63,954 bases of DNA, filler included, from an uncultured bacterium (GCA_964609495.1; 3 parts of 3 records of this genome joined end to end with filler, not necessarily neighbours in it), one strand, 5' to 3'. Shown: positions 1-63,954, numbered from the whole stretch's first letter. Translations and numbers: made by a program. The notes: generated by a model from the letters alone, not told the origin.

Positions 1-55
1 GGAGGGTGTAATACAAAGTAAATTAGATCTTAGATCCCAGATTTTATATGCATCC
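1..55 (-). repeat. Truncated inverted copy of the dispersed repeat at 11083-11250 (contig edge)
   Basis: Reverse complement of 1-55 matches 11083-11137 at 54/55 nt. Confidence 0.9.
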
Positions 56-71
56 GATTTGTAGAATTAGG

Positions 72-602
72 CTAGAACTCTATACCCCTTTGAGCTTTTA
101 CTCCCTCCTCAAAGGGATGTTTGATCGTCTTCATCTCCGTTATTAAATCCGCTATATCCATTATGGCAGGATGAGCTTTTCTTCCTGTTAAAATGAGATG
201 AAGATTCTCCGGTTTACGCTTTAAAACCTCTAAAACGTTTTCTACATCAAGTAATTTATACGCGATAGCATAATTTATCTCATCCAAGATTACGATATCA
301 TAATCTCCGGAAAATATGACTTTCTTCGAAAGTTCCCAAGCCTCCGCAGCCGCTTTTCTATCCTCCCCAATATCTTTCTCATCCCAAGTGAAACCCCGTC
401 CCATAGGAGTTATCTCGAGATAGGGGGTGAGAAGCTCCGCCGCCTCCAGTTCTCCTGATCTCCACTTCCCCTTGATGAACTGAATCATCTTCACCTTCAT
501 CTTATGCCCTACCGCTCGCAGGGCGATTCCCAGCGCGGCAGTGGTCTTCCCCTTGCCATCTCCAGTATGAACTATGATTAAACCCCTCTTAACTTTATCC
601 AT
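72..602 (-). CDS. cobO: Cob(I)yrinic acid a,c-diamide adenosyltransferase
   Basis: HTGDGKGKTTAA P-loop, QFIKG, ILDEINYA, LTGR, KHPF...G..AQRGIEF; ATG at 602 follows an AAGGAG RBS. Confidence 0.93.
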   Translation of the reverse strand: MDKVKRGLIIVHTGDGKGKTTAALGIALRAVGHKMKVKMIQFIKGKWRSGELEAAELLTPYLEITPMGRGFTWDEKDIGEDRKAAAEAWELSKKVIFSGDYDIVILDEINYAIAYKLLDVENVLEVLKRKPENLHLILTGRKAHPAIMDIADLITEMKTIKHPFEEGVKAQRGIEF

Positions 603-645
603 ATAACATCTCCTTCGTCGCAATTGAGGGAGGACTATCCCCTCG

Positions 646-1749
646 CTAGTCCGAGATGATCGCAGAGACGATTCCTCCGATCAGTCCCGGTTCATTCCAG
701 GTTGGCGGACCTGAACCGACGCGCGCAACTACCAGATCAAGGGAGGGAATGATGTAACATCTATTTGATCTATATCCCTCTAGGGCGAAAGCATCTCTGG
801 GAAGGCCTGGCCAGCGGACGCCCTTCGTGTTTACCCACCACGTATAACCATAAGCTGGATTAAGGTCTTGTGATGATCTTGTGGCTAGATCCATCCACCA
901 TCTGGGGATCAGTTGCTGTCCATTCCACACGCCTTTGTGCAAGGCAAGATAACCAAAGCGCGCCAATTCCCTGGCGGAGATATGTATCCCCGTGTGCGCA
1001 TTGGTATGGGGTCCAATGAACCCGCTCCCCCCTTGCGGGTCCCAGCTTAGATTCTCTATGCCGATGGGATCGAAGACACGTTCCTTCATATACTCGCTCA
1101 TTTCTCGTCCCATGATGTTCGGAAAGATCAGCGAAAGATGAGCTATCGCAGGATCGCTGTAGTCCCAGTGGGTGCCAGGCTCTGCTGAGAGTTTGTCTGC
1201 CCATCTCCCGTATCTATTCGGACATCGTCCGAGCGAATGTTCGAACGGTCCATAGTCCGTCGCGGTGGGAATACCTATAACGCCCTTTTCCTCACCTGGG
1301 ATGCCGGATGTCATCGTGAGAAGATGCCGTATGGTGATGCGCTCCTTGCGGGGATCCGTGAGGGGATAGCCCTCTGGAAGGTAGGAGTAGGCTGGGCTGT
1401 CCAGAGCTACCTGTTGATCGTTTGGAAGCCGATTCTGGCGACTGTCCTCAAGGAGGAGACCCCACGCCGTTCCCGTGAAGGACTTCGTCCCCGAGAAGAT
1501 ATCAAATCTGGTAGGGATCAAGATGTTGAACGTATAGAACTCTCTCACCAGATAACCATGTCGGATAATGACGATCGACCACGAATCGCCACCGTAAAGG
1601 AACTCCTGCAATTCGCGCCCTAGATCGAGCTTTTCGGAATCCATACCTGCGAGGGCGCGAACTTCCTCCGGTTCCTTGATCCAGCGCCATCCACCTTTCG
1701 ATTCGGGTGGCGGGTAGTAGGTTTCGGTCTCTGAAGAATGGATTGCCAT
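646..1749 (-). CDS. Serine hydrolase, beta-lactamase class C/NylB-like family
   Basis: SxxK (SGTK), ITIRHLLTMTSG, YS motif, ARELARFGYL, YGYTWW, IIPSLDLVVAR; GC visibly higher than neighbouring genes. Confidence 0.85.
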   Translation of the reverse strand: MAIHSSETETYYPPPESKGGWRWIKEPEEVRALAGMDSEKLDLGRELQEFLYGGDSWSIVIIRHGYLVREFYTFNILIPTRFDIFSGTKSFTGTAWGLLLEDSRQNRLPNDQQVALDSPAYSYLPEGYPLTDPRKERITIRHLLTMTSGIPGEEKGVIGIPTATDYGPFEHSLGRCPNRYGRWADKLSAEPGTHWDYSDPAIAHLSLIFPNIMGREMSEYMKERVFDPIGIENLSWDPQGGSGFIGPHTNAHTGIHISARELARFGYLALHKGVWNGQQLIPRWWMDLATRSSQDLNPAYGYTWWVNTKGVRWPGLPRDAFALEGYRSNRCYIIPSLDLVVARVGSGPPTWNEPGLIGGIVSAIISD

Positions 1750-1762
1750 AGCTCTGCCCCCC

Positions 1763-3052
<1,290 letters not shown>

Positions 3053-4102
3053 TTATCTCCTCGCCTTCCTTTCGTATTTTCCGCGAAGCTGTTTGCATAC
3101 CGCATCCAATCCCACATCTCTTTCGGCTCTTATCACAGTGGCAAAACCTCTTTCCTTCAAGATCTGTTGAAATTCATATACTCTATTTCTACTTGGACGC
3201 TCATAATCAGTCCCCTCTACCGAATTGAAGGGGATCAGATTGATATTGCAGGGGATCCCTTCTAACAGGTCCGCCAATCTATGCGCTTGTCCTAGCTCAT
3301 CATTTACCTCTGATATTAAATTATACTCAAAGGTTATCCTTCTGCCCGTTCGCCTCACATAATAGCGGCATGCTTCTAATAGCATCCCCAAAGGGTATCT
3401 CTTGTTAATTGGCATCAATATATCCCTTAGTCTATCAGATGTAGCGTTAAGGGATACCGCTAACCTTACCTGTAAACCTTCCCTGGCGAGATGTCTTATC
3501 TGTGGTGCTAATCCACAAGTGGAGACGATTATATGGCGAGCACCTATATAGAGTCCTTCTGGAGAGATAAGTAAACGGATAGCTTTAAGGACATTATTAT
3601 AGTTAGCAAAGCACTCTCCGATCAGGACAATATTAGAGATAGTTCGATTGTTTTCTCGTTCCCAAAGATCATCGCGTATGGTTAATACTTGATCCACTAT
3701 CTCCGCCGCAGTTAAATCTCTGATAAGCCCCTCTTTACCTGTAACACAGAAATCACACTGATAAGCACATCCTACTTGACTGGAGATACAGGTCGTTGTC
3801 CTGCGATCATATAAAAGGAGGACGCTTTCTATTGTATTGCTATCCTCCAATTCGAACAGATATTTAATTGTATCTTTCGAGGGAGTTTCACTCTTACCCT
3901 TTATCTTTAACCGAGATATATAAGCTATCTCCTCGAGCTTCGCCCTTAGAGCTTTCGAGAGGTCGGTCATCTCTCTGCTGGAGGTAACTCCTCGCTTATA
4001 TATCCACCTCATCGTTTGAGAAGCTCGATATTTTGGCTCGCCAAGAGCGAGAAAGAACTCTTCTAGCTCCCTCCTTGATAGACCTTTCAAATTCAACTTC
4101 AT
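3053..4102 (-). CDS. rlmN: RlmN-family radical SAM RNA methyltransferase with a divergent active-site loop
   Basis: CISSQVGC-x3-C-x2-C, RDLTAAEIVDQV, RRITFEY, NLIPFN, C-terminal DAVCKQL; MGMGEP is replaced by LIGEC. Confidence 0.85.
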   Translation of the reverse strand: MKLNLKGLSRRELEEFFLALGEPKYRASQTMRWIYKRGVTSSREMTDLSKALRAKLEEIAYISRLKIKGKSETPSKDTIKYLFELEDSNTIESVLLLYDRRTTTCISSQVGCAYQCDFCVTGKEGLIRDLTAAEIVDQVLTIRDDLWERENNRTISNIVLIGECFANYNNVLKAIRLLISPEGLYIGARHIIVSTCGLAPQIRHLAREGLQVRLAVSLNATSDRLRDILMPINKRYPLGMLLEACRYYVRRTGRRITFEYNLISEVNDELGQAHRLADLLEGIPCNINLIPFNSVEGTDYERPSRNRVYEFQQILKERGFATVIRAERDVGLDAVCKQLRGKYERKARR

Positions 4103-5340
4103 CTTAAATCAGGCGCGGAGGAAGTGCCTACTCTCCTCTCTACTAAAAGGGTGCCGAATCTTTCTAACAAAAGCAACTCTTCCGCTTTCGCTGAACTATG
4201 TATTTTAGTTCCGTTAAGTCCCCTAAGAGCGAAATAACCTGATCTTCTTCTCCCAAAGATAAAACACTCCATCCCCTTGAACAAAACTTTGTCAAAACGC
4301 TGGAAGCCCTTGATAAATCTATCCGAGGTGTTCCTTATATGACTTCTATTCCCCTTGAATAGTTTGCGATTACATTTCCTTACCCGTCGGAGGAAATAAT
4401 ACTCTGAGGCTCGCTTTTGCCTACTTCCACCCGCTATGACGAAAGCATCGTTCCGATGTGATTTTGGCAATCCTAGGGCTATTCTGCCTTGTTTTGTTAG
4501 ATAGCCATAGGTATGGGAAACAACATTGCCCCTCTCCCTTAACTGATTTACCAATTTCCATCTAACCGAAGACATAAAAGTCTCTGCCTTGAAACTCCGA
4601 TCTGGTTTAATCCTGAGTTTCAACTCGCCTTTGGACACCTTCTGGTGGCATGTAGAACATAATGTTATCAAGTTATCAGGGCTATTTCCCCCAGTCTGCC
4701 TCGTCTCGATATGATGGACTTCTAAGACCGGGTCCTTAGACTGGCCTTGGCAATGTTGACAGGTATGATTATCTCGGTAGAGAACATATTCCCTAACATT
4801 CCAAAAGCCTTTTTGCAGACCATTCTGATATTCAATACCTGATATATTCGGGTTCTTGATCTTTTGAATATCAAACGCTGAGACTTCTACGATGATCTCA
4901 GTAATAGGTAATATCTCCTTAACCTTCTCAATTATCTTGAGGTGGGAGTCTAATTTGTGCTGAATAGAGGGAGCTAACCAACCAGCTGGCTTCTTGCGAT
5001 TAAGGAAACGAGCTTTCCGATGCCAGGTTTTCCGATTTCTTCTTGCTCTCCGATACGCTCTCCTTTCCGAGTTGAGCTTCACCAGGTCGTCTCTTAATCT
5101 CACCTCTGCTTGGAAGACTTCCTCTTTTTCGGTGATAGCAGATAGACCAATACTGCCATAACCTGCATCTACTCCTAGAGTAATGGGCTGTCTATAGCCA
5201 GATGAACCATAAAGTAGTTGAATAGTAAAGGGTGTTCTTTTCACTACTTTTGCCTTGCCTTCTTTTAGGAGAAGTCTTGCTCTTCTTGGACGGCATGGCA
5301 TCAAAGGTTTTCCGTGTTTGTTAATAACGAACACTAACAT
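4099..5340 (-). CDS. iscB: RNA-guided endonuclease IscB
   Basis: N-terminal PLMP domain, RuvC-I GVDAG, Arg-rich bridge helix RRAYRRARRNR, RuvC-II IIVE, HNH with CxxC pairs (EVHH…NLITLCSTCH), RuvC-III SHRNDA. Confidence 0.97.
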   Translation of the reverse strand: MLVFVINKHGKPLMPCRPRRARLLLKEGKAKVVKRTPFTIQLLYGSSGYRQPITLGVDAGYGSIGLSAITEKEEVFQAEVRLRDDLVKLNSERRAYRRARRNRKTWHRKARFLNRKKPAGWLAPSIQHKLDSHLKIIEKVKEILPITEIIVEVSAFDIQKIKNPNISGIEYQNGLQKGFWNVREYVLYRDNHTCQHCQGQSKDPVLEVHHIETRQTGGNSPDNLITLCSTCHQKVSKGELKLRIKPDRSFKAETFMSSVRWKLVNQLRERGNVVSHTYGYLTKQGRIALGLPKSHRNDAFVIAGGSRQKRASEYYFLRRVRKCNRKLFKGNRSHIRNTSDRFIKGFQRFDKVLFKGMECFIFGRRRSGYFALRGLNGTKIHSSAKAEELLLLERFGTLLVERRVGTSSAPDLR

Positions 5341-5587
5341 AGAGTGTTCCTCCTTGCGGAGTTAGAGCCGCATCGGGACTGTTAAGGGAGGTTTTTAAGC
5401 TCGCCACACTATCCCTACCTCTCAGGATTGTTTAATGACGAACCACAGTTGCTACAGACGTGCGGAATATCCGTAGGTGTGTATGTAATTTCTCTCCCTT
5501 AACTGCTGCCTATATCCAGGCCCCCTAGTCAACCAGGACTTGCTCTTGCAAGCCCCTACTGATTGAAAATCAGTAGGGGTTGTTGAC
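4103..5587 (-). mobile_element. Non-autonomous IS200/IS605-superfamily IscB element (omegaRNA + iscB, no tnpA), inserted between the rlmN leader and its ATG
   Basis: One boundary is the GTCAAC start of the omegaRNA (5587) and the other abuts ATGAAG of rlmN; the joined flanks (…GTAAAACG|ATGAAGTTGAA) match the uninterrupted paralogous site at 10991-11020. Confidence 0.85.
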
Positions 5588-5617
5588 CGTTTTACACGCG
5601 CTCTGTTTTCTATCATC
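5341..5617 (-). ncRNA. IscB omegaRNA (HEARO-type): ~30-nt 5' guide (5617-5588) followed by scaffold (5587-~5350)
   Basis: Scaffold begins GTCAACAACCCCTACTGATTTTCAATCAGTAGGGGCTTGCAAGAGCAAGTCCTGGTTGACTAG (GTCAAC/GTTGAC pairing, nested hairpins) directly upstream of iscB; 5' end inferred from the promoter. Confidence 0.9.
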
Positions 5618-5666
5618 TAATCAATTATACTATAGAGTAGGGCAAAAGTCAATACTAAGTGATTCA
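5588..5666 (-). repeat. Direct repeat copy 1 (promoter + leader); partner at 11002-11082
   Basis: ~80 bp match with 4 substitutions and a 1-nt indel. Confidence 0.95.
5624..5652 (-). promoter_or_regulatory. Sigma70-type promoter driving omegaRNA-iscB-rlmN-purA
   Basis: TTGACT-17 bp-TATAAT on the minus strand. Confidence 0.85.
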
Positions 5667-5698
5667 ATTCGAGGAGGTCGAAGGTTCTGCCAGCGAAC

Positions 5699-5736
5699 AA
5701 AAAAGGGTGATCTCATTGATATATCAGAGATCACCC
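5699..5736 (-). terminator. Intrinsic terminator of the glycosyltransferase operon
   Basis: GGGTGATCTC…GAGATCACCC stem followed by T6 on the minus strand. Confidence 0.75.
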
Positions 5737-5874
5737 ACTTAAAAACTATGATGATTAATATTACTTTTTCATAACAGCTAATTTTTTGGATATTCCTAGC
5801 GGATTCCACATTAGCTTTGGCAGAGAGTTGACGGAAATCCGAAGCAAAGAGCCTGCTCTAAACAACATCTTTGG

Positions 5875-6873
5875 TCATCCCTCTTTAAAGGGAACTTTTG
5901 AACCTTGAGCTCTATTGCCTGCAAAAGTTCCCTTTTTAACTCCTCTTCGGAAGTAGAATTGAAGGAGTTGGCTATATATCACGCCTGAGAATCTGTTGAA
6001 GCCTAAATAAGGGACTATAGCTTTGAAGAGTGGCTCGGTAAATTCATTGAATACAGCTCGTTTCGCTATCTCTTTGAGCATAACCACTCCTCTGGCATCG
6101 GATGGAGATAGGTAGAAGGCATCTCCTCTCGCCTCAGGAGCTACTCTAGTCAAAATTACTGCGGCTCTCCCTGCAGTCTCCATACGCTTGCGATAGGCTT
6201 CATAATCCATAGGATGATAGTGATATCCTATCGCCTTCGTATCATATATAAACCTTGTCCCTCTTCTGGCTAATCTATATGCCATCTCTGTATCTTCCCA
6301 GGTGGAGACCGGAGGGGGCCAGAAGTTCTCTTGATCAAACATTCCAATATCTATAAGAAGCTTTCTCCTTACGGATGCATTACAAGTGAGGAGGTACTTA
6401 CCTGATACGTCCCCCTCCTTCTCCGGGTAGGAGAAGGGATAGCCGAGGCTCTGCATAAGGTTCATAAAAGCGGTCTCTATCTCAGGGTAAAATAGGACTT
6501 TCCCTAACACCGCTATATCCTCATCTGGATATTCCTCATAGTACTTTATATGTTCTCTTAATAGATTGCGATCCGCTATTATATCATCGCCAATGAATAG
6601 GGTGACCTCTCCCTCTGCACTTCTCACCCCGGTATTCCTAGCTGCGTTACCTCCACTGTTACGCTCATGTCTAAAGTACTTGATCTTAACTTCTGCCTTG
6701 GGGATGATCTCCCTCACCATCTCCTCAGTTCCATCCTGCGAGCAATCATCAACTATGACGATCTCAAATTCATCCTTGGGGTAGGTCTGTTCAAATAGCG
6801 AAGTCAAGCACTTCTTCAATATCTCCTTTCGATTATAGCTTGGTATTATCACACTTAAGGGTAAACTACTCAT
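5875..6873 (-). CDS. GT2 family glycosyltransferase
   Basis: SVIIPSYNR, IVDDCSQDGT, ARNTG, GDD, EDTE motif. Confidence 0.92.
   Translation of the reverse strand: MSSLPLSVIIPSYNRKEILKKCLTSLFEQTYPKDEFEIVIVDDCSQDGTEEMVREIIPKAEVKIKYFRHERNSGGNAARNTGVRSAEGEVTLFIGDDIIADRNLLREHIKYYEEYPDEDIAVLGKVLFYPEIETAFMNLMQSLGYPFSYPEKEGDVSGKYLLTCNASVRRKLLIDIGMFDQENFWPPPVSTWEDTEMAYRLARRGTRFIYDTKAIGYHYHPMDYEAYRKRMETAGRAAVILTRVAPEARGDAFYLSPSDARGVVMLKEIAKRAVFNEFTEPLFKAIVPYLGFNRFSGVIYSQLLQFYFRRGVKKGTFAGNRAQGSKVPFKEG
5887..5935 (+). repeat. ~50-bp palindromic REP-like repeat (family A), in frame in the GT2 3' end
   Basis: AAAGGGAACTTTTG-AACCTTGAG…GC-AAAAGTTCCCTTT; related copies at 19726, 22847 and 36554. Confidence 0.8.
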
Positions 6874-6950
6874 TATGCTCCTTTTTAGGTGATTAGGTGA
6901 GCAGTTACTTCAAATCTTTATCTCACTTTGTCTTAGATCTAAATTTATTC

Positions 6951-7646
6951 TTATTCCGATTGAACTATAATAAACGAGTAATCTAAACCTCTTCTCCACT
7001 TGAGGCTTCTTCCCCATTTGATAAGCTTTTCCTCAACTAAAGACAGACCTAGATATCGCATGCAATTGATTAGAAATCCATGAGAGAATATCCAAATCCA
7101 TCCCGAGGGATCACCAAATTTCTTCGACGGATATATATCGCCATATTCTTTGAATTTTTCGGAGAAGGGAGCAAAAAGCAAATCACTGCGGTTCCTGGAT
7201 TTACTAATCACTGGATTCGCAAAAATGGCTTTCTTTGCGGAAAAGGAATCGATGATATTAGATATGAAGTGAATTGGCTCTGGCTGATGAAGAAGGATAT
7301 CATAGCATATTATCGCATCTGCTGGATACTCAGCTCCTAACGCCCTGAGCCCACCATCTATCATTGATTTATAGAAGTCCATTTTGATATACCGAACATT
7401 CGAAAAGTTGTCCTTGATCTCGTTGAAACGATTACTTAGATAATCGTCAAGTAGAATGACATCTTTCGCTCCTTCAGTCTCAGAGAGGAAGCTATAGAAG
7501 CCATTGCACTTCCACATTCCCCCAACATCAACTACACGCTCAGCAGGAAACAGTTTATGGATCCATTGAGCCTTCTCCCTGATTAGTGCAGGCATTTTAT
7601 CCTCTTGAAAGCAAAGGCTATAGAGATCCTCACAAGTTTCCTTCAT
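6951..7646 (-). CDS. Putative SAM-dependent methyltransferase-like protein
   Basis: VVDVGG motif-I-like sequence, DAIICYDILLHQPEP; RBS GGAGG. Confidence 0.55.
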   Translation of the reverse strand: MKETCEDLYSLCFQEDKMPALIREKAQWIHKLFPAERVVDVGGMWKCNGFYSFLSETEGAKDVILLDDYLSNRFNEIKDNFSNVRYIKMDFYKSMIDGGLRALGAEYPADAIICYDILLHQPEPIHFISNIIDSFSAKKAIFANPVISKSRNRSDLLFAPFSEKFKEYGDIYPSKKFGDPSGWIWIFSHGFLINCMRYLGLSLVEEKLIKWGRSLKWRRGLDYSFIIVQSE

Positions 7647-7768
7647 TATCTTTTCCTCCTTAATTCAATCAATATTCTACTATTTGCTAACTCTCAGATC
7701 TGAGATGGTTTAATTCAATCTAATCGTTCAATTCCGCAATGTTCAAAGGTGGACCCCCTTTTTAGAAA

Positions 7769-8584
7769 CTAACTTCTCTTCCAAGCTTTAACATAGATAT
7801 CATTACAGAAGATCAAACTAAGTGGATATAATGTAGAGATAGGCCAAAACCTAGATAATAAAAAATATAATTTATCTTTGATAGTAGGTTTAAATATATT
7901 TCTCAATTGAATAGTATAATCAGAACCAGCTTTATCCAGATACTTTCGAATGGAGAAAGGCGTTTGTTCATTGATATGTAGCAGATGCTCGCACTCCGTT
8001 CTCGGATCTAGCGAAGTAGGAAGATAATCTTTCCCCAATATCAACTTGATAGCTGAGTTCACATACCTTGTATAGAATCTGTATCCATAATCATAAAAGA
8101 GTCTATTGGGCATAGTGTGTATTATCAGCCTTCCTTCGTCCTTCAATACTCGATAGATCTCACTTAGTATCGACTCAACTTCCTCGGGATATAGGTGCTC
8201 GATCACATCGAGAAAGAAGATCACATCAAAGGAGGAGGATTCGTATGGCATCTTCTTCGCATCGGCTAACTCTAATACCACCCTCTTTTGAGCCTCCTCT
8301 GATAGATCGGAGATCGCCCTTTTGGCTAGATCAATGGCATCCTTAGAATAATCGATACCAATTACATAAGCTCCCTGTTTTGCACAATACCGAACTATCT
8401 CTCCTCTTCCACACCCTATATCTAATACCCGACATTCACTGGTAACATCTGCCAAACTCAAGCTTTTTGTCAAACGAGGTGTCAGTTCATCTCCCTTATA
8501 ATCCTTAAACTCAGGACCTCCTTCAGCCAACTCCAGATAGTATTCCTCGTCATAATAGTCGCTTGGGACAGATTTTTCCTTCAT
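7769..8584 (-). CDS. Class I SAM-dependent methyltransferase
   Basis: VLDIGCGRG, GIDYS, SFDVI…DVIEHL, RVLK.EG. Confidence 0.9.
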   Translation of the reverse strand: MKEKSVPSDYYDEEYYLELAEGGPEFKDYKGDELTPRLTKSLSLADVTSECRVLDIGCGRGEIVRYCAKQGAYVIGIDYSKDAIDLAKRAISDLSEEAQKRVVLELADAKKMPYESSSFDVIFFLDVIEHLYPEEVESILSEIYRVLKDEGRLIIHTMPNRLFYDYGYRFYTRYVNSAIKLILGKDYLPTSLDPRTECEHLLHINEQTPFSIRKYLDKAGSDYTIQLRNIFKPTIKDKLYFLLSRFWPISTLYPLSLIFCNDIYVKAWKRS

Positions 8585-8599
8585 AAGGGGAATTACCTC

Positions 8600-10165
8600 C
8601 TATCCCGATAGACGTCCTATCGTGCTTGTATAGGCTATTCTAGCATAGTGATTTAATTGAGAGATATCATACTCGTCCAGATAAGAAGATTTTAACATAA
8701 CAACTATATAAAATGCTGTATAAGTCAAGATAGCTAGCAATATACCCTTTAGTCCTCCTGCTACCCTTTCGAGGAAGAAGAATAGAACTCCCCCGCTGAT
8801 ACAGGTAATTAAAGGACGGGTTAGAGCTTTCCAAAAAGTGTCTTGGGGAGATATCTTATGCCTTGTATGGAAGCTGACGATGAGGTAAAAATTGCCCAGA
8901 GTCAAGGCTATAACTATTCCTAATATTGTCCCTATATATCCGAACTTCATGGTCAAAGCGATACCTAATATCATATTCAGACCGATTCCGATCAAAGTAG
9001 CATATGCCCCATAACGAGGATTCCCCATTCCCGTATCTATCAAAAACCCTGGTCCAGCCAGCAGATTGATGAAGTTACCTATCGCCAATAATTGAAGCGC
9101 TAAAGCGGTCATCTCGTAGCCAGGACCAAGCCAGAGCCTAACTAGTGGTTGAGCAAAGACCGCGATGAAGATGAAGAGCGGAGCGCTGAACAAGACCATA
9201 TACTTAAGAGCGCGATAGTATAATCCATACAATCTTTGAAAATCTCGCTTTGCGTAGATCTCAGAAGCCGCGGGCATAATAGGGTTGATGATCATTAAGG
9301 GGAAAGCTCTGATCTGATTAATTATATTAGAAGCAGCTTCGAAATAAGCGACATAGTTCAAGTTCGTGAAGTAGCCAAGTATGATCTTACTCAATTGGTT
9401 GAGGACTAAACCACCTAAGCCGACGACCTGCATCTGCACACTGAATCCTAAGAGCCTCTTTACATACTTTGCTCTGAAGAGAAAGGGATTAATCCTCAGG
9501 GCCTTAAATTGTATCTTGGACATAAGTCCGTTAAAGATAATAGCTACTGAAATTGCTATCGCATTTACTATAACTAATCCTCTCAACCCATAACCCAAAT
9601 TCAAAGCGATAATAGTTCCGATAGCATTAACGATGACGCTCGATATAGCGGCGATATTCGTCAAATCCATCCGTTGTAATCCATTGAGGAGGGAGATGAA
9701 GATGCTGAAAGTCAAATTCGCGGTGAAGATCAAGATAGCCCCAGTTAGCACAAAGCCTATATCGTTTTTGAACTCTCCACTTCCAATATGAGAGGAGACT
9801 CCCCCTCCTATATTGAAGAAATTGACGATGATCCACTCCTTCAAGAAGAGAAATAATACGAAGCTAAGAGCTCCCATCACCAGGCAGATCACGAAATAGG
9901 TATTGAGCAGAATGTTGATCTGACGATCGTCTTCCTTAGCCTTATACTCAGCAATGAATTTGACCAAAGCTGCTCCTAATCCCAAATCGAGTACCTTTAC
10001 ATAGTTCGCAAAGGCGCTGGCTAGAGCCCAAATCCCAAAGCCTGTAGTTCCAAGTCTCGATATTATGAAGGGGGTCATAATCAGGATTATGGGAAAAGAA
10101 ATGACCCCCCGTAAGATGTTAAAGAAGGAATTTTTAACTATCTTTTTTGATAAATCTTGCGTCAA
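8600..10165 (-). CDS. Oligosaccharide/polysaccharide flippase (Wzx-like, MOP superfamily)
   Basis: Roughly 14 hydrophobic segments, PFIISRLG..GFGIW, DLGLG.ALVKFIAE, P..SE motif. Confidence 0.88.
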   Translation of the reverse strand: MTQDLSKKIVKNSFFNILRGVISFPIILIMTPFIISRLGTTGFGIWALASAFANYVKVLDLGLGAALVKFIAEYKAKEDDRQINILLNTYFVICLVMGALSFVLFLFLKEWIIVNFFNIGGGVSSHIGSGEFKNDIGFVLTGAILIFTANLTFSIFISLLNGLQRMDLTNIAAISSVIVNAIGTIIALNLGYGLRGLVIVNAIAISVAIIFNGLMSKIQFKALRINPFLFRAKYVKRLLGFSVQMQVVGLGGLVLNQLSKIILGYFTNLNYVAYFEAASNIINQIRAFPLMIINPIMPAASEIYAKRDFQRLYGLYYRALKYMVLFSAPLFIFIAVFAQPLVRLWLGPGYEMTALALQLLAIGNFINLLAGPGFLIDTGMGNPRYGAYATLIGIGLNMILGIALTMKFGYIGTILGIVIALTLGNFYLIVSFHTRHKISPQDTFWKALTRPLITCISGGVLFFFLERVAGGLKGILLAILTYTAFYIVVMLKSSYLDEYDISQLNHYARIAYTSTIGRLSG

Positions 10166-10169
10166 ATTT

Positions 10170-10928
10170 TTATCTCACAAGGATTGCTAGAGTAGTTCCA
10201 GCAATATGACGTATTTCAAATTCGGGGTGGTGTTTTTGAAACTCGTTTAGTGCCTTTGTAACGCCATTCCAGGCATTATAGTCGTGCCAGACAATAACTC
10301 CCTTGCCTTGCCTCAGTAGTTTTAGGGCCACTTGAGTGTCGTTCACTACATAATCGTAACTATGATTTCCATCGATAAAGATAAAATCGACTCTATCTAA
10401 ATATGGTGAATAATCAAACTTGGCAGAATCTCCGTAAAGTTGAACAATCTTTCCTTTCTCAGGCAACTCTTCCTCATCTTTTGAAGTGAAACGATACCCA
10501 GGTGGACTTTTATCGATATTTTGTAGAGGAAGGTCAAGCGTATATACTATAGCTTCATCGGGAGAATTTATCGCCAGGTTAATCGTCGTTCTCCCGTCAA
10601 AGGTGCCTATTTCAAACAGGATTTTGGGATTATATCTCTTGACCAAAGCGTTAATAACTAAAGTTTCATATAATAAGACATTTATTCCGCGCTTGGTGAT
10701 TGGCTCTGCAATCGAGAATCTGCTATTCCCTATGACATCTTCAACAGCGGCTGATTTCAGTTTGGGGATTTCACGCCCAAATCCGAAACCGTAATAAAAA
10801 CAGGTCTCTCTTAGAAACCCCCTTCCTTTGACGAAGAGAATACCAAAGGTCAAAGAAAAGAGGAATAGGAAGAAAGCTGAGATGTAGATTAAAAAAAAGT
10901 CGACTCCTCTTTTGACAATTGCTCCCAT
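10170..10928 (-). CDS. Class I SAM-dependent methyltransferase (Methyltransf_24-like) with N-terminal membrane anchor
   Basis: FEIGTFDGRT, GDS, DFIFIDGNHSY, VWHDY. Confidence 0.85.
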   Translation of the reverse strand: MGAIVKRGVDFFLIYISAFFLFLFSLTFGILFVKGRGFLRETCFYYGFGFGREIPKLKSAAVEDVIGNSRFSIAEPITKRGINVLLYETLVINALVKRYNPKILFEIGTFDGRTTINLAINSPDEAIVYTLDLPLQNIDKSPPGYRFTSKDEEELPEKGKIVQLYGDSAKFDYSPYLDRVDFIFIDGNHSYDYVVNDTQVALKLLRQGKGVIVWHDYNAWNGVTKALNEFQKHHPEFEIRHIAGTTLAILVR

Positions 10929-10990
10929 CTTTATCCTCCTCGAGCCTTATTTAAACAGCACTTTTTTGGGTGCTCCTCTCTTATCTCCTC

Positions 10991-11082
10991 TTCAATTTCA
11001 TCATTTTACACCCGCTCTGTTTTCTATCGCCTAATCAATTATACTATAGAGTAGGGCAAAAGTCAATACTAAAGTGATTCAA
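10991..11082 (-). promoter_or_regulatory. Direct repeat copy 2: sigma70 promoter, leader and remnant of the rlmN start, now upstream of the flippase operon
   Basis: TTGACT-17-TATAAT identical to 5624-5652, followed by …GTAAAATG|ATGAAATTGAA (rlmN begins ATGAAGTTGAA). Confidence 0.88.
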
Positions 11083-11250
11083 GGATACATATAAAATCTG
11101 GGATCTAAGATCTAATTTACTTTGTATTACACCCTCCCCCTATCCCCCTCCCATCGAGGGAGGGGGGACGAGAAATAATGCGAAGCATAGACTTAAGCTC
11201 TATCTCGATGTTCCCTCTCCCCTCGTGGGAGAGGGCCAGGGTGAGGGGGA
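11083..11250. repeat. Dispersed double-hairpin REP/MITE-like element (family C)
   Basis: CCCCCTCCC-ATCGA-GGGAGGGGG and CCCTCTCCC-CTCGT-GGGAGAGGG hairpins with CACCCT…AGGGTG outer arms; related copies at 34478-34584 and at the window start. Confidence 0.85.
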
Positions 11251-11331
11251 GTTATAACTCGATCTGAAATCATTACGAAGTAAAGACTTTTTGATGCCCG
11301 ATTCTATATGCTTCCCTGCAAATCCAACTTC

Positions 11332-11360
11332 TTGCTAAAAGTACTCAAAAATGCTATAAT
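11332..11360 (+). promoter_or_regulatory. Sigma70-type promoter with extended -10
   Basis: TTGCTA-17-TATAAT with TG at the extended -10 position. Confidence 0.65.
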
Positions 11361-11445
11361 ATTTAGAAAATAGGAGGCAAAGAGGAAGTATATCAGGAGA
11401 AGGTGCGAAAACGTAAAGAATGTTAAACTAAAGGGGATTGATCTT

Positions 11446-14304
11446 ATGCTCAAAAAAACTATATTATTCTCTATAATCCTTTTATATCTGTTCCTATCAC
11501 CCGCCTACTTAATAGAAGCATCCCCGATAGAGTGGCGGGTTTCCTCTGATGGACTCTACGGAGGGACAGTTACCTCCTTAGCCTCGGTGAAAGGGAAGGA
11601 TAATATCATCTATGCGGGAACGATTAATGCAGGAATATTTAAAAGCACTGATGGAGGAGAGAGTTGGCAAAAGGTGAACAACGGATTGCCATTAATAATA
11701 CTATCCGATAAGACAGTATATGATTTAGCTACCGCTGGAGATAATATAGTATATGCCGCGATAGGTGGATATTTCTTCAGAAGCACTGATGGAGGAAAAA
11801 GTTGGACTAACTACCGACAAGTTGAGGGATTAACTGGAAGATTCCAAAATATTAATCATCTACTCCCAGCAGGAGATAGCGGAGAGGTGATCTATGCGGG
11901 TAGCAGAGGGGAAGGTCTCTTCAAAAGCGTAAATGGAGGCTTGAGCTGGATTAAGCTGAACTACCAGGGGAATTTCATTACTGGATTAGCCGTTGATAAT
12001 GATAATACCGTTTATGTCTCCTCCGCTTACGGGTTAATAGCTAAATCTACCGATGGAGGAAAGAGTTGGCGGAGAATAGATAATAGTTTACCCCGACAGG
12101 AAGGGAATATACAATCCATAGTGATCGCGGGAGCCAGTAGAGATAGACTATACGTAGCTATCTATGGTGGCGGTGTTTTCAAAAGCGCTGATGGAGGCAA
12201 AAGCTGGATCGGTCTCAACGAGGGATTACCCGATTTGTGGGTTAGGAAGGTGCTTGCAGTTGGGAAGAATGGAGGAACGCTCTACCTCAGAACGGAGAGC
12301 GGCTATACCTATGTAAGGGATGAGGATAAAGGAGACGATAGCTGGAGAAAGTTCGACCTCGAAAAGATCAACTATCCTATCCTATCTTTGCTCACCGTTG
12401 GAGATCAAGGGAATATAATCTATGCTGGATGCGGAAGCGGAGGAATCTACAAAAGCACTGATGAAGGCGACTCCTGGGAGGAACGAAATAGAGGCTTGAT
12501 TGCTCTCGATATAAAATCAATAGTGATCTCTTCCACTTCCAAAGTGTATTTGGGAACTTATGGGGCCGGGGTATTCCAAGCTGAGGATACTGCTTGGAGA
12601 ACTATGAACGAGGGTTCCAAGGATATTTACATAGAGAAGATAAAATTAGACGAAGATGAGAACAATCTCTATCTAATATCTCTCAGCGGTAGAATCTATA
12701 AGAGAGGGTTAAGTGAGGAGAAATGGGAGATAGTGAGTGATAATTTACTCAATAATTATCTATTAGATATCATACCGCCGAATGAGAAGGGATTAAGCTA
12801 TCTTGGAATATATAACTTCGGAGTGCTAAGAAGCGAGGATGGAGGGGCAACTTGGAGTCCCTCCAAGACAATACCCCCTGGTATCGAGAGAATGACAATC
12901 GTTAAAAATGGTGATATTATTTATATCAATAGTGGCTATAGGGATATCTACAGAAGCCCCGATGGAGAAGGAAGCTGGCAGAAGATGACCACCGAGGGTT
13001 TGCCAGAGGATAATATCATATCTCTGACTGCAACCGAGAATGGAGGAAAAGTGTTCGTTATAATTCCCAGCTACGGGATATACGGATACTTCGCCGATGA
13101 AGAGGGATGGCAAAAACTTCCTCATCCTAGCGAGAGAAGGGATTGGGAGGGGATAAAAGTTATTGGAGAGAAAGTGTATGTGTGGAATGATACCGAAGTA
13201 TTCTCCAGCCCTCTCGAAAGTTCGGAATGGACGGAGATCGCTCCTAATAAAATATCTGGAACTATAACTGCTTTAACAGGGAAGGATAACACATTATATC
13301 TAGGAACCCAGATAAGTGGGATATATAAATTTGAAAGGGGAAGATGGGAAAAGGCAAATAAAGGATTACCTCAAGTACTTCACTCTAGGATTCCCGAAGT
13401 AGCTGGTTTGGCAGTAACAGGAGAGGAAGCTCAGATAATATATGCGGTGTTATATGAATCGGGAAAGGGTAAAATATATAAAAGCACTAATGGAGGAAAA
13501 TCTTGGAAGGGATTGAAAGCCCCTAATTTCTCCTCTCTATACTCCATAGAGGCTTCAGGCGCCAAGGGGAAGGAAGTATATATCACAACTAATTCTGGAC
13601 TCCATAGAAGCCTCGACGGAGGTGAGAATTGGCGTTCATTAGAGAGCGGATTACCCAGAGAAGCCGATACCAGATTGTTATCCCTAATATCCCTTTCAGA
13701 GGGGAAAGATATTCTCTACTTAACGGTCTCAAGTTTGAGCGGAGGTTCTCAATTATATAGAAGCCTCGATAAAGGAGACAACTGGACTCTCGTCAATCCT
13801 TATCCCCAGGATGTATCCGCTCTCCTAGCTGAAAGAGGAAATGAGAGAATCTACGCAGGAACGTTCGCAACCGGTGGTTTCAAGAGCGGCGATCGAGGGA
13901 ATAATTGGCAAAAGATGAATGGCTTGCCTGCTAAGGAGATAATATATGCACTTATTAAGTCTCCAAAGGATAATAATACGCTTTATGCAGGAACTAGCCT
14001 CGGCTTCTTCAGAAGCGGGGATAAGGGGGAAAACTGGGATATCCTCGATAATGGTCTTCCCCCTCAAGCGAGGGTGAAGAAGCTGACAGCAGTTATTTCC
14101 GAGAGCGGTGCCGAGATCCTCTTAGCCGCGGTCGGGGCGAAGAATGGCGAAATCTGTGAAGTATTCAAAAGCGAGGATGGGGGAAGCAATTGGAAGAAGT
14201 TAGGAGAGTTCGCAGAGGAGATACAATCTCTAGCCCTGAGTCCAGCAGGAGACTTAGCCTATGTGGGAACTAACGTAGTGTATATCGGGCGATTAACTAA
14301 GTGA
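11446..14304 (+). CDS. Secreted BNR/Asp-box repeat beta-propeller protein (VPS10/YCF48-like)
   Basis: N-terminal signal peptide and more than a dozen (K/R)SxDGGxxW repeats. Confidence 0.88.
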   Translation: MLKKTILFSIILLYLFLSPAYLIEASPIEWRVSSDGLYGGTVTSLASVKGKDNIIYAGTINAGIFKSTDGGESWQKVNNGLPLIILSDKTVYDLATAGDNIVYAAIGGYFFRSTDGGKSWTNYRQVEGLTGRFQNINHLLPAGDSGEVIYAGSRGEGLFKSVNGGLSWIKLNYQGNFITGLAVDNDNTVYVSSAYGLIAKSTDGGKSWRRIDNSLPRQEGNIQSIVIAGASRDRLYVAIYGGGVFKSADGGKSWIGLNEGLPDLWVRKVLAVGKNGGTLYLRTESGYTYVRDEDKGDDSWRKFDLEKINYPILSLLTVGDQGNIIYAGCGSGGIYKSTDEGDSWEERNRGLIALDIKSIVISSTSKVYLGTYGAGVFQAEDTAWRTMNEGSKDIYIEKIKLDEDENNLYLISLSGRIYKRGLSEEKWEIVSDNLLNNYLLDIIPPNEKGLSYLGIYNFGVLRSEDGGATWSPSKTIPPGIERMTIVKNGDIIYINSGYRDIYRSPDGEGSWQKMTTEGLPEDNIISLTATENGGKVFVIIPSYGIYGYFADEEGWQKLPHPSERRDWEGIKVIGEKVYVWNDTEVFSSPLESSEWTEIAPNKISGTITALTGKDNTLYLGTQISGIYKFERGRWEKANKGLPQVLHSRIPEVAGLAVTGEEAQIIYAVLYESGKGKIYKSTNGGKSWKGLKAPNFSSLYSIEASGAKGKEVYITTNSGLHRSLDGGENWRSLESGLPREADTRLLSLISLSEGKDILYLTVSSLSGGSQLYRSLDKGDNWTLVNPYPQDVSALLAERGNERIYAGTFATGGFKSGDRGNNWQKMNGLPAKEIIYALIKSPKDNNTLYAGTSLGFFRSGDKGENWDILDNGLPPQARVKKLTAVISESGAEILLAAVGAKNGEICEVFKSEDGGSNWKKLGEFAEEIQSLALSPAGDLAYVGTNVVYIGRLTK

Positions 14305-14316
14305 AGGGGGTAGTTT

Positions 14317-15081
14317 ATGGATTATAGACGTATAATTCCTTGTCTGGATTTCAATAAAGGGAGAGTAGTCAAGGGAGTAAATTTTGTGAATCTAGTTGAC
14401 GCTGGCGATCCGGTCGAACACGCCAAAGTTTATGATCAAGAAGGGGCAGATGAACTAGCCTTTCTGGATATTACCGCTACTGTTGAGGATAGGCAGATCA
14501 CTATAGATATGGTGAGGAAGATCAAAGATGCTATATCGATTCCCCTAGCAGTAGGAGGAGGGATTCGCTCCCTTGAAGATATCGATAAAGTACTTTCGGC
14601 AGGAGCTGATAAAGTATCGATTAACTCATCAGCAGTTAGGACTCCAGATCTCATCGATAAGGTAGCCGCTAAGTTTGGAAGCGAAAGATTAACAGTGGCG
14701 ATAGATCCTAAGCGTAGATCAGGAGATAAAGCAGAATGGGAGGTCTTCATCAGCGGAGGCAAGATCGCCACTGGACTGGATGCCGTCGCCTGGGCGAAGG
14801 AGGTTGAGGAAAGAGGTGCGGGCGAGATACTGCTGACGAGTATGGATCGTGATGGGACTAAGTCCGGTTATGATCTCGAACTAACTCAGGCGGTAGCTTC
14901 TGCGTTGAGGATTCCAATTATCGCCTCTGGAGGAGCAGGGACTTTAGAACATCTGTATCAGGCTCTGACTGAAGGGAAGGCAGACGCAGTTTTAGCCGCT
15001 TCTATCTTCCACTTCCGAGAGATATCGATCAGGGAGGCTAAACGCTATCTGGCGGAGAGAGGGATCCCAGTTCGACGATAG
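14317..15081 (+). CDS. hisF: Imidazole glycerol phosphate synthase cyclase subunit
   Basis: [53 protein letters not shown]. Confidence 0.97.
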
Positions 15082-15271
15082 GGCTTATATAGAAGCTCTT
15101 GAAAAATCTCTTGCTAATTATGATGAGATTTGCAGGAGCTCCTCACTATCACTGTTTTCAAAGGAGTTTGAGAGGGAAGCTGAGTCCCTCAGAATCCAGG
15201 CTAATAAGGGAATTTGGGATAGAATAAAAAATTGGTAGAAAGGTCAAAAATGAGGACTATCACTAGATAAT

Positions 15272-15300
15272 TTGCTATTTGGATATAGCTATGATATAAT
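15272..15300 (+). promoter_or_regulatory. Sigma70-type promoter of the methyltransferase gene
   Basis: TTGCTA-17-TATAAT with extended TG; supports ATG at 15344 as the true start. Confidence 0.65.
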
Positions 15301-15343
15301 AGAGAAAACTCCTATTGCGATAGAAAGGAGTGGAGTATATATT

Positions 15344-16969
15344 ATGAGCGATTGGAAGAACAAGCTATATTTTGGGGATAACCTTGATATAATGCGTAAG
15401 TATATCGCAGATGAAAGTGTAGATCTGATATACCTAGACCCACCTTTCAACTCTAAAGCTAGCTATAATGTGCTATATCGAGAAGCTAATGGCAGTCAAT
15501 CTGCTGCTCAGATAACCGCCTTTGAGGATACCTGGCATTGGGATATAAAAACACAAGAGGCTTATGAGGAAGTGGTAAGGCAAGGTCCCAAGAAGGTAGC
15601 TGACCTGTTGCAGGCACTGCGAGAATTCTTAGGTACAAATGATATGATGGCTTATCTAGTTATGATGGCAATTCGACTGGTAGAGCTACATCGAGTACTG
15701 AAACCAATGGGTAGTCTGTATTTGCATTGTGATCCAACTGCTAGTCATTATCTCAAGATTGTGTTAGATCAAATATTCGGTGTTAAGAATTTCAGAAACG
15801 AGATCTCGTGGCGCCGTTCCAACCCCAAAAGCCATCACATCACCAATTTTGCAAACTGTAGAGATACTATTTTCAGGTATTCTAAATCTGAATATGCCAT
15901 ATTCAACAAGATTTATAGCGAGCACGATCCCAAATATGTAGAAAAGGCGTATCGGTTTATTGACGAAAATGGAAGACGATATCGGCTACTTCCCCTGCTA
16001 AATCCCAACAAAGATCGTCCTAATCTCACTTATGAATTCTTAGGCATCACTAGAGTTTGGCGCTGGACAAAAGAAAGAATGAAAAAAGCCTATGCAGATG
16101 GTCTGATTGTGCAACTAAAACCGGGTGCTGTTCCTCAATATAAAAAATATCTGGATGAGTCTCCGGGCAGAACCATAACAAATGATTGGCACGACATTAA
16201 ACCTACTTCGGGCAAAGAATCACTTGGCTATCCTACCCAAAAACCAGAGGCGCTACTTGAGCGAATCATTAGGGCGTCATCAAATGAAGGTGATATCATA
16301 CTTGACCCTTTCTGTGGATGTGGTACTACAGTCTCAGTGGCGGAGCATCTTAACCGGCGTTGGATAGGAATAGATATTACTCACCTAGCTATTACTCTTA
16401 TAAAACACAGATTAGAAGATACTTTTGGAGCAGAGTTATCTCCTTATGAAGTTCTTGGCGATCCTAAAGACCTGCGAAGCGCCGAAGCCCTAGCAGAACA
16501 AGACCCTTATCAATTTGAGTGGTGGGCTATTGGCTTAGTCGATGCCTTTCCAGTAGGCAAACAGAAGAAGGGTGCTGATAGAGGTATAGATGGTTATATA
16601 AACTTTTTCGATGATGATCCCAAAAAGGCTAAGAGCATAGTCATCCAGGTTAAGAGTGGTCATGTTACCGTGAGTCAGATACGTGATCTCAGAGGAGTAT
16701 TAGAGCGAGAAAAGGCTGTAATTGGAGCTTTTATCACACTAAGGAAACCGACTAGAGAAATGCTAAAGGAAGCAGCTTCAGCAGGTTTTTATGAGCCTAA
16801 AAAATATCCCGGCAGTCGCTTCCCCAGACTACAGATTCTTACCACTGAAGATTTGCTAGCAGGTAAGCAGTTAGAATACCCAAGACAGGGAATAGGAACA
16901 TTCAAGAAAGCTGAACGTAAGTATAAAGGGAGTAAGACACAAATTAGCCTTCTGTCAGATGGTGCTTAA
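15344..16969 (+). CDS. Beta-class DNA adenine methyltransferase fused to a C-terminal Mrr-like restriction endonuclease domain
   Basis: DLIYLDPPF (motif IV), YPTQKPEALL, LDPFCGCGTT (motif I), C-terminal ADRGIDG…IQVKSG. Confidence 0.9.
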   Translation: MSDWKNKLYFGDNLDIMRKYIADESVDLIYLDPPFNSKASYNVLYREANGSQSAAQITAFEDTWHWDIKTQEAYEEVVRQGPKKVADLLQALREFLGTNDMMAYLVMMAIRLVELHRVLKPMGSLYLHCDPTASHYLKIVLDQIFGVKNFRNEISWRRSNPKSHHITNFANCRDTIFRYSKSEYAIFNKIYSEHDPKYVEKAYRFIDENGRRYRLLPLLNPNKDRPNLTYEFLGITRVWRWTKERMKKAYADGLIVQLKPGAVPQYKKYLDESPGRTITNDWHDIKPTSGKESLGYPTQKPEALLERIIRASSNEGDIILDPFCGCGTTVSVAEHLNRRWIGIDITHLAITLIKHRLEDTFGAELSPYEVLGDPKDLRSAEALAEQDPYQFEWWAIGLVDAFPVGKQKKGADRGIDGYINFFDDDPKKAKSIVIQVKSGHVTVSQIRDLRGVLEREKAVIGAFITLRKPTREMLKEAASAGFYEPKKYPGSRFPRLQILTTEDLLAGKQLEYPRQGIGTFKKAERKYKGSKTQISLLSDGA

Positions 16970-17320
16970 AGAAGTATAATTCATAATGACATCAAGATAT
17001 TAGGATATGCTGAACCCAGATCATAAGATATAGATATGATATAGTAGAGTAAAATCCTATAGAAACAAATGGGAGTTATTAGGAAGCTCAGAAGGTATTT
17101 TAGAAATAAGGATAACTTATTCTGGGCTAGGAGACAAAGAATATCACTCTAAACACCAATTGAAATTTGATTTAGTAGATAAAGGGTGGTATCTCATAGA
17201 TGGTAAAGACGATAGATGACCAAGTTCTATTATATTACCTGTCGGGTAGGAGTGGAATAATAACTCTCGATCTATTGATATCTGAGAATAAGAGGAGGTT
17301 ATGAAGCTAAGGCAAGTAGA

Positions 17321-17875
17321 ATGATGGAAAATGAGATGATCGATGATATAGAGGAGATCATACTCACTCCAGAGGATATCGAGAGGGAGGTATCTCGGCT
17401 AGGACGGGAGATATCCGCCGACTATATGGATAAGGATCCCCTCTTAGTAGGAGTCCTCAGAGGCTCCACAGTCTTCATAGCCGATCTAATTCGTCATATT
17501 TCACTACCTGTCAGGATCGACTTCATCTCCATATCTAGCTATCAACACCCCTCTCCCGGAGTAGTTCGGATCATAAAGGACTTGGATGAGCCAATCACCG
17601 GTAAGGATATCATTATAATAGAGGGGATAATAGATACTGGCCTCTCCTTGGGATATTTGATACGAGTCCTTAACCTTAGAGAACCCGCGAGCTTGGAGAT
17701 ATGCACCCTCTTGGATAAACCAGCTCGTCGTATTCTCGCTCTCAATCCTAAATATGTGGGAGTCGAGATCCCCGATAAGTTCGTCGTTGGCTATGGTCTG
17801 GATTACAATCAAAAATATCGCAATTTGCCCTTCATTGGTGCTTTGAAGCCAGAGATATACCAAGGTAATCGATGA
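17321..17875 (+). CDS. hpt: Hypoxanthine phosphoribosyltransferase
   Basis: VGVLRGS..F..DL, ISSY, PRPP loop IIEGIIDTG, LLDKP, FVVGYGLDY. Confidence 0.92.
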   Translation: MMENEMIDDIEEIILTPEDIEREVSRLGREISADYMDKDPLLVGVLRGSTVFIADLIRHISLPVRIDFISISSYQHPSPGVVRIIKDLDEPITGKDIIIIEGIIDTGLSLGYLIRVLNLREPASLEICTLLDKPARRILALNPKYVGVEIPDKFVVGYGLDYNQKYRNLPFIGALKPEIYQGNR

Positions 17876-17955
17876 TCTAAAGGCAGGGATGGAAATCGGA
17901 AGATCTGATTGATAGCATCTCTATTTTCCACTTTTCAAAAAGGAGGTAAGTCGCT

Positions 17956-18822
17956 ATGCCCAGCTTTGATCAGCTAAGTTTTATGGCTTCTTTAGGCTTC
18001 GCCAGTTGGGAGCCAAGGAAGATATTAGAGGAATTATCTCGTATCGGTTATAAAGGAGTGGGATGGACCCCAGCTCACTTTAATCCTCGCCAGAAATCTC
18101 CCGAAGCCCTTGAGAATTTGATAAAGGAGACACACAATTATGGGATGGAGGTAGGAGAGATCGTAGTCCAGCGGGATTTCGTATCCCTTGATGAGAACAT
18201 AAGAAGGGACCGAATCAATTTAACCAAAGAATCTATTCAAGCCGCGGGAGAAGCAGGCGCTAAGGTGATAAATGTCTTCACTGGCCCTGCTCCTTGGGAT
18301 CCTAAAGCCCCTCGTATCCCTCGCGATCTCTCTCAGGGAGAGGCTTGGGATATAGTGCTGGGCGCCTTCGAGGAGATTCTAAAAGTGGCAGAGAAATACA
18401 AAGTTTATATAGCGGTGGAAGGGGTATTTGGGCATCTCTGCCACGATTATTACACCACAAAGCCCCTTATCGATCACTTCGATTCGGAGTATCTGGGGAT
18501 TAATATGGATCCCTCTCACGGAAGTTTATATGGTAACGATATCCCTTGGGTCGTGAAGCAATGGTCCGATAAGATCAAGCATGTTCACCTCAAAGATGCG
18601 ATAGGTGTTCCTGGAGAAAACGGACGCGATTTTATGTTTCCCCTGCTCGGAGAGGGAATGATCGATTGGTCGGCTTTCTTCAACGCTCTCGATGAGATTG
18701 GCTATAGGGGATTTCTATCGGTGGAGTTCGAATCCTTCAAGTATTACCGAGTGATCTTAGAAGGAGACCCGGTCAGAGCAGCCGAACTTTCTATGGAGCA
18801 GTTGAAGAAGTTACTAAAGTAA
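17956..18822 (+). CDS. Sugar phosphate isomerase/epimerase (xylose isomerase-like TIM barrel)
   Basis: IAVE, NMDPSH, HVHLKD, LGEG.IDW, GY.G.LSVE. Confidence 0.88.
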   Translation: MPSFDQLSFMASLGFASWEPRKILEELSRIGYKGVGWTPAHFNPRQKSPEALENLIKETHNYGMEVGEIVVQRDFVSLDENIRRDRINLTKESIQAAGEAGAKVINVFTGPAPWDPKAPRIPRDLSQGEAWDIVLGAFEEILKVAEKYKVYIAVEGVFGHLCHDYYTTKPLIDHFDSEYLGINMDPSHGSLYGNDIPWVVKQWSDKIKHVHLKDAIGVPGENGRDFMFPLLGEGMIDWSAFFNALDEIGYRGFLSVEFESFKYYRVILEGDPVRAAELSMEQLKKLLK

Positions 18823-18847
18823 AGTTGAGTAAGAGAGCATATAAAAC

Positions 18848-18898
18848 GAGGACTTCGCCTCACTCCTCAGAGGAGAGGAGTAAAGGGCGAGGTTCCTT
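18848..18898 (+). terminator. Long stem-loop after the isomerase gene (probable terminator)
   Basis: AGGACTTCGCC/GGCGAGGTTCCT arms enclosing an ACTCCTC/GAGGAGT inner stem. Confidence 0.5.
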
Positions 18899-18986
18899 TG
18901 CTCATTATCCAATATCTCCATAAATATTATATATTTGGGGGGTTTTAAGCTGTCACTCTATAAAAATGATTTTATCCCTCACATAT

Positions 18987-19015
18987 TTGACAAAAAGGAT
19001 AAATTAGTGTATAAT
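18987..19015 (+). promoter_or_regulatory. Consensus sigma70 promoter of the rpsU operon
   Basis: TTGACA-17-TATAAT. Confidence 0.88.
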
Positions 19016-19094
19016 ATAGATTGAAAGTTGATACTCTCCTGCCGTTTTTTTCTTTAGAATTTTACTATACCGAGGAAGGAGGGGAATATGATAA

Positions 19095-19283
19095 ATGGCT
19101 AGAGTTGAAGTCGAAGTAAAGGATAGCGAGAATTTTGAGAGCGCCTTAAGGAGATTTAAGAAGGAATGTCAAAAGCAGGGAGTTATATCTGAGATTAAGA
19201 GGCGGGAACATTATGAGAAACCAAGCGTGCGTCGTAAAAAGAAGCTTCTCGCCGCTCGCCGAAAAAATAGACCAAGGAGATAA
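19095..19283 (+). CDS. rpsU: 30S ribosomal protein S21
   Basis: ESALRRFKK…[14 protein letters not shown]. Confidence 0.97.
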
Positions 19284-19288
19284 TCGCT

Positions 19289-19741
19289 ATGTCTTTGAAG
19301 GATGAACTCTCGGAAGCAATGAAAACGGCGATGCGCAAAGGTGATAAAATGGAGCTATCTGCCATAAGACTTCTCCGTTCTGAGATTAGAAATAAGGAGA
19401 TAGATATAGGCAGGGACATTGATGATGAGGAGATAGTGGCTTTAATATCTAAAGGGATAAAGAAGTGCCAAGAAGCCATTGAGCAGTTCAAGAGGGGAAA
19501 TCGGAGCGATCTGGTGGAGAAAGAGGAGAAGGAGATAGAAACTTTAAGACGCTTCCTTCCCCGCCAGCTTACCGAAGATGAACTCAAGGATATAGTAACT
19601 CAGACTATCGAGGAGGTAGGTGCAGATTCTCCCAAGGATTTAGGTAGGGTAATGGCTGCAATTATGCCTAAGATCAGAGGTAGAGCCGAGGGGAAGATAG
19701 TTTCTAAGATGGTTCGAGAGACTTTAAAGGAAACTTTTTAA
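19289..19741 (+). CDS. yqeY: GatB/YqeY domain protein
   Basis: MKTAMRKGDK..LSAIRLL, IEQFKRGNR.DL, LPRQL, DLGRVM; follows rpsU. Confidence 0.92.
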   Translation: MSLKDELSEAMKTAMRKGDKMELSAIRLLRSEIRNKEIDIGRDIDDEEIVALISKGIKKCQEAIEQFKRGNRSDLVEKEEKEIETLRRFLPRQLTEDELKDIVTQTIEEVGADSPKDLGRVMAAIMPKIRGRAEGKIVSKMVRETLKETF

Positions 19742-19774
19742 CCTTATATATTTTTGGAAGCAAAAGTTTCCTTT
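19726..19774 (+). repeat. REP-like palindrome (family A) overlapping the yqeY stop codon
   Basis: AAAGGAAACTTTT…AAAAGTTTCCTTT. Confidence 0.82.
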
Positions 19775-19826
19775 ATTAGGAGAGTAAAGAGTTTACCGGT
19801 CTCAAGTTGTTAACCGAGGATCTTAT

Positions 19827-21176
19827 ATGGAGATGAATATCTCGAGCAAATTTCCAAAGATATTATTAATTGCCCTGATATTCCCTATCATTCTTCTTGC
19901 TTCGCAGATAGCTATAGGCCAAGAGAAGGTAGTATATATAATTCCTATCCGGGGTGATATCGAGCTAGGGTTATCCCGTTTTCTCCAGAGAGCCTTAAAA
20001 ACGGCTCAGAGAGAGAAAGCGGATGCCGTTATCCTAGAGATAGATACCTTTGGGGGAAGAGTCGATGCGGCTACTCAGATGAAGGATGCTTTGATGGATT
20101 CAGATATCCTGACCATCGCTTTTGTGCAGAGGGGCTGGTCGGCTGGAGCTTTAATCACTCTAGCTTGTGATCATATCGTGATGAAACCGGGGAGTAGTAT
20201 AGGGGCGGCTGAACCCATAGTAGGAGGAGGGATAACGGAATCTCAGCCTGCTGATGAGAAGGTTGTCTCAGCTTTAAGAGAGGAATTTCGCTCTACGGCG
20301 GAGGATAACGGTCACCCTGGAGATATTGCCGCGGCGATGGTTGACAAGGATATCGAAATTGAGGGCGTGATCGAAAAGGGGAAGTTGCTAACTTTAGCCG
20401 CCGAGGAAGCATTAGAACTTAAAGTGGCTGATAGAAAATTGGAAAAGATAGAGTCTGTTCTGGAGGCATATGACCTAGAGGGTGCGAGGCAAGTCATCGT
20501 ATCACTTAATTGGGCGGAGCAGGTGAGTCGTTTTGTTACTAGTTCTATCGTTAGCTCGCTTCTTCTCACCCTAGGTTTTCTAGGGCTAATTTGGGAATTT
20601 CGCACTCCCACTTGGGGAATAGCCGGGACCTTCGGGATCCTATCTTTAGCCCTCTTCTTTGGTGGACATATGATCGCTGGATTAGCTGGTTGGGAATCTA
20701 TTCTCCTATTTGCGGTGGGATCATTCCTCCTCGCCCTGGAGATCTTCGTCATACCAGGCTTTGGTATAACCGGCGTCTCAGGGATAATAGCGATTCTCCT
20801 AAGCCTATTTATGTCCTTTGGGGGTAACTACATCGAGGCTGCCTATAGCATTCTAGGCGCTTTCCTAGCCACGGTGATTATATCCTTGTTGCTACTTCGT
20901 TATATCCCCCGTACCAAAGCTTGGAATAAATTAGTTCTAAGCACTGGGGAAACGGCTGAATTGGGATTCTCGGCAACTCCTCAGAAGGAGAAAAAAAGGT
21001 ATTTAGGAGAGAGAGGAAGGAGTATCTCTATGCTTCGTCCGGCGGGAGTAGCTGAGATAAATGGGGAGAGAATCGATGTCGTCTCAGAGGGGGATTTCAT
21101 CCCTCCCTATACTGAGATAGAGGTGGTCAAAGTTAGCGATAATCGAGTAGTAGTTCGCGCTCTTCTTTCAGATTAG
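19827..21176 (+). CDS. nfeD: NfeD family membrane-bound ClpP-class serine protease
   Basis: IDTFGG, WSAGALI, SIGAAEP, transmembrane block, C-terminal LRPAG OB-fold. Confidence 0.92.
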   Translation: MEMNISSKFPKILLIALIFPIILLASQIAIGQEKVVYIIPIRGDIELGLSRFLQRALKTAQREKADAVILEIDTFGGRVDAATQMKDALMDSDILTIAFVQRGWSAGALITLACDHIVMKPGSSIGAAEPIVGGGITESQPADEKVVSALREEFRSTAEDNGHPGDIAAAMVDKDIEIEGVIEKGKLLTLAAEEALELKVADRKLEKIESVLEAYDLEGARQVIVSLNWAEQVSRFVTSSIVSSLLLTLGFLGLIWEFRTPTWGIAGTFGILSLALFFGGHMIAGLAGWESILLFAVGSFLLALEIFVIPGFGITGVSGIIAILLSLFMSFGGNYIEAAYSILGAFLATVIISLLLLRYIPRTKAWNKLVLSTGETAELGFSATPQKEKKRYLGERGRSISMLRPAGVAEINGERIDVVSEGDFIPPYTEIEVVKVSDNRVVVRALLSD

Positions 21177-21242
21177 GCAGGGAGAGATGTTGGGATCTCA
21201 TTCTGTTACCTCTCCCTCAAGGAAATACTCGACTGCTATGAG

Positions 21243-21737
21243 GTGATAACCTTGTGGATGGTCTTATTTATCCTATTCTTAGGGGGGATAGTTCTTATCT
21301 TCGTAGAGGTATTTCTGACCCCTGGCTTCGGAGTGGCTGGAATAAGTGGCATTACCCTACTAGCTAGTAGTGTAGTATGGGCTTTTATGAAAGCTGACTC
21401 TACGATAGCTGGCTATTTCACTTTAATAGCTCTATCAGTATTTCTGGTAATCATAGCAGGTGTAGCCAAGTTCTGGCCCAAGAGCAAAAGCTGGAAGAAG
21501 CTCGTCTTAAACACGGCTGAAACGAAGTCATCTGGCTTCTCATCATCCTCTCCAGATATAGGGAAGTGGCTAGGAAAGATTGGTTCTACCATATCCATAC
21601 TTCGCCCCTCGGGAGTTGCCGAGATCGAAGGAGTTAAATTAGATGTGGTAACTAAGGGTGAGTTCATACCACCTCATTCGAAGATAAAGGTAATCAAGGT
21701 AGAGGGAAATAGAATCGTAGTGGAAAGAGTAGAATAA
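21243..21737 (+). CDS. Short NfeD-like protein (transmembrane segments + OB fold)
   Basis: E.F.TPGFGVAGISG, LRPSG.AEI.G, V..VEGNRIVV. Confidence 0.85.
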   Translation: MITLWMVLFILFLGGIVLIFVEVFLTPGFGVAGISGITLLASSVVWAFMKADSTIAGYFTLIALSVFLVIIAGVAKFWPKSKSWKKLVLNTAETKSSGFSSSSPDIGKWLGKIGSTISILRPSGVAEIEGVKLDVVTKGEFIPPHSKIKVIKVEGNRIVVERVE

Positions 21738-21761
21738 AAATGTAAAGGAGGAGGAATTATT

Positions 21762-22769
21762 GTGCCAGAAGCATTAGCAGGGTTTTTAGTAATTGTTATC
21801 ATAGTTATCGTCGCTCTATTTATCCTGCTCCAATTTATCCCCTTAGCTCTGTGGATATCCGCCTATGCGGCAGGTGTGCGGGTCGGTTTCTTCAATCTCA
21901 TTGGAATGCGCTTAAGGAGAGTCGCTCCTCATAGGATCATCCACCCTTTGATCAAAGCTACTAAGGCGGGATTGGAACTCCAGATAGATAGATTAGAAGC
22001 TCACTATCTAGCTGGAGGTGATGTGGATAGAGTGGTGAACTCTCTCATCGCGGCTCAAAGAGCGAATATAGAGCTGAATTTTGAGAGATCTGCGGCTATC
22101 GATCTAGCTGGGAGAGATGTGCTTGATGCAGTTAAGATGAGCGTTAACCCGCGGGTGATTCAAACTCCCATAGTATCGGCAGTGGCTAAGAACGGAATCC
22201 AGCTCAAAGCTTTTGCTCGGGTAACTGTCAGAGCTAATTTAGATAGACTCGTAGGAGGAGCTGGAGAGGAAACCGTCGTCGCTAGAGTGGGTGAGGGTAT
22301 AGTAACCACCATCGGATCATCTATTAGTCATGAGAACGTGCTGGAGAATCCCGACTCGATATCTAAAACCGTGTTGCAGAAAGGACTTGATGCAGGAACT
22401 GCCTTTGAGATTCTCTCCATAGATATCGCGGATGTCGATGTGGGAGAGAACATAGGGGCGAAACTTCAGACTGATCAGGCGGAGGCGGATATGAGAATCG
22501 CTAGGGCGAGGGCCGAGGAGCGTCGAGCGATGGCTGTCGCTAGGGAACAAGAGATGAAAGCGATGGTCCGAGAGATGAGGGCGAAGGTTGTGGAAGCTGA
22601 GGCTGAGGTTCCCCGAGCGATCGCCGATGCTTTCCGCGAAGGTAAATTGGGGGTTATGGATTACTATCAGATGCGCAATATTATGGCTGATACAGGTATG
22701 CGAGAAGCTATATCCCAAGCTCAAGCCCCTCCAACTGGCGGTGCAGAAGAGCCTGAATCGACAACTTAA
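21762..22769 (+). CDS. floA: Flotillin-like protein FloA
   Basis: [48 protein letters not shown]. Confidence 0.96.
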
Positions 22770-22846
22770 TAGAGTTTCGAAAGAATGCCAGATAGGCAAG
22801 GTTGAGAAGCCTCAAGAGCGTTAAGTTGGATAGGAGACTATCTGGT

Positions 22847-22898
22847 GAAAAGGAAACTTTTTCACCTTGAGTTTTATGGGAAGCAAAAGTTTCCTTTC
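22847..22898 (+). repeat. REP-like palindrome (family A)
   Basis: GAAAAGGAAACTTTTT-CACCTTGAGTTTTATGGGAAGC-AAAAGTTTCCTTTC. Confidence 0.82.
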
Positions 22899-22942
22899 AG
22901 GTGAGACCAGAAGTCTGACTTGAGTTGAAAGTAGAGGATCAA

Positions 22943-23419
22943 ATGGAAGCCTTTGTTATAATATTTATCATATGGATAGCCATTTCGTTACTAACTCGCC
23001 TCTTAAGCTCGGCTGGAAAGGCTGGGAGTTCTAAACCAACAGAAAAATTCTTAATTAGAGGAGGGGAGGAGAAACAATATAAGGGTGCTTTAACTGATAG
23101 GATAAGGGAGGACCTCCTCGCCTACTCTGGAATTAAGCAAGTCGGGGAGCAGGGGGAAGCGGGAAGCTCTGTTCAGATTCTCGTCGCTCCCGAGGAAGCT
23201 TCTCATTATCCTGAATTGGAAGAAGAGTTAGAAACCCCGATATTTGAAGAGAGACCTAAACCTCTTCGACAGAAGGAGAAGATCGAGAAACCCTCTCCAC
23301 CGTCTATCCCTCAGAGAGCTGCGCTTCCGAAGTTCAATGTCTCTACTCTTCAGCAAGCCATAATTATGGTTGAGATATTAGGACCACCTCGAGCCAGAAG
23401 GCAACTTCGCAGACTATAA
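22943..23419 (+). CDS. Hypothetical membrane-anchored protein (YqfB-like position)
   Basis: N-terminal transmembrane segment; C-terminal LQQAIIMVEILGPPRA motif typical of proteins downstream of floA. Confidence 0.7.
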   Translation: MEAFVIIFIIWIAISLLTRLLSSAGKAGSSKPTEKFLIRGGEEKQYKGALTDRIREDLLAYSGIKQVGEQGEAGSSVQILVAPEEASHYPELEEELETPIFEERPKPLRQKEKIEKPSPPSIPQRAALPKFNVSTLQQAIIMVEILGPPRARRQLRRL

Positions 23420-23495
23420 TGAGGGGGAAATTCCCCCTTCAAACCCTCTTATATCAAATAAATAATCTTCTCCTATTTTCAGAAATTATTTAGAG

Positions 23496-24542
23496 ATGGG
23501 GGATTATTTGAAAGAAGTTATTCTTTCCCTTGAAAACGAAGAGGAATCCAGAGATCTTTTTGGACAATATGATAACAATCTAAAATTGATAGAAGCCAGC
23601 TTCCCAGTCAAGATAGTAGCCCGAGGAAGGGAGATCACTATAAGTGGGGAAGCTGGTGAGGTTTATAGGACTCAAAGGTTATTCAACGAACTTCTGATAG
23701 CCATACGTTCGGGACATATCCTAAGATCTCCTGATATTAAATATGCTATTAGGATGATAAAGGATGACTCCTCTTTCTCCTTGCAGGATTTAGTGAATAG
23801 TGTGATTCAAGTAACTCCGCGAGGTAAGCAGATAAAGCCTAAGACCACTGGTCAGAAAAAATATGTCGAGGCTATCCGAAAGTTCGATATAGTATTTTCC
23901 ATTGGTCCAGCGGGAACTGGAAAGACTTATCTAGCTATGGCGATGGCGATCTCTGCTCTCGCTAACAGAGAGATCAGCCGTATCATTCTAGTTCGTCCCG
24001 CAGTGGAGGCTGGGGAAAAATTGGGCTTCCTGCCTGGTGATCTTCAGCAAAAGGTCGATCCCTACCTGAGACCATTATATGACGCTATCTACGATATGAT
24101 GGAGGTCGATAGATTCCAGAAGTATATGGAAAGGGGTATCATCGAGGTTGCTCCCCTAGCCTATATGAGAGGAAGAACGCTCAACGATGCCTTCGTCATC
24201 CTTGATGAGGCTCAGAATACTACCCCAGAGCAGATGAAGATGTTCTTAACTCGTCTCGGTTTCGGCTCTAAGACCGTTATAACCGGGGATATAACCCAAA
24301 TAGATCTACCTAATGATAAGTACTCTGGTCTATTACAAGCTAGAGATATACTGAAGGATGTGGAGGGGATCGAGTTCATCTATCTGACGGATAAGGATGT
24401 AGTTAGACACGAATTAGTTCAGAAGATCATCAAAGCCTATGAGAATTATGAAAATTCCAGGAGGAAATCACCTCGATCTCTAAATAAAATAGGAGAGGTG
24501 GAGGGGAGGATTCCTCCCTTTACCAGAGAGAGATCCAGATAA
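23496..24542 (+). CDS. phoH: PhoH family ATPase
   Basis: GPAGTGKTYLA, RPAVEAGEKLGFLPGDL, APLAYMRGRTL, DEAQN. Confidence 0.96.
   Translation: MGDYLKEVILSLENEEESRDLFGQYDNNLKLIEASFPVKIVARGREITISGEAGEVYRTQRLFNELLIAIRSGHILRSPDIKYAIRMIKDDSSFSLQDLVNSVIQVTPRGKQIKPKTTGQKKYVEAIRKFDIVFSIGPAGTGKTYLAMAMAISALANREISRIILVRPAVEAGEKLGFLPGDLQQKVDPYLRPLYDAIYDMMEVDRFQKYMERGIIEVAPLAYMRGRTLNDAFVILDEAQNTTPEQMKMFLTRLGFGSKTVITGDITQIDLPNDKYSGLLQARDILKDVEGIEFIYLTDKDVVRHELVQKIIKAYENYENSRRKSPRSLNKIGEVEGRIPPFTRERSR
24491..24524 (+). repeat. GC-rich palindrome (family B) in frame in the PhoH C-terminal extension
   Basis: GGTGGAGGGGAGG-ATT-CCTCCCTTTACC; similar to 24956-24988. Confidence 0.7.
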
Positions 24543-25171
24543 ATGTTAAATAGTTTTAAGAGTTGGTGGTCTAGGATAAGTCGTAGAAATGATCACCAAA
24601 TTAAACGTAAGAGTAAAAAGTCTCCCTACTGGAGAAGAGCCGTAATAGGGATAGCTGTCTTTATCGCTCTTCTCCTTATCCTCAATATGAATTTCCATTC
24701 CAGTGGAGTAGCTATCAAACCAGGGCAGTTGAGTCCCAGAGATATTAAATCTGGAAAGACAATTGAGATCGAGGATAAAGAGGCAGGAGAGAAGTTGAGG
24801 GAGAGCGCTGCTAGAGCTGTTGAACCAGTATATAACATAGATCCCAAGATCGCCAATGAGACTATGTTTCGTATCGAAACCTTATTTAAGGTTGTCAAGG
24901 AGGCTAAACGAGATAAGAAGAGATCGGAAAAGGATTCCTCATCTCCTATAAATAAAGGAGGGGTAGAGGGGAGGACTCCTCCCCCTACGTATAGTTCTCT
25001 ATCCCAGGGAGTAGAAGTTGACCCAATCAAGCTACGCATAGATTCCTTAAAGAAGATGTTTCCTCGACTGCCCGATGATACAGTTTACCTTCTCCTGAAC
25101 TTCGAAGAGGAACAGTTGTCTCAATATGAACAAATGCTAGCTCAAATCATTGGGGAGATAATGAAAAGGGG
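24543..25171 (+). CDS. 7TM-HD family phosphohydrolase (PgpH-like), N-terminal part, truncated by contig end
   Basis: Transmembrane segment then G..SPRDIKS…IED.E…AV.PVY extracellular domain; follows phoH. Confidence 0.75.
24956..24988 (+). repeat. GC-rich palindrome (family B) in frame inside the HD-protein extracellular domain
   Basis: GTAGAGGGGAGG-ACT-CCTCCCCCTAC. Confidence 0.7.
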
Positions 25172-25271
25172 NNNNNNNNNNNNNNNNNNNNNNNNNNNNN
25201 NNNNNNNNNNNNNNNTTAATTAATTAANNNNNNNNNNNNNNNNNNNNNNNNNNNNNNNNNNNNNNNNNNNN
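25172..25271. other. Artificial contig-joining spacer
   Basis: N44-TTAATTAATTAA-N44 (stop codons in all six frames). Confidence 0.99.
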
Positions 25272-25485
25272 TTACTAAAACCAATAAAATAGTTGCGACA
25301 ACCAACATATCATATCTCATAAGAATAGAGTAAGTTAATACCATTCCAATCAAGAAACCAACTATAGCGAATAGAGGGCTAAAAATTTCAGATTTATTAT
25401 TGCTAATCCAACCAATGCTCAAAGATAATACTTCAAGTATAAATACCAAGATTATTAATACTATTATAGATAATCCAATATCCAT
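25272..25485 (-). CDS. Hypothetical membrane protein, truncated by contig edge
   Basis: Highly hydrophobic ORF with an AGGAG RBS, running into the gap. Confidence 0.6.
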
Positions 25486-25526
25486 ATCTAACTCCTACTA
25501 GGAATTTACCCTAATATTTAGTTTCA

Positions 25527-27149
25527 CTAGCTCCAAGCACAACGGAAACCTAAGATATCTAATCTAGTGCTAGGGCTATAGCGATAACGATAGGTGATGC
25601 GAGCATAACTTCCCGCATCGAGATAAGAGCCTCCGCGCGCTACTTTATACCTTCCATCTCTTGGACTTAGCGGATTGCGATCAGGGGCGAGGCGATAATA
25701 GTTCTCATCATACCAATCCGCAACCCATTCCCAGATATTCCCTGCCATATCAGTTACTCCATAAGGGCTATCACCTTCAGGAGAGTGTCTGCCGACCGAG
25801 GTAGTATCTCCAATTCCAGCGGGAAGGGTATTACATCTATCCTTATCGAAATTATCTCCCCATGGATATCTCCGACCATCGCTACCCCGAGCTGCCTTTT
25901 CCCACTCCGCCTCGGTAGGCAGACGCTTCCCCGCCCACTCTGCATAAGCCTTGGCATCCTCCCAACTTACTCCAACTACCGGATGATCATCCTTGCCAGA
26001 GGGATAAGTTCCCTTTATCCAGCCCTCGGGATATTTATGCTTTGTATCCCTTATAAATTCTGTGTATTCTCTATTGGTCACTGGATGCTCGTCTATATAA
26101 AAATCATCGAGGTAGATCTTCTTTTTGGGTCTCTCATCTGGGCTATCATCGCTTCCCCTGATGAACTCTCCCGCGGGAATGTGGATCATATCAGGAGGAG
26201 GGATCCTCCCAGAAGTAGCAGTTGATATAGAAGGTTGAATTACTCCACCCTCTAACTCCATTCGCATTTCATCCACAGTTCGATATCTCTTCTCCGCCTT
26301 CAAACTCAGCGCTTTAGCTACTATCTGACTTAGACGAGGGGAAACATTCGGATTCATACTCCGAACAGGAGGAAAGGAGAAAGGAGTCCTTTGTCTAGGG
26401 TCCTGCCCAGTAAGGAGATGATGCATCGTTGCTCCCAACGAATAGACATCAGATCTCGGCTCTGCCATCCCTTGATATTGCTCTGGAGGAGCGTAACCAG
26501 GCGTTCCGATCATAGTCCCTTTGACTTTGGGGTCAAATACCTTAGCTATCCCGAAATCCACTAGTATCGCCTTATCAGCGGAGTTAATAACTATATTGGA
26601 TGGCTTGATATCTCTATAGATGATGATCTGAGGATGACGATTATCGGGATGTTCGAAATTATGCAGATAGCTTAGGACACTACAAAGTTGCAGAGCCCAA
26701 GCGACAACTCTCTTTTCGGGCAAGCCTCTTGGATATCCAGCTACTATCTTCTCCAAATCCTTCCCCTCTACATAATCCATAACCAGATAGTATCTTCCTG
26801 CTTCGATGAAGTAATCGTGGACTATCGGAAGGTGGGGATGGCGAAGGATGGAGAGTAATCTAGTCTCCTCGCGAAATCTCTTTATCGCGTAATCCCTCTC
26901 CTGCTGATCGGTGAAGCGATCGATCATCTCCTTGATAACGAAGGCTTTGTTATCCAACCTCGCATCAAGCGCCTTATATACATTTCCCATCCCGCCAGCG
27001 GAGAGGATCGAGGTTATGATATAACGACCCTTATCGATCGCGGTATTAACTGGGAGTTGCTTACTCAGGGGGATAAGTCTAATTCCACAGTTGGAACAGA
27101 AGCGAGCCTGGGGATGATTATCGAAGGAACAATTAGGACAAAGTGGCAT
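25527..27149 (-). CDS. Zinc ribbon-Ser/Thr kinase-FGE/SUMF1 (C-type lectin-like) domain protein
   Basis: CPNC…CSNC; GGMGNVY, VIKE, YRDIKPSN, DFG, GTPGYAPPEQ; HPVVGVSW, RLPTEAEWEKAARG, DMAGNIWEW, GFRC. Confidence 0.95.
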   Translation of the reverse strand: MPLCPNCSFDNHPQARFCSNCGIRLIPLSKQLPVNTAIDKGRYIITSILSAGGMGNVYKALDARLDNKAFVIKEMIDRFTDQQERDYAIKRFREETRLLSILRHPHLPIVHDYFIEAGRYYLVMDYVEGKDLEKIVAGYPRGLPEKRVVAWALQLCSVLSYLHNFEHPDNRHPQIIIYRDIKPSNIVINSADKAILVDFGIAKVFDPKVKGTMIGTPGYAPPEQYQGMAEPRSDVYSLGATMHHLLTGQDPRQRTPFSFPPVRSMNPNVSPRLSQIVAKALSLKAEKRYRTVDEMRMELEGGVIQPSISTATSGRIPPPDMIHIPAGEFIRGSDDSPDERPKKKIYLDDFYIDEHPVTNREYTEFIRDTKHKYPEGWIKGTYPSGKDDHPVVGVSWEDAKAYAEWAGKRLPTEAEWEKAARGSDGRRYPWGDNFDKDRCNTLPAGIGDTTSVGRHSPEGDSPYGVTDMAGNIWEWVADWYDENYYRLAPDRNPLSPRDGRYKVARGGSYLDAGSYARITYRYRYSPSTRLDILGFRCAWS

Positions 27150-27160
27150 ATTCTAGACCT

Positions 27161-28027
27161 CTATCTGAAACCAATCCTATACCATAACTCGAGAACAAGT
27201 AGAAGGTCATAAAGCGAGTGCGTGTAAGCGGCTATGCCGAAACCTCGATAGATGAATAGTAGGGAGAACACCAAACCAGCGTTGAATCTGAATAGGAAAG
27301 ATTTAAGAGTGAATATATCGCTAAAAGCTCCTAGGTAGTGGGAGAGAGAGAAGAGAAAGGCTCCTAAAACTATAGCTAATATCCTAGAGCGAGTTTTAGT
27401 GAGTTGAGGTATCTTCGTAAAGGCGAAGGCTAGCGCGCTTACCAAGAGAAGACGATAGACCAATTCCTCGTATATCCCCGCTCCTAGGGAAAGCACCAGA
27501 CTAGTTCCCAATCCTAGTCTTATAGGCTTAGCAACAAATATGGAGGTGATCATTCCTACTACTATACCAAATAGAGAGGCATAAAGCAAACTTTCGGCGA
27601 GCATAAGCATAAAATATTTAAGCTTTATTACATATCTTCTTCTTGTAATCTCATACCAGATGAAAATAGCTGAGGCTATCACTAAAGCCAGGGTGAAATA
27701 GAGAAAGCCATAGATCCCAAAGAGCGCCAGGATACGCTTTATAAGGACATCGGAGGCATTTCTGATCCCTGCGAATTCGGAACGATTGACGATCATCGCT
27801 CCTATTTCATAGATGAAGAGCAGAGGAAGAACGAATATCACGCTGTAAAGAGGGGTCCTGGAGAGGTTAAAGTAATCCTCCCATGAGGTCTTTCTCTCTC
27901 TGTTATCACTAAGAGGATCTATGATCTCGCTATCTTTACCATCCTTCGGTAGAGCATACCCACATTTACCACAATATTTAGCAGAAGAGTGATTCAAAAA
28001 ATCGCAATTGGGACATATATTATACAT
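27161..28027 (-). CDS. Zinc ribbon-CPBP (Abi/CAAX type II) intramembrane metalloprotease
   Basis: CPNC…CGKC; EELVYR, FSLSH and HSLYD motifs in a multi-transmembrane protein. Confidence 0.88.
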   Translation of the reverse strand: MYNICPNCDFLNHSSAKYCGKCGYALPKDGKDSEIIDPLSDNRERKTSWEDYFNLSRTPLYSVIFVLPLLFIYEIGAMIVNRSEFAGIRNASDVLIKRILALFGIYGFLYFTLALVIASAIFIWYEITRRRYVIKLKYFMLMLAESLLYASLFGIVVGMITSIFVAKPIRLGLGTSLVLSLGAGIYEELVYRLLLVSALAFAFTKIPQLTKTRSRILAIVLGAFLFSLSHYLGAFSDIFTLKSFLFRFNAGLVFSLLFIYRGFGIAAYTHSLYDLLLVLELWYRIGFR

Positions 28028-29240
28028 CTAAATCCTGACCACACTTTCTACAAAATTTTGCATTACCCCTATTCTCCTCACCACACTTAGGACATATCTT
28101 AGGTGAGGAAATAGTTCCCTCCTCAAATTTCTCAACTTCAGCTATTAAGTTGGCAATCTCCTCATCAGGTGGCTCTTGGGAATCAGACTCGACATATTGG
28201 ATGATAACCTCCTCAGTGGCTATCTCATCTCTCCTTCTGGTCTCTTTAGCAGAGGGGGAGAGATTACCCCTTAGCTCAAGTTGAGCGATCCTATATCTTC
28301 CTGCCCCTCGAGGAGGAAGATTTAGTTCGAGAAGATATATCTGAGTCGGATATTCCCTCAACTCGTCAAGGTTTATAGTGAAGACCTTATCAGTGATGCC
28401 TATCCCTTCAAGCCTCTTTAATTCGGGGAGAAACTTATAGGCGCTATTGAGCTTCACCTCTCCGGATAATATTATGAGCAATCTCGGATTAGATACTAGA
28501 ATTGGTCTCCAACTCCCGACTAATTCCTCGGCGAAGTTTTCTGGGATCATAGCTGGATAGCCTGCTTTCCGTCCTTCTCCCTTCGTTATCTCAGCTATAT
28601 CCGAGAGTAATTCTTCATCGAAGTCCGCTCCGAGGCCTAGGATAGTTGTGTTTATACTCTCTTTGAGAAGCAGTTGAGCGAGATCGCGACACTTATCTGC
28701 ATCAGTGGTTTTACTATCGGAGAAGATCATAAGCCGTTTGATATCATCATCTGAGTTCCTAAGAAGTTCCAAACGTCCTAGATTCATCCCCTCATATAAA
28801 TTGGAGGTATATTCCTTGGCGCGTTTAGTGACGAAAGCCATTATCTTCGGCCCAACACCACTATCCTTTATATTCATCCCCAAGGCTTTCATCCCTAGCT
28901 CCCTTATATTCGCCGAAGTGATCTCAGTGCTGGGAATACATAGCAGGGCTTTCTCAGAATCATAAGTTACTAGGGAGAAGCGATCCTCCTCCTGAAGATT
29001 ACCTATTATAGGCAATATAACCCTCTGAATTAGGTTCGCTTTATCGTATATCCCTCCACTTTCTCTGCGATAAAATGACTTAGCCAGATCAAACACCAAA
29101 CAGAGGTTAAGTGGTCTTCGTTCAAAAGTGATCTTTTCTCCTGCTCTCACCTCCACTTTAAGATGATCGACTTGTTCCTTATTTCCCGCTAATATCCGCT
29201 CTCGTTCGAGTGTGCACTCTAAGGTCAACTCCTCGGACAT
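28020..29240 (-). CDS. vWA domain protein with degenerate MIDAS and C-terminal zinc ribbon
   Basis: PLNLCLVFD, GLGADFDEELL..IA, LELNLPPR..GRYRIAQL shared with 37477-38748; DxSxS lost; CPKC…CRKC. Confidence 0.82.
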   Translation of the reverse strand: MSEELTLECTLERERILAGNKEQVDHLKVEVRAGEKITFERRPLNLCLVFDLAKSFYRRESGGIYDKANLIQRVILPIIGNLQEEDRFSLVTYDSEKALLCIPSTEITSANIRELGMKALGMNIKDSGVGPKIMAFVTKRAKEYTSNLYEGMNLGRLELLRNSDDDIKRLMIFSDSKTTDADKCRDLAQLLLKESINTTILGLGADFDEELLSDIAEITKGEGRKAGYPAMIPENFAEELVGSWRPILVSNPRLLIILSGEVKLNSAYKFLPELKRLEGIGITDKVFTINLDELREYPTQIYLLELNLPPRGAGRYRIAQLELRGNLSPSAKETRRRDEIATEEVIIQYVESDSQEPPDEEIANLIAEVEKFEEGTISSPKICPKCGEENRGNAKFCRKCGQDLDV

Positions 29241-29258
29241 TTTATCTCTCCTTTATCC

Positions 29259-30356
29259 TCAATCAGAAACGATAGTTTTGGTTATCAACTCTACTACCCC
29301 TCTATTTACCCTTTCTGAAGGGGATGAAACATAATTAACGATTATATCCTCCGAGAGAACTTTCTCCTCCTCGGAATCAGGAGGCACATAGCTCAGTTGA
29401 ACTTGGGCTATCCTATATCTCCCCTCTGGTCGAGGAGGCATCACAAATTTCAAAAGATAAGTTTGCTGAGGATTACTCTCCAATCCTTTTAAGTAGATAT
29501 TACGCTCATCTTCTCCGCTCTCCACCTCTAACTTAGTTTTATCTGGGGTGAAGCTGTATCCCTCCTCTAATATAACCCCTTTAGTCGGTATAATTTTCAA
29601 TTTTGGCTCGCTAAATAGCATTTTGGTAGCAGAGCTTCGCCAGTTCCTTATTCGCTCGGCTATAGCCTCGGGCAGACCGGCTGGGTTTCCAGCCTCTAAA
29701 GCCTCCCCCCTTAATCTCTCCCCAATATTTGCTAACTGCTTGCTATTAAAGGAACGACCAACACCGATGATAGCCGACTCGATTCCGGCGGAGACGATCT
29801 GCTGAGCTACCTCATAACATTCTTGAATATCATCGATCTTATAATCACAGAAGATAAATAGTTGGGATTTAATCTCTTCAGATAAAGCCTTGATGATCTC
29901 CAACAAGCCCTTCCTCATTCCCCCTGCTAGGTTTACTCCTCTTCCCAAAAGAGGGAAGTTGAAGAAGAAGCCACCCTGATGAAGTTCAAACCTAAGCGAT
30001 TGTTTCTCCAGCGCTTTCATATTGCGAGAAGTTACCATCGTGCTTGGTAGGATGATCTCCGCTAATTCGTCATCGCCATAGGTTATTATCGATATGTAAT
30101 CTCCTTCTCTCAATTCGGCGAATAGGCTCTGAATCAGAGAGGTTAAAACCTCCGATTTTCTAACTCGATACATCCTCGAGATAGAATACCCACTCCCCAT
30201 AATATCCAATATTAAGCAGATATTTATAGGTTTCCATCTAAACCCACCCCCCAAATCTGCCTTGAGATCGAGGCGAAGATATACTACTGCCTCCTCATTT
30301 TTGAGAACTTGATCCTTATTCAAAGAGTGGGTTAGGGAGATTAGCTCTTTAGCCAT
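29259..30356 (-). CDS. vWA domain protein with degenerate MIDAS
   Basis: PINICLILD, GVGRSFN, PPRPEGRYRIAQV shared with the intact vWA paralogue. Confidence 0.8.
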   Translation of the reverse strand: MAKELISLTHSLNKDQVLKNEEAVVYLRLDLKADLGGGFRWKPINICLILDIMGSGYSISRMYRVRKSEVLTSLIQSLFAELREGDYISIITYGDDELAEIILPSTMVTSRNMKALEKQSLRFELHQGGFFFNFPLLGRGVNLAGGMRKGLLEIIKALSEEIKSQLFIFCDYKIDDIQECYEVAQQIVSAGIESAIIGVGRSFNSKQLANIGERLRGEALEAGNPAGLPEAIAERIRNWRSSATKMLFSEPKLKIIPTKGVILEEGYSFTPDKTKLEVESGEDERNIYLKGLESNPQQTYLLKFVMPPRPEGRYRIAQVQLSYVPPDSEEEKVLSEDIIVNYVSSPSERVNRGVVELITKTIVSD

Positions 30357-30415
30357 TATCGCCTCCTGTTCAATTCTCTTTTATTCATCATATATATCTC
30401 AGTGGCACTTCCTCG

Positions 30416-33400
30416 TTATCCATTACTTTTTAGGATAAAGTCAGTGGATATAAATTGCTCTCCTTCCATCTCTTCCTCATCCTCAGATGAGTTATTATCC
30501 TCCTCCAATTGGGGAGAAACCTCTTCCTTAATAGAGATATTATCGAGGGGAGCTATAGCTGAATTGATCGGTCGCTGATAGAAAAACCACCATCCGGCAG
30601 TTGCGAGTAAAACTAGAGGAAGCACAACCGCTATCGCCTTCAGGACTCGCCTTCCCGCGGGCGAGGAAAATTGGAGAGGAGGAACGATCCTCCACCTAAC
30701 AGTGCTTTTCCCTCCTGCCCAATTTTGAGCAAGTTTATAGCTCAAATTTCCCAGACCTCCGATAGCTGATCCTATAACCATCCACTCGACTATTCGTTGA
30801 GATCCTTTGTAAAGAGGGGGAAGTATAAAGGGCAAACTTAAACCGAATCTTTCGACTTGCCATCCGAGTATGAAGTATAAAGCTCCCAAAGTCCTCCCTA
30901 CCAATCCCCCCAGTAGGAAACCGATGATCGAGGCTAGAACTGATATGCCCAGAAAAGCCTTATCAGTCTTGCCTAATGATAATCTGCCCCTACGAGTTAA
31001 GGAAATCCCATAAGCGATAGCAGCTCCCAGTATTCCACCTATAATGAACCAAGAGGTGGTTAATTTTGGAATATTAAATATAAATGTATTATACAATACA
31101 GAGCCTTCGATCGCCTTGGGGGTAGCTATCACCTTCTGAAATACGAGGGAGGTCAATATGAATCCCAAGGCTAGGCTAAGGCTAATGAGACCCAAACTGA
31201 TGAGCGGGAGGGGTGCTTTTAATTGAGTTATATTATTAAATAGCTTCCTCCATATCCGATGAGATGGCAACTTGAGATCACATTCGGCGTTGCTGGTCCA
31301 ACAGAGAAGGGCGCTTAGCGAGGCGAAAGCCCCTATTATCGCTCCGATCATTATACCTAGGATAGCTCCTCCTAGACAGAAACCGATGATCTGACCTAAA
31401 GGGAGGGTGAGCTTGCTGAAGCCAGGAAGATGATATATCAACTCTCCGAGGTTGCTAAATCCTCCTATCGTCCCTAAGATCGCTCCTCCGAGCATCCATA
31501 CACTTCCCCCAAGCACTGCGGATAGGAGGGCGCACCCGATCAACCAGCCCAACAGCTTAACCCAATCCTTCAAGTATGCCCCATCTGTTCTCCTGCTGAT
31601 CGCAAATCCGATCAACCAACCCGTAGCGGTTGAGGATATAATGATAAGTAAACTTATTGCGATATTGCTGAGTATAAGATAGGAGGGCAATCCCGCGCCT
31701 ATCCCCACTATTAAACCGACGCTACTGGTGGAAATCCTTCCCGCCAGATTTTTCCCCCTATTAGTGAACAAGGAGAGGAGGGAGGAAGTAATTTTAGATA
31801 GGATACCGTATCCATTGGCATTAAAGATCAGAGAACGAAGCGCCAGAAAGGTGAGGACGAAGTTGAGTAGTAAGATCCCTATCATCCATTCGGGCTTTTC
31901 CCCTTGATTTATGATCGCCCAACTGAATGAGCCGAGTAAAGCCCCCAGCGAAAGTCCCTTCATCGCCAGCCAATTGAAGCTATTACTTGAAGAGCGATCT
32001 ACATACCAACCGATGGCGGCTCCTCCTATCACGCCGGTAAGGATGAAAGCCCTCGCATCTATCGAGGATAATATAACTATGAAGCTGACTAGAAGAGGAG
32101 CTATAGCGGAGATAATTTCCCTATTTAATATCGCACTCACTACAGCTATTATAAGTAAAGCTCCCCCTGCTCCCATAATTCCACCTAGCGAGGGAGGATG
32201 AAGAGTTCTGCCTAAGTTATAACCCCCTATTGTAAGAGCGAGGATAATCCCAGTTATAACAATTCCTCTCCAAAGACCATGTCTGGATATGGATAGCCCT
32301 GTGGAGATGATCAATCCGATAAACAAAGCGAGAAGTATCTTTAAGAGATTGACGCCCTCAAACAGCTTTTCTATCTCTAAGGGGGATAGCTCTCTAGGTA
32401 AGAGTTCAGCGAAGATACTCAGTCCCCCGAAGATGGCTAAGCCGAGAATAGCGCCGATTAGCGCTTGGTATCCTCGTTTAACAACGATCGGGTTGATCTT
32501 GAGGGATACGGAAGCGGTCTTAGTCGTTCCATTCGCTGAGATTCTCAATGCTCGTTGGTAACTATTTCCCGCCTTTAGACTATCCGTTCTCGCTCTGATC
32601 TTGATCCTATTTCTATTGCCCCTGAAGGAGCGAGGAGTTGCCCTCAACCAATTCGCAAAGGTTATCACCTCACCGGTAAGATATCCTCTTCCCTCGTTGA
32701 ATATCTCGATCTCCCGCTCCGCCTCATCTCCCAGATCCACCGACCCTAGATTGAGAGAGAGGGTATCGACCCTCAAGCGGGGATGTTGAACTAATCCAGT
32801 TGCTTGGAGGAGTTCCTCCAAGCCAGCATCTCTATCGGACTGATGAGAGACGATCTTACTCGCCTTATTTGCTAGCCTATCCTCGTTTATCCCTCTCAAC
32901 CACCTTTCGAGATCTCCTGAATATAGCTTTCCCTTCGCCTCCTCCCAGTTCCTATCGGCTATCTTCACTAGCTCATCCAGGGAAAAGGCCTTATTCCCTG
33001 AGGCGGTGAACTCGAGGGGACGCAAAAGAGATCCGCAGTTCCCACAATACTTCGCAGTCAGCCGATTAGCTTCGTTACAGACTGGGCAGTTGAGCGATAT
33101 CTTGGTTAAAACCCTTTTCAACTCCATCCTCATCTTCCGAGCGGTCTTGATCCTATCCTCCTGCTTGTATTCCAGAGCCTTCATTACCACCCGCTCGATA
33201 TCGGGATGTAGGTTTGGATTTAACTTACGGAGAGGAGGGAAGTTGAAGGGAATCTTAGGCTCCTGCCTTGTCAGGAGATAATGAAGTGTTGCTCCGAGAG
33301 AATAGACATCGGAGGCGGGAACAGCTTTGCCATGATACTGCTCTGGGGCGCTATATCCTTCGGTTCCGATCTTAGTGCCAGTTCTCTGATAGCTCAGAAA

Positions 33401-33892
33401 ACGAGCGATACCAAAATCTATAAGCACCACTTGATTGGATTTAAGCCTCATGATATTATGAGGCTTGATATCTCGATATATTATGTTGTTAGCGTGAAGA
33501 TAGGAGAGGATATCGCATAGTTCTATCCCCCACTGGATGATCGTGAGTTCATCCAGCCCTCGAGAGTTCCTATCCAATAAGGATTTGAGATCCTCCCCCT
33601 CTAGGAAATCCATAATCGTGTAGTAGCTATTATTGTGAGTGAAATGTTCGTAGAACTTGGGGATATGGGGATGATCCAGCCTCTCTAGGATACCAGCCTC
33701 TCGCTTAAACCAATCTATCGCCTCTTGCGCATCGGGCCCGAAGGAGGCGGGATCAAGCTCCTTAATAGCAATGATATTCCCATTCCTCAAATCCTCGGCT
33801 TTATAGACAGCTCCCATACCTCCTCGACCGATCTGGGCGATGATCCTATATTCGCTTATATTTCCCTTTAATATCTGACTAACTTTTAACAT
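30416..33892 (-). CDS. Ser/Thr kinase-zinc ribbon-BACON-like domain-large Gly-rich polytopic membrane domain
   Basis: GRGGMGAVY, AIKE, YRDIKPHN, DFG; CPVC…CGNC; N.G.G.L.G…WL…I.ANG Ig-like segment; many GxxxG hydrophobic helices; acidic tail. Confidence 0.92.
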   Translation of the reverse strand: MLKVSQILKGNISEYRIIAQIGRGGMGAVYKAEDLRNGNIIAIKELDPASFGPDAQEAIDWFKREAGILERLDHPHIPKFYEHFTHNNSYYTIMDFLEGEDLKSLLDRNSRGLDELTIIQWGIELCDILSYLHANNIIYRDIKPHNIMRLKSNQVVLIDFGIARFLSYQRTGTKIGTEGYSAPEQYHGKAVPASDVYSLGATLHYLLTRQEPKIPFNFPPLRKLNPNLHPDIERVVMKALEYKQEDRIKTARKMRMELKRVLTKISLNCPVCNEANRLTAKYCGNCGSLLRPLEFTASGNKAFSLDELVKIADRNWEEAKGKLYSGDLERWLRGINEDRLANKASKIVSHQSDRDAGLEELLQATGLVQHPRLRVDTLSLNLGSVDLGDEAEREIEIFNEGRGYLTGEVITFANWLRATPRSFRGNRNRIKIRARTDSLKAGNSYQRALRISANGTTKTASVSLKINPIVVKRGYQALIGAILGLAIFGGLSIFAELLPRELSPLEIEKLFEGVNLLKILLALFIGLIISTGLSISRHGLWRGIVITGIILALTIGGYNLGRTLHPPSLGGIMGAGGALLIIAVVSAILNREIISAIAPLLVSFIVILSSIDARAFILTGVIGGAAIGWYVDRSSSNSFNWLAMKGLSLGALLGSFSWAIINQGEKPEWMIGILLLNFVLTFLALRSLIFNANGYGILSKITSSLLSLFTNRGKNLAGRISTSSVGLIVGIGAGLPSYLILSNIAISLLIIISSTATGWLIGFAISRRTDGAYLKDWVKLLGWLIGCALLSAVLGGSVWMLGGAILGTIGGFSNLGELIYHLPGFSKLTLPLGQIIGFCLGGAILGIMIGAIIGAFASLSALLCWTSNAECDLKLPSHRIWRKLFNNITQLKAPLPLISLGLISLSLALGFILTSLVFQKVIATPKAIEGSVLYNTFIFNIPKLTTSWFIIGGILGAAIAYGISLTRRGRLSLGKTDKAFLGISVLASIIGFLLGGLVGRTLGALYFILGWQVERFGLSLPFILPPLYKGSQRIVEWMVIGSAIGGLGNLSYKLAQNWAGGKSTVRWRIVPPLQFSSPAGRRVLKAIAVVLPLVLLATAGWWFFYQRPINSAIAPLDNISIKEEVSPQLEEDNNSSEDEEEMEGEQFISTDFILKSNG

Positions 33893-33902
33893 TGAATTTC
33901 AA

Positions 33903-34442
33903 CTACTTTATTATAACCACCGGAGTCCCAATGGGAACTATATCTACCAGCTCTTCTATATCCTTATTGTGCATTCTAATACAACCGTGAGAGATCGCCT
34001 TCCCGATGGAGGAGGGATCGTTAGTTCCGTGTATTCCGTAGTGAGGCTCGCTTATCCCTATCCAACGCGTTCCCAATTGATTATTCTTGTTCTTCTTATA
34101 AGGTGATATCGCTTTCCCCTCCCAATACCAAACAGGATCGGTTACCTTATTTATTATCTCGAATCTCCCCACCGGCGTCTCGCTCTCAACTGCCCCGATA
34201 GCAACTGGATATATCTTCAATATCTCCTGTCCTTTATATAGAATCAAGCTGAAGGTGGATTTGGCGATGACGATTCCATAGCCATTCCCTATCGCCGGGG
34301 AAGGGATCGCTTTTAGTGGCTCGGGAATAATGCTCTCCTCAGATAATCCGTCCGATATGGAGAAGATATTGATCGCTAGGATGGATATGATCGCTAATAG
34401 TAGATTTATACTCGACTTTCTATACACTCTTGTACCTTCCAA
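33903..34442 (-). CDS. L,D-transpeptidase (YkuD family), secreted
   Basis: YPVAIG, TPVG.F.I..K, GIHGT, SHGCIRM, GTPV; signal-like N-terminus. Confidence 0.93.
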   Translation of the reverse strand: MEGTRVYRKSSINLLLAIISILAINIFSISDGLSEESIIPEPLKAIPSPAIGNGYGIVIAKSTFSLILYKGQEILKIYPVAIGAVESETPVGRFEIINKVTDPVWYWEGKAISPYKKNKNNQLGTRWIGISEPHYGIHGTNDPSSIGKAISHGCIRMHNKDIEELVDIVPIGTPVVIIK

Positions 34443-34477
34443 ATGGAGAGCAGATTAGGCTTTGAACTCACCTTAAT

Positions 34478-34584
34478 CACCCTCCCCCCTAACCTCCTCC
34501 CATCAAGGGAGGGGGGAATAAAGGGCTTTAGTTCAATCTCGACGTTCCCTCTCCCCTCGTGGGAGAGGGATAGGGTGAGGGGGA
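34478..34584. repeat. Double-hairpin REP/MITE-like element (family C)
   Basis: Near-identical hairpins to 11130-11250 with a shorter spacer. Confidence 0.85.
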
Positions 34585-34642
34585 GAATCATATCTTGAAC
34601 TAATAATCGAAAAACTAAGAATAGGGAATTATTTCTTTGAAA

Positions 34643-36520
34643 CTACTTAAACACGTATAGTCCCATCAGAATTCCAAATACTCCATAGGATATGAGATAT
34701 CTCAATGCTGTAAGGTTGCTGTTGGAGATAATCGGGAAGAATAAACCGCCGATCGCCCCGCTTAAAGCTCCTAATAGCAAACTGGGTAAGAGTCTCTCTT
34801 TAGCAGTCGAATCCTCTCCTAATTCCAAGCCCAATCCCACATAAGCACCGATTATAGAATAGACGATAGCGTAGATGATAAGAGAGTTCACCAACTCGTT
34901 ATTGACTATGGTTATATTAAGCAATACCCTTTCCAAGAGCAGGCCACTTATGATTCCTCCTAAAGCTCCACATAGGGCGGCATAAATAGGGCTCAGAAGC
35001 GAAACGAGGAAGGATTTGTGGATTACCCCTCGACCCAGATTGAGAAGCAAGCTTATCAACAAACCGATGAGACCGAGTCCGAGGAAGCCTATCGAATTCT
35101 CACTTCCTAAGGCTAACGAAGGATCGCCGAGATATCTACTCGCCGTTTGGCTCACATTTGGATCGCTCACCAAGGCCTTTGCCAAGAAATATCCTATTGA
35201 TCCACCTAGAACGCCTATAATCCCTCCTCGAGTGGCTTTCAGCTTCAGATCTCCTTTGGAGAGGGAGAACACGGGAGGGGTGGAAGAGAGGGCAGGATTT
35301 GCGGAAACTAGGGGAGTTTGTTTAGCTGGAAGGGAAGCTACTACCTCCACTTGTCCATTTCCCCCATTAGAGCGAATATCTATATTCCCTTGATATTTCT
35401 GACCATCGGCGAAGTTGGTGGCATCGAGGCGCACCTTTACCGTTACCTTATCTCCAGTAAAGGCATCACGACTAGTTTTAATCCAAGAGGAGCTAGCATG
35501 GATCGTTCCACTCAGTTCACCGCTTCCCCCATTAGCGATGGTTAATTTACTGGTGTAAACCTTCTTCCTCCTAAGTTCTCCGAAATCTATCCTATTTGTG
35601 CTAAGGATCATAACCGGCATATAACGGAGAGTTCCGGAGAAAGGTCTTCCACAGTTGGGACAAAATTTGCCACCTAAACGGACCAATCCTCCACAGTTGG
35701 GACATATCCCCCCGGCAATAGCCTCCAAGAGGGCATTCTTCATCTCCGCGGCGGATTGATAGCGATCGTCTGGATCGTGTTGAGTGGCCTTTAATATAAA
35801 TTGATCCAGTCCTTTAGATAAATTGGGATTCAGGGAGGAAGGGGGAGCGAATTGGAAGGGATTTTGAGCTGGATCATTACCGGTTAATAGTTGATGCAGG
35901 GTAGCTCCTAGCGCGTAGATGTCAGAACGAGCATCGGTCTGCCCCTTTCCATACTGCTCTGGAGGAGAGTAACCAGGGGTTCCTATCACTACAGTGTCTT
36001 GCGCTTTCTTCTTCTTGAAAAAACGAGCGATGCCGAAATCGATGAGCTTCACCTCGTTGCGGGGATTTATCATCACATTATCGGGCTTCATATCACGAAA
36101 GATAACTGGTTTCACATCTTTAGCTGAGGATGGTTTATAGGTATGGAGATAATCGAGGACATCACACAACTGTCGAGCCCACTCCAGCACTTGCATCTCG
36201 GGAAGGGGACCGTTAACCTTTTTCAATTTAGAGGCAAGCGTCTCGCCCTCTATGAACTCCATAACGAGATAGTGCTTTCCCCCTTCCGAGAAGTAATCGG
36301 CAACCTCCGGAAGGTTGGGGTGGTCTAAGCGAGCCAAGAGCGAGGCCTCTAATTGGAAATGCTCGATCGCTTGGGCTCGCTCGGCAGGATCGGTGAAGAA
36401 ATCTAACATCTCCTTGATTGCCCAGAACTTGCCCTGCAATCGCTCATCCTCAGCCAAGTACACCGCGCCCATTCCACCCTTGCCCAGAGTCTTCAGAATC
36501 CTATAGCGATTTTGAAGCAT
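34643..36520 (-). CDS. Ser/Thr kinase-zinc ribbon-BACON-like-membrane domain protein
   Basis: GKGGMGAVY, AIKE, FRDMKPDN, DFG, GTPGYSPPEQ; CPNC…CPNC; I.SNGG; Gly-rich transmembrane helices. Confidence 0.93.
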   Translation of the reverse strand: MLQNRYRILKTLGKGGMGAVYLAEDERLQGKFWAIKEMLDFFTDPAERAQAIEHFQLEASLLARLDHPNLPEVADYFSEGGKHYLVMEFIEGETLASKLKKVNGPLPEMQVLEWARQLCDVLDYLHTYKPSSAKDVKPVIFRDMKPDNVMINPRNEVKLIDFGIARFFKKKKAQDTVVIGTPGYSPPEQYGKGQTDARSDIYALGATLHQLLTGNDPAQNPFQFAPPSSLNPNLSKGLDQFILKATQHDPDDRYQSAAEMKNALLEAIAGGICPNCGGLVRLGGKFCPNCGRPFSGTLRYMPVMILSTNRIDFGELRRKKVYTSKLTIANGGSGELSGTIHASSSWIKTSRDAFTGDKVTVKVRLDATNFADGQKYQGNIDIRSNGGNGQVEVVASLPAKQTPLVSANPALSSTPPVFSLSKGDLKLKATRGGIIGVLGGSIGYFLAKALVSDPNVSQTASRYLGDPSLALGSENSIGFLGLGLIGLLISLLLNLGRGVIHKSFLVSLLSPIYAALCGALGGIISGLLLERVLLNITIVNNELVNSLIIYAIVYSIIGAYVGLGLELGEDSTAKERLLPSLLLGALSGAIGGLFFPIISNSNLTALRYLISYGVFGILMGLYVFK

Positions 36521-36553
36521 TTCTCCAGCATTAAGCGTGATTCAACACCTCAC

Positions 36554-36605
36554 AAAAGGTAACTTTTTAACCTTGAGTTTTATTGGAAGCAAAAAGTTCA
36601 CTTTT
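36554..36605 (+). repeat. REP-like palindrome (family A)
   Basis: AAAAGGTAACTTTTT-AACCTTGAGTTTTATTGGAAGC-AAAAAGTTCACTTTT. Confidence 0.8.
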
Positions 36606-36606
36606 C

Positions 36607-37425
36607 TTATGATTTTATCGTGAACTTTAACCTTGTTTTACCCATCACGATCGAATCGCCATCTTTCAGTTCACAGGGGGTAGAGGGAGCTATCTTCTGG
36701 CGATTCACAAAGGTGGGATTGCTCGCGCTCAAGTGTTCCAAGAGGAATTTGTCATCCTTGCGGATGAGCTTAGCATGTTTTCGGGATACATATTGCTCAG
36801 GATCGGCTTCATCAAGATCGATATCTGGTATATCACCGGTCTCCGGATCGAAGCGCCCGATGATCGCCTCATCCTGATCGACCGTGTATTCTTTACCATT
36901 AGCCGCGGGAGTGGTCACGGTGAGAACTGCCCCTGGAGGAGCTACGGCAGCCACTTCCTCAGCTTCTTCTTCCTCCGCGACTTCCGCAGGCTCGGTTTCA
37001 GGAGCTATCTGAGTAGTAGGTAGAGGTCTCCCACAGTTTATACAAAATCTATCGCCAGGCTGATTCACCGTCTTGCAATCAGGACATACAACTCCTCCCG
37101 CAACCTCCGCGGCAGTGGGGGTGGCAACTTCTACCTCCTCCTCTTCGACCTTGGGTTGCTCCACCACTTGAGGTTGCTTAGCCGCGGTCTCTGCCTCCGC
37201 CAAGCTCATACCACAATTAGTGCAGAAGTTATCCCCTGGCTGATTCGACGCCCCACAGCTAGGACATATTATCTCCGTAGGTTCAGCCGCGGTAGGAGGA
37301 GGAGTTGGCTGCGAGGTTGCAGGAGCAGGGGGAGTCTCAGGAGCTATATCCGACAGAGGCTCCCCACAATTATCACAAAAGGCAGCTCCAGCTATATTTT
37401 CAGTTCCACAATTCGGACATTTCAT
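36607..37425 (-). CDS. Triple zinc ribbon-FHA domain protein
   Basis: Three CPxC-x10-CxxC units in Pro/Glu/Ala-rich linkers; IGR…VSRKHA…NPTFVN. Confidence 0.92.
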   Translation of the reverse strand: MKCPNCGTENIAGAAFCDNCGEPLSDIAPETPPAPATSQPTPPPTAAEPTEIICPSCGASNQPGDNFCTNCGMSLAEAETAAKQPQVVEQPKVEEEEVEVATPTAAEVAGGVVCPDCKTVNQPGDRFCINCGRPLPTTQIAPETEPAEVAEEEEAEEVAAVAPPGAVLTVTTPAANGKEYTVDQDEAIIGRFDPETGDIPDIDLDEADPEQYVSRKHAKLIRKDDKFLLEHLSASNPTFVNRQKIAPSTPCELKDGDSIVMGKTRLKFTIKS

Positions 37426-37476
37426 TATAATCTAATACCTCCTTTATATATGAAAGTAGAGAATAGAAATTGGGAA

Positions 37477-38748
37477 TCAGAAGAGATCTTCTGGTAAAGC
37501 ATTAGGATCTAATTTTCGAGTTGCTCCCTTGAGACGCTTGGTAACGCCCTTGGAGATACCTCCTTGTTTCTCGATATCCTTGATCGCTTCCTCGGTCAAC
37601 TTTCTGGTGCCAGGATCGGTGAGCCTCTGAGTTTGGGCTCTCAAGAGGTTAGCGGCTTTCTCTTGCTCTCCTTGTTCCGCCATCTTGATAGCTCTATTGA
37701 TGACCCGGTGGGAGTTGACTCGATCGATTACCGACATCACCTCTTGGTTGAAGACATTAGCCACCCTGGGATCAGTAGTATAACTTAGAAGAAGATCTTC
37801 CTTGATACTCTTGTTATATTCCCCTCTAGCTGGTATATCATATAACACCTCTAATTGAGCGATACGATAGGTTCCTGCTTGACGAGGAGGTAGGATCAAC
37901 TCTAAAAGGACCGATTGGACTTGGCCTTCCTCCAGATCGTTTAGACTAACATTGATCTCCCTTCCCCTAAGCACTTGACTCAAATCGAGAGAGATAATAT
38001 CTGGTCTGGCTCGATCTACCCGCCTCACATTTATCCCGACGCTCATCTTCAATCTAACGCGGGGATTCTGGATGACGATAGCCTGCAGGCCTCCTAGCTC
38101 CTCATTAAAATAGTTTGGTATCTGAGAAGGATTTCGGATAATATAGCACTTTCCTCTGGTGCTATCAGCGATATCCATCGCCAAATCCTCGTTGAAGTCA
38201 TCCCCGACTCCGAAGACGCTGTAGGTGATGCCATTATCAGCCTGTCGCTTAACAAAAGGTTCAATTTTCCCCTCGTTGACATTCTCCAGACCATCGGTGA
38301 AGAGGATCACTCGATTGACTTTCTCGGAAGAAAGCACATTTTTTACCTCTTGAGTCCCCAATCTTGCCCCATCGAACATATTAGTCGAACTTCCGATATC
38401 GAGGGAATCGAGGTTATTTATCCTCCTCTTCATAGTGGATTTATCCCTCGCTTTCTGACTTGGGATCACGACTTTAGCTCTCTCGGCAAAGGCTACGATG
38501 GATACCTCATCATTCTCGGAGATATTATCTATGATGTATTTAGAGGCTTCCTTAACATATTCTATCTTCTTCTCATCATACATCGAACCACTTCTATCCA
38601 GAACTAAGCTGATATTCAAAGGAGTAGGTCCCAGACGCACATCTTCCGCGGGCTTCACATCAACTAGAAGATAGACGAGCATATTCTCGCTGGTGACGTT
38701 GACTGCATTTCGGTTAAAAAGATAACCCATCTCTACTTCGTTCGCCAC
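37477..38748 (-). CDS. vWA domain protein with intact MIDAS
   Basis: LVLDRSGSM, STNM, LFTDG, GVGDDFNED. Confidence 0.93.
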   Translation of the reverse strand: MANEVEMGYLFNRNAVNVTSENMLVYLLVDVKPAEDVRLGPTPLNISLVLDRSGSMYDEKKIEYVKEASKYIIDNISENDEVSIVAFAERAKVVIPSQKARDKSTMKRRINNLDSLDIGSSTNMFDGARLGTQEVKNVLSSEKVNRVILFTDGLENVNEGKIEPFVKRQADNGITYSVFGVGDDFNEDLAMDIADSTRGKCYIIRNPSQIPNYFNEELGGLQAIVIQNPRVRLKMSVGINVRRVDRARPDIISLDLSQVLRGREINVSLNDLEEGQVQSVLLELILPPRQAGTYRIAQLEVLYDIPARGEYNKSIKEDLLLSYTTDPRVANVFNQEVMSVIDRVNSHRVINRAIKMAEQGEQEKAANLLRAQTQRLTDPGTRKLTEEAIKDIEKQGGISKGVTKRLKGATRKLDPNALPEDLF

Positions 38749-38809
38749 TTATTATCACCTTCCTTATCTATTCGAAAATTACTTATTATATTATACGTTA
38801 TAATCTAAA

Positions 38810-39040
38810 TTATGGCGTCAAAATTTCTACCTCAGCTATATGGTGATTATCTTCTGGGATAGGTTTTCCTCCCTCAATTAAAGTCTCTAAGTAAAGAGTT
38901 ATAGCAGATTTGATATTAGCCAAGGCAGAATCATAAGTATCTCCCTCGGATATACAGCCGGGAAGAGAAGGGACATAGACTGTATAACCTCCTTCTTCGG
39001 CTGGTTCGAATATTACCTTGTAGAAAATCTTTCTAGCCAT
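38810..39040 (-). CDS. hicB: HicB family antitoxin (short form)
   Basis: EEGGYTVYVPSLPGCISEGDT…A..NIK.AI.LYLE. Confidence 0.9.
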   Translation of the reverse strand: MARKIFYKVIFEPAEEGGYTVYVPSLPGCISEGDTYDSALANIKSAITLYLETLIEGGKPIPEDNHHIAEVEILTP

Positions 39041-39041
39041 T

Positions 39042-39095
39042 TTATAACCTCTTTGATAAACGTTTTGATAGGATATTAGTATCAACTAGGATCAT
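39042..39095 (-). pseudogene. Truncated PIN-domain toxin remnant
   Basis: Translates as MILVDTNILSKRLSKRL*; the start overlaps the UPF0175 gene end; xxxDTNIL is the PIN N-terminal motif. Confidence 0.7.
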
Positions 39096-39426
39096 TTCTG
39101 ATCTTCCTTATCGTTTCCATTTGTCTCTCAAGCTCCTCTTTAGATAACTCTGCGACAATAACTTTAATTCCTCTAGTTCCTAGGACATTTTTAAAGGTTA
39201 TGGGATCTATCCCTGCTATCTCCGCTGCTCTCGCCAGAGTAACTTCCTCATCCTTATAAAGCTGGATAGCTGCCTCCAACCTGAGATCGGGCTTGAGGGC
39301 AAAGAATAGATTAAGAGCTTCGCTTATCACCTCCCTCTTACTCCTGTATAGACCTGCCCTGACTATAGCCCTTACCTCCTGCTCCAGTTGAGAAACTTCC
39401 TTACCTTCCTTCAACTTAATCGCCAT
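39082..39426 (-). CDS. UPF0175 family putative antitoxin
   Basis: GLY.S..EVI.EAL; LEAAIQLY.D.EVTLARAAEIAGI…F..VL..RGI. Confidence 0.85.
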   Translation of the reverse strand: MAIKLKEGKEVSQLEQEVRAIVRAGLYRSKREVISEALNLFFALKPDLRLEAAIQLYKDEEVTLARAAEIAGIDPITFKNVLGTRGIKVIVAELSKEELERQMETIRKIRNDPS

Positions 39427-39444
39427 AGATCATCACCCCTCATA

Positions 39445-40503
39445 CTACCTCTGTGTTAAATCCCTTCCGCACTGCCTACAGAACTTAGCTCCCACTTTGT
39501 TCGGAGTCCCACAGCTTGGACAGATCACCTGTTTGACATCCTCAGTAGGAGATGGTCTCCTCTCCTCTTCTTCGATTAAAACAGGTTTCTCCTCCCTAAC
39601 GGCGCTCGTTTCAATTTGACTTTGAGCGATAGGAACTTCTCCCTTGACAAATTTCTCTCTGAAGATGAACTCCAAGCCACCGAATCTGAGCTTATCTCCA
39701 TTCACTAGCTGATGTCTATTAATGAGTCGCTGTCCATTTACAAAAGTTCCCTTATCACTTCCAGCATCTTGAAGCCAATACTTCTTACTCTCGATAGCGA
39801 TGATCGCATGTTTAGGAGAGACCTCGGGATCTCCAAAGAGACCAATATCGCTCAACTCGTCCTTGCCGATAGTGGTTGGATTCTTCGATATTATATACTC
39901 CCTCCCCTCGTATCTGCTCGTGAGTCCATAAAGCCAAGCTTGAGCTAGCATCCTCTCTATAATAACTATAAATGCTCCGATAAACGCTCCTAGTAGCACC
40001 GTAGCGATCAACCTGCTCAATACCCCAGTAGGAAATATCCAGCCTATGATCTCGAAGAAGCCTCCCCCTAGATAGCCCCCGATCAGTCCGCCTAAAGCAC
40101 CTCTCCACTCTCGAACAGGATCTTTAGTAACTGCTCCCTGAGAGAAGCCTATGAATGCTCCAACTATGGCCCAGCCAGCGGCCCTTCCGACCAGAGCGTA
40201 TCCTCCAGCTCGTAGAACCTCGAAAGCCCACTCTCCGAGAATGCTCCCTATCGCCCCTCCGATCGCGCCGAGTATCGCACCAGATTTCATCCTCTTGAGG
40301 GTCTGTCCCGGCCTTCTATCAATTAATCCTAAGCAAGCACCGATAGTCGCACTGATGACTATGAAGTAGAGGGCGGTCATTACATATCTCATAAAAGCGA
40401 TCTCGAAGTGAGGCCAGGCTAAAAGTTCCCCTGGCGCCCAGCCAATAGCACCTCCTAACGCTCCTGCTAAGGCGCTATAGATGATCCTCCTTTTGGATCT
40501 CAT
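39445..40503 (-). CDS. Gly-zipper membrane protein-FHA-zinc ribbon
   Basis: About 6 GxxGGxxG transmembrane helices; TIGK…VSPKHA…GTFVNG; CPSC…CRQC. Confidence 0.9.
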   Translation of the reverse strand: MRSKRRIIYSALAGALGGAIGWAPGELLAWPHFEIAFMRYVMTALYFIVISATIGACLGLIDRRPGQTLKRMKSGAILGAIGGAIGSILGEWAFEVLRAGGYALVGRAAGWAIVGAFIGFSQGAVTKDPVREWRGALGGLIGGYLGGGFFEIIGWIFPTGVLSRLIATVLLGAFIGAFIVIIERMLAQAWLYGLTSRYEGREYIISKNPTTIGKDELSDIGLFGDPEVSPKHAIIAIESKKYWLQDAGSDKGTFVNGQRLINRHQLVNGDKLRFGGLEFIFREKFVKGEVPIAQSQIETSAVREEKPVLIEEEERRPSPTEDVKQVICPSCGTPNKVGAKFCRQCGRDLTQR

Positions 40504-40509
40504 TTTTAT

Positions 40510-41742
40510 TCACGCTCCTTTGTCGGCTGATCGATCCCTCCACCAGAGGGGGAGAATTATAATCGCAGGTATTAGGAGGAATACGATGAGCGATTTAAGG
40601 TTGAAGCCACTCTCAGTTTCAGTGTGAATCAGGGAACCTCTGAGATAGACGGGGAGATTGCCTATACATAGCTCTAATGTTAAAGCTCCAAGTGCTGTGG
40701 TATAGATTCTGCCGAAGCGATCTTCCTCCTGAGCTTCCTCCCAACTGCCGTCTCTGCTCTGATGAGATAACAGCATACTAGCTATGTGATCTCTCCATCT
40801 CCTCCAGTTGCCTTCATCCCCATCGAGAAGAATCGCCCTAGTAGCGTAATACCAATAGTAGAAGGGATATCCAAATCCATACTGCTCTCGATTCCAGGTC
40901 GGCATATTTCGGAAGATATACTTTATTCCCGTTTTGACATAGGGGTCATCGGGGTATCCACAGAGTTGAAGGGATAAAACGCCCATTCCAGTTCGAGCAC
41001 AACCATGAGAACTACCGCGGGGAGTATAGGTGAAACCACCACTTGATGGGTGATAGCACCTCCGAGTAAATTCCGCCGCAGCCTCAAAAGTCCGCGTGGG
41101 AATGTCAACTCCGATCTCCTTCGCGGCTCGCAGGGCGATCACCTGCCATCCCGTTACCGAGTTGTCTCCATCGAGGCTTTCAGGGCTGTATCTCCACCCT
41201 CCGTGATAGAGAGAGTTTTTGTCTATAGGACCTCTTAACGAGGAGGGTTTATACTCTGTATTCTGGCTTTTAACGATCAGAGAAATAGCATCCTCTATAA
41301 TAGACAATAGCTTCTTATCCTCTGTTTTAGCGTAAATTTCAACTAGTCCTATGGTGGCTATCCCATGGGAATACATAAGGTGGCCGGCTCCTTCTCGAGG
41401 CTCTATAACATCATTATGTATCAAACCAGCCCTTTTATCCGATTTAGTGGCTTTGCTGGGGTGGTAACAAGCTCTGAGGAAATTCAAGGCTGAGGAGATA
41501 TTATCCTTATATCGCGCTAGATCATTGGAGTCAGCGAAGCCCATCAGGGCCATTCCCGCTATTGCAACGGATTTATTGGCCGATCCAGCATTCCATGAAC
41601 CGTCGCTATTTTGCTCTCTAGCTAGATAATCGAGAGCTTTCTCTAAGGCAATTCCGATCTCTCTATCGGTAGGAGCAGAATGGATCGTTTGGCACATAAC
41701 AAGTAAGAGAGCCAGGGTTACCAGAAACACCCTAGAGCACAT
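40510..41742 (-). CDS. Extracytoplasmic prenyltransferase/squalene cyclase-repeat (alpha/alpha barrel) protein with C-terminal anchor
   Basis: Signal peptide; QNSDGSW, GGWRY, GGFTY, QSRDGSW repeats; MYSHGIAT, SVTGWQ..AL, YYWYY. Confidence 0.85.
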   Translation of the reverse strand: MCSRVFLVTLALLLVMCQTIHSAPTDREIGIALEKALDYLAREQNSDGSWNAGSANKSVAIAGMALMGFADSNDLARYKDNISSALNFLRACYHPSKATKSDKRAGLIHNDVIEPREGAGHLMYSHGIATIGLVEIYAKTEDKKLLSIIEDAISLIVKSQNTEYKPSSLRGPIDKNSLYHGGWRYSPESLDGDNSVTGWQVIALRAAKEIGVDIPTRTFEAAAEFTRRCYHPSSGGFTYTPRGSSHGCARTGMGVLSLQLCGYPDDPYVKTGIKYIFRNMPTWNREQYGFGYPFYYWYYATRAILLDGDEGNWRRWRDHIASMLLSHQSRDGSWEEAQEEDRFGRIYTTALGALTLELCIGNLPVYLRGSLIHTETESGFNLKSLIVFLLIPAIIILPLWWRDRSADKGA

Positions 41743-41748
41743 TCAACT

Positions 41749-42216
41749 TCACCTCCCAGGGATCATAAACCTGGTGACCACCTTGCCTATTCTCACCTCA
41801 TCTCTATTGTTCAGCATCTGAGGCACATTCGGCTCCAGAGCATGACCATTAACAAAGGTCTTATTAGAACTCCCTAGATCCTTTATGAAGTAGCGAGGTC
41901 CCTTCTGGATGTCGATCTGAGCGTGCTTTCGAGATACCGTCCTCTCAGGATCATCCTCGGTAAGATCTATCGCTGGATATATACCATCTTGGGGACTCCT
42001 CCTACCGACCAGGTTGATGGTCGAGTTCGTTAACTCGTAACTCCTCCCACTGCTTATTACCAATAATTTTGGTCTTTCTCCAGGGGGCTTTGGAACTTCT
42101 ATATCTACCTTAGTATCCTCAAGAGAAGAATGTGAGATATCTCGCAACTTAGTTCCACAACCACCACAGTAGATAGCATCCTCCCGATTAATCCGACCAC
42201 ATTTAGGGCATTTCAT
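41749..42216 (-). CDS. Zinc ribbon-FHA domain protein
   Basis: CPKC…CGGC; VGR…VSRKHA…DLGSSNKTFVNG. Confidence 0.92.
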   Translation of the reverse strand: MKCPKCGRINREDAIYCGGCGTKLRDISHSSLEDTKVDIEVPKPPGERPKLLVISSGRSYELTNSTINLVGRRSPQDGIYPAIDLTEDDPERTVSRKHAQIDIQKGPRYFIKDLGSSNKTFVNGHALEPNVPQMLNNRDEVRIGKVVTRFMIPGR

Positions 42217-44069
42217 CCCTCATTCACTCCTCTATCTCCGAATCTCAGTAGAACTATTGTTACATTATCCTCTCCCCCTTCTCGATTAGCCGCAGCTATT
42301 AGCTTCTCACAAGCCCCTTGGGGATCGAGCGAAGTTAGGATTATCTCCTTGATCTCCTCGTCTCTAATCATACTATTCAATCCATCTGAACAGAGAAGAA
42401 TCTGATCTCCTGCTTCCAACTTAACTTTGTTCAGATCCGGCTCTACATCAGACTTACCACTGATCGCTTTATAAATCTCACCTCTTCTAGTATGAGATCG
42501 AGCCTCTTCCTCCGTCACTTGGCCAATCGAGATCAGTCTAGCCATTAAGGAGTGATCCACAGTAAGTCTCTCTATACCATCTTCTTTAATAAGATAAGCT
42601 CTGCTATCTCCAACATGGGCTATATATATAGTATCGCCTAATAATAGGGCAAGGACTATGGTAGAGCCCATCCCTTTAGTCTCAGGGTGATCGCTGACGT
42701 AAGAGGAGATGGCTTGATCAGCCCTATGTATCGCTTCGCTGATTTTATCCTTTATGATCTCATCTGAAAGCAATTTACCCTCAGAGAAGAATATATTCGA
42801 CCGTAAATATTCGCTTACAACCCTTATAACTAGTGAACTGGCTACTTCACCAGCACTTTCCCCGCCCATTCCATCCGCTACTAGGTATAGACCTTGTAGG
42901 TAAATAGCTGATTGTTCCACTGAAGAGAGCTCTAGGGTGAGCAAGGAATCTTCATTTATCTTCCGCCTCTTCCCCACATCCGAACTACGTCCTATATTTA
43001 AGGTGAACGGGAAGCTCATCCTTAGTTTGGCTAATAAAGGAAGTAAAGCCTCCTTGAATTCTCCTGCTGTTTGATACCTCCTCGTCATATCTTGAGCCAT
43101 AGCCTTCGCTATTATCCCTTGAATTTCTGGAGAGATACCAGATATAGTTGAGAAGATGGGTGATATCCCCTGAAGGCTGGGATCATCGTTTGAAAGGAGA
43201 TAATACATAGTCGCTCCCAGAGAAAATGTATCGGATCGATGATCAACTGGAGAGGGGTTGAGACCACAAAGCTCCGGAGGGGAATATCCCTCCGTGAAGG
43301 CGCCTTTGACTCCCATTGTCTCCGAAAGATGACGAGCCCTAGTAAATCCGGCTAATTTTATTTCCCCCTCCTCACTGATCAATATATTCTGCTCTCTTAT
43401 ATCAAGATGCACTATCGCTTTCTGATAGAGATACTCCAAGGCTTTGCAAATCCGAAAGGATAAGTCTATTACTTGCTTGGAGGTAGGTTTATCAAACTGA
43501 GAAGTAAAGGCGACTCCAAACTCGGTTACCAGGTATAACTCATCATCCTCTTCGAAATGATCTATAACTCTGATGATATTGGGGTGTTCAAGAGTTTGTA
43601 ACATCTCGAACTCGTGAAAGGACGGATGTTTTTTCCCCTCGAATCCCTCCTTCAAATCGATATATCTCCTTATCAAATAGAAATTATCCGCCTGCTTTAG
43701 CTCTTGGGCTTTATAAAGCTCAAAACTAGGAGAGGGAGAGGTTATCTGCTCGATTATCTTATATCGCTTTTTAAGGATATCTTTGATCTTTTTAGGTTGT
43801 TGAATCTCCTCCTCTCCAAGAGGTGGTTCAGTTAAAGGAGGTAACTTCCTAGTTCTATAATCCGCAGTCTCGGAGTTCTGCTTTATCATATCCTCAGTGA
43901 TAACTGGGAATTTATCGGTATCTTCATTACCGGAGGTGGATATCTCCTCTCTCTCCTTATCGGAATCCACCGAGGAGATAACGACCTTGGTTAAATCAAA
44001 ACCACATTCGTCGCAGTATTTATTATCCTCGGGATTCTCGAAATTACAAACAGGACATATTTTCATCAA
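42213..44069 (-). CDS. Zinc ribbon-(pseudo)kinase-PP2C/Stp1 phosphatase fusion
   Basis: CPVC…CDEC; kinase fold (HPNII, HLDIREQN, GYSPPE) with degenerate motifs; PP2C NEDS, VADGMGG, HVGDSRAY, LLCSDGL, GGEDNVT. Confidence 0.92.
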   Translation of the reverse strand: MMKICPVCNFENPEDNKYCDECGFDLTKVVISSVDSDKEREEISTSGNEDTDKFPVITEDMIKQNSETADYRTRKLPPLTEPPLGEEEIQQPKKIKDILKKRYKIIEQITSPSPSFELYKAQELKQADNFYLIRRYIDLKEGFEGKKHPSFHEFEMLQTLEHPNIIRVIDHFEEDDELYLVTEFGVAFTSQFDKPTSKQVIDLSFRICKALEYLYQKAIVHLDIREQNILISEEGEIKLAGFTRARHLSETMGVKGAFTEGYSPPELCGLNPSPVDHRSDTFSLGATMYYLLSNDDPSLQGISPIFSTISGISPEIQGIIAKAMAQDMTRRYQTAGEFKEALLPLLAKLRMSFPFTLNIGRSSDVGKRRKINEDSLLTLELSSVEQSAIYLQGLYLVADGMGGESAGEVASSLVIRVVSEYLRSNIFFSEGKLLSDEIIKDKISEAIHRADQAISSYVSDHPETKGMGSTIVLALLLGDTIYIAHVGDSRAYLIKEDGIERLTVDHSLMARLISIGQVTEEEARSHTRRGEIYKAISGKSDVEPDLNKVKLEAGDQILLCSDGLNSMIRDEEIKEIILTSLDPQGACEKLIAAANREGGEDNVTIVLLRFGDRGVNEG

Positions 44070-44084
44070 AGATGGACCTCCTCC

Positions 44085-45617
44085 CTACGTCCAAAACTTA
44101 CGATCTAAGCTTCGATATTGTATCGCCTCGGCTATATAGCTGGCTTCGATATCCTCCGTTCCTTGGAGATCGGCGATCGTTCGAGACACCTTCAAAATTC
44201 GATCATAGGCTCTGGCACTCAAGCCCAATCTCTTAATAGCTGTCTCCAATAGAGTCCGAGCCGACTCACCGATCTTGCAATATTTCCTGATATGTTTAGA
44301 TTCCATCTGAGCATTACAATATATATTCTCCCTGACGAATCTCTCCAACTGAATAGCTCGCGCTTTATTAACCCTCTTCCTAATGCTTAACGAACTTTCT
44401 CCTAGGGAGAAGCGAGTTATCTCCTTATTTCCAAGACGAGGGACTTCTACATGAATATCTATACGATCCAATAAGGGACCCGATATCCTGCTTAAATAAC
44501 GCTGAATCTGATAGGGAGAACAAGTGCATTCCTTAACAGCATCTCCATAATATCCACACGGACAGGGGTTCATCGCGGCTACGAGCATGAATCGAGCTGG
44601 ATAGGTGAGGGTTGTGGCAGCCCGAGAGATAGTAACTTCCCCATCCTCCAGGGGTTGACGCATAACCTCCAAGACGTTGCGGCTGAATTCGGGGAGTTCG
44701 TCTAGGAATAAGACTCCATTATGGGATAGACTCACCTCACCTGGTCTCGGTATTCTCCCCCCGCCGATCAATCCTGCATCGGAGATGGTATGATGAGGAG
44801 AGCGAAACGGTCTAGTGGTAAGCAGGGCAGTCTTGGGGGGCAATAAGCCAACAACGCTATGGAGTTTGGTGGTCTCAAGCGCCTCCTCTCTGATCATATT
44901 GGGAAGGATCGTGGGAAGCCGGCGCGCTAACATCGTTTTCCCCGAACCAGGAGGACCAACCATAATGATATTATGACCTCCTGCCGCGGCTACCTCCATA
45001 GCTCTCTTAACATGCCCTTGCCCTTTCACCTCAGAGAAATCAACGCCATAATCTGGCTCTTTTCCGAAGATCTCATCCTCATCCAAAACATAAGGTTCGA
45101 TATCTATTTCCCCATCTAAAAAACTGGCTGCCTGTTCTAAAGATTCTATAGGATATACGCCGATATCCCCCACAATAGCAGCCTCATAGATATTATCGAC
45201 TGGAAGCAACATCCCCTTCATTCCGGCCTCTTTAGCGGCGAGAGCCATAGGGAGAACACCGCTTACCGGGCGAATGCCTCCATCTAGGGATAATTCTCCC
45301 AAAACTATATGATCATTAAATTTACCATTATTGATCTGCCTCGTAGCTGACATCAATCCCAAGGCAATCGGAAGATCAAAGGAGGGGCCTTCCTTTCTCA
45401 CATCTGCGGGAGCTAGATTGATGGTCATCCTCTGGGTAGGATAGGCATATCCGCTATTTTTGATCGCTGATCGGACCCGCTCTTTAGACTCTTGCACCGC
45501 CGCATCAGGTAATCCCACAATGGTTAGCGCCGGCATCCCTTTGGAGATATCGACCTCTACTTCCACCAGATAAGCGTCAATTCCTTTCAAAGCACTTGAA
45601 TATACCTTCGATAACAT
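44085..45617 (-). CDS. comM: ComM/YifB Mg-chelatase-like AAA+ ATPase
   Basis: [53 protein letters not shown]. Confidence 0.96.
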
Positions 45618-45619
45618 GC

Positions 45620-46012
45620 TTAGAAGATACCTCCTTCCTCCACGCAGAAAGCATTTTCAAGCAACTGAACTTTATTTTTTATCCCCTCTTTCGCTTTGAT
45701 AAAAAATACAGCGGCTACATCGAAACGACAATTTTTATCTTTCAATTCCTTTTCGCTCAGATAATATAAGGCTGTTTGTATTATATGTTGCTTCTTGCCC
45801 TCAGTTATCGCCTCCCAAGGGGAACCAAATCTATTCGAAGTTCGACTTTTCACCTCTACAAAAACGGTATCTTCTCCATCCTGAGCTATAATATCTATCT
45901 CTCCATAAGGGGAGTGATAGTTCCTTTCCAATATCTCGTATCCTTTATCTCGCAATATCTCTTCTACTTTCTCCTCAGCAATTCTCCCTAGCATCTGATT
46001 TTTCTTGGTCAA
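45620..46012 (-). CDS. yraN: YraN family putative endonuclease
   Basis: [32 protein letters not shown] start after AGAGGAG. Confidence 0.92.
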
Positions 46013-46046
46013 GAGATATATCTCCTCTCTACAATATCTGTAATTC

Positions 46047-46075
46047 ATTATACCATTTTTGAGGAAATTTGTAAA
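46047..46075 (-). promoter_or_regulatory. Sigma70-type promoter of yraN-comM and possibly the kinase cluster
   Basis: TTTACA-17-TATAAT with extended TG. Confidence 0.7.
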
Positions 46076-46099
46076 GTATGAATAGTGGATACTAAACCA

Positions 46100-46330
46100 A
46101 GTAAAATCCCCTGATAATCGGGAAGAGGTGCATAATCATACCGATGAATCCCTAGGGTCAAGATCGCTTGATCACTTCCTTGATTTTAATCGGAGGATTT
46201 TAAGTTTCTCTGGAACTAGCTTTGCAACGAAGCTTAATCTCCCGAATTCATTCGGAAGATCGTCGAGTAGAATTGAAACTATGATTTTATTCATAATTTT
46301 GTGAACACCACCTGATTTTATCTGGTAGGC
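46100..46330. repeat. Cluster of degenerate IS200/IS605-like end hairpins
   Basis: Minus strand AATCCTCCGATTAAAATCAAGGAAGTGATCAA and GCCTACCAGATAAAATCAGGTGGTGTTCAC; CCGAATTCATTCGG palindrome. Confidence 0.45.
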
Positions 46331-46345
46331 GAGAGAAAAAGTTCC

Positions 46346-46374
46346 TTGACAAAAAGCGGGGTAAGCTATATAAT
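46346..46374 (+). promoter_or_regulatory. Consensus sigma70 promoter of the rbsD operon
   Basis: TTGACA-17-TATAAT. Confidence 0.88.
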
Positions 46375-46447
46375 TTAGAGGAGGATCGAAAAGTTGACGA
46401 ATTGATACTACTGATAGTTATTCGCTGGAATGAAAGGGGGTTTATAT

Positions 46448-46849
46448 ATGAAGAAGAAAGGGATTCTAAATCGTGATATTTCAGAGGTAATAGCTAGTAT
46501 GGGACATACTGATAAGTTGGTGATCTGTGATGGGGGATTTCCAATCCCTTCCGATATGCGCCGTATTGATTTAGCCTTGATTGCGGGAAAGCCACCTTTT
46601 TTGGAGACTCTTGAGATCATTCTCGATGAATTAGCGGTTGAGAAGATAATCATAGCGGAGGAGACGGAGCAGGTTAGCCCTATGCTTTATAAGAAGATTC
46701 GGGAGTTATTTCCTGGAGATATCGAGGTGGAAAAGGTCCCCCATATCGAATTTAAACAGATAGCAAAGGAGGCAAAGGCAGTGATCAGAACTGGGGAATT
46801 TACTCCTTATGCTAATATTATTTTAGTGAGTGGAGTGGTGTATAAATAG
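46448..46849 (+). CDS. rbsD: D-ribose pyranase
   Basis: MKKKGILN, MGHTD, RIDLAL, IRTGEFTPYANIIL.SGV. Confidence 0.96.
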   Translation: MKKKGILNRDISEVIASMGHTDKLVICDGGFPIPSDMRRIDLALIAGKPPFLETLEIILDELAVEKIIIAEETEQVSPMLYKKIRELFPGDIEVEKVPHIEFKQIAKEAKAVIRTGEFTPYANIILVSGVVYK

Positions 46850-46885
46850 CAAGATAGTAAAAATTTATAAAGGAGGCTCTCCGAG

Positions 46886-47596
46886 ATGAAGATCATCAGA
46901 AGCAAAAATCTAGTGATTCTCGTGATTTCGGGGCTTGTTTTAGGACTTCTGCTATCAGCAGGTTGTGGGGGGCGTCGTCCGAAAAAAGTAGATAAAGCTG
47001 AGCTTCTATATCGTCAAGGGGTAGAACTAGAGGATATGGGACGCTATGAGGAGGCTTTAGATAAGTATCAAGAGGTTATAGATAGATATCCAAGTAGCAG
47101 GTATGCCCTTCTTGCTCGAGATGCTATAGATAATATTAATGTTATGCTTCTCTACGAAAGAGCGAAGCGGGCTTATCAAGAGGGACGTTACGATGAAGCT
47201 ATCGTCGCCTATCAGTTGGTAATAGATCGTTATCCCGACAGCCGTTATGCTGAGCTAGCGAGAAGTGAGATCATAGAGGCGAAGGTTGTCAAGATACTCT
47301 CTGGGCGCACAACAGTTCTTCCTAGCGTCGAGGGGATAATAGTTGGGGATTCCTCTAAAAATCCAACTATAACTATAAATAATAATACGGGTTATTTGAT
47401 GAGGATTATGTTCAGCGGTCCCAGTCCAATTGAGATAATCGTAGCGGCTGGGGACACAGTTTCGCAGAAGCTTATCCCTGGTAATTATAGGATTGCGGCG
47501 GTTATCGAGGGGCGCGAAGTTGAGCCCTTCTCCGGAGCGGAGAATTTTGAGAGTGGGCACGAATATAGATGGGATTTTTACCTCAGAGGGCGTTAG
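46886..47596 (+). CDS. TPR-repeat lipoprotein (BamD/CpoB-like repeats)
   Basis: Lipobox LSAGC; two Y.EA…YQ.VIDRYP.SRYA repeats. Confidence 0.82.
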   Translation: MKIIRSKNLVILVISGLVLGLLLSAGCGGRRPKKVDKAELLYRQGVELEDMGRYEEALDKYQEVIDRYPSSRYALLARDAIDNINVMLLYERAKRAYQEGRYDEAIVAYQLVIDRYPDSRYAELARSEIIEAKVVKILSGRTTVLPSVEGIIVGDSSKNPTITINNNTGYLMRIMFSGPSPIEIIVAAGDTVSQKLIPGNYRIAAVIEGREVEPFSGAENFESGHEYRWDFYLRGR

Positions 47597-47617
47597 TAAA
47601 ATTAAGTTCAGGAGGAA

Positions 47618-48220
47618 ATGTCTATAATGCCGAAGATTGATGAAAAGATGTTCGGACCGATTAAGACTTTGTTTGATGGGAAGCGAGGATCATTCAAGCC
47701 TTATGGTCGGGTGATACAGCGTTCTCTAAGAGATATGGATGGAATGTATTTGGATGAGAATGCTTATAATGAGATGGTTCAGAAAGGAGATCCAATAATC
47801 TATGAAATCTACGAGGCTGATGTTCCTCTAAATGAAGAGGGAGCTTTAGCTTACTGTTCAAATATTGTCCATCCAGGTCGAGTGGGCGATGAGTATTTTA
47901 TGACTAAGGGACACTATCACTCCAACGATGACGCTGTTGAGGTTTATTTTTGCACTGCGGGAAAAGGCATATTGCTTATGCAGACTCGCAAGGGAGAAGT
48001 GACTTCGATAGAGATGGAGCCGGGGGTAATAGCCTATATCCCCCCTCGTTGGGCTCATAGGACGGTTAATGTTGGAGATGAGGATCTTGTATTTCTAGCT
48101 GTATATCCTGCTGATTCTGGACACGACTATGGGAGTATTGAGCGTTCAGGCTTCATTAAACTTGTCGTAGAAAGGGAGGGGAAGCCGACTATAATAGATA
48201 ATCCCAAATTCTCTTCCTAG
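47618..48220 (+). CDS. Cupin-type (archaeal-type) glucose-6-phosphate isomerase
   Basis: PG.VG.EYFMTKGHYH, EVY, G.G..LMQ, YIPP.WAHRTVN, GHDY..I. Confidence 0.92.
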   Translation: MSIMPKIDEKMFGPIKTLFDGKRGSFKPYGRVIQRSLRDMDGMYLDENAYNEMVQKGDPIIYEIYEADVPLNEEGALAYCSNIVHPGRVGDEYFMTKGHYHSNDDAVEVYFCTAGKGILLMQTRKGEVTSIEMEPGVIAYIPPRWAHRTVNVGDEDLVFLAVYPADSGHDYGSIERSGFIKLVVEREGKPTIIDNPKFSS

Positions 48221-48236
48221 AATGGGAAGGGGATAG

Positions 48237-48350
48237 TTGCAGGTAAAGGTTAGATATATCTCGAGCCTAAGAGACGTCTCGGGGAAAGCAGAGGAGATCC
48301 CAACCTTACAGAAGACAAAGACGATCGCCGATCTAAAGGGGGATAGATAG
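48237..48350 (+). pseudogene. Truncated MoaD/ThiS-like sulfur-carrier remnant
   Basis: MQVKVRYISSLRDVSGKAEEIPTLQKTKTIADL then a premature end without C-terminal GG; RBS GAAGGGG. Confidence 0.55.
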
Positions 48351-48408
48351 AGGGAAAATTAATTGGAGAGCCATCTTCTATCTCCCAGATGGGAAGGAGT
48401 TATTTTAG

Positions 48409-49332
48409 ATGACGGAGGAGTTAGATGATAGGTTAGATTTATTTTGTAGGGATAGTTTGGATATCAAGACAACATTTTCTCCCGAAAATATCGCTACTCT
48501 TTATAAGGGAGATTGTCTAGATTTTTTGAGAGGGATTCCTGATAGCGTTATCCAGTTAGTTGTTACCTCTCCCCCTTATAACCTAGGTAAGGAATACGAA
48601 AAGAGATTGGATATTGATGAGTATGTCTCCCAGCAAGGGCAGGTAATTGACGAGTGCTGTCGAGTTCTCAAGGATAGAGGGAGTATCTGTTGGGAAGTAG
48701 GAAATTATGTTGACAGTGGTGAGATTATACCGTTAGATATTTTGCTTTACGATTGCTTTAAGAAAAATGATCTGAAATTGAGGAATCGTATCGTTTGGCA
48801 TTTTGGGCATGGGCTTCACTGCTCGAGACGATTTTCTGGTAGATATGAGACCATCTTATGGTTTACCAAGAGTGATAATTATACATTTAACTTAGATGCA
48901 GTTCGTATTCCTCAAAAATACCCCGGGAAGAGGCACTTCAAAGGACCAAATGTTGGTAAATATTCCAGTAATCCTAAAGGTAAGAATCCCTCAGATGTAT
49001 GGGATATTCCGAATGTTAAGAGCAATCATATCGAAAAAACTATTCATCCCTGCCAATTCCCGGTAGCGCTTGTTCAAAGGTTAGTTTTAGCGCTTTCAGA
49101 TGAGAATGATATTGTATTAGATCCGTTTCTAGGAGTGGGTTCAACGGCGATCGCGGGGATTATCAGTAAACGTAAGGTGGTTGGTTCAGAGATCGTGAGA
49201 GAATATTATGATATTGCGATTAAACGTGTTTCTCTAGCCTATGAGGGCAGATTAAAGATTCGTCCAGATAAGCCAGTTTATAAACCACCAGCCGATACCT
49301 CCCTGACTAGGAATCCATTCCTATTGCACTGA
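48409..49332 (+). CDS. Orphan beta-class N4-cytosine DNA methyltransferase (BglII/BstYI-like)
   Basis: VTSPPYN, RNRIVW.FGHGLH, HPCQFP, LDPFLGVGST; no adjacent endonuclease. Confidence 0.88.
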   Translation: MTEELDDRLDLFCRDSLDIKTTFSPENIATLYKGDCLDFLRGIPDSVIQLVVTSPPYNLGKEYEKRLDIDEYVSQQGQVIDECCRVLKDRGSICWEVGNYVDSGEIIPLDILLYDCFKKNDLKLRNRIVWHFGHGLHCSRRFSGRYETILWFTKSDNYTFNLDAVRIPQKYPGKRHFKGPNVGKYSSNPKGKNPSDVWDIPNVKSNHIEKTIHPCQFPVALVQRLVLALSDENDIVLDPFLGVGSTAIAGIISKRKVVGSEIVREYYDIAIKRVSLAYEGRLKIRPDKPVYKPPADTSLTRNPFLLH

Positions 49333-49365
49333 ATATGATATGATGTTATAGACAAAGGTGGATCT

Positions 49366-50352
49366 ATGAGCGATAATTTTTGGAAGGATAGGAACGTATT
49401 TATAACTGGTTGCACAGGTTTGTTAGGTTCTTGGATGACTCAAGTTCTCTCGGAAAGGAAAGCTAACATCACCGGATTGATAAGGGACTTAGTTCCCCAA
49501 TCTAACCTCAATCGTTCGGGATTCAAAGATAAGATTAACGTGGTTCGAGGATGCCTAGAGGATTACTTTCTATTGGAGAGGGCCTTAAACGAATACGAGA
49601 TAGACACGGTATTTCATCTTGGTGCTCAGACTATAGTGCCAATCGCCAATCGCAATCCTTTAGGAACTTTTGAGTCTAATATTAAGGGGACTTGGAATAT
49701 ACTGGAGGCTTGTCGAAGAACGCCGACGGTATCCAGAGTTATCGTAGCCTCTAGCGATAAGGCTTATGGAGAACATAAGCAACTTCCCTATGATGAGACC
49801 ACTCCCTTGCGAGGTTCACATCCCTATGATGTCTCTAAGAGCTGTTCCGATCTTATCGCCCATTCTTATTTTGAAACCTATCAATTGCCGATCTGTATAA
49901 CCCGCTGTGGCAATCTCTATGGGGGAGGAGATCTTAACTTCAATCGTCTGATCCCTGGGACTATAAAATCTGTTATCTTCTCCCAAAATCCCGTGATCCG
50001 CAGCGATGGAACTTATATTCGCGACTATTTCTTCGTCCTAGATGCAGTGGAGGCTTATCTCCTTTTGGCTGAGAAGATGGATGATAAGAATCTTCATGGG
50101 GAGGCTTTTAACTTCAGTAACGAGATACAGAAGACAGTTTTGGAGCTTACGGAGTTGATATTAGAACTTATGGGAAGGGAGGATCTAAAACCGATAGTCC
50201 TAAACGAAGCTTGGGGAGAGATAAAGCATCAATATCTCTCCGCCCAGAAGGCGCATAAATTGTTGGGGTGGAGCGCTAAATACGCCTTGGAGGAAGGGTT
50301 GAGGAATACTATCGAGTGGTATTGCGATTTCTTTCAAGATAAAAAAATATAG
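49366..50352 (+). CDS. NDP-sugar 4,6-dehydratase (CDP-glucose 4,6-dehydratase-like)
   Basis: [43 protein letters not shown]. Confidence 0.88.
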
Positions 50353-50388
50353 AGGGAAAAACCGAAATCGATTTTCGGGTTCGGAGAT

Positions 50389-50488
50389 NNNNNNNNNNNN
50401 NNNNNNNNNNNNNNNNNNNNNNNNNNNNNNNNTTAATTAATTAANNNNNNNNNNNNNNNNNNNNNNNNNNNNNNNNNNNNNNNNNNNN
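50389..50488. other. Artificial contig-joining spacer
   Basis: N44-TTAATTAATTAA-N44. Confidence 0.99.
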
Positions 50489-51246
50489 CCATAGGAATCC
50501 GCAAGCCTATCGATCCCCATCAACATAGGCTGATCTAGATTGAGGACATCAACTCCTATCTCAATCAGATCACCTATTATGTCGAAGATATAACCACAGC
50601 TATGCATATATACATGCAATCCTCGCTGATGGGCAGTATCGAATATCCGTTTGTATCTTCGCTTGAAGAAATCCCTTCACATATCGGGATTTACCAGCAT
50701 CCGATCTTGACATCCCCAATCATCGGCAAAAGCTACACAATCAACTCCACAATCGGCGTAAGCCTCGATCATTATCTTGTGAAAGTTCACCATCCTATCC
50801 TCAAGCTCCCCTAATTTCTCTCGTCGCCTCGGATCGTATAGATCGATGAAGACATTATCCATTCCTCGCAGGAAATGTAATCTTTCAAAGAGAAGATGTC
50901 CCAGATGTCCTATAACATACTTCTTCTCCTCTTCCTTAGCCCACCTAACTTTCTCCTTCAATCCTTTGAAGCGCTCCTCTAAAGTGATTGCCGGAAAGTT
51001 ATAACTTTTGTAATCCTCCCAATCAGCGATGGGATGCCCGGTAACCTGTCCCATCATCTTCTCAAATATCTTCTCCCAAACGCATCCCCACTCGTCCTCA
51101 CCTTTTTGAGATGGCTTCCAACTCTTCGGTGGGCTATATCCCACATTCAATATGTCGCTTCGCTCTACATCGGTTGACCAATATAAGGAAATGCGATCTG
51201 GACCGGAGAACTCGATCGCTCTTTTTACTACTTCATAACTGGTCAT
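50489..51246 (-). pseudogene. Uroporphyrinogen decarboxylase-family protein with an in-frame TGA (50677-50679), truncated by contig edge
   Basis: DEWGCVW, LRG, ADDWG, then PDM*RDFFK…HSCG in the same frame; the paralogue has PNMWRDFFK. Confidence 0.82.
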
Positions 51247-51287
51247 CACAGCTTTTGTATTTTCTCCTTCTGATATTCTCTTTATAC

Positions 51288-52127
51288 TCAGCCTTTCATT
51301 CCAGAGAGGACCATTCCACTGATTATCTGCTTCTGCCCTAGAATAAAAACTATCAACACCGGGATCGTAGCGATGACCGTTCCCGTCATAATCAAATTCC
51401 AGCGAGGTCCTCCATACTCCCACATAAAAGTGGCTAAACCGAGGGGAATAGTTCTCATACTCATCTTATTTATAACTATAACTGGCCATAGGAAGGAATC
51501 CCAATTCCAGATAAATAAGAGAACTCCCAAAGTCGCCAGGGCCGGACGACAAGCGGGTAGGACGATCCGCCAGTAGATTCCAAACTCGGAGCATCCATCG
51601 ATCCTCCCGGCATCAATGAGTTCATCTGGTATAGTTCTAATAAACTGCCTCATCAGAAAGATACCATAGGCGCTTACTAAACTGGGAATGATCAGAGCCC
51701 CATAGGTATCTATTAGATGAAACTTATCCATAAGCATATAAAGAGGTATGATCAAGACCGGAAAAGGAATCATCATCGTAGCCAAGATGATTATAAATAT
51801 TGTATCGCGCCCTTTGAAATTGAACTTGGCGAAGGCATATCCCGCCAGCGAGCTGGTGAAAAGACACGCGACCACCACTACCGAGGCTACGATGAAGCTG
51901 TTCTTGAAGAAAGTGAGAAAGGGGACTTCTCGCATAACTTGAGGATAGTTCTGTAAAGTGGGAGCATCTGGGATCCAATCGGGAGGCCATTTAAATACCT
52001 CTGCCACTGGCTTAAAAGAGGTGGAAACCATCCAGGCGAAAGGTGTTAGCATAATTACTACTAGGACTATAACGAATATCCAACTGCCTATGGAGATAGA
52101 TGTTTTTCTTGATCCTCTACTCATCAT
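51288..52127 (-). CDS. Carbohydrate ABC transporter permease (MalG-like)
   Basis: PF.WM..TSFK, AGYAFAK..F.GR, IPDELIDAGRIDG, WDSFLWP. Confidence 0.95.
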   Translation of the reverse strand: MMSRGSRKTSISIGSWIFVIVLVVIMLTPFAWMVSTSFKPVAEVFKWPPDWIPDAPTLQNYPQVMREVPFLTFFKNSFIVASVVVVACLFTSSLAGYAFAKFNFKGRDTIFIIILATMMIPFPVLIIPLYMLMDKFHLIDTYGALIIPSLVSAYGIFLMRQFIRTIPDELIDAGRIDGCSEFGIYWRIVLPACRPALATLGVLLFIWNWDSFLWPVIVINKMSMRTIPLGLATFMWEYGGPRWNLIMTGTVIATIPVLIVFILGQKQIISGMVLSGMKG

Positions 52128-52154
52128 TTTGAGTAGTTCTCCTCTCTAATTTCG

Positions 52155-53033
52155 CTAATAGATTATATCGGAGTGGAAATACTTTAGTTGGAGAATGGTC
52201 GCGATGAGGATAATACCGAAGAGGATAAAGGCTAAGGAGGAGGCTTCTCCCATCCTTAGAAACTGAAAGCCTCGGAAGTATATCTCCAAAACTATCGTAT
52301 TGGTAGCTGTTCCTGGTCCCCCTCTGGTCATAATGAAGGTCTGGACGAAGACCTGAAAGGCACCTATTACACCGGTAGCGAAGAGAAAGACGGTGACGTT
52401 CTTTAATAAAGGTAGGGTGATATACCTGATAGTATTCCAGGAGTTCGCACCATCCACCTTGGCGGCATCGTAATATTGCTCAGGGATATTGACTAATCCC
52501 GCTATGTAGATTATCATCGTGAAACCGACATATTTCCAGACCGTCATCATGATGATCGATGGCATAGCCAATTTCGGATCTTTAAGCCAGTTATAGGGGC
52601 CCAATCCAATTTTACCCAACATATGATTGAAGAGCCCAAAGGTGGGCTGATATAGCCATATCCAAACTATCGAGACTGCTACCATCGAGGTGATGACCGG
52701 GATAAAGCTCGTTATTCTTACTGTAGAGCGGAGGAATCCTTTGAGCCCTTGGGCGATTAGAGCTAGAATTAAGCCGAGTATGTTGACGGAGAATACATAA
52801 GCGACGACGAAGTATAAAGTGTTATAAAGTGCTCCCTGAAAGCGATTTTCCTGGAGGACTTTGATATAATTTCCTAGTCCAATGAAAGGCTTATCTTGAG
52901 CTAGAAGATTCCAGTCGAAGAAGCTTATATAGAAAGCGTAGAAGACGGGGAAAGCTACTAAACAAAGAACAGCTAAGATCGGAGGAGTTATGAAGAGATA
53001 AGGAGTGATCTTTTTGGCTAATTTATAGTTCAA
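52155..53033 (-). CDS. Sugar ABC transporter permease (MalF-like)
   Basis: FIGLGNY, G.FN, WK.VGF, YDAAKVDGA, ITLPLL, T.GGP. Confidence 0.95.
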   Translation of the reverse strand: MNYKLAKKITPYLFITPPILAVLCLVAFPVFYAFYISFFDWNLLAQDKPFIGLGNYIKVLQENRFQGALYNTLYFVVAYVFSVNILGLILALIAQGLKGFLRSTVRITSFIPVITSMVAVSIVWIWLYQPTFGLFNHMLGKIGLGPYNWLKDPKLAMPSIIMMTVWKYVGFTMIIYIAGLVNIPEQYYDAAKVDGANSWNTIRYITLPLLKNVTVFLFATGVIGAFQVFVQTFIMTRGGPGTATNTIVLEIYFRGFQFLRMGEASSLAFILFGIILIATILQLKYFHSDIIY

Positions 53034-53066
53034 CTTCTCTCACCTCTCGAATCATTTTTAACAGAA

Positions 53067-53094
53067 GGCGGTCGGGTATGAGAACCCAACCGCC
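53067..53094 (-). terminator. Stem-loop after the solute-binding protein gene
   Basis: GGCGGTTGGGT…ACCCGACCGCC; second copy at 56397-56424. Confidence 0.55.
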
Positions 53095-53120
53095 ATAACT
53101 CATCACTTCTGAAACCGAGT

Positions 53121-54323
53121 CTATCGGGAGAGGATCTTATCCACTCCCTCCGCCGCTAAGGAGAGAGCCTCCTCCGCGGTGATCTCACCACTTAAGAATC
53201 TCTCCGCTTGGATATCGATCTCCCTCTGAATCTCAGGCCAGTCAGGAGTTGCTGGAAGACGTTGGCTATAGGGCAGGTTCTCTAAGTAGGTATTCATCCA
53301 GGGATCATCTTTATATCTCTCGAGAGAATCCTTTCTCGCTACTCCATGTCCGATATCATCGAAGAGAGGATTAACCTCTTCGCTGGCGATGAATCTGAAG
53401 TAACCCCAAGCGATAGCCTTCTCATTATCGGGCTTGTTCTTATTGACCACCCAAGTCCAATAATAGCAGTTGGCTATCGGCTCATTGGTCTTAGTTCCCT
53501 TAGGAGCTGGCAGAACACTGATGTTAAGCTGAGGAGCGTTCTGTTCATAATAAGTTCGCATATACCAGCCACTGAAGGTAGTAGTGAGCTTCCCCACAAC
53601 GAAGGCATCAGGGATAATATCGATAGGAGCTAGTTTCTTGTAGTCTTCTAAGGAAGCCACTGCGCCAGGAGTGTTAAGGGCCGCCTTTTTCAGATCCTCG
53701 GTTAAATATGCCTCTCCGTATCCCCACAGCAGGGGACTCCAATGCTGTTGAAGCCAGCCCCCCGAACCCGAGGTCGAAAGGGATACTCCGAACTGCTGCT
53801 GTTTAGGATCGGTCGCCTTCTCCTGAAGGACCAGCCACTCAGGATAGGAGGTGGGATAATCCAATCCGAGCTTTTCGAAGAGATCCACATTTATGATGGG
53901 TAGCACCACGAAGGGGCAGGGATAACCGTATGATTTCCCCTTGAATTTGGATTGCTCAACAGTAACAGGGAATATATTAGCCTCAAGGTCAGCTATGATA
54001 TCGGCAGGAGTCTCATCCAGATATCCACTCTCAGCTAGGCGGATCATATTGGGATAGTAGCTCCAGAACATATGAGGACCCGATCCCGCCGCGAACATAG
54101 CTAAAATCTTAGGATCGAAGTCTCCGTGAGGGACATGGGAGTACTCCATCGAAACGTCGGGGTTTCTCTCCATATACATTTTCAGTGTTTTGTCCAAAAG
54201 GTCATTGAAGGGTTTAAACGTGTGAGTCATAAAGTTTATCTTAGTTTTTGCGGCTGAAGTTTGTGCAGCAAAGGCAAAGACAAGTATCATCGCGATAAGC
54301 AATATCAGACTTTTCTTAAACAT
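53121..54323 (-). CDS. Sugar ABC transporter solute-binding protein (copy 1)
   Basis: Signal peptide, AAGSGP, GK.YG.P, N.DLFEK.GL, GEITAEEAL. Confidence 0.92.
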   Translation of the reverse strand: MFKKSLILLIAMILVFAFAAQTSAAKTKINFMTHTFKPFNDLLDKTLKMYMERNPDVSMEYSHVPHGDFDPKILAMFAAGSGPHMFWSYYPNMIRLAESGYLDETPADIIADLEANIFPVTVEQSKFKGKSYGYPCPFVVLPIINVDLFEKLGLDYPTSYPEWLVLQEKATDPKQQQFGVSLSTSGSGGWLQQHWSPLLWGYGEAYLTEDLKKAALNTPGAVASLEDYKKLAPIDIIPDAFVVGKLTTTFSGWYMRTYYEQNAPQLNISVLPAPKGTKTNEPIANCYYWTWVVNKNKPDNEKAIAWGYFRFIASEEVNPLFDDIGHGVARKDSLERYKDDPWMNTYLENLPYSQRLPATPDWPEIQREIDIQAERFLSGEITAEEALSLAAEGVDKILSR

Positions 54324-54632
54324 CTGCTTTCCTCCTTTGGTTTATAAAATGATAGATGCGGCTGATAAATACAGCTCACATTTTAAGATTTCCTCCCTAA
54401 TGATCCCTCCTTTCAAATTCAAGTTTGACAGCTAGTAATCATCTGATTCTTGCGATCGTAAAGAGATAAAAAAATTCTATAATTTGATACATTTCTTTCA
54501 CCTTAACCAGCTTTTAATTCTATTCCCAATCTCCTTCTTAGCTTGCCTTCTGAGTGATTCAGCTTTCTAATTCCTTTAATCTGGATTCAGTATAGCCTAG
54601 TACCTGAATAGTTATTGTGAATTACATCTCTG

Positions 54633-56204
54633 TTAATCATTATCATCTGGCAGGAAGCTAGTTTGTATCTTATTTTCTTTATACTTGCGTTTAGCTTTCT
54701 TAAACGTTCCTATTCCTTGTCTTGGGCATTCTAACTGCTTCCCTGCTAGTAAATCTGCGATGGTAAGAATCTGTATTCTGGGAAAGCGACGGCCAGGAAA
54801 TTTTGGGGATTCATAAAAACCTGCTGAAGCAGCTTCCTTCAGCATTGGTTTTGTGGGGTTTCTTAGGGTGATGAAAGCCCCGATTGTGGCATTTTCCCTT
54901 TCTAATACTCCTCTGAGATCTCGTATCTGACTTACTGTAACATGACCACTCTTAACTTGGACAACAACACTCTTGGCCTTTCTGGTGTCATCGTCGAAAA
55001 AATTTATATAACCGTCTATACCTCTATCAGCACCCTTCTTCTGTTTGCCTACTGGAAAGGCATCGACTAAGCCAATAGCCCACCATTCAAATTGGTAAGG
55101 GCTTTGTTTCGCCAGGGCTTCGGCACTTCGCAAATCTTTAGGATCGCCGAGAACTTCATAAGGGGACAACTCTGCTCCGAAAGTATCTTCTAGTCGGTGT
55201 TTTATAAGAGCAATAGCTAGATGAGTAATATCTATTCCTATCCAGTGTCGGTTAAGCTGTTCTGCTACTGCTACTGTAGTCCCACAACCACAGAAGGGAT
55301 CAAGAACAATATCCCTTTCGTTACTACTGGCTTTGATAATACGCTCTAGCAGAGCTTCTGGCTTCTGGGTAGGGTAACCTAGTCTTTCACGTGCTTGAGA
55401 ATTTATAATTGGAATATCTGTTATTATATCTGAGGCTAAAACCATTGTCTCTTCTTTATAGACAGTTCGGGCAAACTTAGAGGTGTCCAGTCTCCCTTTC
55501 TTTACTGCTTGTTTTACTTTTTCTCTATCATAAACAATAAGTTGTGGCTTTCTTTCCCCATTTATTAGAACAACATTTTGATCCCAACCTTTATCAAACT
55601 TTTTCTGATGAATCTTTGTCGGTTTAGTTTTTACCTTGTTAAATAAATAATCTTCTGTCTTTGTATAAAACAAAATGACATCATGCATTCTTTGAAATTG
55701 CTTTCCAGGAGCACTCCATCTCCTATAATGCCATATAATCTCATTCCTGAAATGTTTATGACCAAACACTGCATCCATAACTAATTTCAAATAATGACTC
55801 GCTGTTGGATCACAATGCAAGTAGATGCTCCCTGTAGATTTCAACACTCGGTGCAACTCCACTAGCCGTATTGTCATCATAACTAGGTAGGCCATCATAT
55901 CATTTCTTCTCAAGAATTGAATTAGCGCTTGCAATAGGTCAGCTACCTTCCTAGGCCCTTGCTCTACCACTTCGTAGTAAGCTTCTTCTGCTTTTATATC
56001 CCAGTGCCATGTATCTTCAAAGGCAGTTATCTGAGCAGATGATTGACTACCGTTAGCTTCTCGGTAAAGGACATTATAACTAGCTTTGGAGTTGAAAGGT
56101 GGATCCAGATAGATCAGATCTACACTCTCGTCCGTGATATACTTACGCATTATATCCAGGTTATCTCCAAAGTATAGTTTATTCTTCCAATCGCTCTTGG
56201 ACAT
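54633..56204 (-). CDS. DNA adenine methyltransferase-Mrr-like fusion, paralogue of 15344-16969
   Basis: DPPF, YPTQKPEALL, LDPFCGCGTT, ADRGIDG…VQVKSG. Confidence 0.9.
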   Translation of the reverse strand: MSKSDWKNKLYFGDNLDIMRKYITDESVDLIYLDPPFNSKASYNVLYREANGSQSSAQITAFEDTWHWDIKAEEAYYEVVEQGPRKVADLLQALIQFLRRNDMMAYLVMMTIRLVELHRVLKSTGSIYLHCDPTASHYLKLVMDAVFGHKHFRNEIIWHYRRWSAPGKQFQRMHDVILFYTKTEDYLFNKVKTKPTKIHQKKFDKGWDQNVVLINGERKPQLIVYDREKVKQAVKKGRLDTSKFARTVYKEETMVLASDIITDIPIINSQARERLGYPTQKPEALLERIIKASSNERDIVLDPFCGCGTTVAVAEQLNRHWIGIDITHLAIALIKHRLEDTFGAELSPYEVLGDPKDLRSAEALAKQSPYQFEWWAIGLVDAFPVGKQKKGADRGIDGYINFFDDDTRKAKSVVVQVKSGHVTVSQIRDLRGVLERENATIGAFITLRNPTKPMLKEAASAGFYESPKFPGRRFPRIQILTIADLLAGKQLECPRQGIGTFKKAKRKYKENKIQTSFLPDDND

Positions 56205-56243
56205 CTGTTGACCATCCTTGAATTAACTTATTACTGCTATGGT

Positions 56244-56329
56244 TTATTATATCACAGATTAAAAGAATTTTCAAGCTACCTTTAAAATTAGAATCTGCTG
56301 ATCTCGAAAAATAAGAAAATTAGCCAGAA
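56244..56329 (-). promoter_or_regulatory. Duplicated promoter segment, copy 1 (upstream of the methyltransferase)
   Basis: TTGAAA-17-TATAAT with extended TG; direct repeat of 58888-58965. Confidence 0.8.
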
Positions 56330-56335
56330 AAGAGC

Positions 56336-57762
56336 GATCTTTTTTGGCTAATTTATAGTTCAACTTCTCTCACCTCTCGAATCACTTGTAATATAAGGCG
56401 GTTGAGTGTGGTAACCCAACCGCCATAACTCATCACTTCTGAGACTACGTTTATCGGGAGAGGATCTTATCCACTCCCTCCGCCGCTAAGGAGAGAGCCT
56501 CCTCCGCGGTGATCTCACCACTTAAGAATCTCTCCGCTTGGATATCGATCTCCCTCTGAATCTCAGGCCAGTCAGGAGTTGCTGGAAGACGTTGGCTATA
56601 GGGCAGGTTCTCTAAGTAGGTATTCATCCAGGGATCATCTTTATATCTCTCGAGAGAATCCTTTCTCGCTACTCCATGTCCGATATCATCGAAGAGAGGA
56701 TTAACCTCTTCGCTGGCGATGAATCTGAAGTAACCCCAAGCGATAGCCTTCTCATTATCGGGCTTGTTCTTATTGACCACCCAAGTCCAATAATAGCAGT
56801 TGGCTATCGGCTCATTGGTCTTAGTTCCCTTAGGAGCTGGCAGAACACTGATGTTAAGCTGAGGAGCGTTCTGTTCATAATAAGTTCGCATATACCAGCC
56901 ACTGAAGGTAGTAGTGAGCTTCCCCACAACGAAGGCATCAGGGATAATATCGATAGGAGCTAGTTTCTTGTAGTCTTCTAAGGAAGCCACTGCGCCAGGA
57001 GTGTTAAGGGCCGCCTTTTTCAGATCCTCGGTTAAATATGCCTCTCCGTATCCCCACAGCAGGGGACTCCAATGCTGTTGAATCCACCCTCCCGAACCCG
57101 AGGTCGAAAGGGATATTCCGAACTGCTGTTGCTTAGGATCGGTTGCCTTCTCCTGAAGCTCCAGCCATTCGGGATAGGAGGTGGGATAATCCAATCCGAG
57201 CTTTTCGAAGAGATCTATATTTATGATGGGTAGCACTACGAAGGGACAGGGATAACCGTAGGTTTTCCCCTTATACTTAGATTGCTCAATCGTAACGGGA
57301 AATACATCTGCTTCGAGGTCAGCTATGATATCTGCCGGAGTCTCATCGAGATACCCATTCTCAGCTAGGCGGATCATATTGGGATAGTAGCTCCAGAACA
57401 TATGTGGACCCGATCCCGCCGCGAACATAGCTAGGATCTTAGGATCGAAGTCTCCGTGAGGGACATGGGAGTATTCGATGGAGACATCGGGGTGTTTCTC
57501 CACATACATCCCCAATGTTTTGTCCAAGAGGTCATTGAAGGGTTTATGTGTGTGAGTCATAAAGATTATCTTAGTTTTTGCGGCTGAAGTTTGTCCAACG
57601 AGGGCGAAGACAAGTGTCAATGCGATAAACAGTATCAAGCTTTTCTTAAACATCTGCTTTCCTCCTTTGGTTTATCCTTATAAAATGATAGATACGGCTG
57701 GTAGATACGGCTCACATTTTAAGACTTCTTCCCTAATAATCCCTCCTTTCAAATTCAAGTTT
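56336..57762 (-). repeat. ~1.4-kb duplication of 53007-54425 (solute-binding gene, its leader and the first codons of the permease)
   Basis: 53122-53752 reads identical to 56452-57082; the rest shows scattered substitutions. Confidence 0.95.
56451..57653 (-). CDS. Sugar ABC transporter solute-binding protein (copy 2)
   Basis: Near-identical to 53121-54323. Confidence 0.92.
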   Translation of the reverse strand: MFKKSLILFIALTLVFALVGQTSAAKTKIIFMTHTHKPFNDLLDKTLGMYVEKHPDVSIEYSHVPHGDFDPKILAMFAAGSGPHMFWSYYPNMIRLAENGYLDETPADIIADLEADVFPVTIEQSKYKGKTYGYPCPFVVLPIINIDLFEKLGLDYPTSYPEWLELQEKATDPKQQQFGISLSTSGSGGWIQQHWSPLLWGYGEAYLTEDLKKAALNTPGAVASLEDYKKLAPIDIIPDAFVVGKLTTTFSGWYMRTYYEQNAPQLNISVLPAPKGTKTNEPIANCYYWTWVVNKNKPDNEKAIAWGYFRFIASEEVNPLFDDIGHGVARKDSLERYKDDPWMNTYLENLPYSQRLPATPDWPEIQREIDIQAERFLSGEITAEEALSLAAEGVDKILSR

Positions 57763-57812
57763 TATAGTTAGTAATTAGGGGATATCTGCCAAGAGGATTA
57801 CCTTTTACTGTC

Positions 57813-58784
57813 TCAGCCTCCTACCTGTTTAAAGGGATTATATCGCTTGAATGTCGAATACATAATTTCAATTCCATCCTCGGGAAGATCGATATCACCT
57901 GGAGGATATTCCTTTCCTATAAAGCCCCCGTTGAACTTGCCCAAGGCATTTATCATATGCTTAGCTTCCCTAGCGATCTCCTCCAGATCCCCCTTAGGAA
58001 GAACCTGCTGAATATCCACTGGACAGCAGAAACAGACCTTCCCTCCATAGGAATCCGCAAGCCTATCGATCCCCATCAACATAGGCTGATCTAGATTGAA
58101 GACATCAACCCCTATCTCAATCAGATCACCTATTATGTCGAAGATATAGCCACAGCTATGGAATAAGACATGCATCCCCAAGGAATGAATAAGATCGAAC
58201 TGCATCTTATATCTTCCCTTGAAGAAATCTCTCCACATATTGGGAGATATCATCAGCGCATTTTGCGTTCCCCAATCATCAGCGAACCAAATACCATCAA
58301 TATCGAATTGGCTATATCCCTTGATTATCTCCATCTCGATCTCGAAGCAACGATCGGCTAACTCCTCAAGCTTATCCCGATTAAGATATAAGTCCTCTAA
58401 TAGATGATCGTATCCCCTTAAAAATGTCATGCGATTGAAACCAGTGACGCTTATAACTGCGGAGATATAACGGTCGCTGTATTTATCTATTACCTCAGCT
58501 ATACCATCGAATCTTTCGTCTGCATGAGGATCGGGGAACTTATAATTCGGATAATCATCCCAATCTGCGATGGGATGTCCGGTAACCTGTCCCATCGTCT
58601 TCTCTAACTTCTCCCAAACGCATCCCCACTCGTCCTCAACTTTTTGATATGACTCCCAAGTCGGATGGGTATATCCCACATCCACTATGTCGCTTCGCTC
58701 TAAATCAGTTGACCAAAGTATGGGAATACGATCTGGTCCGGAAAACTCGATCGCTCTTTTTACTACTTCATAACTGGTCATCAT
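57813..58784 (-). CDS. Uroporphyrinogen decarboxylase (URO-D/MtaA)-family protein
   Basis: PDRIP, DEWGCVW, LRG, ADDWGTQ, FHSCG, VDIQ.VLP.G. Confidence 0.88.
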   Translation of the reverse strand: MMTSYEVVKRAIEFSGPDRIPILWSTDLERSDIVDVGYTHPTWESYQKVEDEWGCVWEKLEKTMGQVTGHPIADWDDYPNYKFPDPHADERFDGIAEVIDKYSDRYISAVISVTGFNRMTFLRGYDHLLEDLYLNRDKLEELADRCFEIEMEIIKGYSQFDIDGIWFADDWGTQNALMISPNMWRDFFKGRYKMQFDLIHSLGMHVLFHSCGYIFDIIGDLIEIGVDVFNLDQPMLMGIDRLADSYGGKVCFCCPVDIQQVLPKGDLEEIAREAKHMINALGKFNGGFIGKEYPPGDIDLPEDGIEIMYSTFKRYNPFKQVGG

Positions 58785-58800
58785 AGCTTTATTATCTCCT

Positions 58801-58853
58801 TCCTGATGTTCTCTTTATACTCAACCCTTCATTCCTGAGAGGATCATTTCACT
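58801..58853 (-). pseudogene. Remnant of the 3' end of the MalG-like permease
   Basis: Matches 51268-51320 (…SGM.LSGMKG* plus the intergenic spacer). Confidence 0.75.
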
Positions 58854-58887
58854 TTAATGCGCCACTTGAGATTTATTATATTACGGA

Positions 58888-58965
58888 TTATTATATCACA
58901 GATTAAAAGAATTTTCAAGCTACCTTTAAAAATTAAAATCTGCTGATCTTGAAAAATAGCCAGAA
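58888..58965 (-). promoter_or_regulatory. Duplicated promoter segment, copy 2
   Basis: TTGAAA-17-TATAAT; direct repeat of 56244-56329. Confidence 0.8.
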
Positions 58966-59009
58966 TTGATATTTTTAAGGGTCTCATAACGGTCAAAATC
59001 GGATTTGTG

Positions 59010-60158
59010 TTAATAGTTGAAATCGCTTGGTCTCCTTTCTATCAGGTTGAAATGATATAGGATCCCTTGCACCAAGCGATAGGATGCCTTTCCATCTCCA
59101 TAGGGATTCGATTTGTTAGTCATCCTCTCGTAGGCTTCCCTATCCTCGATCAACCTGCTCGCTTCCCTAAATATCCGCTCTCTATCCGCACCGATAACCT
59201 TTAGCACTCCCGTGGCGACCCCCTCTGGCCTCTCAGTAACCTCCCTCAATACTAGGACTGGCTTGCCTAGAGAAGGGGCTTCCTCTTGGATACCTCCCGA
59301 GTCGGTTAAGATCATATAGGAGGAACTCATTAGCTTCACCCAAGCTTGATATTCAACAGGTTCAGTCAGATAAACCCCTGGGAGATCTCCTAATATCCCT
59401 CGGACCGTCCTCTGAACTATAGGATTTTTATGAACTGAATAAACTATCTTGATTTGGGGATAAGTGCTATTAATATCCCGTAAAGCCCAGCAGATGTTCT
59501 CTATACCCTTTCCCCAATTCTCCCGGCGATGGGCTTCTACAAGAATAAACCGGGAATTACCTAAATCCTTGAGGATAGGATCTTTGAATTCATATTCTCT
59601 ATTCGCTATATCGAGCAAGGCATCGATCACCGTATTGCCAGTCAAGTATATATTCTCCTCCGCTACCCCTTGAGTGAGAAGATTTGCCTTAGTTACTTCG
59701 GTAGGAGAGAAGTAGAGATCAGCTATAACATCGACTAGACGGCGATTCATCTCCTCGGGGAAGGGAAGATATTTATCAGAAGTCCTCAATCCCGCCTCTA
59801 CATGACCCACGGGAATCTTGTTATAGAAGGCGACTAAGCTGGCAATAAAGGCGGTGCTGGTATCCCCATGAACTAGCACTAGATCGGGTTTTTCCGATGC
59901 CAATATCTCATTTAATCTCTCTAAAATGCGGGCGGAGAGGCTGGAGAGCGTCTGTTCCCTCTCCATTATATCTAGATCGTAATCGGGGATTATATCAAAT
60001 AGATGTAAGGGTTGATCCAGCATCTGACGGTGCTGAGCGGTAACTGTAACTAGCGTCTCTATTAACTCGGGATATTTCCGAAGTTCCTTGATCAGGGGAG
60101 CCATCTTCACCGCATCGGGTCTAGTTCCAAAGATAGCCATAACCTTTATCCTAGGCAT
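59010..60158 (-). CDS. wecB: UDP-N-acetylglucosamine 2-epimerase (non-hydrolysing)
   Basis: [49 protein letters not shown]. Confidence 0.96.
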
Positions 60159-60586
60159 AATATATCCACCCCCGCTTCTTCCAGGATATTAAGGGCTAAT
60201 TCATCTGGATAACCTCCCGAGAAGACTATCCGCACTATCCCTGAATTGATGATCATTTTAGCACAGGTCATGCAGGGCTGATGAGTGCAGTAGAGCGTCG
60301 CCCCTCGAATGCTCACCCCATGTAGAGCGGCCTGGATGATCGCGTTTTGCTCGGCATGTAATCCTCGACATAGCTCCTGTCTCTCTCCCGAGGGGATAGC
60401 TAGCTTATCCCTCAAACAGCCAACTTCAGCACAATGGGCTAACCCGCTAGGGGCTCCATTGTAGCCAGTGGTCAAGATCCGCTTATCCTTGACTATTATC
60501 GCTCCAACCCGGCGACGAAGACAGGTCGATCTCTCAGATACCACCTTTGTGATTTTTAAGAAGTATTCATCCCAAGAAGGTCTCAT
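60146..60586 (-). CDS. dCMP deaminase/ComEB family protein
   Basis: [30 protein letters not shown]. Confidence 0.93.
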
Positions 60587-60657
60587 TTCTCCAATACCAA
60601 AAGAGGAGCGGACCTACAGGAGATCAATCCCGCCCCTCTAAGCAATATTATCCTTGT

Positions 60658-61287
60658 CTATTTAGTTCCGAATATCCTATCCCCGGCATCTCCTAGACCA
60701 GGGACGATATATCCATGATCGTTTAACTTTTCATCTATCGCCGCAGTATATATATCAATATCGGGATGGGCCTCCTTCATCTTCTCGATTCCTTCAGGTG
60801 CGGCGATCAAGCACACGAGCTTTATATCCTTCGCCCCATTATTCTTCAATATTTGAGCGGCAAGAACTGCCGATCCTCCCGTAGCTAACATGGGATCTAC
60901 GATGATCAAAGTCCTAAGGTTTAAATCATCGGGAAGTTTACAGTAATACTCGATCGGCTCTAGGCTCTCAGGGTCTCGATAAATACCTATATGTCCGACC
61001 TTAGCCATCGGTATCAACTTGACGATTCCAGTAGCCATCTCTAAGCCGGCACGTAGGATCGGGATAATCCCTAATTTCTTTCCAGAGATCATCCGTCCCT
61101 CGGTTTTACAGATAGGTGTCTTTATGTCTATCTCCTCTAAAGGAAGTCCCCTTGTCACCTCATAAGCCATTAATAGAGATAATTCCTCAACTAACTCTCT
61201 AAATTCCTTTGTCCCCGTTCTCTCATCGCGAATAAGGGTTAATTTATGCTGAACAAGGGGATGATCGATCAGTATGACCCTTGCCAT
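60658..61287 (-). CDS. upp: Uracil phosphoribosyltransferase
   Basis: [36 protein letters not shown]. Confidence 0.97.
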
Positions 61288-62534
61288 TGGAAACCTCCTT
61301 CTAAATCCTTATATAAAGGGAAAGCCTCACAAAGTTCCTTCACTTCTTCTCTGATCTTCTGTTTTTCCTCTCGGTTTCGCAGAGTGCGATCGATCAAGCG
61401 AGCGATCTTCACCATCTCATCCTCCTTCATCCCTCGGGTGGTGAGGGCAGGAGTGCCAAGACGAATACCACTCGTTTGGGAAGAACTTCTTTTATCATAA
61501 GGGATAACGTTCTTATTAGTGGTTATATTTACTTCCTCCAGGATGGTCTGAGCTTCTTTGCCACTTATCCCCAGCTCCGTCAGATCCATTAACATAAGAT
61601 GATTATCAGTTCCTCCAGAGACTAAGGTGTTTCCTAGCCTCGATAATTCTTGAGCTAGAGCTTTAGCATTGTCGATTATCTGCTTCTGATAGAGGGCAAA
61701 TTCTGGTTTCATCGCTTCTTTGAGAGCGACAGCCTTAGCTGCGATGACATGCATCAAGGGTCCACCCTGAACGCCAGGGAAGACGGTTTTATCGATGTCT
61801 TTAGCAAATTCCTTCTGGCAAAGGATCATTCCCCCTCGAGGCCCCCGCAGGGTTTTATGAGTGGTGGTAGTGACGAAATGGGAAGCCTCCACGGGACTGG
61901 GATGATATCCCGCCGCAATTAAGCCGGCGATATGAGCCATATCAGTCACCAAGTAAGCACCAATTTCATCCGCGATCTCCCGAAAGGCTGCGAATTCTAT
62001 CGTCCGGGGATAGGCGCTAGCTCCAGCGATAATAAGCTTAGGTTTATATTCTCTAGCCAATCTTCTAACCTCAGCGAAGTCGATCAAATGAGTCTTCCTA
62101 TCAACTCCATAGGAGACGATCTTAAAGAAGCGCCCGGAGAAGTTACTGGACATTCCATGAGTTAAATGTCCGCCACATTTCAGACTCATACCCATTAACA
62201 CATCTCCAACTTGAAGCACTAGGAAGTACACAGCCATATTAGCTTGGGCTCCTGAGTGGGGTTGAACATTAGCATGGTCGGCTTTGAAGAGAGCCTTAGC
62301 TCGATTTATAGCTAAGCTTTCCACAGCATCCATATTCTCACATCCCCCATACCATCTCCGCCCTGGATATCCCTCAGCGTATTTATTGGTCATTATCGAG
62401 CCTTGAGTTTGGAGCACTGCATAACTTACGAAGTTCTCAGAGGCGATCAGCTCCAATTGGTTCTGCTCTCTATTAAGCTCATTCCTCAGAGCCTCGGCTA
62501 CCTCTGGATCGACACTACGTAAATTTTCGTTCAT
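61269..62534 (-). CDS. glyA: Serine hydroxymethyltransferase
   Basis: [44 protein letters not shown]. Confidence 0.98.
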
Positions 62535-63001
62535 TGTTTCTCCTCCATCCCTATAGTTTTCTCGATAGCAGATATCTTTCCCAACCTTCTAGTGTGTCTT
62601 CCCCCTGTAAATTCTGTATTCAGCCATATATCCAATATCTGGGGGATTAAAGTTCTATCTACTGTCTCTCCTCCCATAGTCAAGATATTGGAGTTGAGAT
62701 GTTCTCTCGCTTGTTTAGTGGATTCTAGATCGTGGCACAACGTCGCTCTAACCCCTTGAAATTTATTGGCAACTAAGGTCATTCCTAAACCAGTTCCACA
62801 GATCAATATTCCCCGCTCGATATGTCCATTACTAACCTCTCTCGCTACCTTTGCTCCTATATCCGGATAATCAATCGGATCATCACTAGAGGTGCCGAAA
62901 TCCTCGTATTCAATCCCCCTTTCTTTCAAATATCTCTTAATTTCCTCCTTTACATGAAATCCTCGGTGATCGCTTCCAATAGCAAGTTTCAAATACACCA
63001 C
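62531..63001 (-). CDS. rpiB: Ribose-5-phosphate isomerase B
   Basis: [20 protein letters not shown]…ANK, F.GGRH.RR; start may be TTG at 62992. Confidence 0.95.
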
Positions 63002-63025
63002 CTCTTTTTAGGAAGATTAATCGTC

Positions 63026-63079
63026 AAAAAAACACGAAATTGATCTTAGAGAGGATAAATAGATGAATTTCGTGCTTTT
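63026..63079 (-). terminator. Probable intrinsic terminator between the MoxR gene and rpiB
   Basis: CACGAAATT.ATCT…AGAT.AATTTCGTG followed by T7 on the minus strand. Confidence 0.6.
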
Positions 63080-63235
63080 GCTGGAAAATCTTTTGTTCAC
63101 TTGCTCAGCTTCTGTGGTCAAGGCTAAATAATCCATTCCTCTTCTTTATCCAATAAGGAGAATATGATCTATGAGAGAGCTTAGCTTCATACTAGAACTA
63201 ACTATATTTAGCTTAAACCAAGTGATTAAGGGGCG

Positions 63236-63954
63236 CTACACCTCTTCAGCTAATGGCACTTCCACCTTATTGAGTATATTTTGCACTATCTTTTCGCTGG
63301 TGTATCCCTTCAGTTGGCTCTCTGGTTTCACTATTAACCTGTGGGATAGGGTGAAGGCAGCGAGTCTTTTAGCATCATCAGGGATTGCATAATCCCTACC
63401 TGAGATAGCTGCTAGAGCTTGAGAGGTTTTAAACAGGGCTAGAGATCCCCTAGGGCTTGCTCCCAATAACAGATCGGGATGGTTACGAGTCGCTCTAACT
63501 ATCCGGACGATATATTCCCTCACCGAATCCTCGATATGTATTTCCTTAACCGATGTTTGTAGCTCTATAATCTCCTTAGCCCCTATCACCGCTTCTAACT
63601 CCTCGATAGGATGGCGCCTCTGCTGAGAGATAAGGATATCATTCTCATCTTCCTCCGAAGGGTAACCTAGATAGATCTTCATCAAGAAACGATCCAACTG
63701 AGCTTCTGGAAGAGGGAAAGTTCCCTCATACTCGATCGGATTCTGGGTAGCTATAGTTATAAATGGTTTGGGCATCTGCCTGGTCACCCCGTCAACCGTG
63801 ATCTGACGCTCTCCCATACACTCTAGCAGGCTCGATTGTGTCCTAGGGGTAGCTCTATTTATCTCATCAGCCAGAACGATCTGAGATATCACTGGTCCCG
63901 GACGGAACTCGAACTCGTTTATCTTTTGATTGAAAACGGATACCCCGATTACAT
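63236..63954 (-). CDS. MoxR family AAA+ ATPase (5' part outside the window)
   Basis: F..GPV, LADEINRA.PRTQS.LLE.M.E.Q.TVDG, ATQNPIE.EGTFPLPEAQLDRF, GASPR. Confidence 0.95.
   Translation of the reverse strand, partial: VIGVSVFNQKINEFEFRPGPVISQIVLADEINRATPRTQSSLLECMGERQITVDGVTRQMPKPFITIATQNPIEYEGTFPLPEAQLDRFLMKIYLGYPSEEDENDILISQQRRHPIEELEAVIGAKEIIELQTSVKEIHIEDSVREYIVRIVRATRNHPDLLLGASPRGSLALFKTSQALAAISGRDYAIPDDAKRLAAFTLSHRLIVKPESQLKGYTSEKIVQNILNKVEVPLAEEV

Follow-up and report, generated by a model that had tools for sequence, protein, structure and literature searches.

An IscB element at the start codon of rlmN and a duplicated promoter repeat carrying a near-cognate guide match

Element, omega RNA and neighbouring genes

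The window was a 63,954-nucleotide stretch of DNA, filler included, from an uncultured bacterium (GCA_964609495.1). Within it, an IscB element lies between rlmN and a five-gene polysaccharide cassette, all in the same orientation (Table 1). The IscB protein has a split RuvC domain, beginning with the RRXRR N-terminus, and an inserted HNH domain, and a HEARO omega RNA is encoded directly upstream on the same strand, as in the family. In a comparison with the PDB, the 413-aa ORF hit IscB chains (E 3e-50) in an alignment that takes in the catalytic residues. D58, E152, H295, D298 and H210 aligned to D61, E193, H340, D343 and H247 of OgeuIscB (residue roles as given in the available text of PMC9640706) and were invariant in 4/4 aligned sequences, which bears out the preliminary description of the RuvC and HNH catalytic residues as intact. 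Three IscB members were found in the 90% cluster, 95-96% identical and each 413 aa long; all shared a C-terminus without the hairpin and kept the catalytic residues. Among the population variants listed, those in IscB were all synonymous (5/5), and those in the cassette genes comprised 3 synonymous and 4 non-synonymous changes; 13 more variants fell outside the listing.

Table 1. Features of the locus, numbered from the first letter of the window.
Feature	Position	Strand	Evidence and details
rlmN	3053..4102	(-)	Pfam RlmN_N + Radical_SAM
Copy A, right part	4092..4102	(-)	TAM ATGAA (4102..4098) = rlmN start, and next codons
IscB ORF, 413 aa	4099..5340	(-)	Pfam RRXRR 7e-67, HNH 1.2e-08
IscB element, IS200/IS605-family, non-autonomous	4103..5587	(-)	right-end (RE) boundary 5587/5588, left-end (LE) boundary 4103/4102
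Omega RNA scaffold (HEARO)	5361..5587	(-)	Rfam RF02033, 124.8 bits, model positions 1-211 of 211
RE hairpin = omega RNA 5' stem	5577..5551	(-)	fold -22.3 kcal/mol, z -7.0
Guide GAGCGCGTGTAAAACG, 16 nt	5588..5603	(-)	directly 5' of scaffold; earlier 27-mer extends to 5614
Repeat copy A, 80 nt, promoter and leader	5588..5667	(-)	-35 5652..5647, -10 5629..5624
Intrinsic terminator of cassette operon, just upstream of promoter A	5699..5736	(-)	10-bp G+C-rich stem, TTTTTT
Polysaccharide cassette, five genes	5875..10928	(-)	Pfam
Cassette gene 5, GT2 glycosyltransferase	5875-6873	(-)	Pfam
Cassette gene 4, 231-aa protein, no family assigned	6951-7646	(-)	Pfam
Cassette gene 3, methyltransferase	7769-8584	(-)	Pfam
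Cassette gene 2, Wzx-type flippase	8600-10165	(-)	Pfam
Cassette gene 1 in transcription order, methyltransferase	10170-10928	(-)	Pfam
Near-cognate target GAGCGGGTGTAAAATG (11017..11002) with TAM ATGAA (11001..10997)	10997..11017	(-)
Repeat copy B, 92 nt	10991..11082	(-)	-35 11066..11061, -10 11043..11038, leader, TAM, rlmN-start relic

The match to the HEARO model (gathering score 83) begins at 5587, so the scaffold begins immediately after the guide. Its first letters, GTCAA, were common to 9/9 homologous IscB loci and the flanks upstream of them were unrelated, which identifies the guide and its promoter as host DNA. This agrees with the account of IscB guides as lying outside the RE and needing transcription from outside the element, and the RE motif GTCAA differs from the TAM ATGAA at two positions, also as reported (Meers et al., bioRxiv 10.1101/2023.03.14.532601, in the part available). 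The far end of the element adjoins ATGAA (4102..4098), as in its homologues: ATGA followed the element end in 8/8 of those in which the stop was found, and ATGAA in 6, judged by eye. An LE hairpin, sought by folding, was absent (z +0.58, 142/200 shuffles folding as well); it was present in the same 8 homologues and in the metagenomic contig described below (fold z -3.4, versus +0.58 here). Of the subterminal hairpins that TnpA needs at both ends, the element has the one at the RE and lacks the one at the LE; it is a member of its family by descent, yet probably immobile.

The TGA stop of IscB can be seen in the sequence within the flanking ATGA, where it overlaps the rlmN start codon. No Shine-Dalgarno sequence of its own was found for rlmN in the 30 nt inspected upstream, and translational coupling of rlmN to the IscB ORF is predicted. 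A metagenome scan with RlmN returned one 1594-nt contig (RlmN 93% identical) with 98 nt upstream of rlmN, in which the left end of an IS stands at the same ATGAA; insertion at the rlmN start is thus old or recurrent. Scanning genome contigs with IscB gave 80 loci from many phyla, the best ~70% identical, and among these there was neither a close relative nor common synteny. The terminator behind the cassette folds at -19.4 kcal/mol (z -4.15). Foreign origin of the cassette was considered and set aside, its G+C content (0.38-0.43) being too little distinct from that of the flanks (0.41-0.54).

The promoter repeat and the guide match

A direct repeat of ~92 nt, containing a consensus sigma-70 promoter, a leader, the TAM and the first rlmN codons, is present as copy A (5667-5588 plus 4102-4092) and copy B (11082-10991). 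The copies differ by 5 substitutions and 1 indel and flank the 5.4-kb cassette, copy B lying 5.4 kb upstream. Their promoters are the best two sigma-70 matches within 3900-11500 (5652..5624 and 11066..11038, each 11/12); a 36-nt promoter stretch is identical between copies A (5667..5588) and B (11082..11002), and there is a 42-nt exact core. From the position of its -10 box, promoter A would start transcription near 5617. Past the element the homology picks up again as ATGAA-TTGAA (ATGAAGTTGAA in copy A, ATGAAATTGAA in copy B), extending ~7 nt beyond ATGA with 6/7 identical; such 6/7 identity was seen at 5/674 ATGA sites in the window, both repeat sites counted. To judge by its sequence, copy B looks like an empty IscB insertion site. 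The routes considered for the 92-nt duplication were Campbell-type integration, a long target duplication and microhomology at TTGAA. A promoter 29-mer gave 0 matches when searched in viral contigs.

The preliminary description had pointed to a guide of 27 nt with a near-identical, TAM-flanked site at the cassette operon. Both 27-mers were located as quoted, at 5614..5588 and 11028..11002 on the minus strand, 25/27 identical; they disagree at positions 2 and 11, counting from the TAM, and copy B continues with ATGAA. The site also lies, as had been said, downstream of the -10 box of the methyltransferase-flippase-GT2 operon (sigma-70 match 11066..11038). A search for the 27-mer that allowed ≤3 mismatches hit the window twice, and none of 100 shuffles gave a hit. 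The A/B homology reaches a further 53-54 nt upstream of the 27-mer and spans the entire promoter. The actual guide is ~16 nt rather than 27 nt, in keeping with the IscB guide length of 16-17 nt given in the available text of PMC9640706. Against these 16 nt the target pairs at 14/16, with mismatches C.A (position 2) and C.C (position 11), and would fall at about +15 to +35 relative to the predicted start of the cassette operon. Mismatch density was 2/16 in the guide and 4/76 columns in the rest of the repeat, with no enrichment in the guide (Fisher p=0.28).

For OgeuIscB, the same partly available source reports that single mismatches at positions 1-14 abolished cleavage in vitro and proposes positions 1-8 as the seed (PMC9640706). 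Because both mismatches fall within the sensitive TAM-proximal 14 nt, copy B is, by analogy, probably immune to IscB cleavage; the C.A mismatch at position 2 interrupts seed pairing. In a survey of 34 other IscB loci, 0 had a flank site of ≤2 mismatches followed by ATGA.

Parts of the locus recurred in contigs of other runs. A contig of X4 reproduced copy A with its flanks (5568-6155), and the leader of copy B with the methyltransferase gene was reproduced in X1 (10381-11060) and X2 (10873-11030), all with 0 differences. In one X2 contig (614 nt; depth 5.3) 10873-11030 runs on into 5617-6072, so that the leader of copy B meets the flank upstream of copy A, an order not predicted by the assembled sequence alone. 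None of the contigs listed extends across 11060-11266, on the outer side of copy B, where depth spikes. Positions 1-55 of the window are an inverted copy of 11083-11137. No weight was placed on a joint in X3 (11315 to 5674, side 38, 7 letters between), as it is too short and too prone to repeats.

Readings of the guide-target pair

We consider that ordinary IscB insertion together with promoter duplication explains the locus (probability about 0.7). The IscB-omega RNA element would have entered at the ATGAA TAM, which doubles as the rlmN start codon, splitting rlmN from a strong sigma-70 promoter; the guide is host DNA beside the RE, transcribed, as IscB guides always are, from a host promoter. 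Another, empty copy of this host segment (~92 nt), 5.4 kb upstream, would drive the five-gene cassette; in the order of events that we infer, this copy B derives from the rlmN upstream region as it was before insertion. The guide-target pair would then reflect identity by descent of the two copies of a duplicated insertion site. Since an IscB guide is by construction the flank of its insertion site, a paralogous empty copy is automatically a TAM-flanked near-cognate target; and since the cassette operon has the promoter in duplicate form, the guide match is mostly inherited duplication and not evidence of a new regulator. The two TAM-proximal mismatches would most likely make copy B refractory, so that an active nuclease coexists with it, and either selected escape or drift may have produced them. 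Of the two options offered in the preliminary description, escape from self-cleavage fits these data, both mismatches being TAM-proximal and the nuclease residues intact; the domesticated regulator found no direct support, as the duplication fully explains the similarity of guide and target. If insertion and duplication are the correct reading, the locus shows that IscB insertions borrow host promoters and that a duplicated insertion site is a built-in self-target, which must diverge for the cell to survive; for this reason flanking homology should be checked before OMEGA-adjacent matches are read as regulation.

Some observations sit less easily with insertion and duplication. A merely decaying selfish element would not be expected to show the missing LE hairpin, the ORF kept intact in all three cluster members, or listed IscB variants that are all synonymous. 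The near-cognate site has the correct TAM and stands at about +15..+35, so that RNA polymerase could be impeded by a complex bound there. The order of the X2 contig also speaks against this reading. We think it unlikely that an immobilised, catalytically intact IscB has been exapted as a repressor or tuner that binds copy B uncut and lowers cassette transcription. The site would overlap the footprint of an initiating RNA polymerase, the ORF is intact across the 95-96% identical variants despite the lost hairpin, and a strong host promoter begins ~30 nt before the scaffold. The mismatches are nevertheless unpatterned, and the guide has operon-mRNA sense and so pairs with the template strand, the weaker orientation for dCas9 roadblocks. 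Translational coupling of rlmN and homing-endonuclease-like selfish maintenance would likewise account for the conserved ORF, and no comparable site was present at the 34 other loci. Off-targets of dIscB in ChIP-seq were mainly TAM-dependent with little seed requirement, according to the available part of bioRxiv 10.1101/2023.03.14.532601, which favours repression; the position-2 mismatch inside the seed proposed in PMC9640706 counts against it.

It is similarly improbable that the pairing of 14/16 plus ATGAA at +15..+35 makes this a counterpart of Francisella Cas9-scaRNA or TldR. The Francisella novicida system is alike, by analogy, in using a cleavage-competent nuclease with an incomplete match to an endogenous 5' UTR/promoter site. 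Its scaRNA pairing is reportedly contiguous and PAM-proximal, enough for binding and too short for cleavage; here TAM-proximal pairing breaks at position 2. TldR, as far as the accessible text of bioRxiv 10.1101/2023.11.30.569447 describes it, is likewise an RNA-guided protein of transposon origin whose guide RNA lies beside it, with a TAM-flanked promoter match and lost transposon-end integrity; it derives from TnpB, with a decayed RuvC, fully matching guides and conserved new gene associations. Here, in contrast, all five catalytic residues are intact, the match is 14/16 beside a TAM, and the association arises from duplication. It is also doubtful that this IscB is part-way to domestication, immobilised, its ORF kept by purifying selection and by coupled rlmN, expressed from a housekeeping promoter, and tuning a surface-glycan cassette from the seed-mismatched, TAM-flanked site without cutting it. 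Were repression real, no natural transcription regulator built on IscB would precede it, and TldR would have its IscB counterpart; the ancestor of Cas9 would prove open to exaptation for gene control without losing nuclease competence, and the locus would offer a natural starting point for studying the origin of RNA-guided regulators from transposon nucleases. No natural IscB-based regulator was found in the literature searched, and the available part of a 2026 OMEGA review names only Cas12 and TldR as domesticated forms (PMC13565253).

Residual nicking or cleavage at copy B might instead create a recombination hot spot at which the 5.4-kb cassette is lost, circularised or tandemly amplified more often than otherwise, but we regard this as very improbable; that it would amount to an RNA-guided form of surface-glycan variation is equally remote. 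The X2 junction is what a circle or tandem duplication of a 5414-nt unit would give. It lies, however, in the 42-nt exact repeat, longer than the assembly word size (which we take to be k = 31), at low depth, and the listed X2 piece beside the copy A guide (5179-5577) ends before 5578-5616; the junction is therefore no more likely to be real than to be an artefact of the assembly graph. Moreover, the two TAM-proximal mismatches should block cleavage (by the part of PMC9640706 available), and repeats of 92 nt can undergo plain homologous recombination without a nuclease. We give just as little weight to a mis-join having produced the repeat copies or their order, which would fit the start of the window inside a repeat, the unspanned depth spike beside copy B and the alternative order in X2. 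Against a mis-join, the copies differ, and each set of variants recurs with its own unique flank in X4 (copy A) and in X1 and X2 (copy B leader), from runs that are perhaps of one sampling campaign and not fully independent.

Relation to characterised IscB systems

The element closely resembles the ISGst5-type IscB of Geobacillus stearothermophilus in the features given in the available part of bioRxiv 10.1101/2023.03.14.532601: a non-autonomous IS200/IS605 element with the omega RNA at the RE, a host-transcribed guide outside the element, no TnpA gene nearby, and catalytic residues numbered D58, H209 and H210. The TAM reported there for GstIscB is TTCAT, or ATGAA when read from the opposite strand, as here. 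Unlike that element, the present one has a deleted LE hairpin, an IscB stop overlapping the start of a housekeeping gene, and a paralogous empty site with 2 mismatches 5.4 kb away. OgeuIscB-omega RNA (PDB 7XHT, 7UTN; PMC9640706, in part) is alike in its RuvC and HNH residues and HEARO-type omega RNA; it is larger (496 aa versus 413 aa), and the HMMER alignment covers residues 2-326 only, without the C-terminal domain. The ATGAAA of copy B also fits the TAM NWRRNA published in PMC12660989, in the portion available.

Features of the IscB locus, with matching contigs from metagenome runs X1, X2 and X4 (copies A and B form a direct repeat of about 92 nt)
Feature	Coordinates	Strand	Evidence or remark
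IscB ORF, 413 aa	4099-5340	minus	Pfam RRXRR 7e-67 and HNH 1.2e-08
Omega RNA, Rfam HEARO	5361-5587	minus	124.8 bits, full model matched
16-nt guide GAGCGCGTGTAAAACG	5603..5588	minus	directly 5' of scaffold
Repeat, copy A upstream part, 80 nt	5667..5588	minus	direct repeat of copy B
Repeat, copy B matching part, 81 nt	11082..11002	minus	direct repeat of copy A
Cassette: two methyltransferases, Wzx-type flippase, one protein of unknown family, GT2	5875..10928	minus	bracketed by copies A and B
X4 contig	5568-6155		bridges copy A, 0 differences
X1 contig	10381-11060		copy B leader joined to methyltransferase gene, 0 differences
X2 contig	10873-11030		copy B leader joined to methyltransferase gene

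The IscB element at the rlmN start

Among solved structures, the top matches of the 413-aa protein were IscB chains (E 3e-50). Its residues D58, E152, H295, D298 and H210 aligned with D61, E193, H340, D343 and H247, the RuvC and HNH catalytic residues of OgeuIscB (Kato et al., PMC9640706), and the catalytic set is intact, as the preliminary description had it. The residue numbering equals that of GstIscB, of which the dead mutant is D58A/H209A/H210A (Meers et al., bioRxiv 10.1101/2023.03.14.532601). The guide was assigned from its position directly 5' of the omega RNA scaffold, and transcription from promoter A, the promoter of copy A, is predicted to start at ~5617, some 30 nt 5' of the scaffold.

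A scan of genome contigs with the IscB gave 80 loci drawn from many phyla, the best ~70% identical. In all nine loci examined, similarity set in at GTCAA, the scaffold start, and the flanks 5' of it were unrelated, which indicates that guide and promoter are host DNA. At the far end, the eight loci with a stop found all had a G+C-rich hairpin, then ~20 nt, then ATGA (ATGAA in six, by eye). In the account of Meers et al., the IscB scaffold comes from the transposon RE, the guide sits beyond the element and must therefore be transcribed from an outside start, and insertions favour transcribed sites (bioRxiv 10.1101/2023.03.14.532601). The GstIscB TAM in the same source is TTCAT, the reverse complement of ATGAA, and its RE motif and TAM differ at two positions, as do GTCAA and ATGAA here. 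The layout of scaffold, outside guide and promoter, and TAM is that of a textbook IscB insertion. By its domains, catalytic residues, omega RNA, guide position and TAM, the element belongs to the IscB/OMEGA IS200/IS605 family, the left-end hairpin being the only family feature that it lacks.

In the element's final 61 nt no such hairpin was found (z +0.58; 142 of 200 shuffles folded equally well). One close relative was found, the 1594-nt metagenome contig L081, with RlmN 93% identical as protein and 94% as DNA. It carries at the left-end position a 12-bp hairpin (z -3.4) closely resembling the RE hairpin of the window element (z -7.0). Compared with L081, the window element has an in-frame 30-nt gap at this place, where the X4 contig has 21 other letters. 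TnpA of IS200/IS605 requires both end hairpins, so this copy, with its left-end hairpin gone, probably cannot transpose. The 64-kb window encodes neither TnpA nor an integrase or recombinase. Positions 1-103 of L081, the C-terminal coding region of IscB, are far more diverged than rlmN; they contain the left-end hairpin, together with an additional, incomplete copy of its 3' half, and the ATGA overlap with rlmN is kept.

At 90% identity the IscB clusters with two others, the three being 95-96% identical and the next relative 77%. All three members are 413 aa long, sharing a hairpin-less C-terminus and with every catalytic residue present. Among the variants listed from the four metagenome runs, synonymous changes accounted for 5/5 in IscB, 7/7 in rlmN, 2/2 in purA and 3/7 in the cassette genes. 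Another 13 variants fall outside this listing. The rlmN gene lacks a Shine-Dalgarno sequence, and the TGA stop of IscB overlaps its start codon ATG, so selection on rlmN expression could help to hold the IscB frame open.

The duplicated promoter repeat

The two 27-mers that the preliminary description had paired as guide and target are present exactly as quoted, differing at two positions, and the ATGA it had placed beside the target was found as ATGAA after the second 27-mer. The homology of copies A and B runs on past the guide. A TTGACT-17-TATAAT promoter is identical in both (36/36, with a chance expectation of none) within a 42-nt exact core, and these promoters are the two top sigma-70 matches (11/12) in 3900-11500. 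Homology appears again beyond the far end of the IscB element, between ATGAAGTTGAA (4102..4092) and ATGAAATTGAA (11001..10991); 6/7 identity after ATGA is seen at 5 of the 674 ATGA sites in the window, counting the two compared. The rlmN start codon is at 4102, and in the protein the Pfam RlmN_N match runs from residue 4. Because the repeat spans promoter, leader, TAM and rlmN start, copy B looks by its sequence like the rlmN upstream region before insertion, an empty site with the first rlmN codons. A strong terminator (5736..5699) closes the cassette just 5' of promoter A.

A 55-nt inverted repeat (98%) has its arms at 1-55, the first bases of the window, and at 11083-11137, abutting copy B; the contig probably starts within a dispersed repeat. 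A 60-nt direct repeat (90%; 11192-11251 and 34526-34585) holds a palindrome-like motif, CCCTCTCCCC...GGGAGAGGG...GGGTGAGGGGG. Contig depth reached 100-560 over 10843-11259 in all four runs, so the motif is common across those communities.

Regulation, recombination or by-product of duplication

The most probable account (about 0.7) is an ordinary IscB insertion, which would have occurred at the rlmN start codon, together with a duplication that would have placed a copy of the promoter region of rlmN ahead of the polysaccharide cassette; the two guide-target mismatches would let copies A and B coexist. A guide derived from the flank makes any paralogous flank copy still bearing the TAM a near-cognate target automatically, and selection for targeting is unneeded. 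The mismatches pair guide C with A at position 2 and C with C at position 11. Cleavage by OgeuIscB is abolished by single mismatches in the TAM-proximal 14 nt, and its proposed 8-nt seed includes position 2 (PMC9640706). By this analogy copy B is expected to be immune to IscB cleavage, since both mismatches fall within the 14 nt, and a stable R-loop there is doubtful, since one sits in the seed. Of the two options offered earlier, escape from self-cleavage is consistent with these data, and the regulator reading finds no direct support, the match being part of a longer duplication.

RNA-guided repression by IscB at copy B would be notable if true, and we regard it as unlikely. The near-cognate site does bear the right TAM and covers about +15..+35 of the copy B promoter, whose transcription start is predicted near 11031, and ChIP-seq of dIscB showed TAM-driven binding with little seed requirement (bioRxiv 10.1101/2023.03.14.532601). 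Against this, the copies differ at 2/16 positions in the guide and 4/76 elsewhere (Fisher p=0.28), so that mismatches are neither concentrated in the guide nor excluded from it. The guide also reads in the same direction as the operon mRNA, so it would pair with the template strand, the weaker orientation for dCas9 roadblocks. Guides were assigned by regex in 35 other IscB loci (34 usable, one miscall) with a script that finds copy B in the window; no site with <=2 mismatches followed by ATGA was found at any of the 34, in flanks up to 10 kb. The element is not a TldR-like repressor by the marks of that family, in which the nuclease has decayed, the guide matches in full and a new gene association is conserved (bioRxiv 10.1101/2023.11.30.569447); here the catalytic residues are intact and the guide matches at 14 of 16 positions. 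No natural IscB-based regulator was found in the literature searched, and the domesticated OMEGA forms named in passages of a 2026 review are only Cas12 and TldR (PMC13565253). The locus is, on present evidence, no new kind of system, but it would be well suited to a simple test by reporter and binding assays. Cas9-scaRNA repression follows a rule of contiguous PAM-proximal pairing, which the pairing of guide and copy B does not fit.

It is very improbable that the repeat pair is an assembly artefact. Copies A and B differ at six places (5 substitutions and 1 indel over 92 columns), and contigs from other runs repeat either set of variants next to the flank unique to that copy, X4 for copy A and X1 and X2 for the leader of copy B; these runs are salt-marsh and marsh metagenomes that may stem from one campaign. 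On the other side, none of the contigs listed bridges the outer junction of copy B, which adjoins the 55-nt inverted copy and the very-high-depth repeat zone. A recombination hot spot at the repeat pair has similarly little probability. It is suggested by one X2 contig in which 10873-11030 is joined to 5617-6072, going back 5414 and leading from the copy B leader into the copy A upstream flank; its path takes in the cassette start, the promoter and then the terminator side of the cassette. This junction could reflect a circle or tandem duplication of the 5414-nt cassette unit, but equally a graph artefact, because its depth is 5 where it crosses the 42-nt exact repeat, and the listed X2 piece by the copy A guide ends at 5577.

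Other features of the window

Four 49-nt hairpin-forming repeats (AAAGGnAACTTTT ... AAAAGTTnCCTTT), like REP elements or terminators, lie at gene ends (5887-5935, 19726-19774, 22849-22897 and 36555-36603). At its 3' end the GT2 ORF overlaps the first of these, and contigs of X1 and of a further run, X3, have 36 other letters at 5914-5916. Two paralogous genes fusing an N6_N4_Mtase DNA methylase to an Mrr-type endonuclease (15272-16969 and 54633-56204) are in inverted orientation, their DNA being 80-85% identical across about 1.1 kb, and a third N6_N4 methylase is at 48409-49332. Direct repeats (82-96%) between 50489-54439 and 56341-58931 show a segmental duplication, which takes in a solute-binding protein gene (53121-54323 and 56451-57653). 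Genes packed densely together on a single strand (25527-44069) encode Ser/Thr kinases, one of them fused to a PP2C phosphatase domain, along with FHA-domain and zinc-ribbon proteins, a VWA protein and an FGE-sulfatase fusion.
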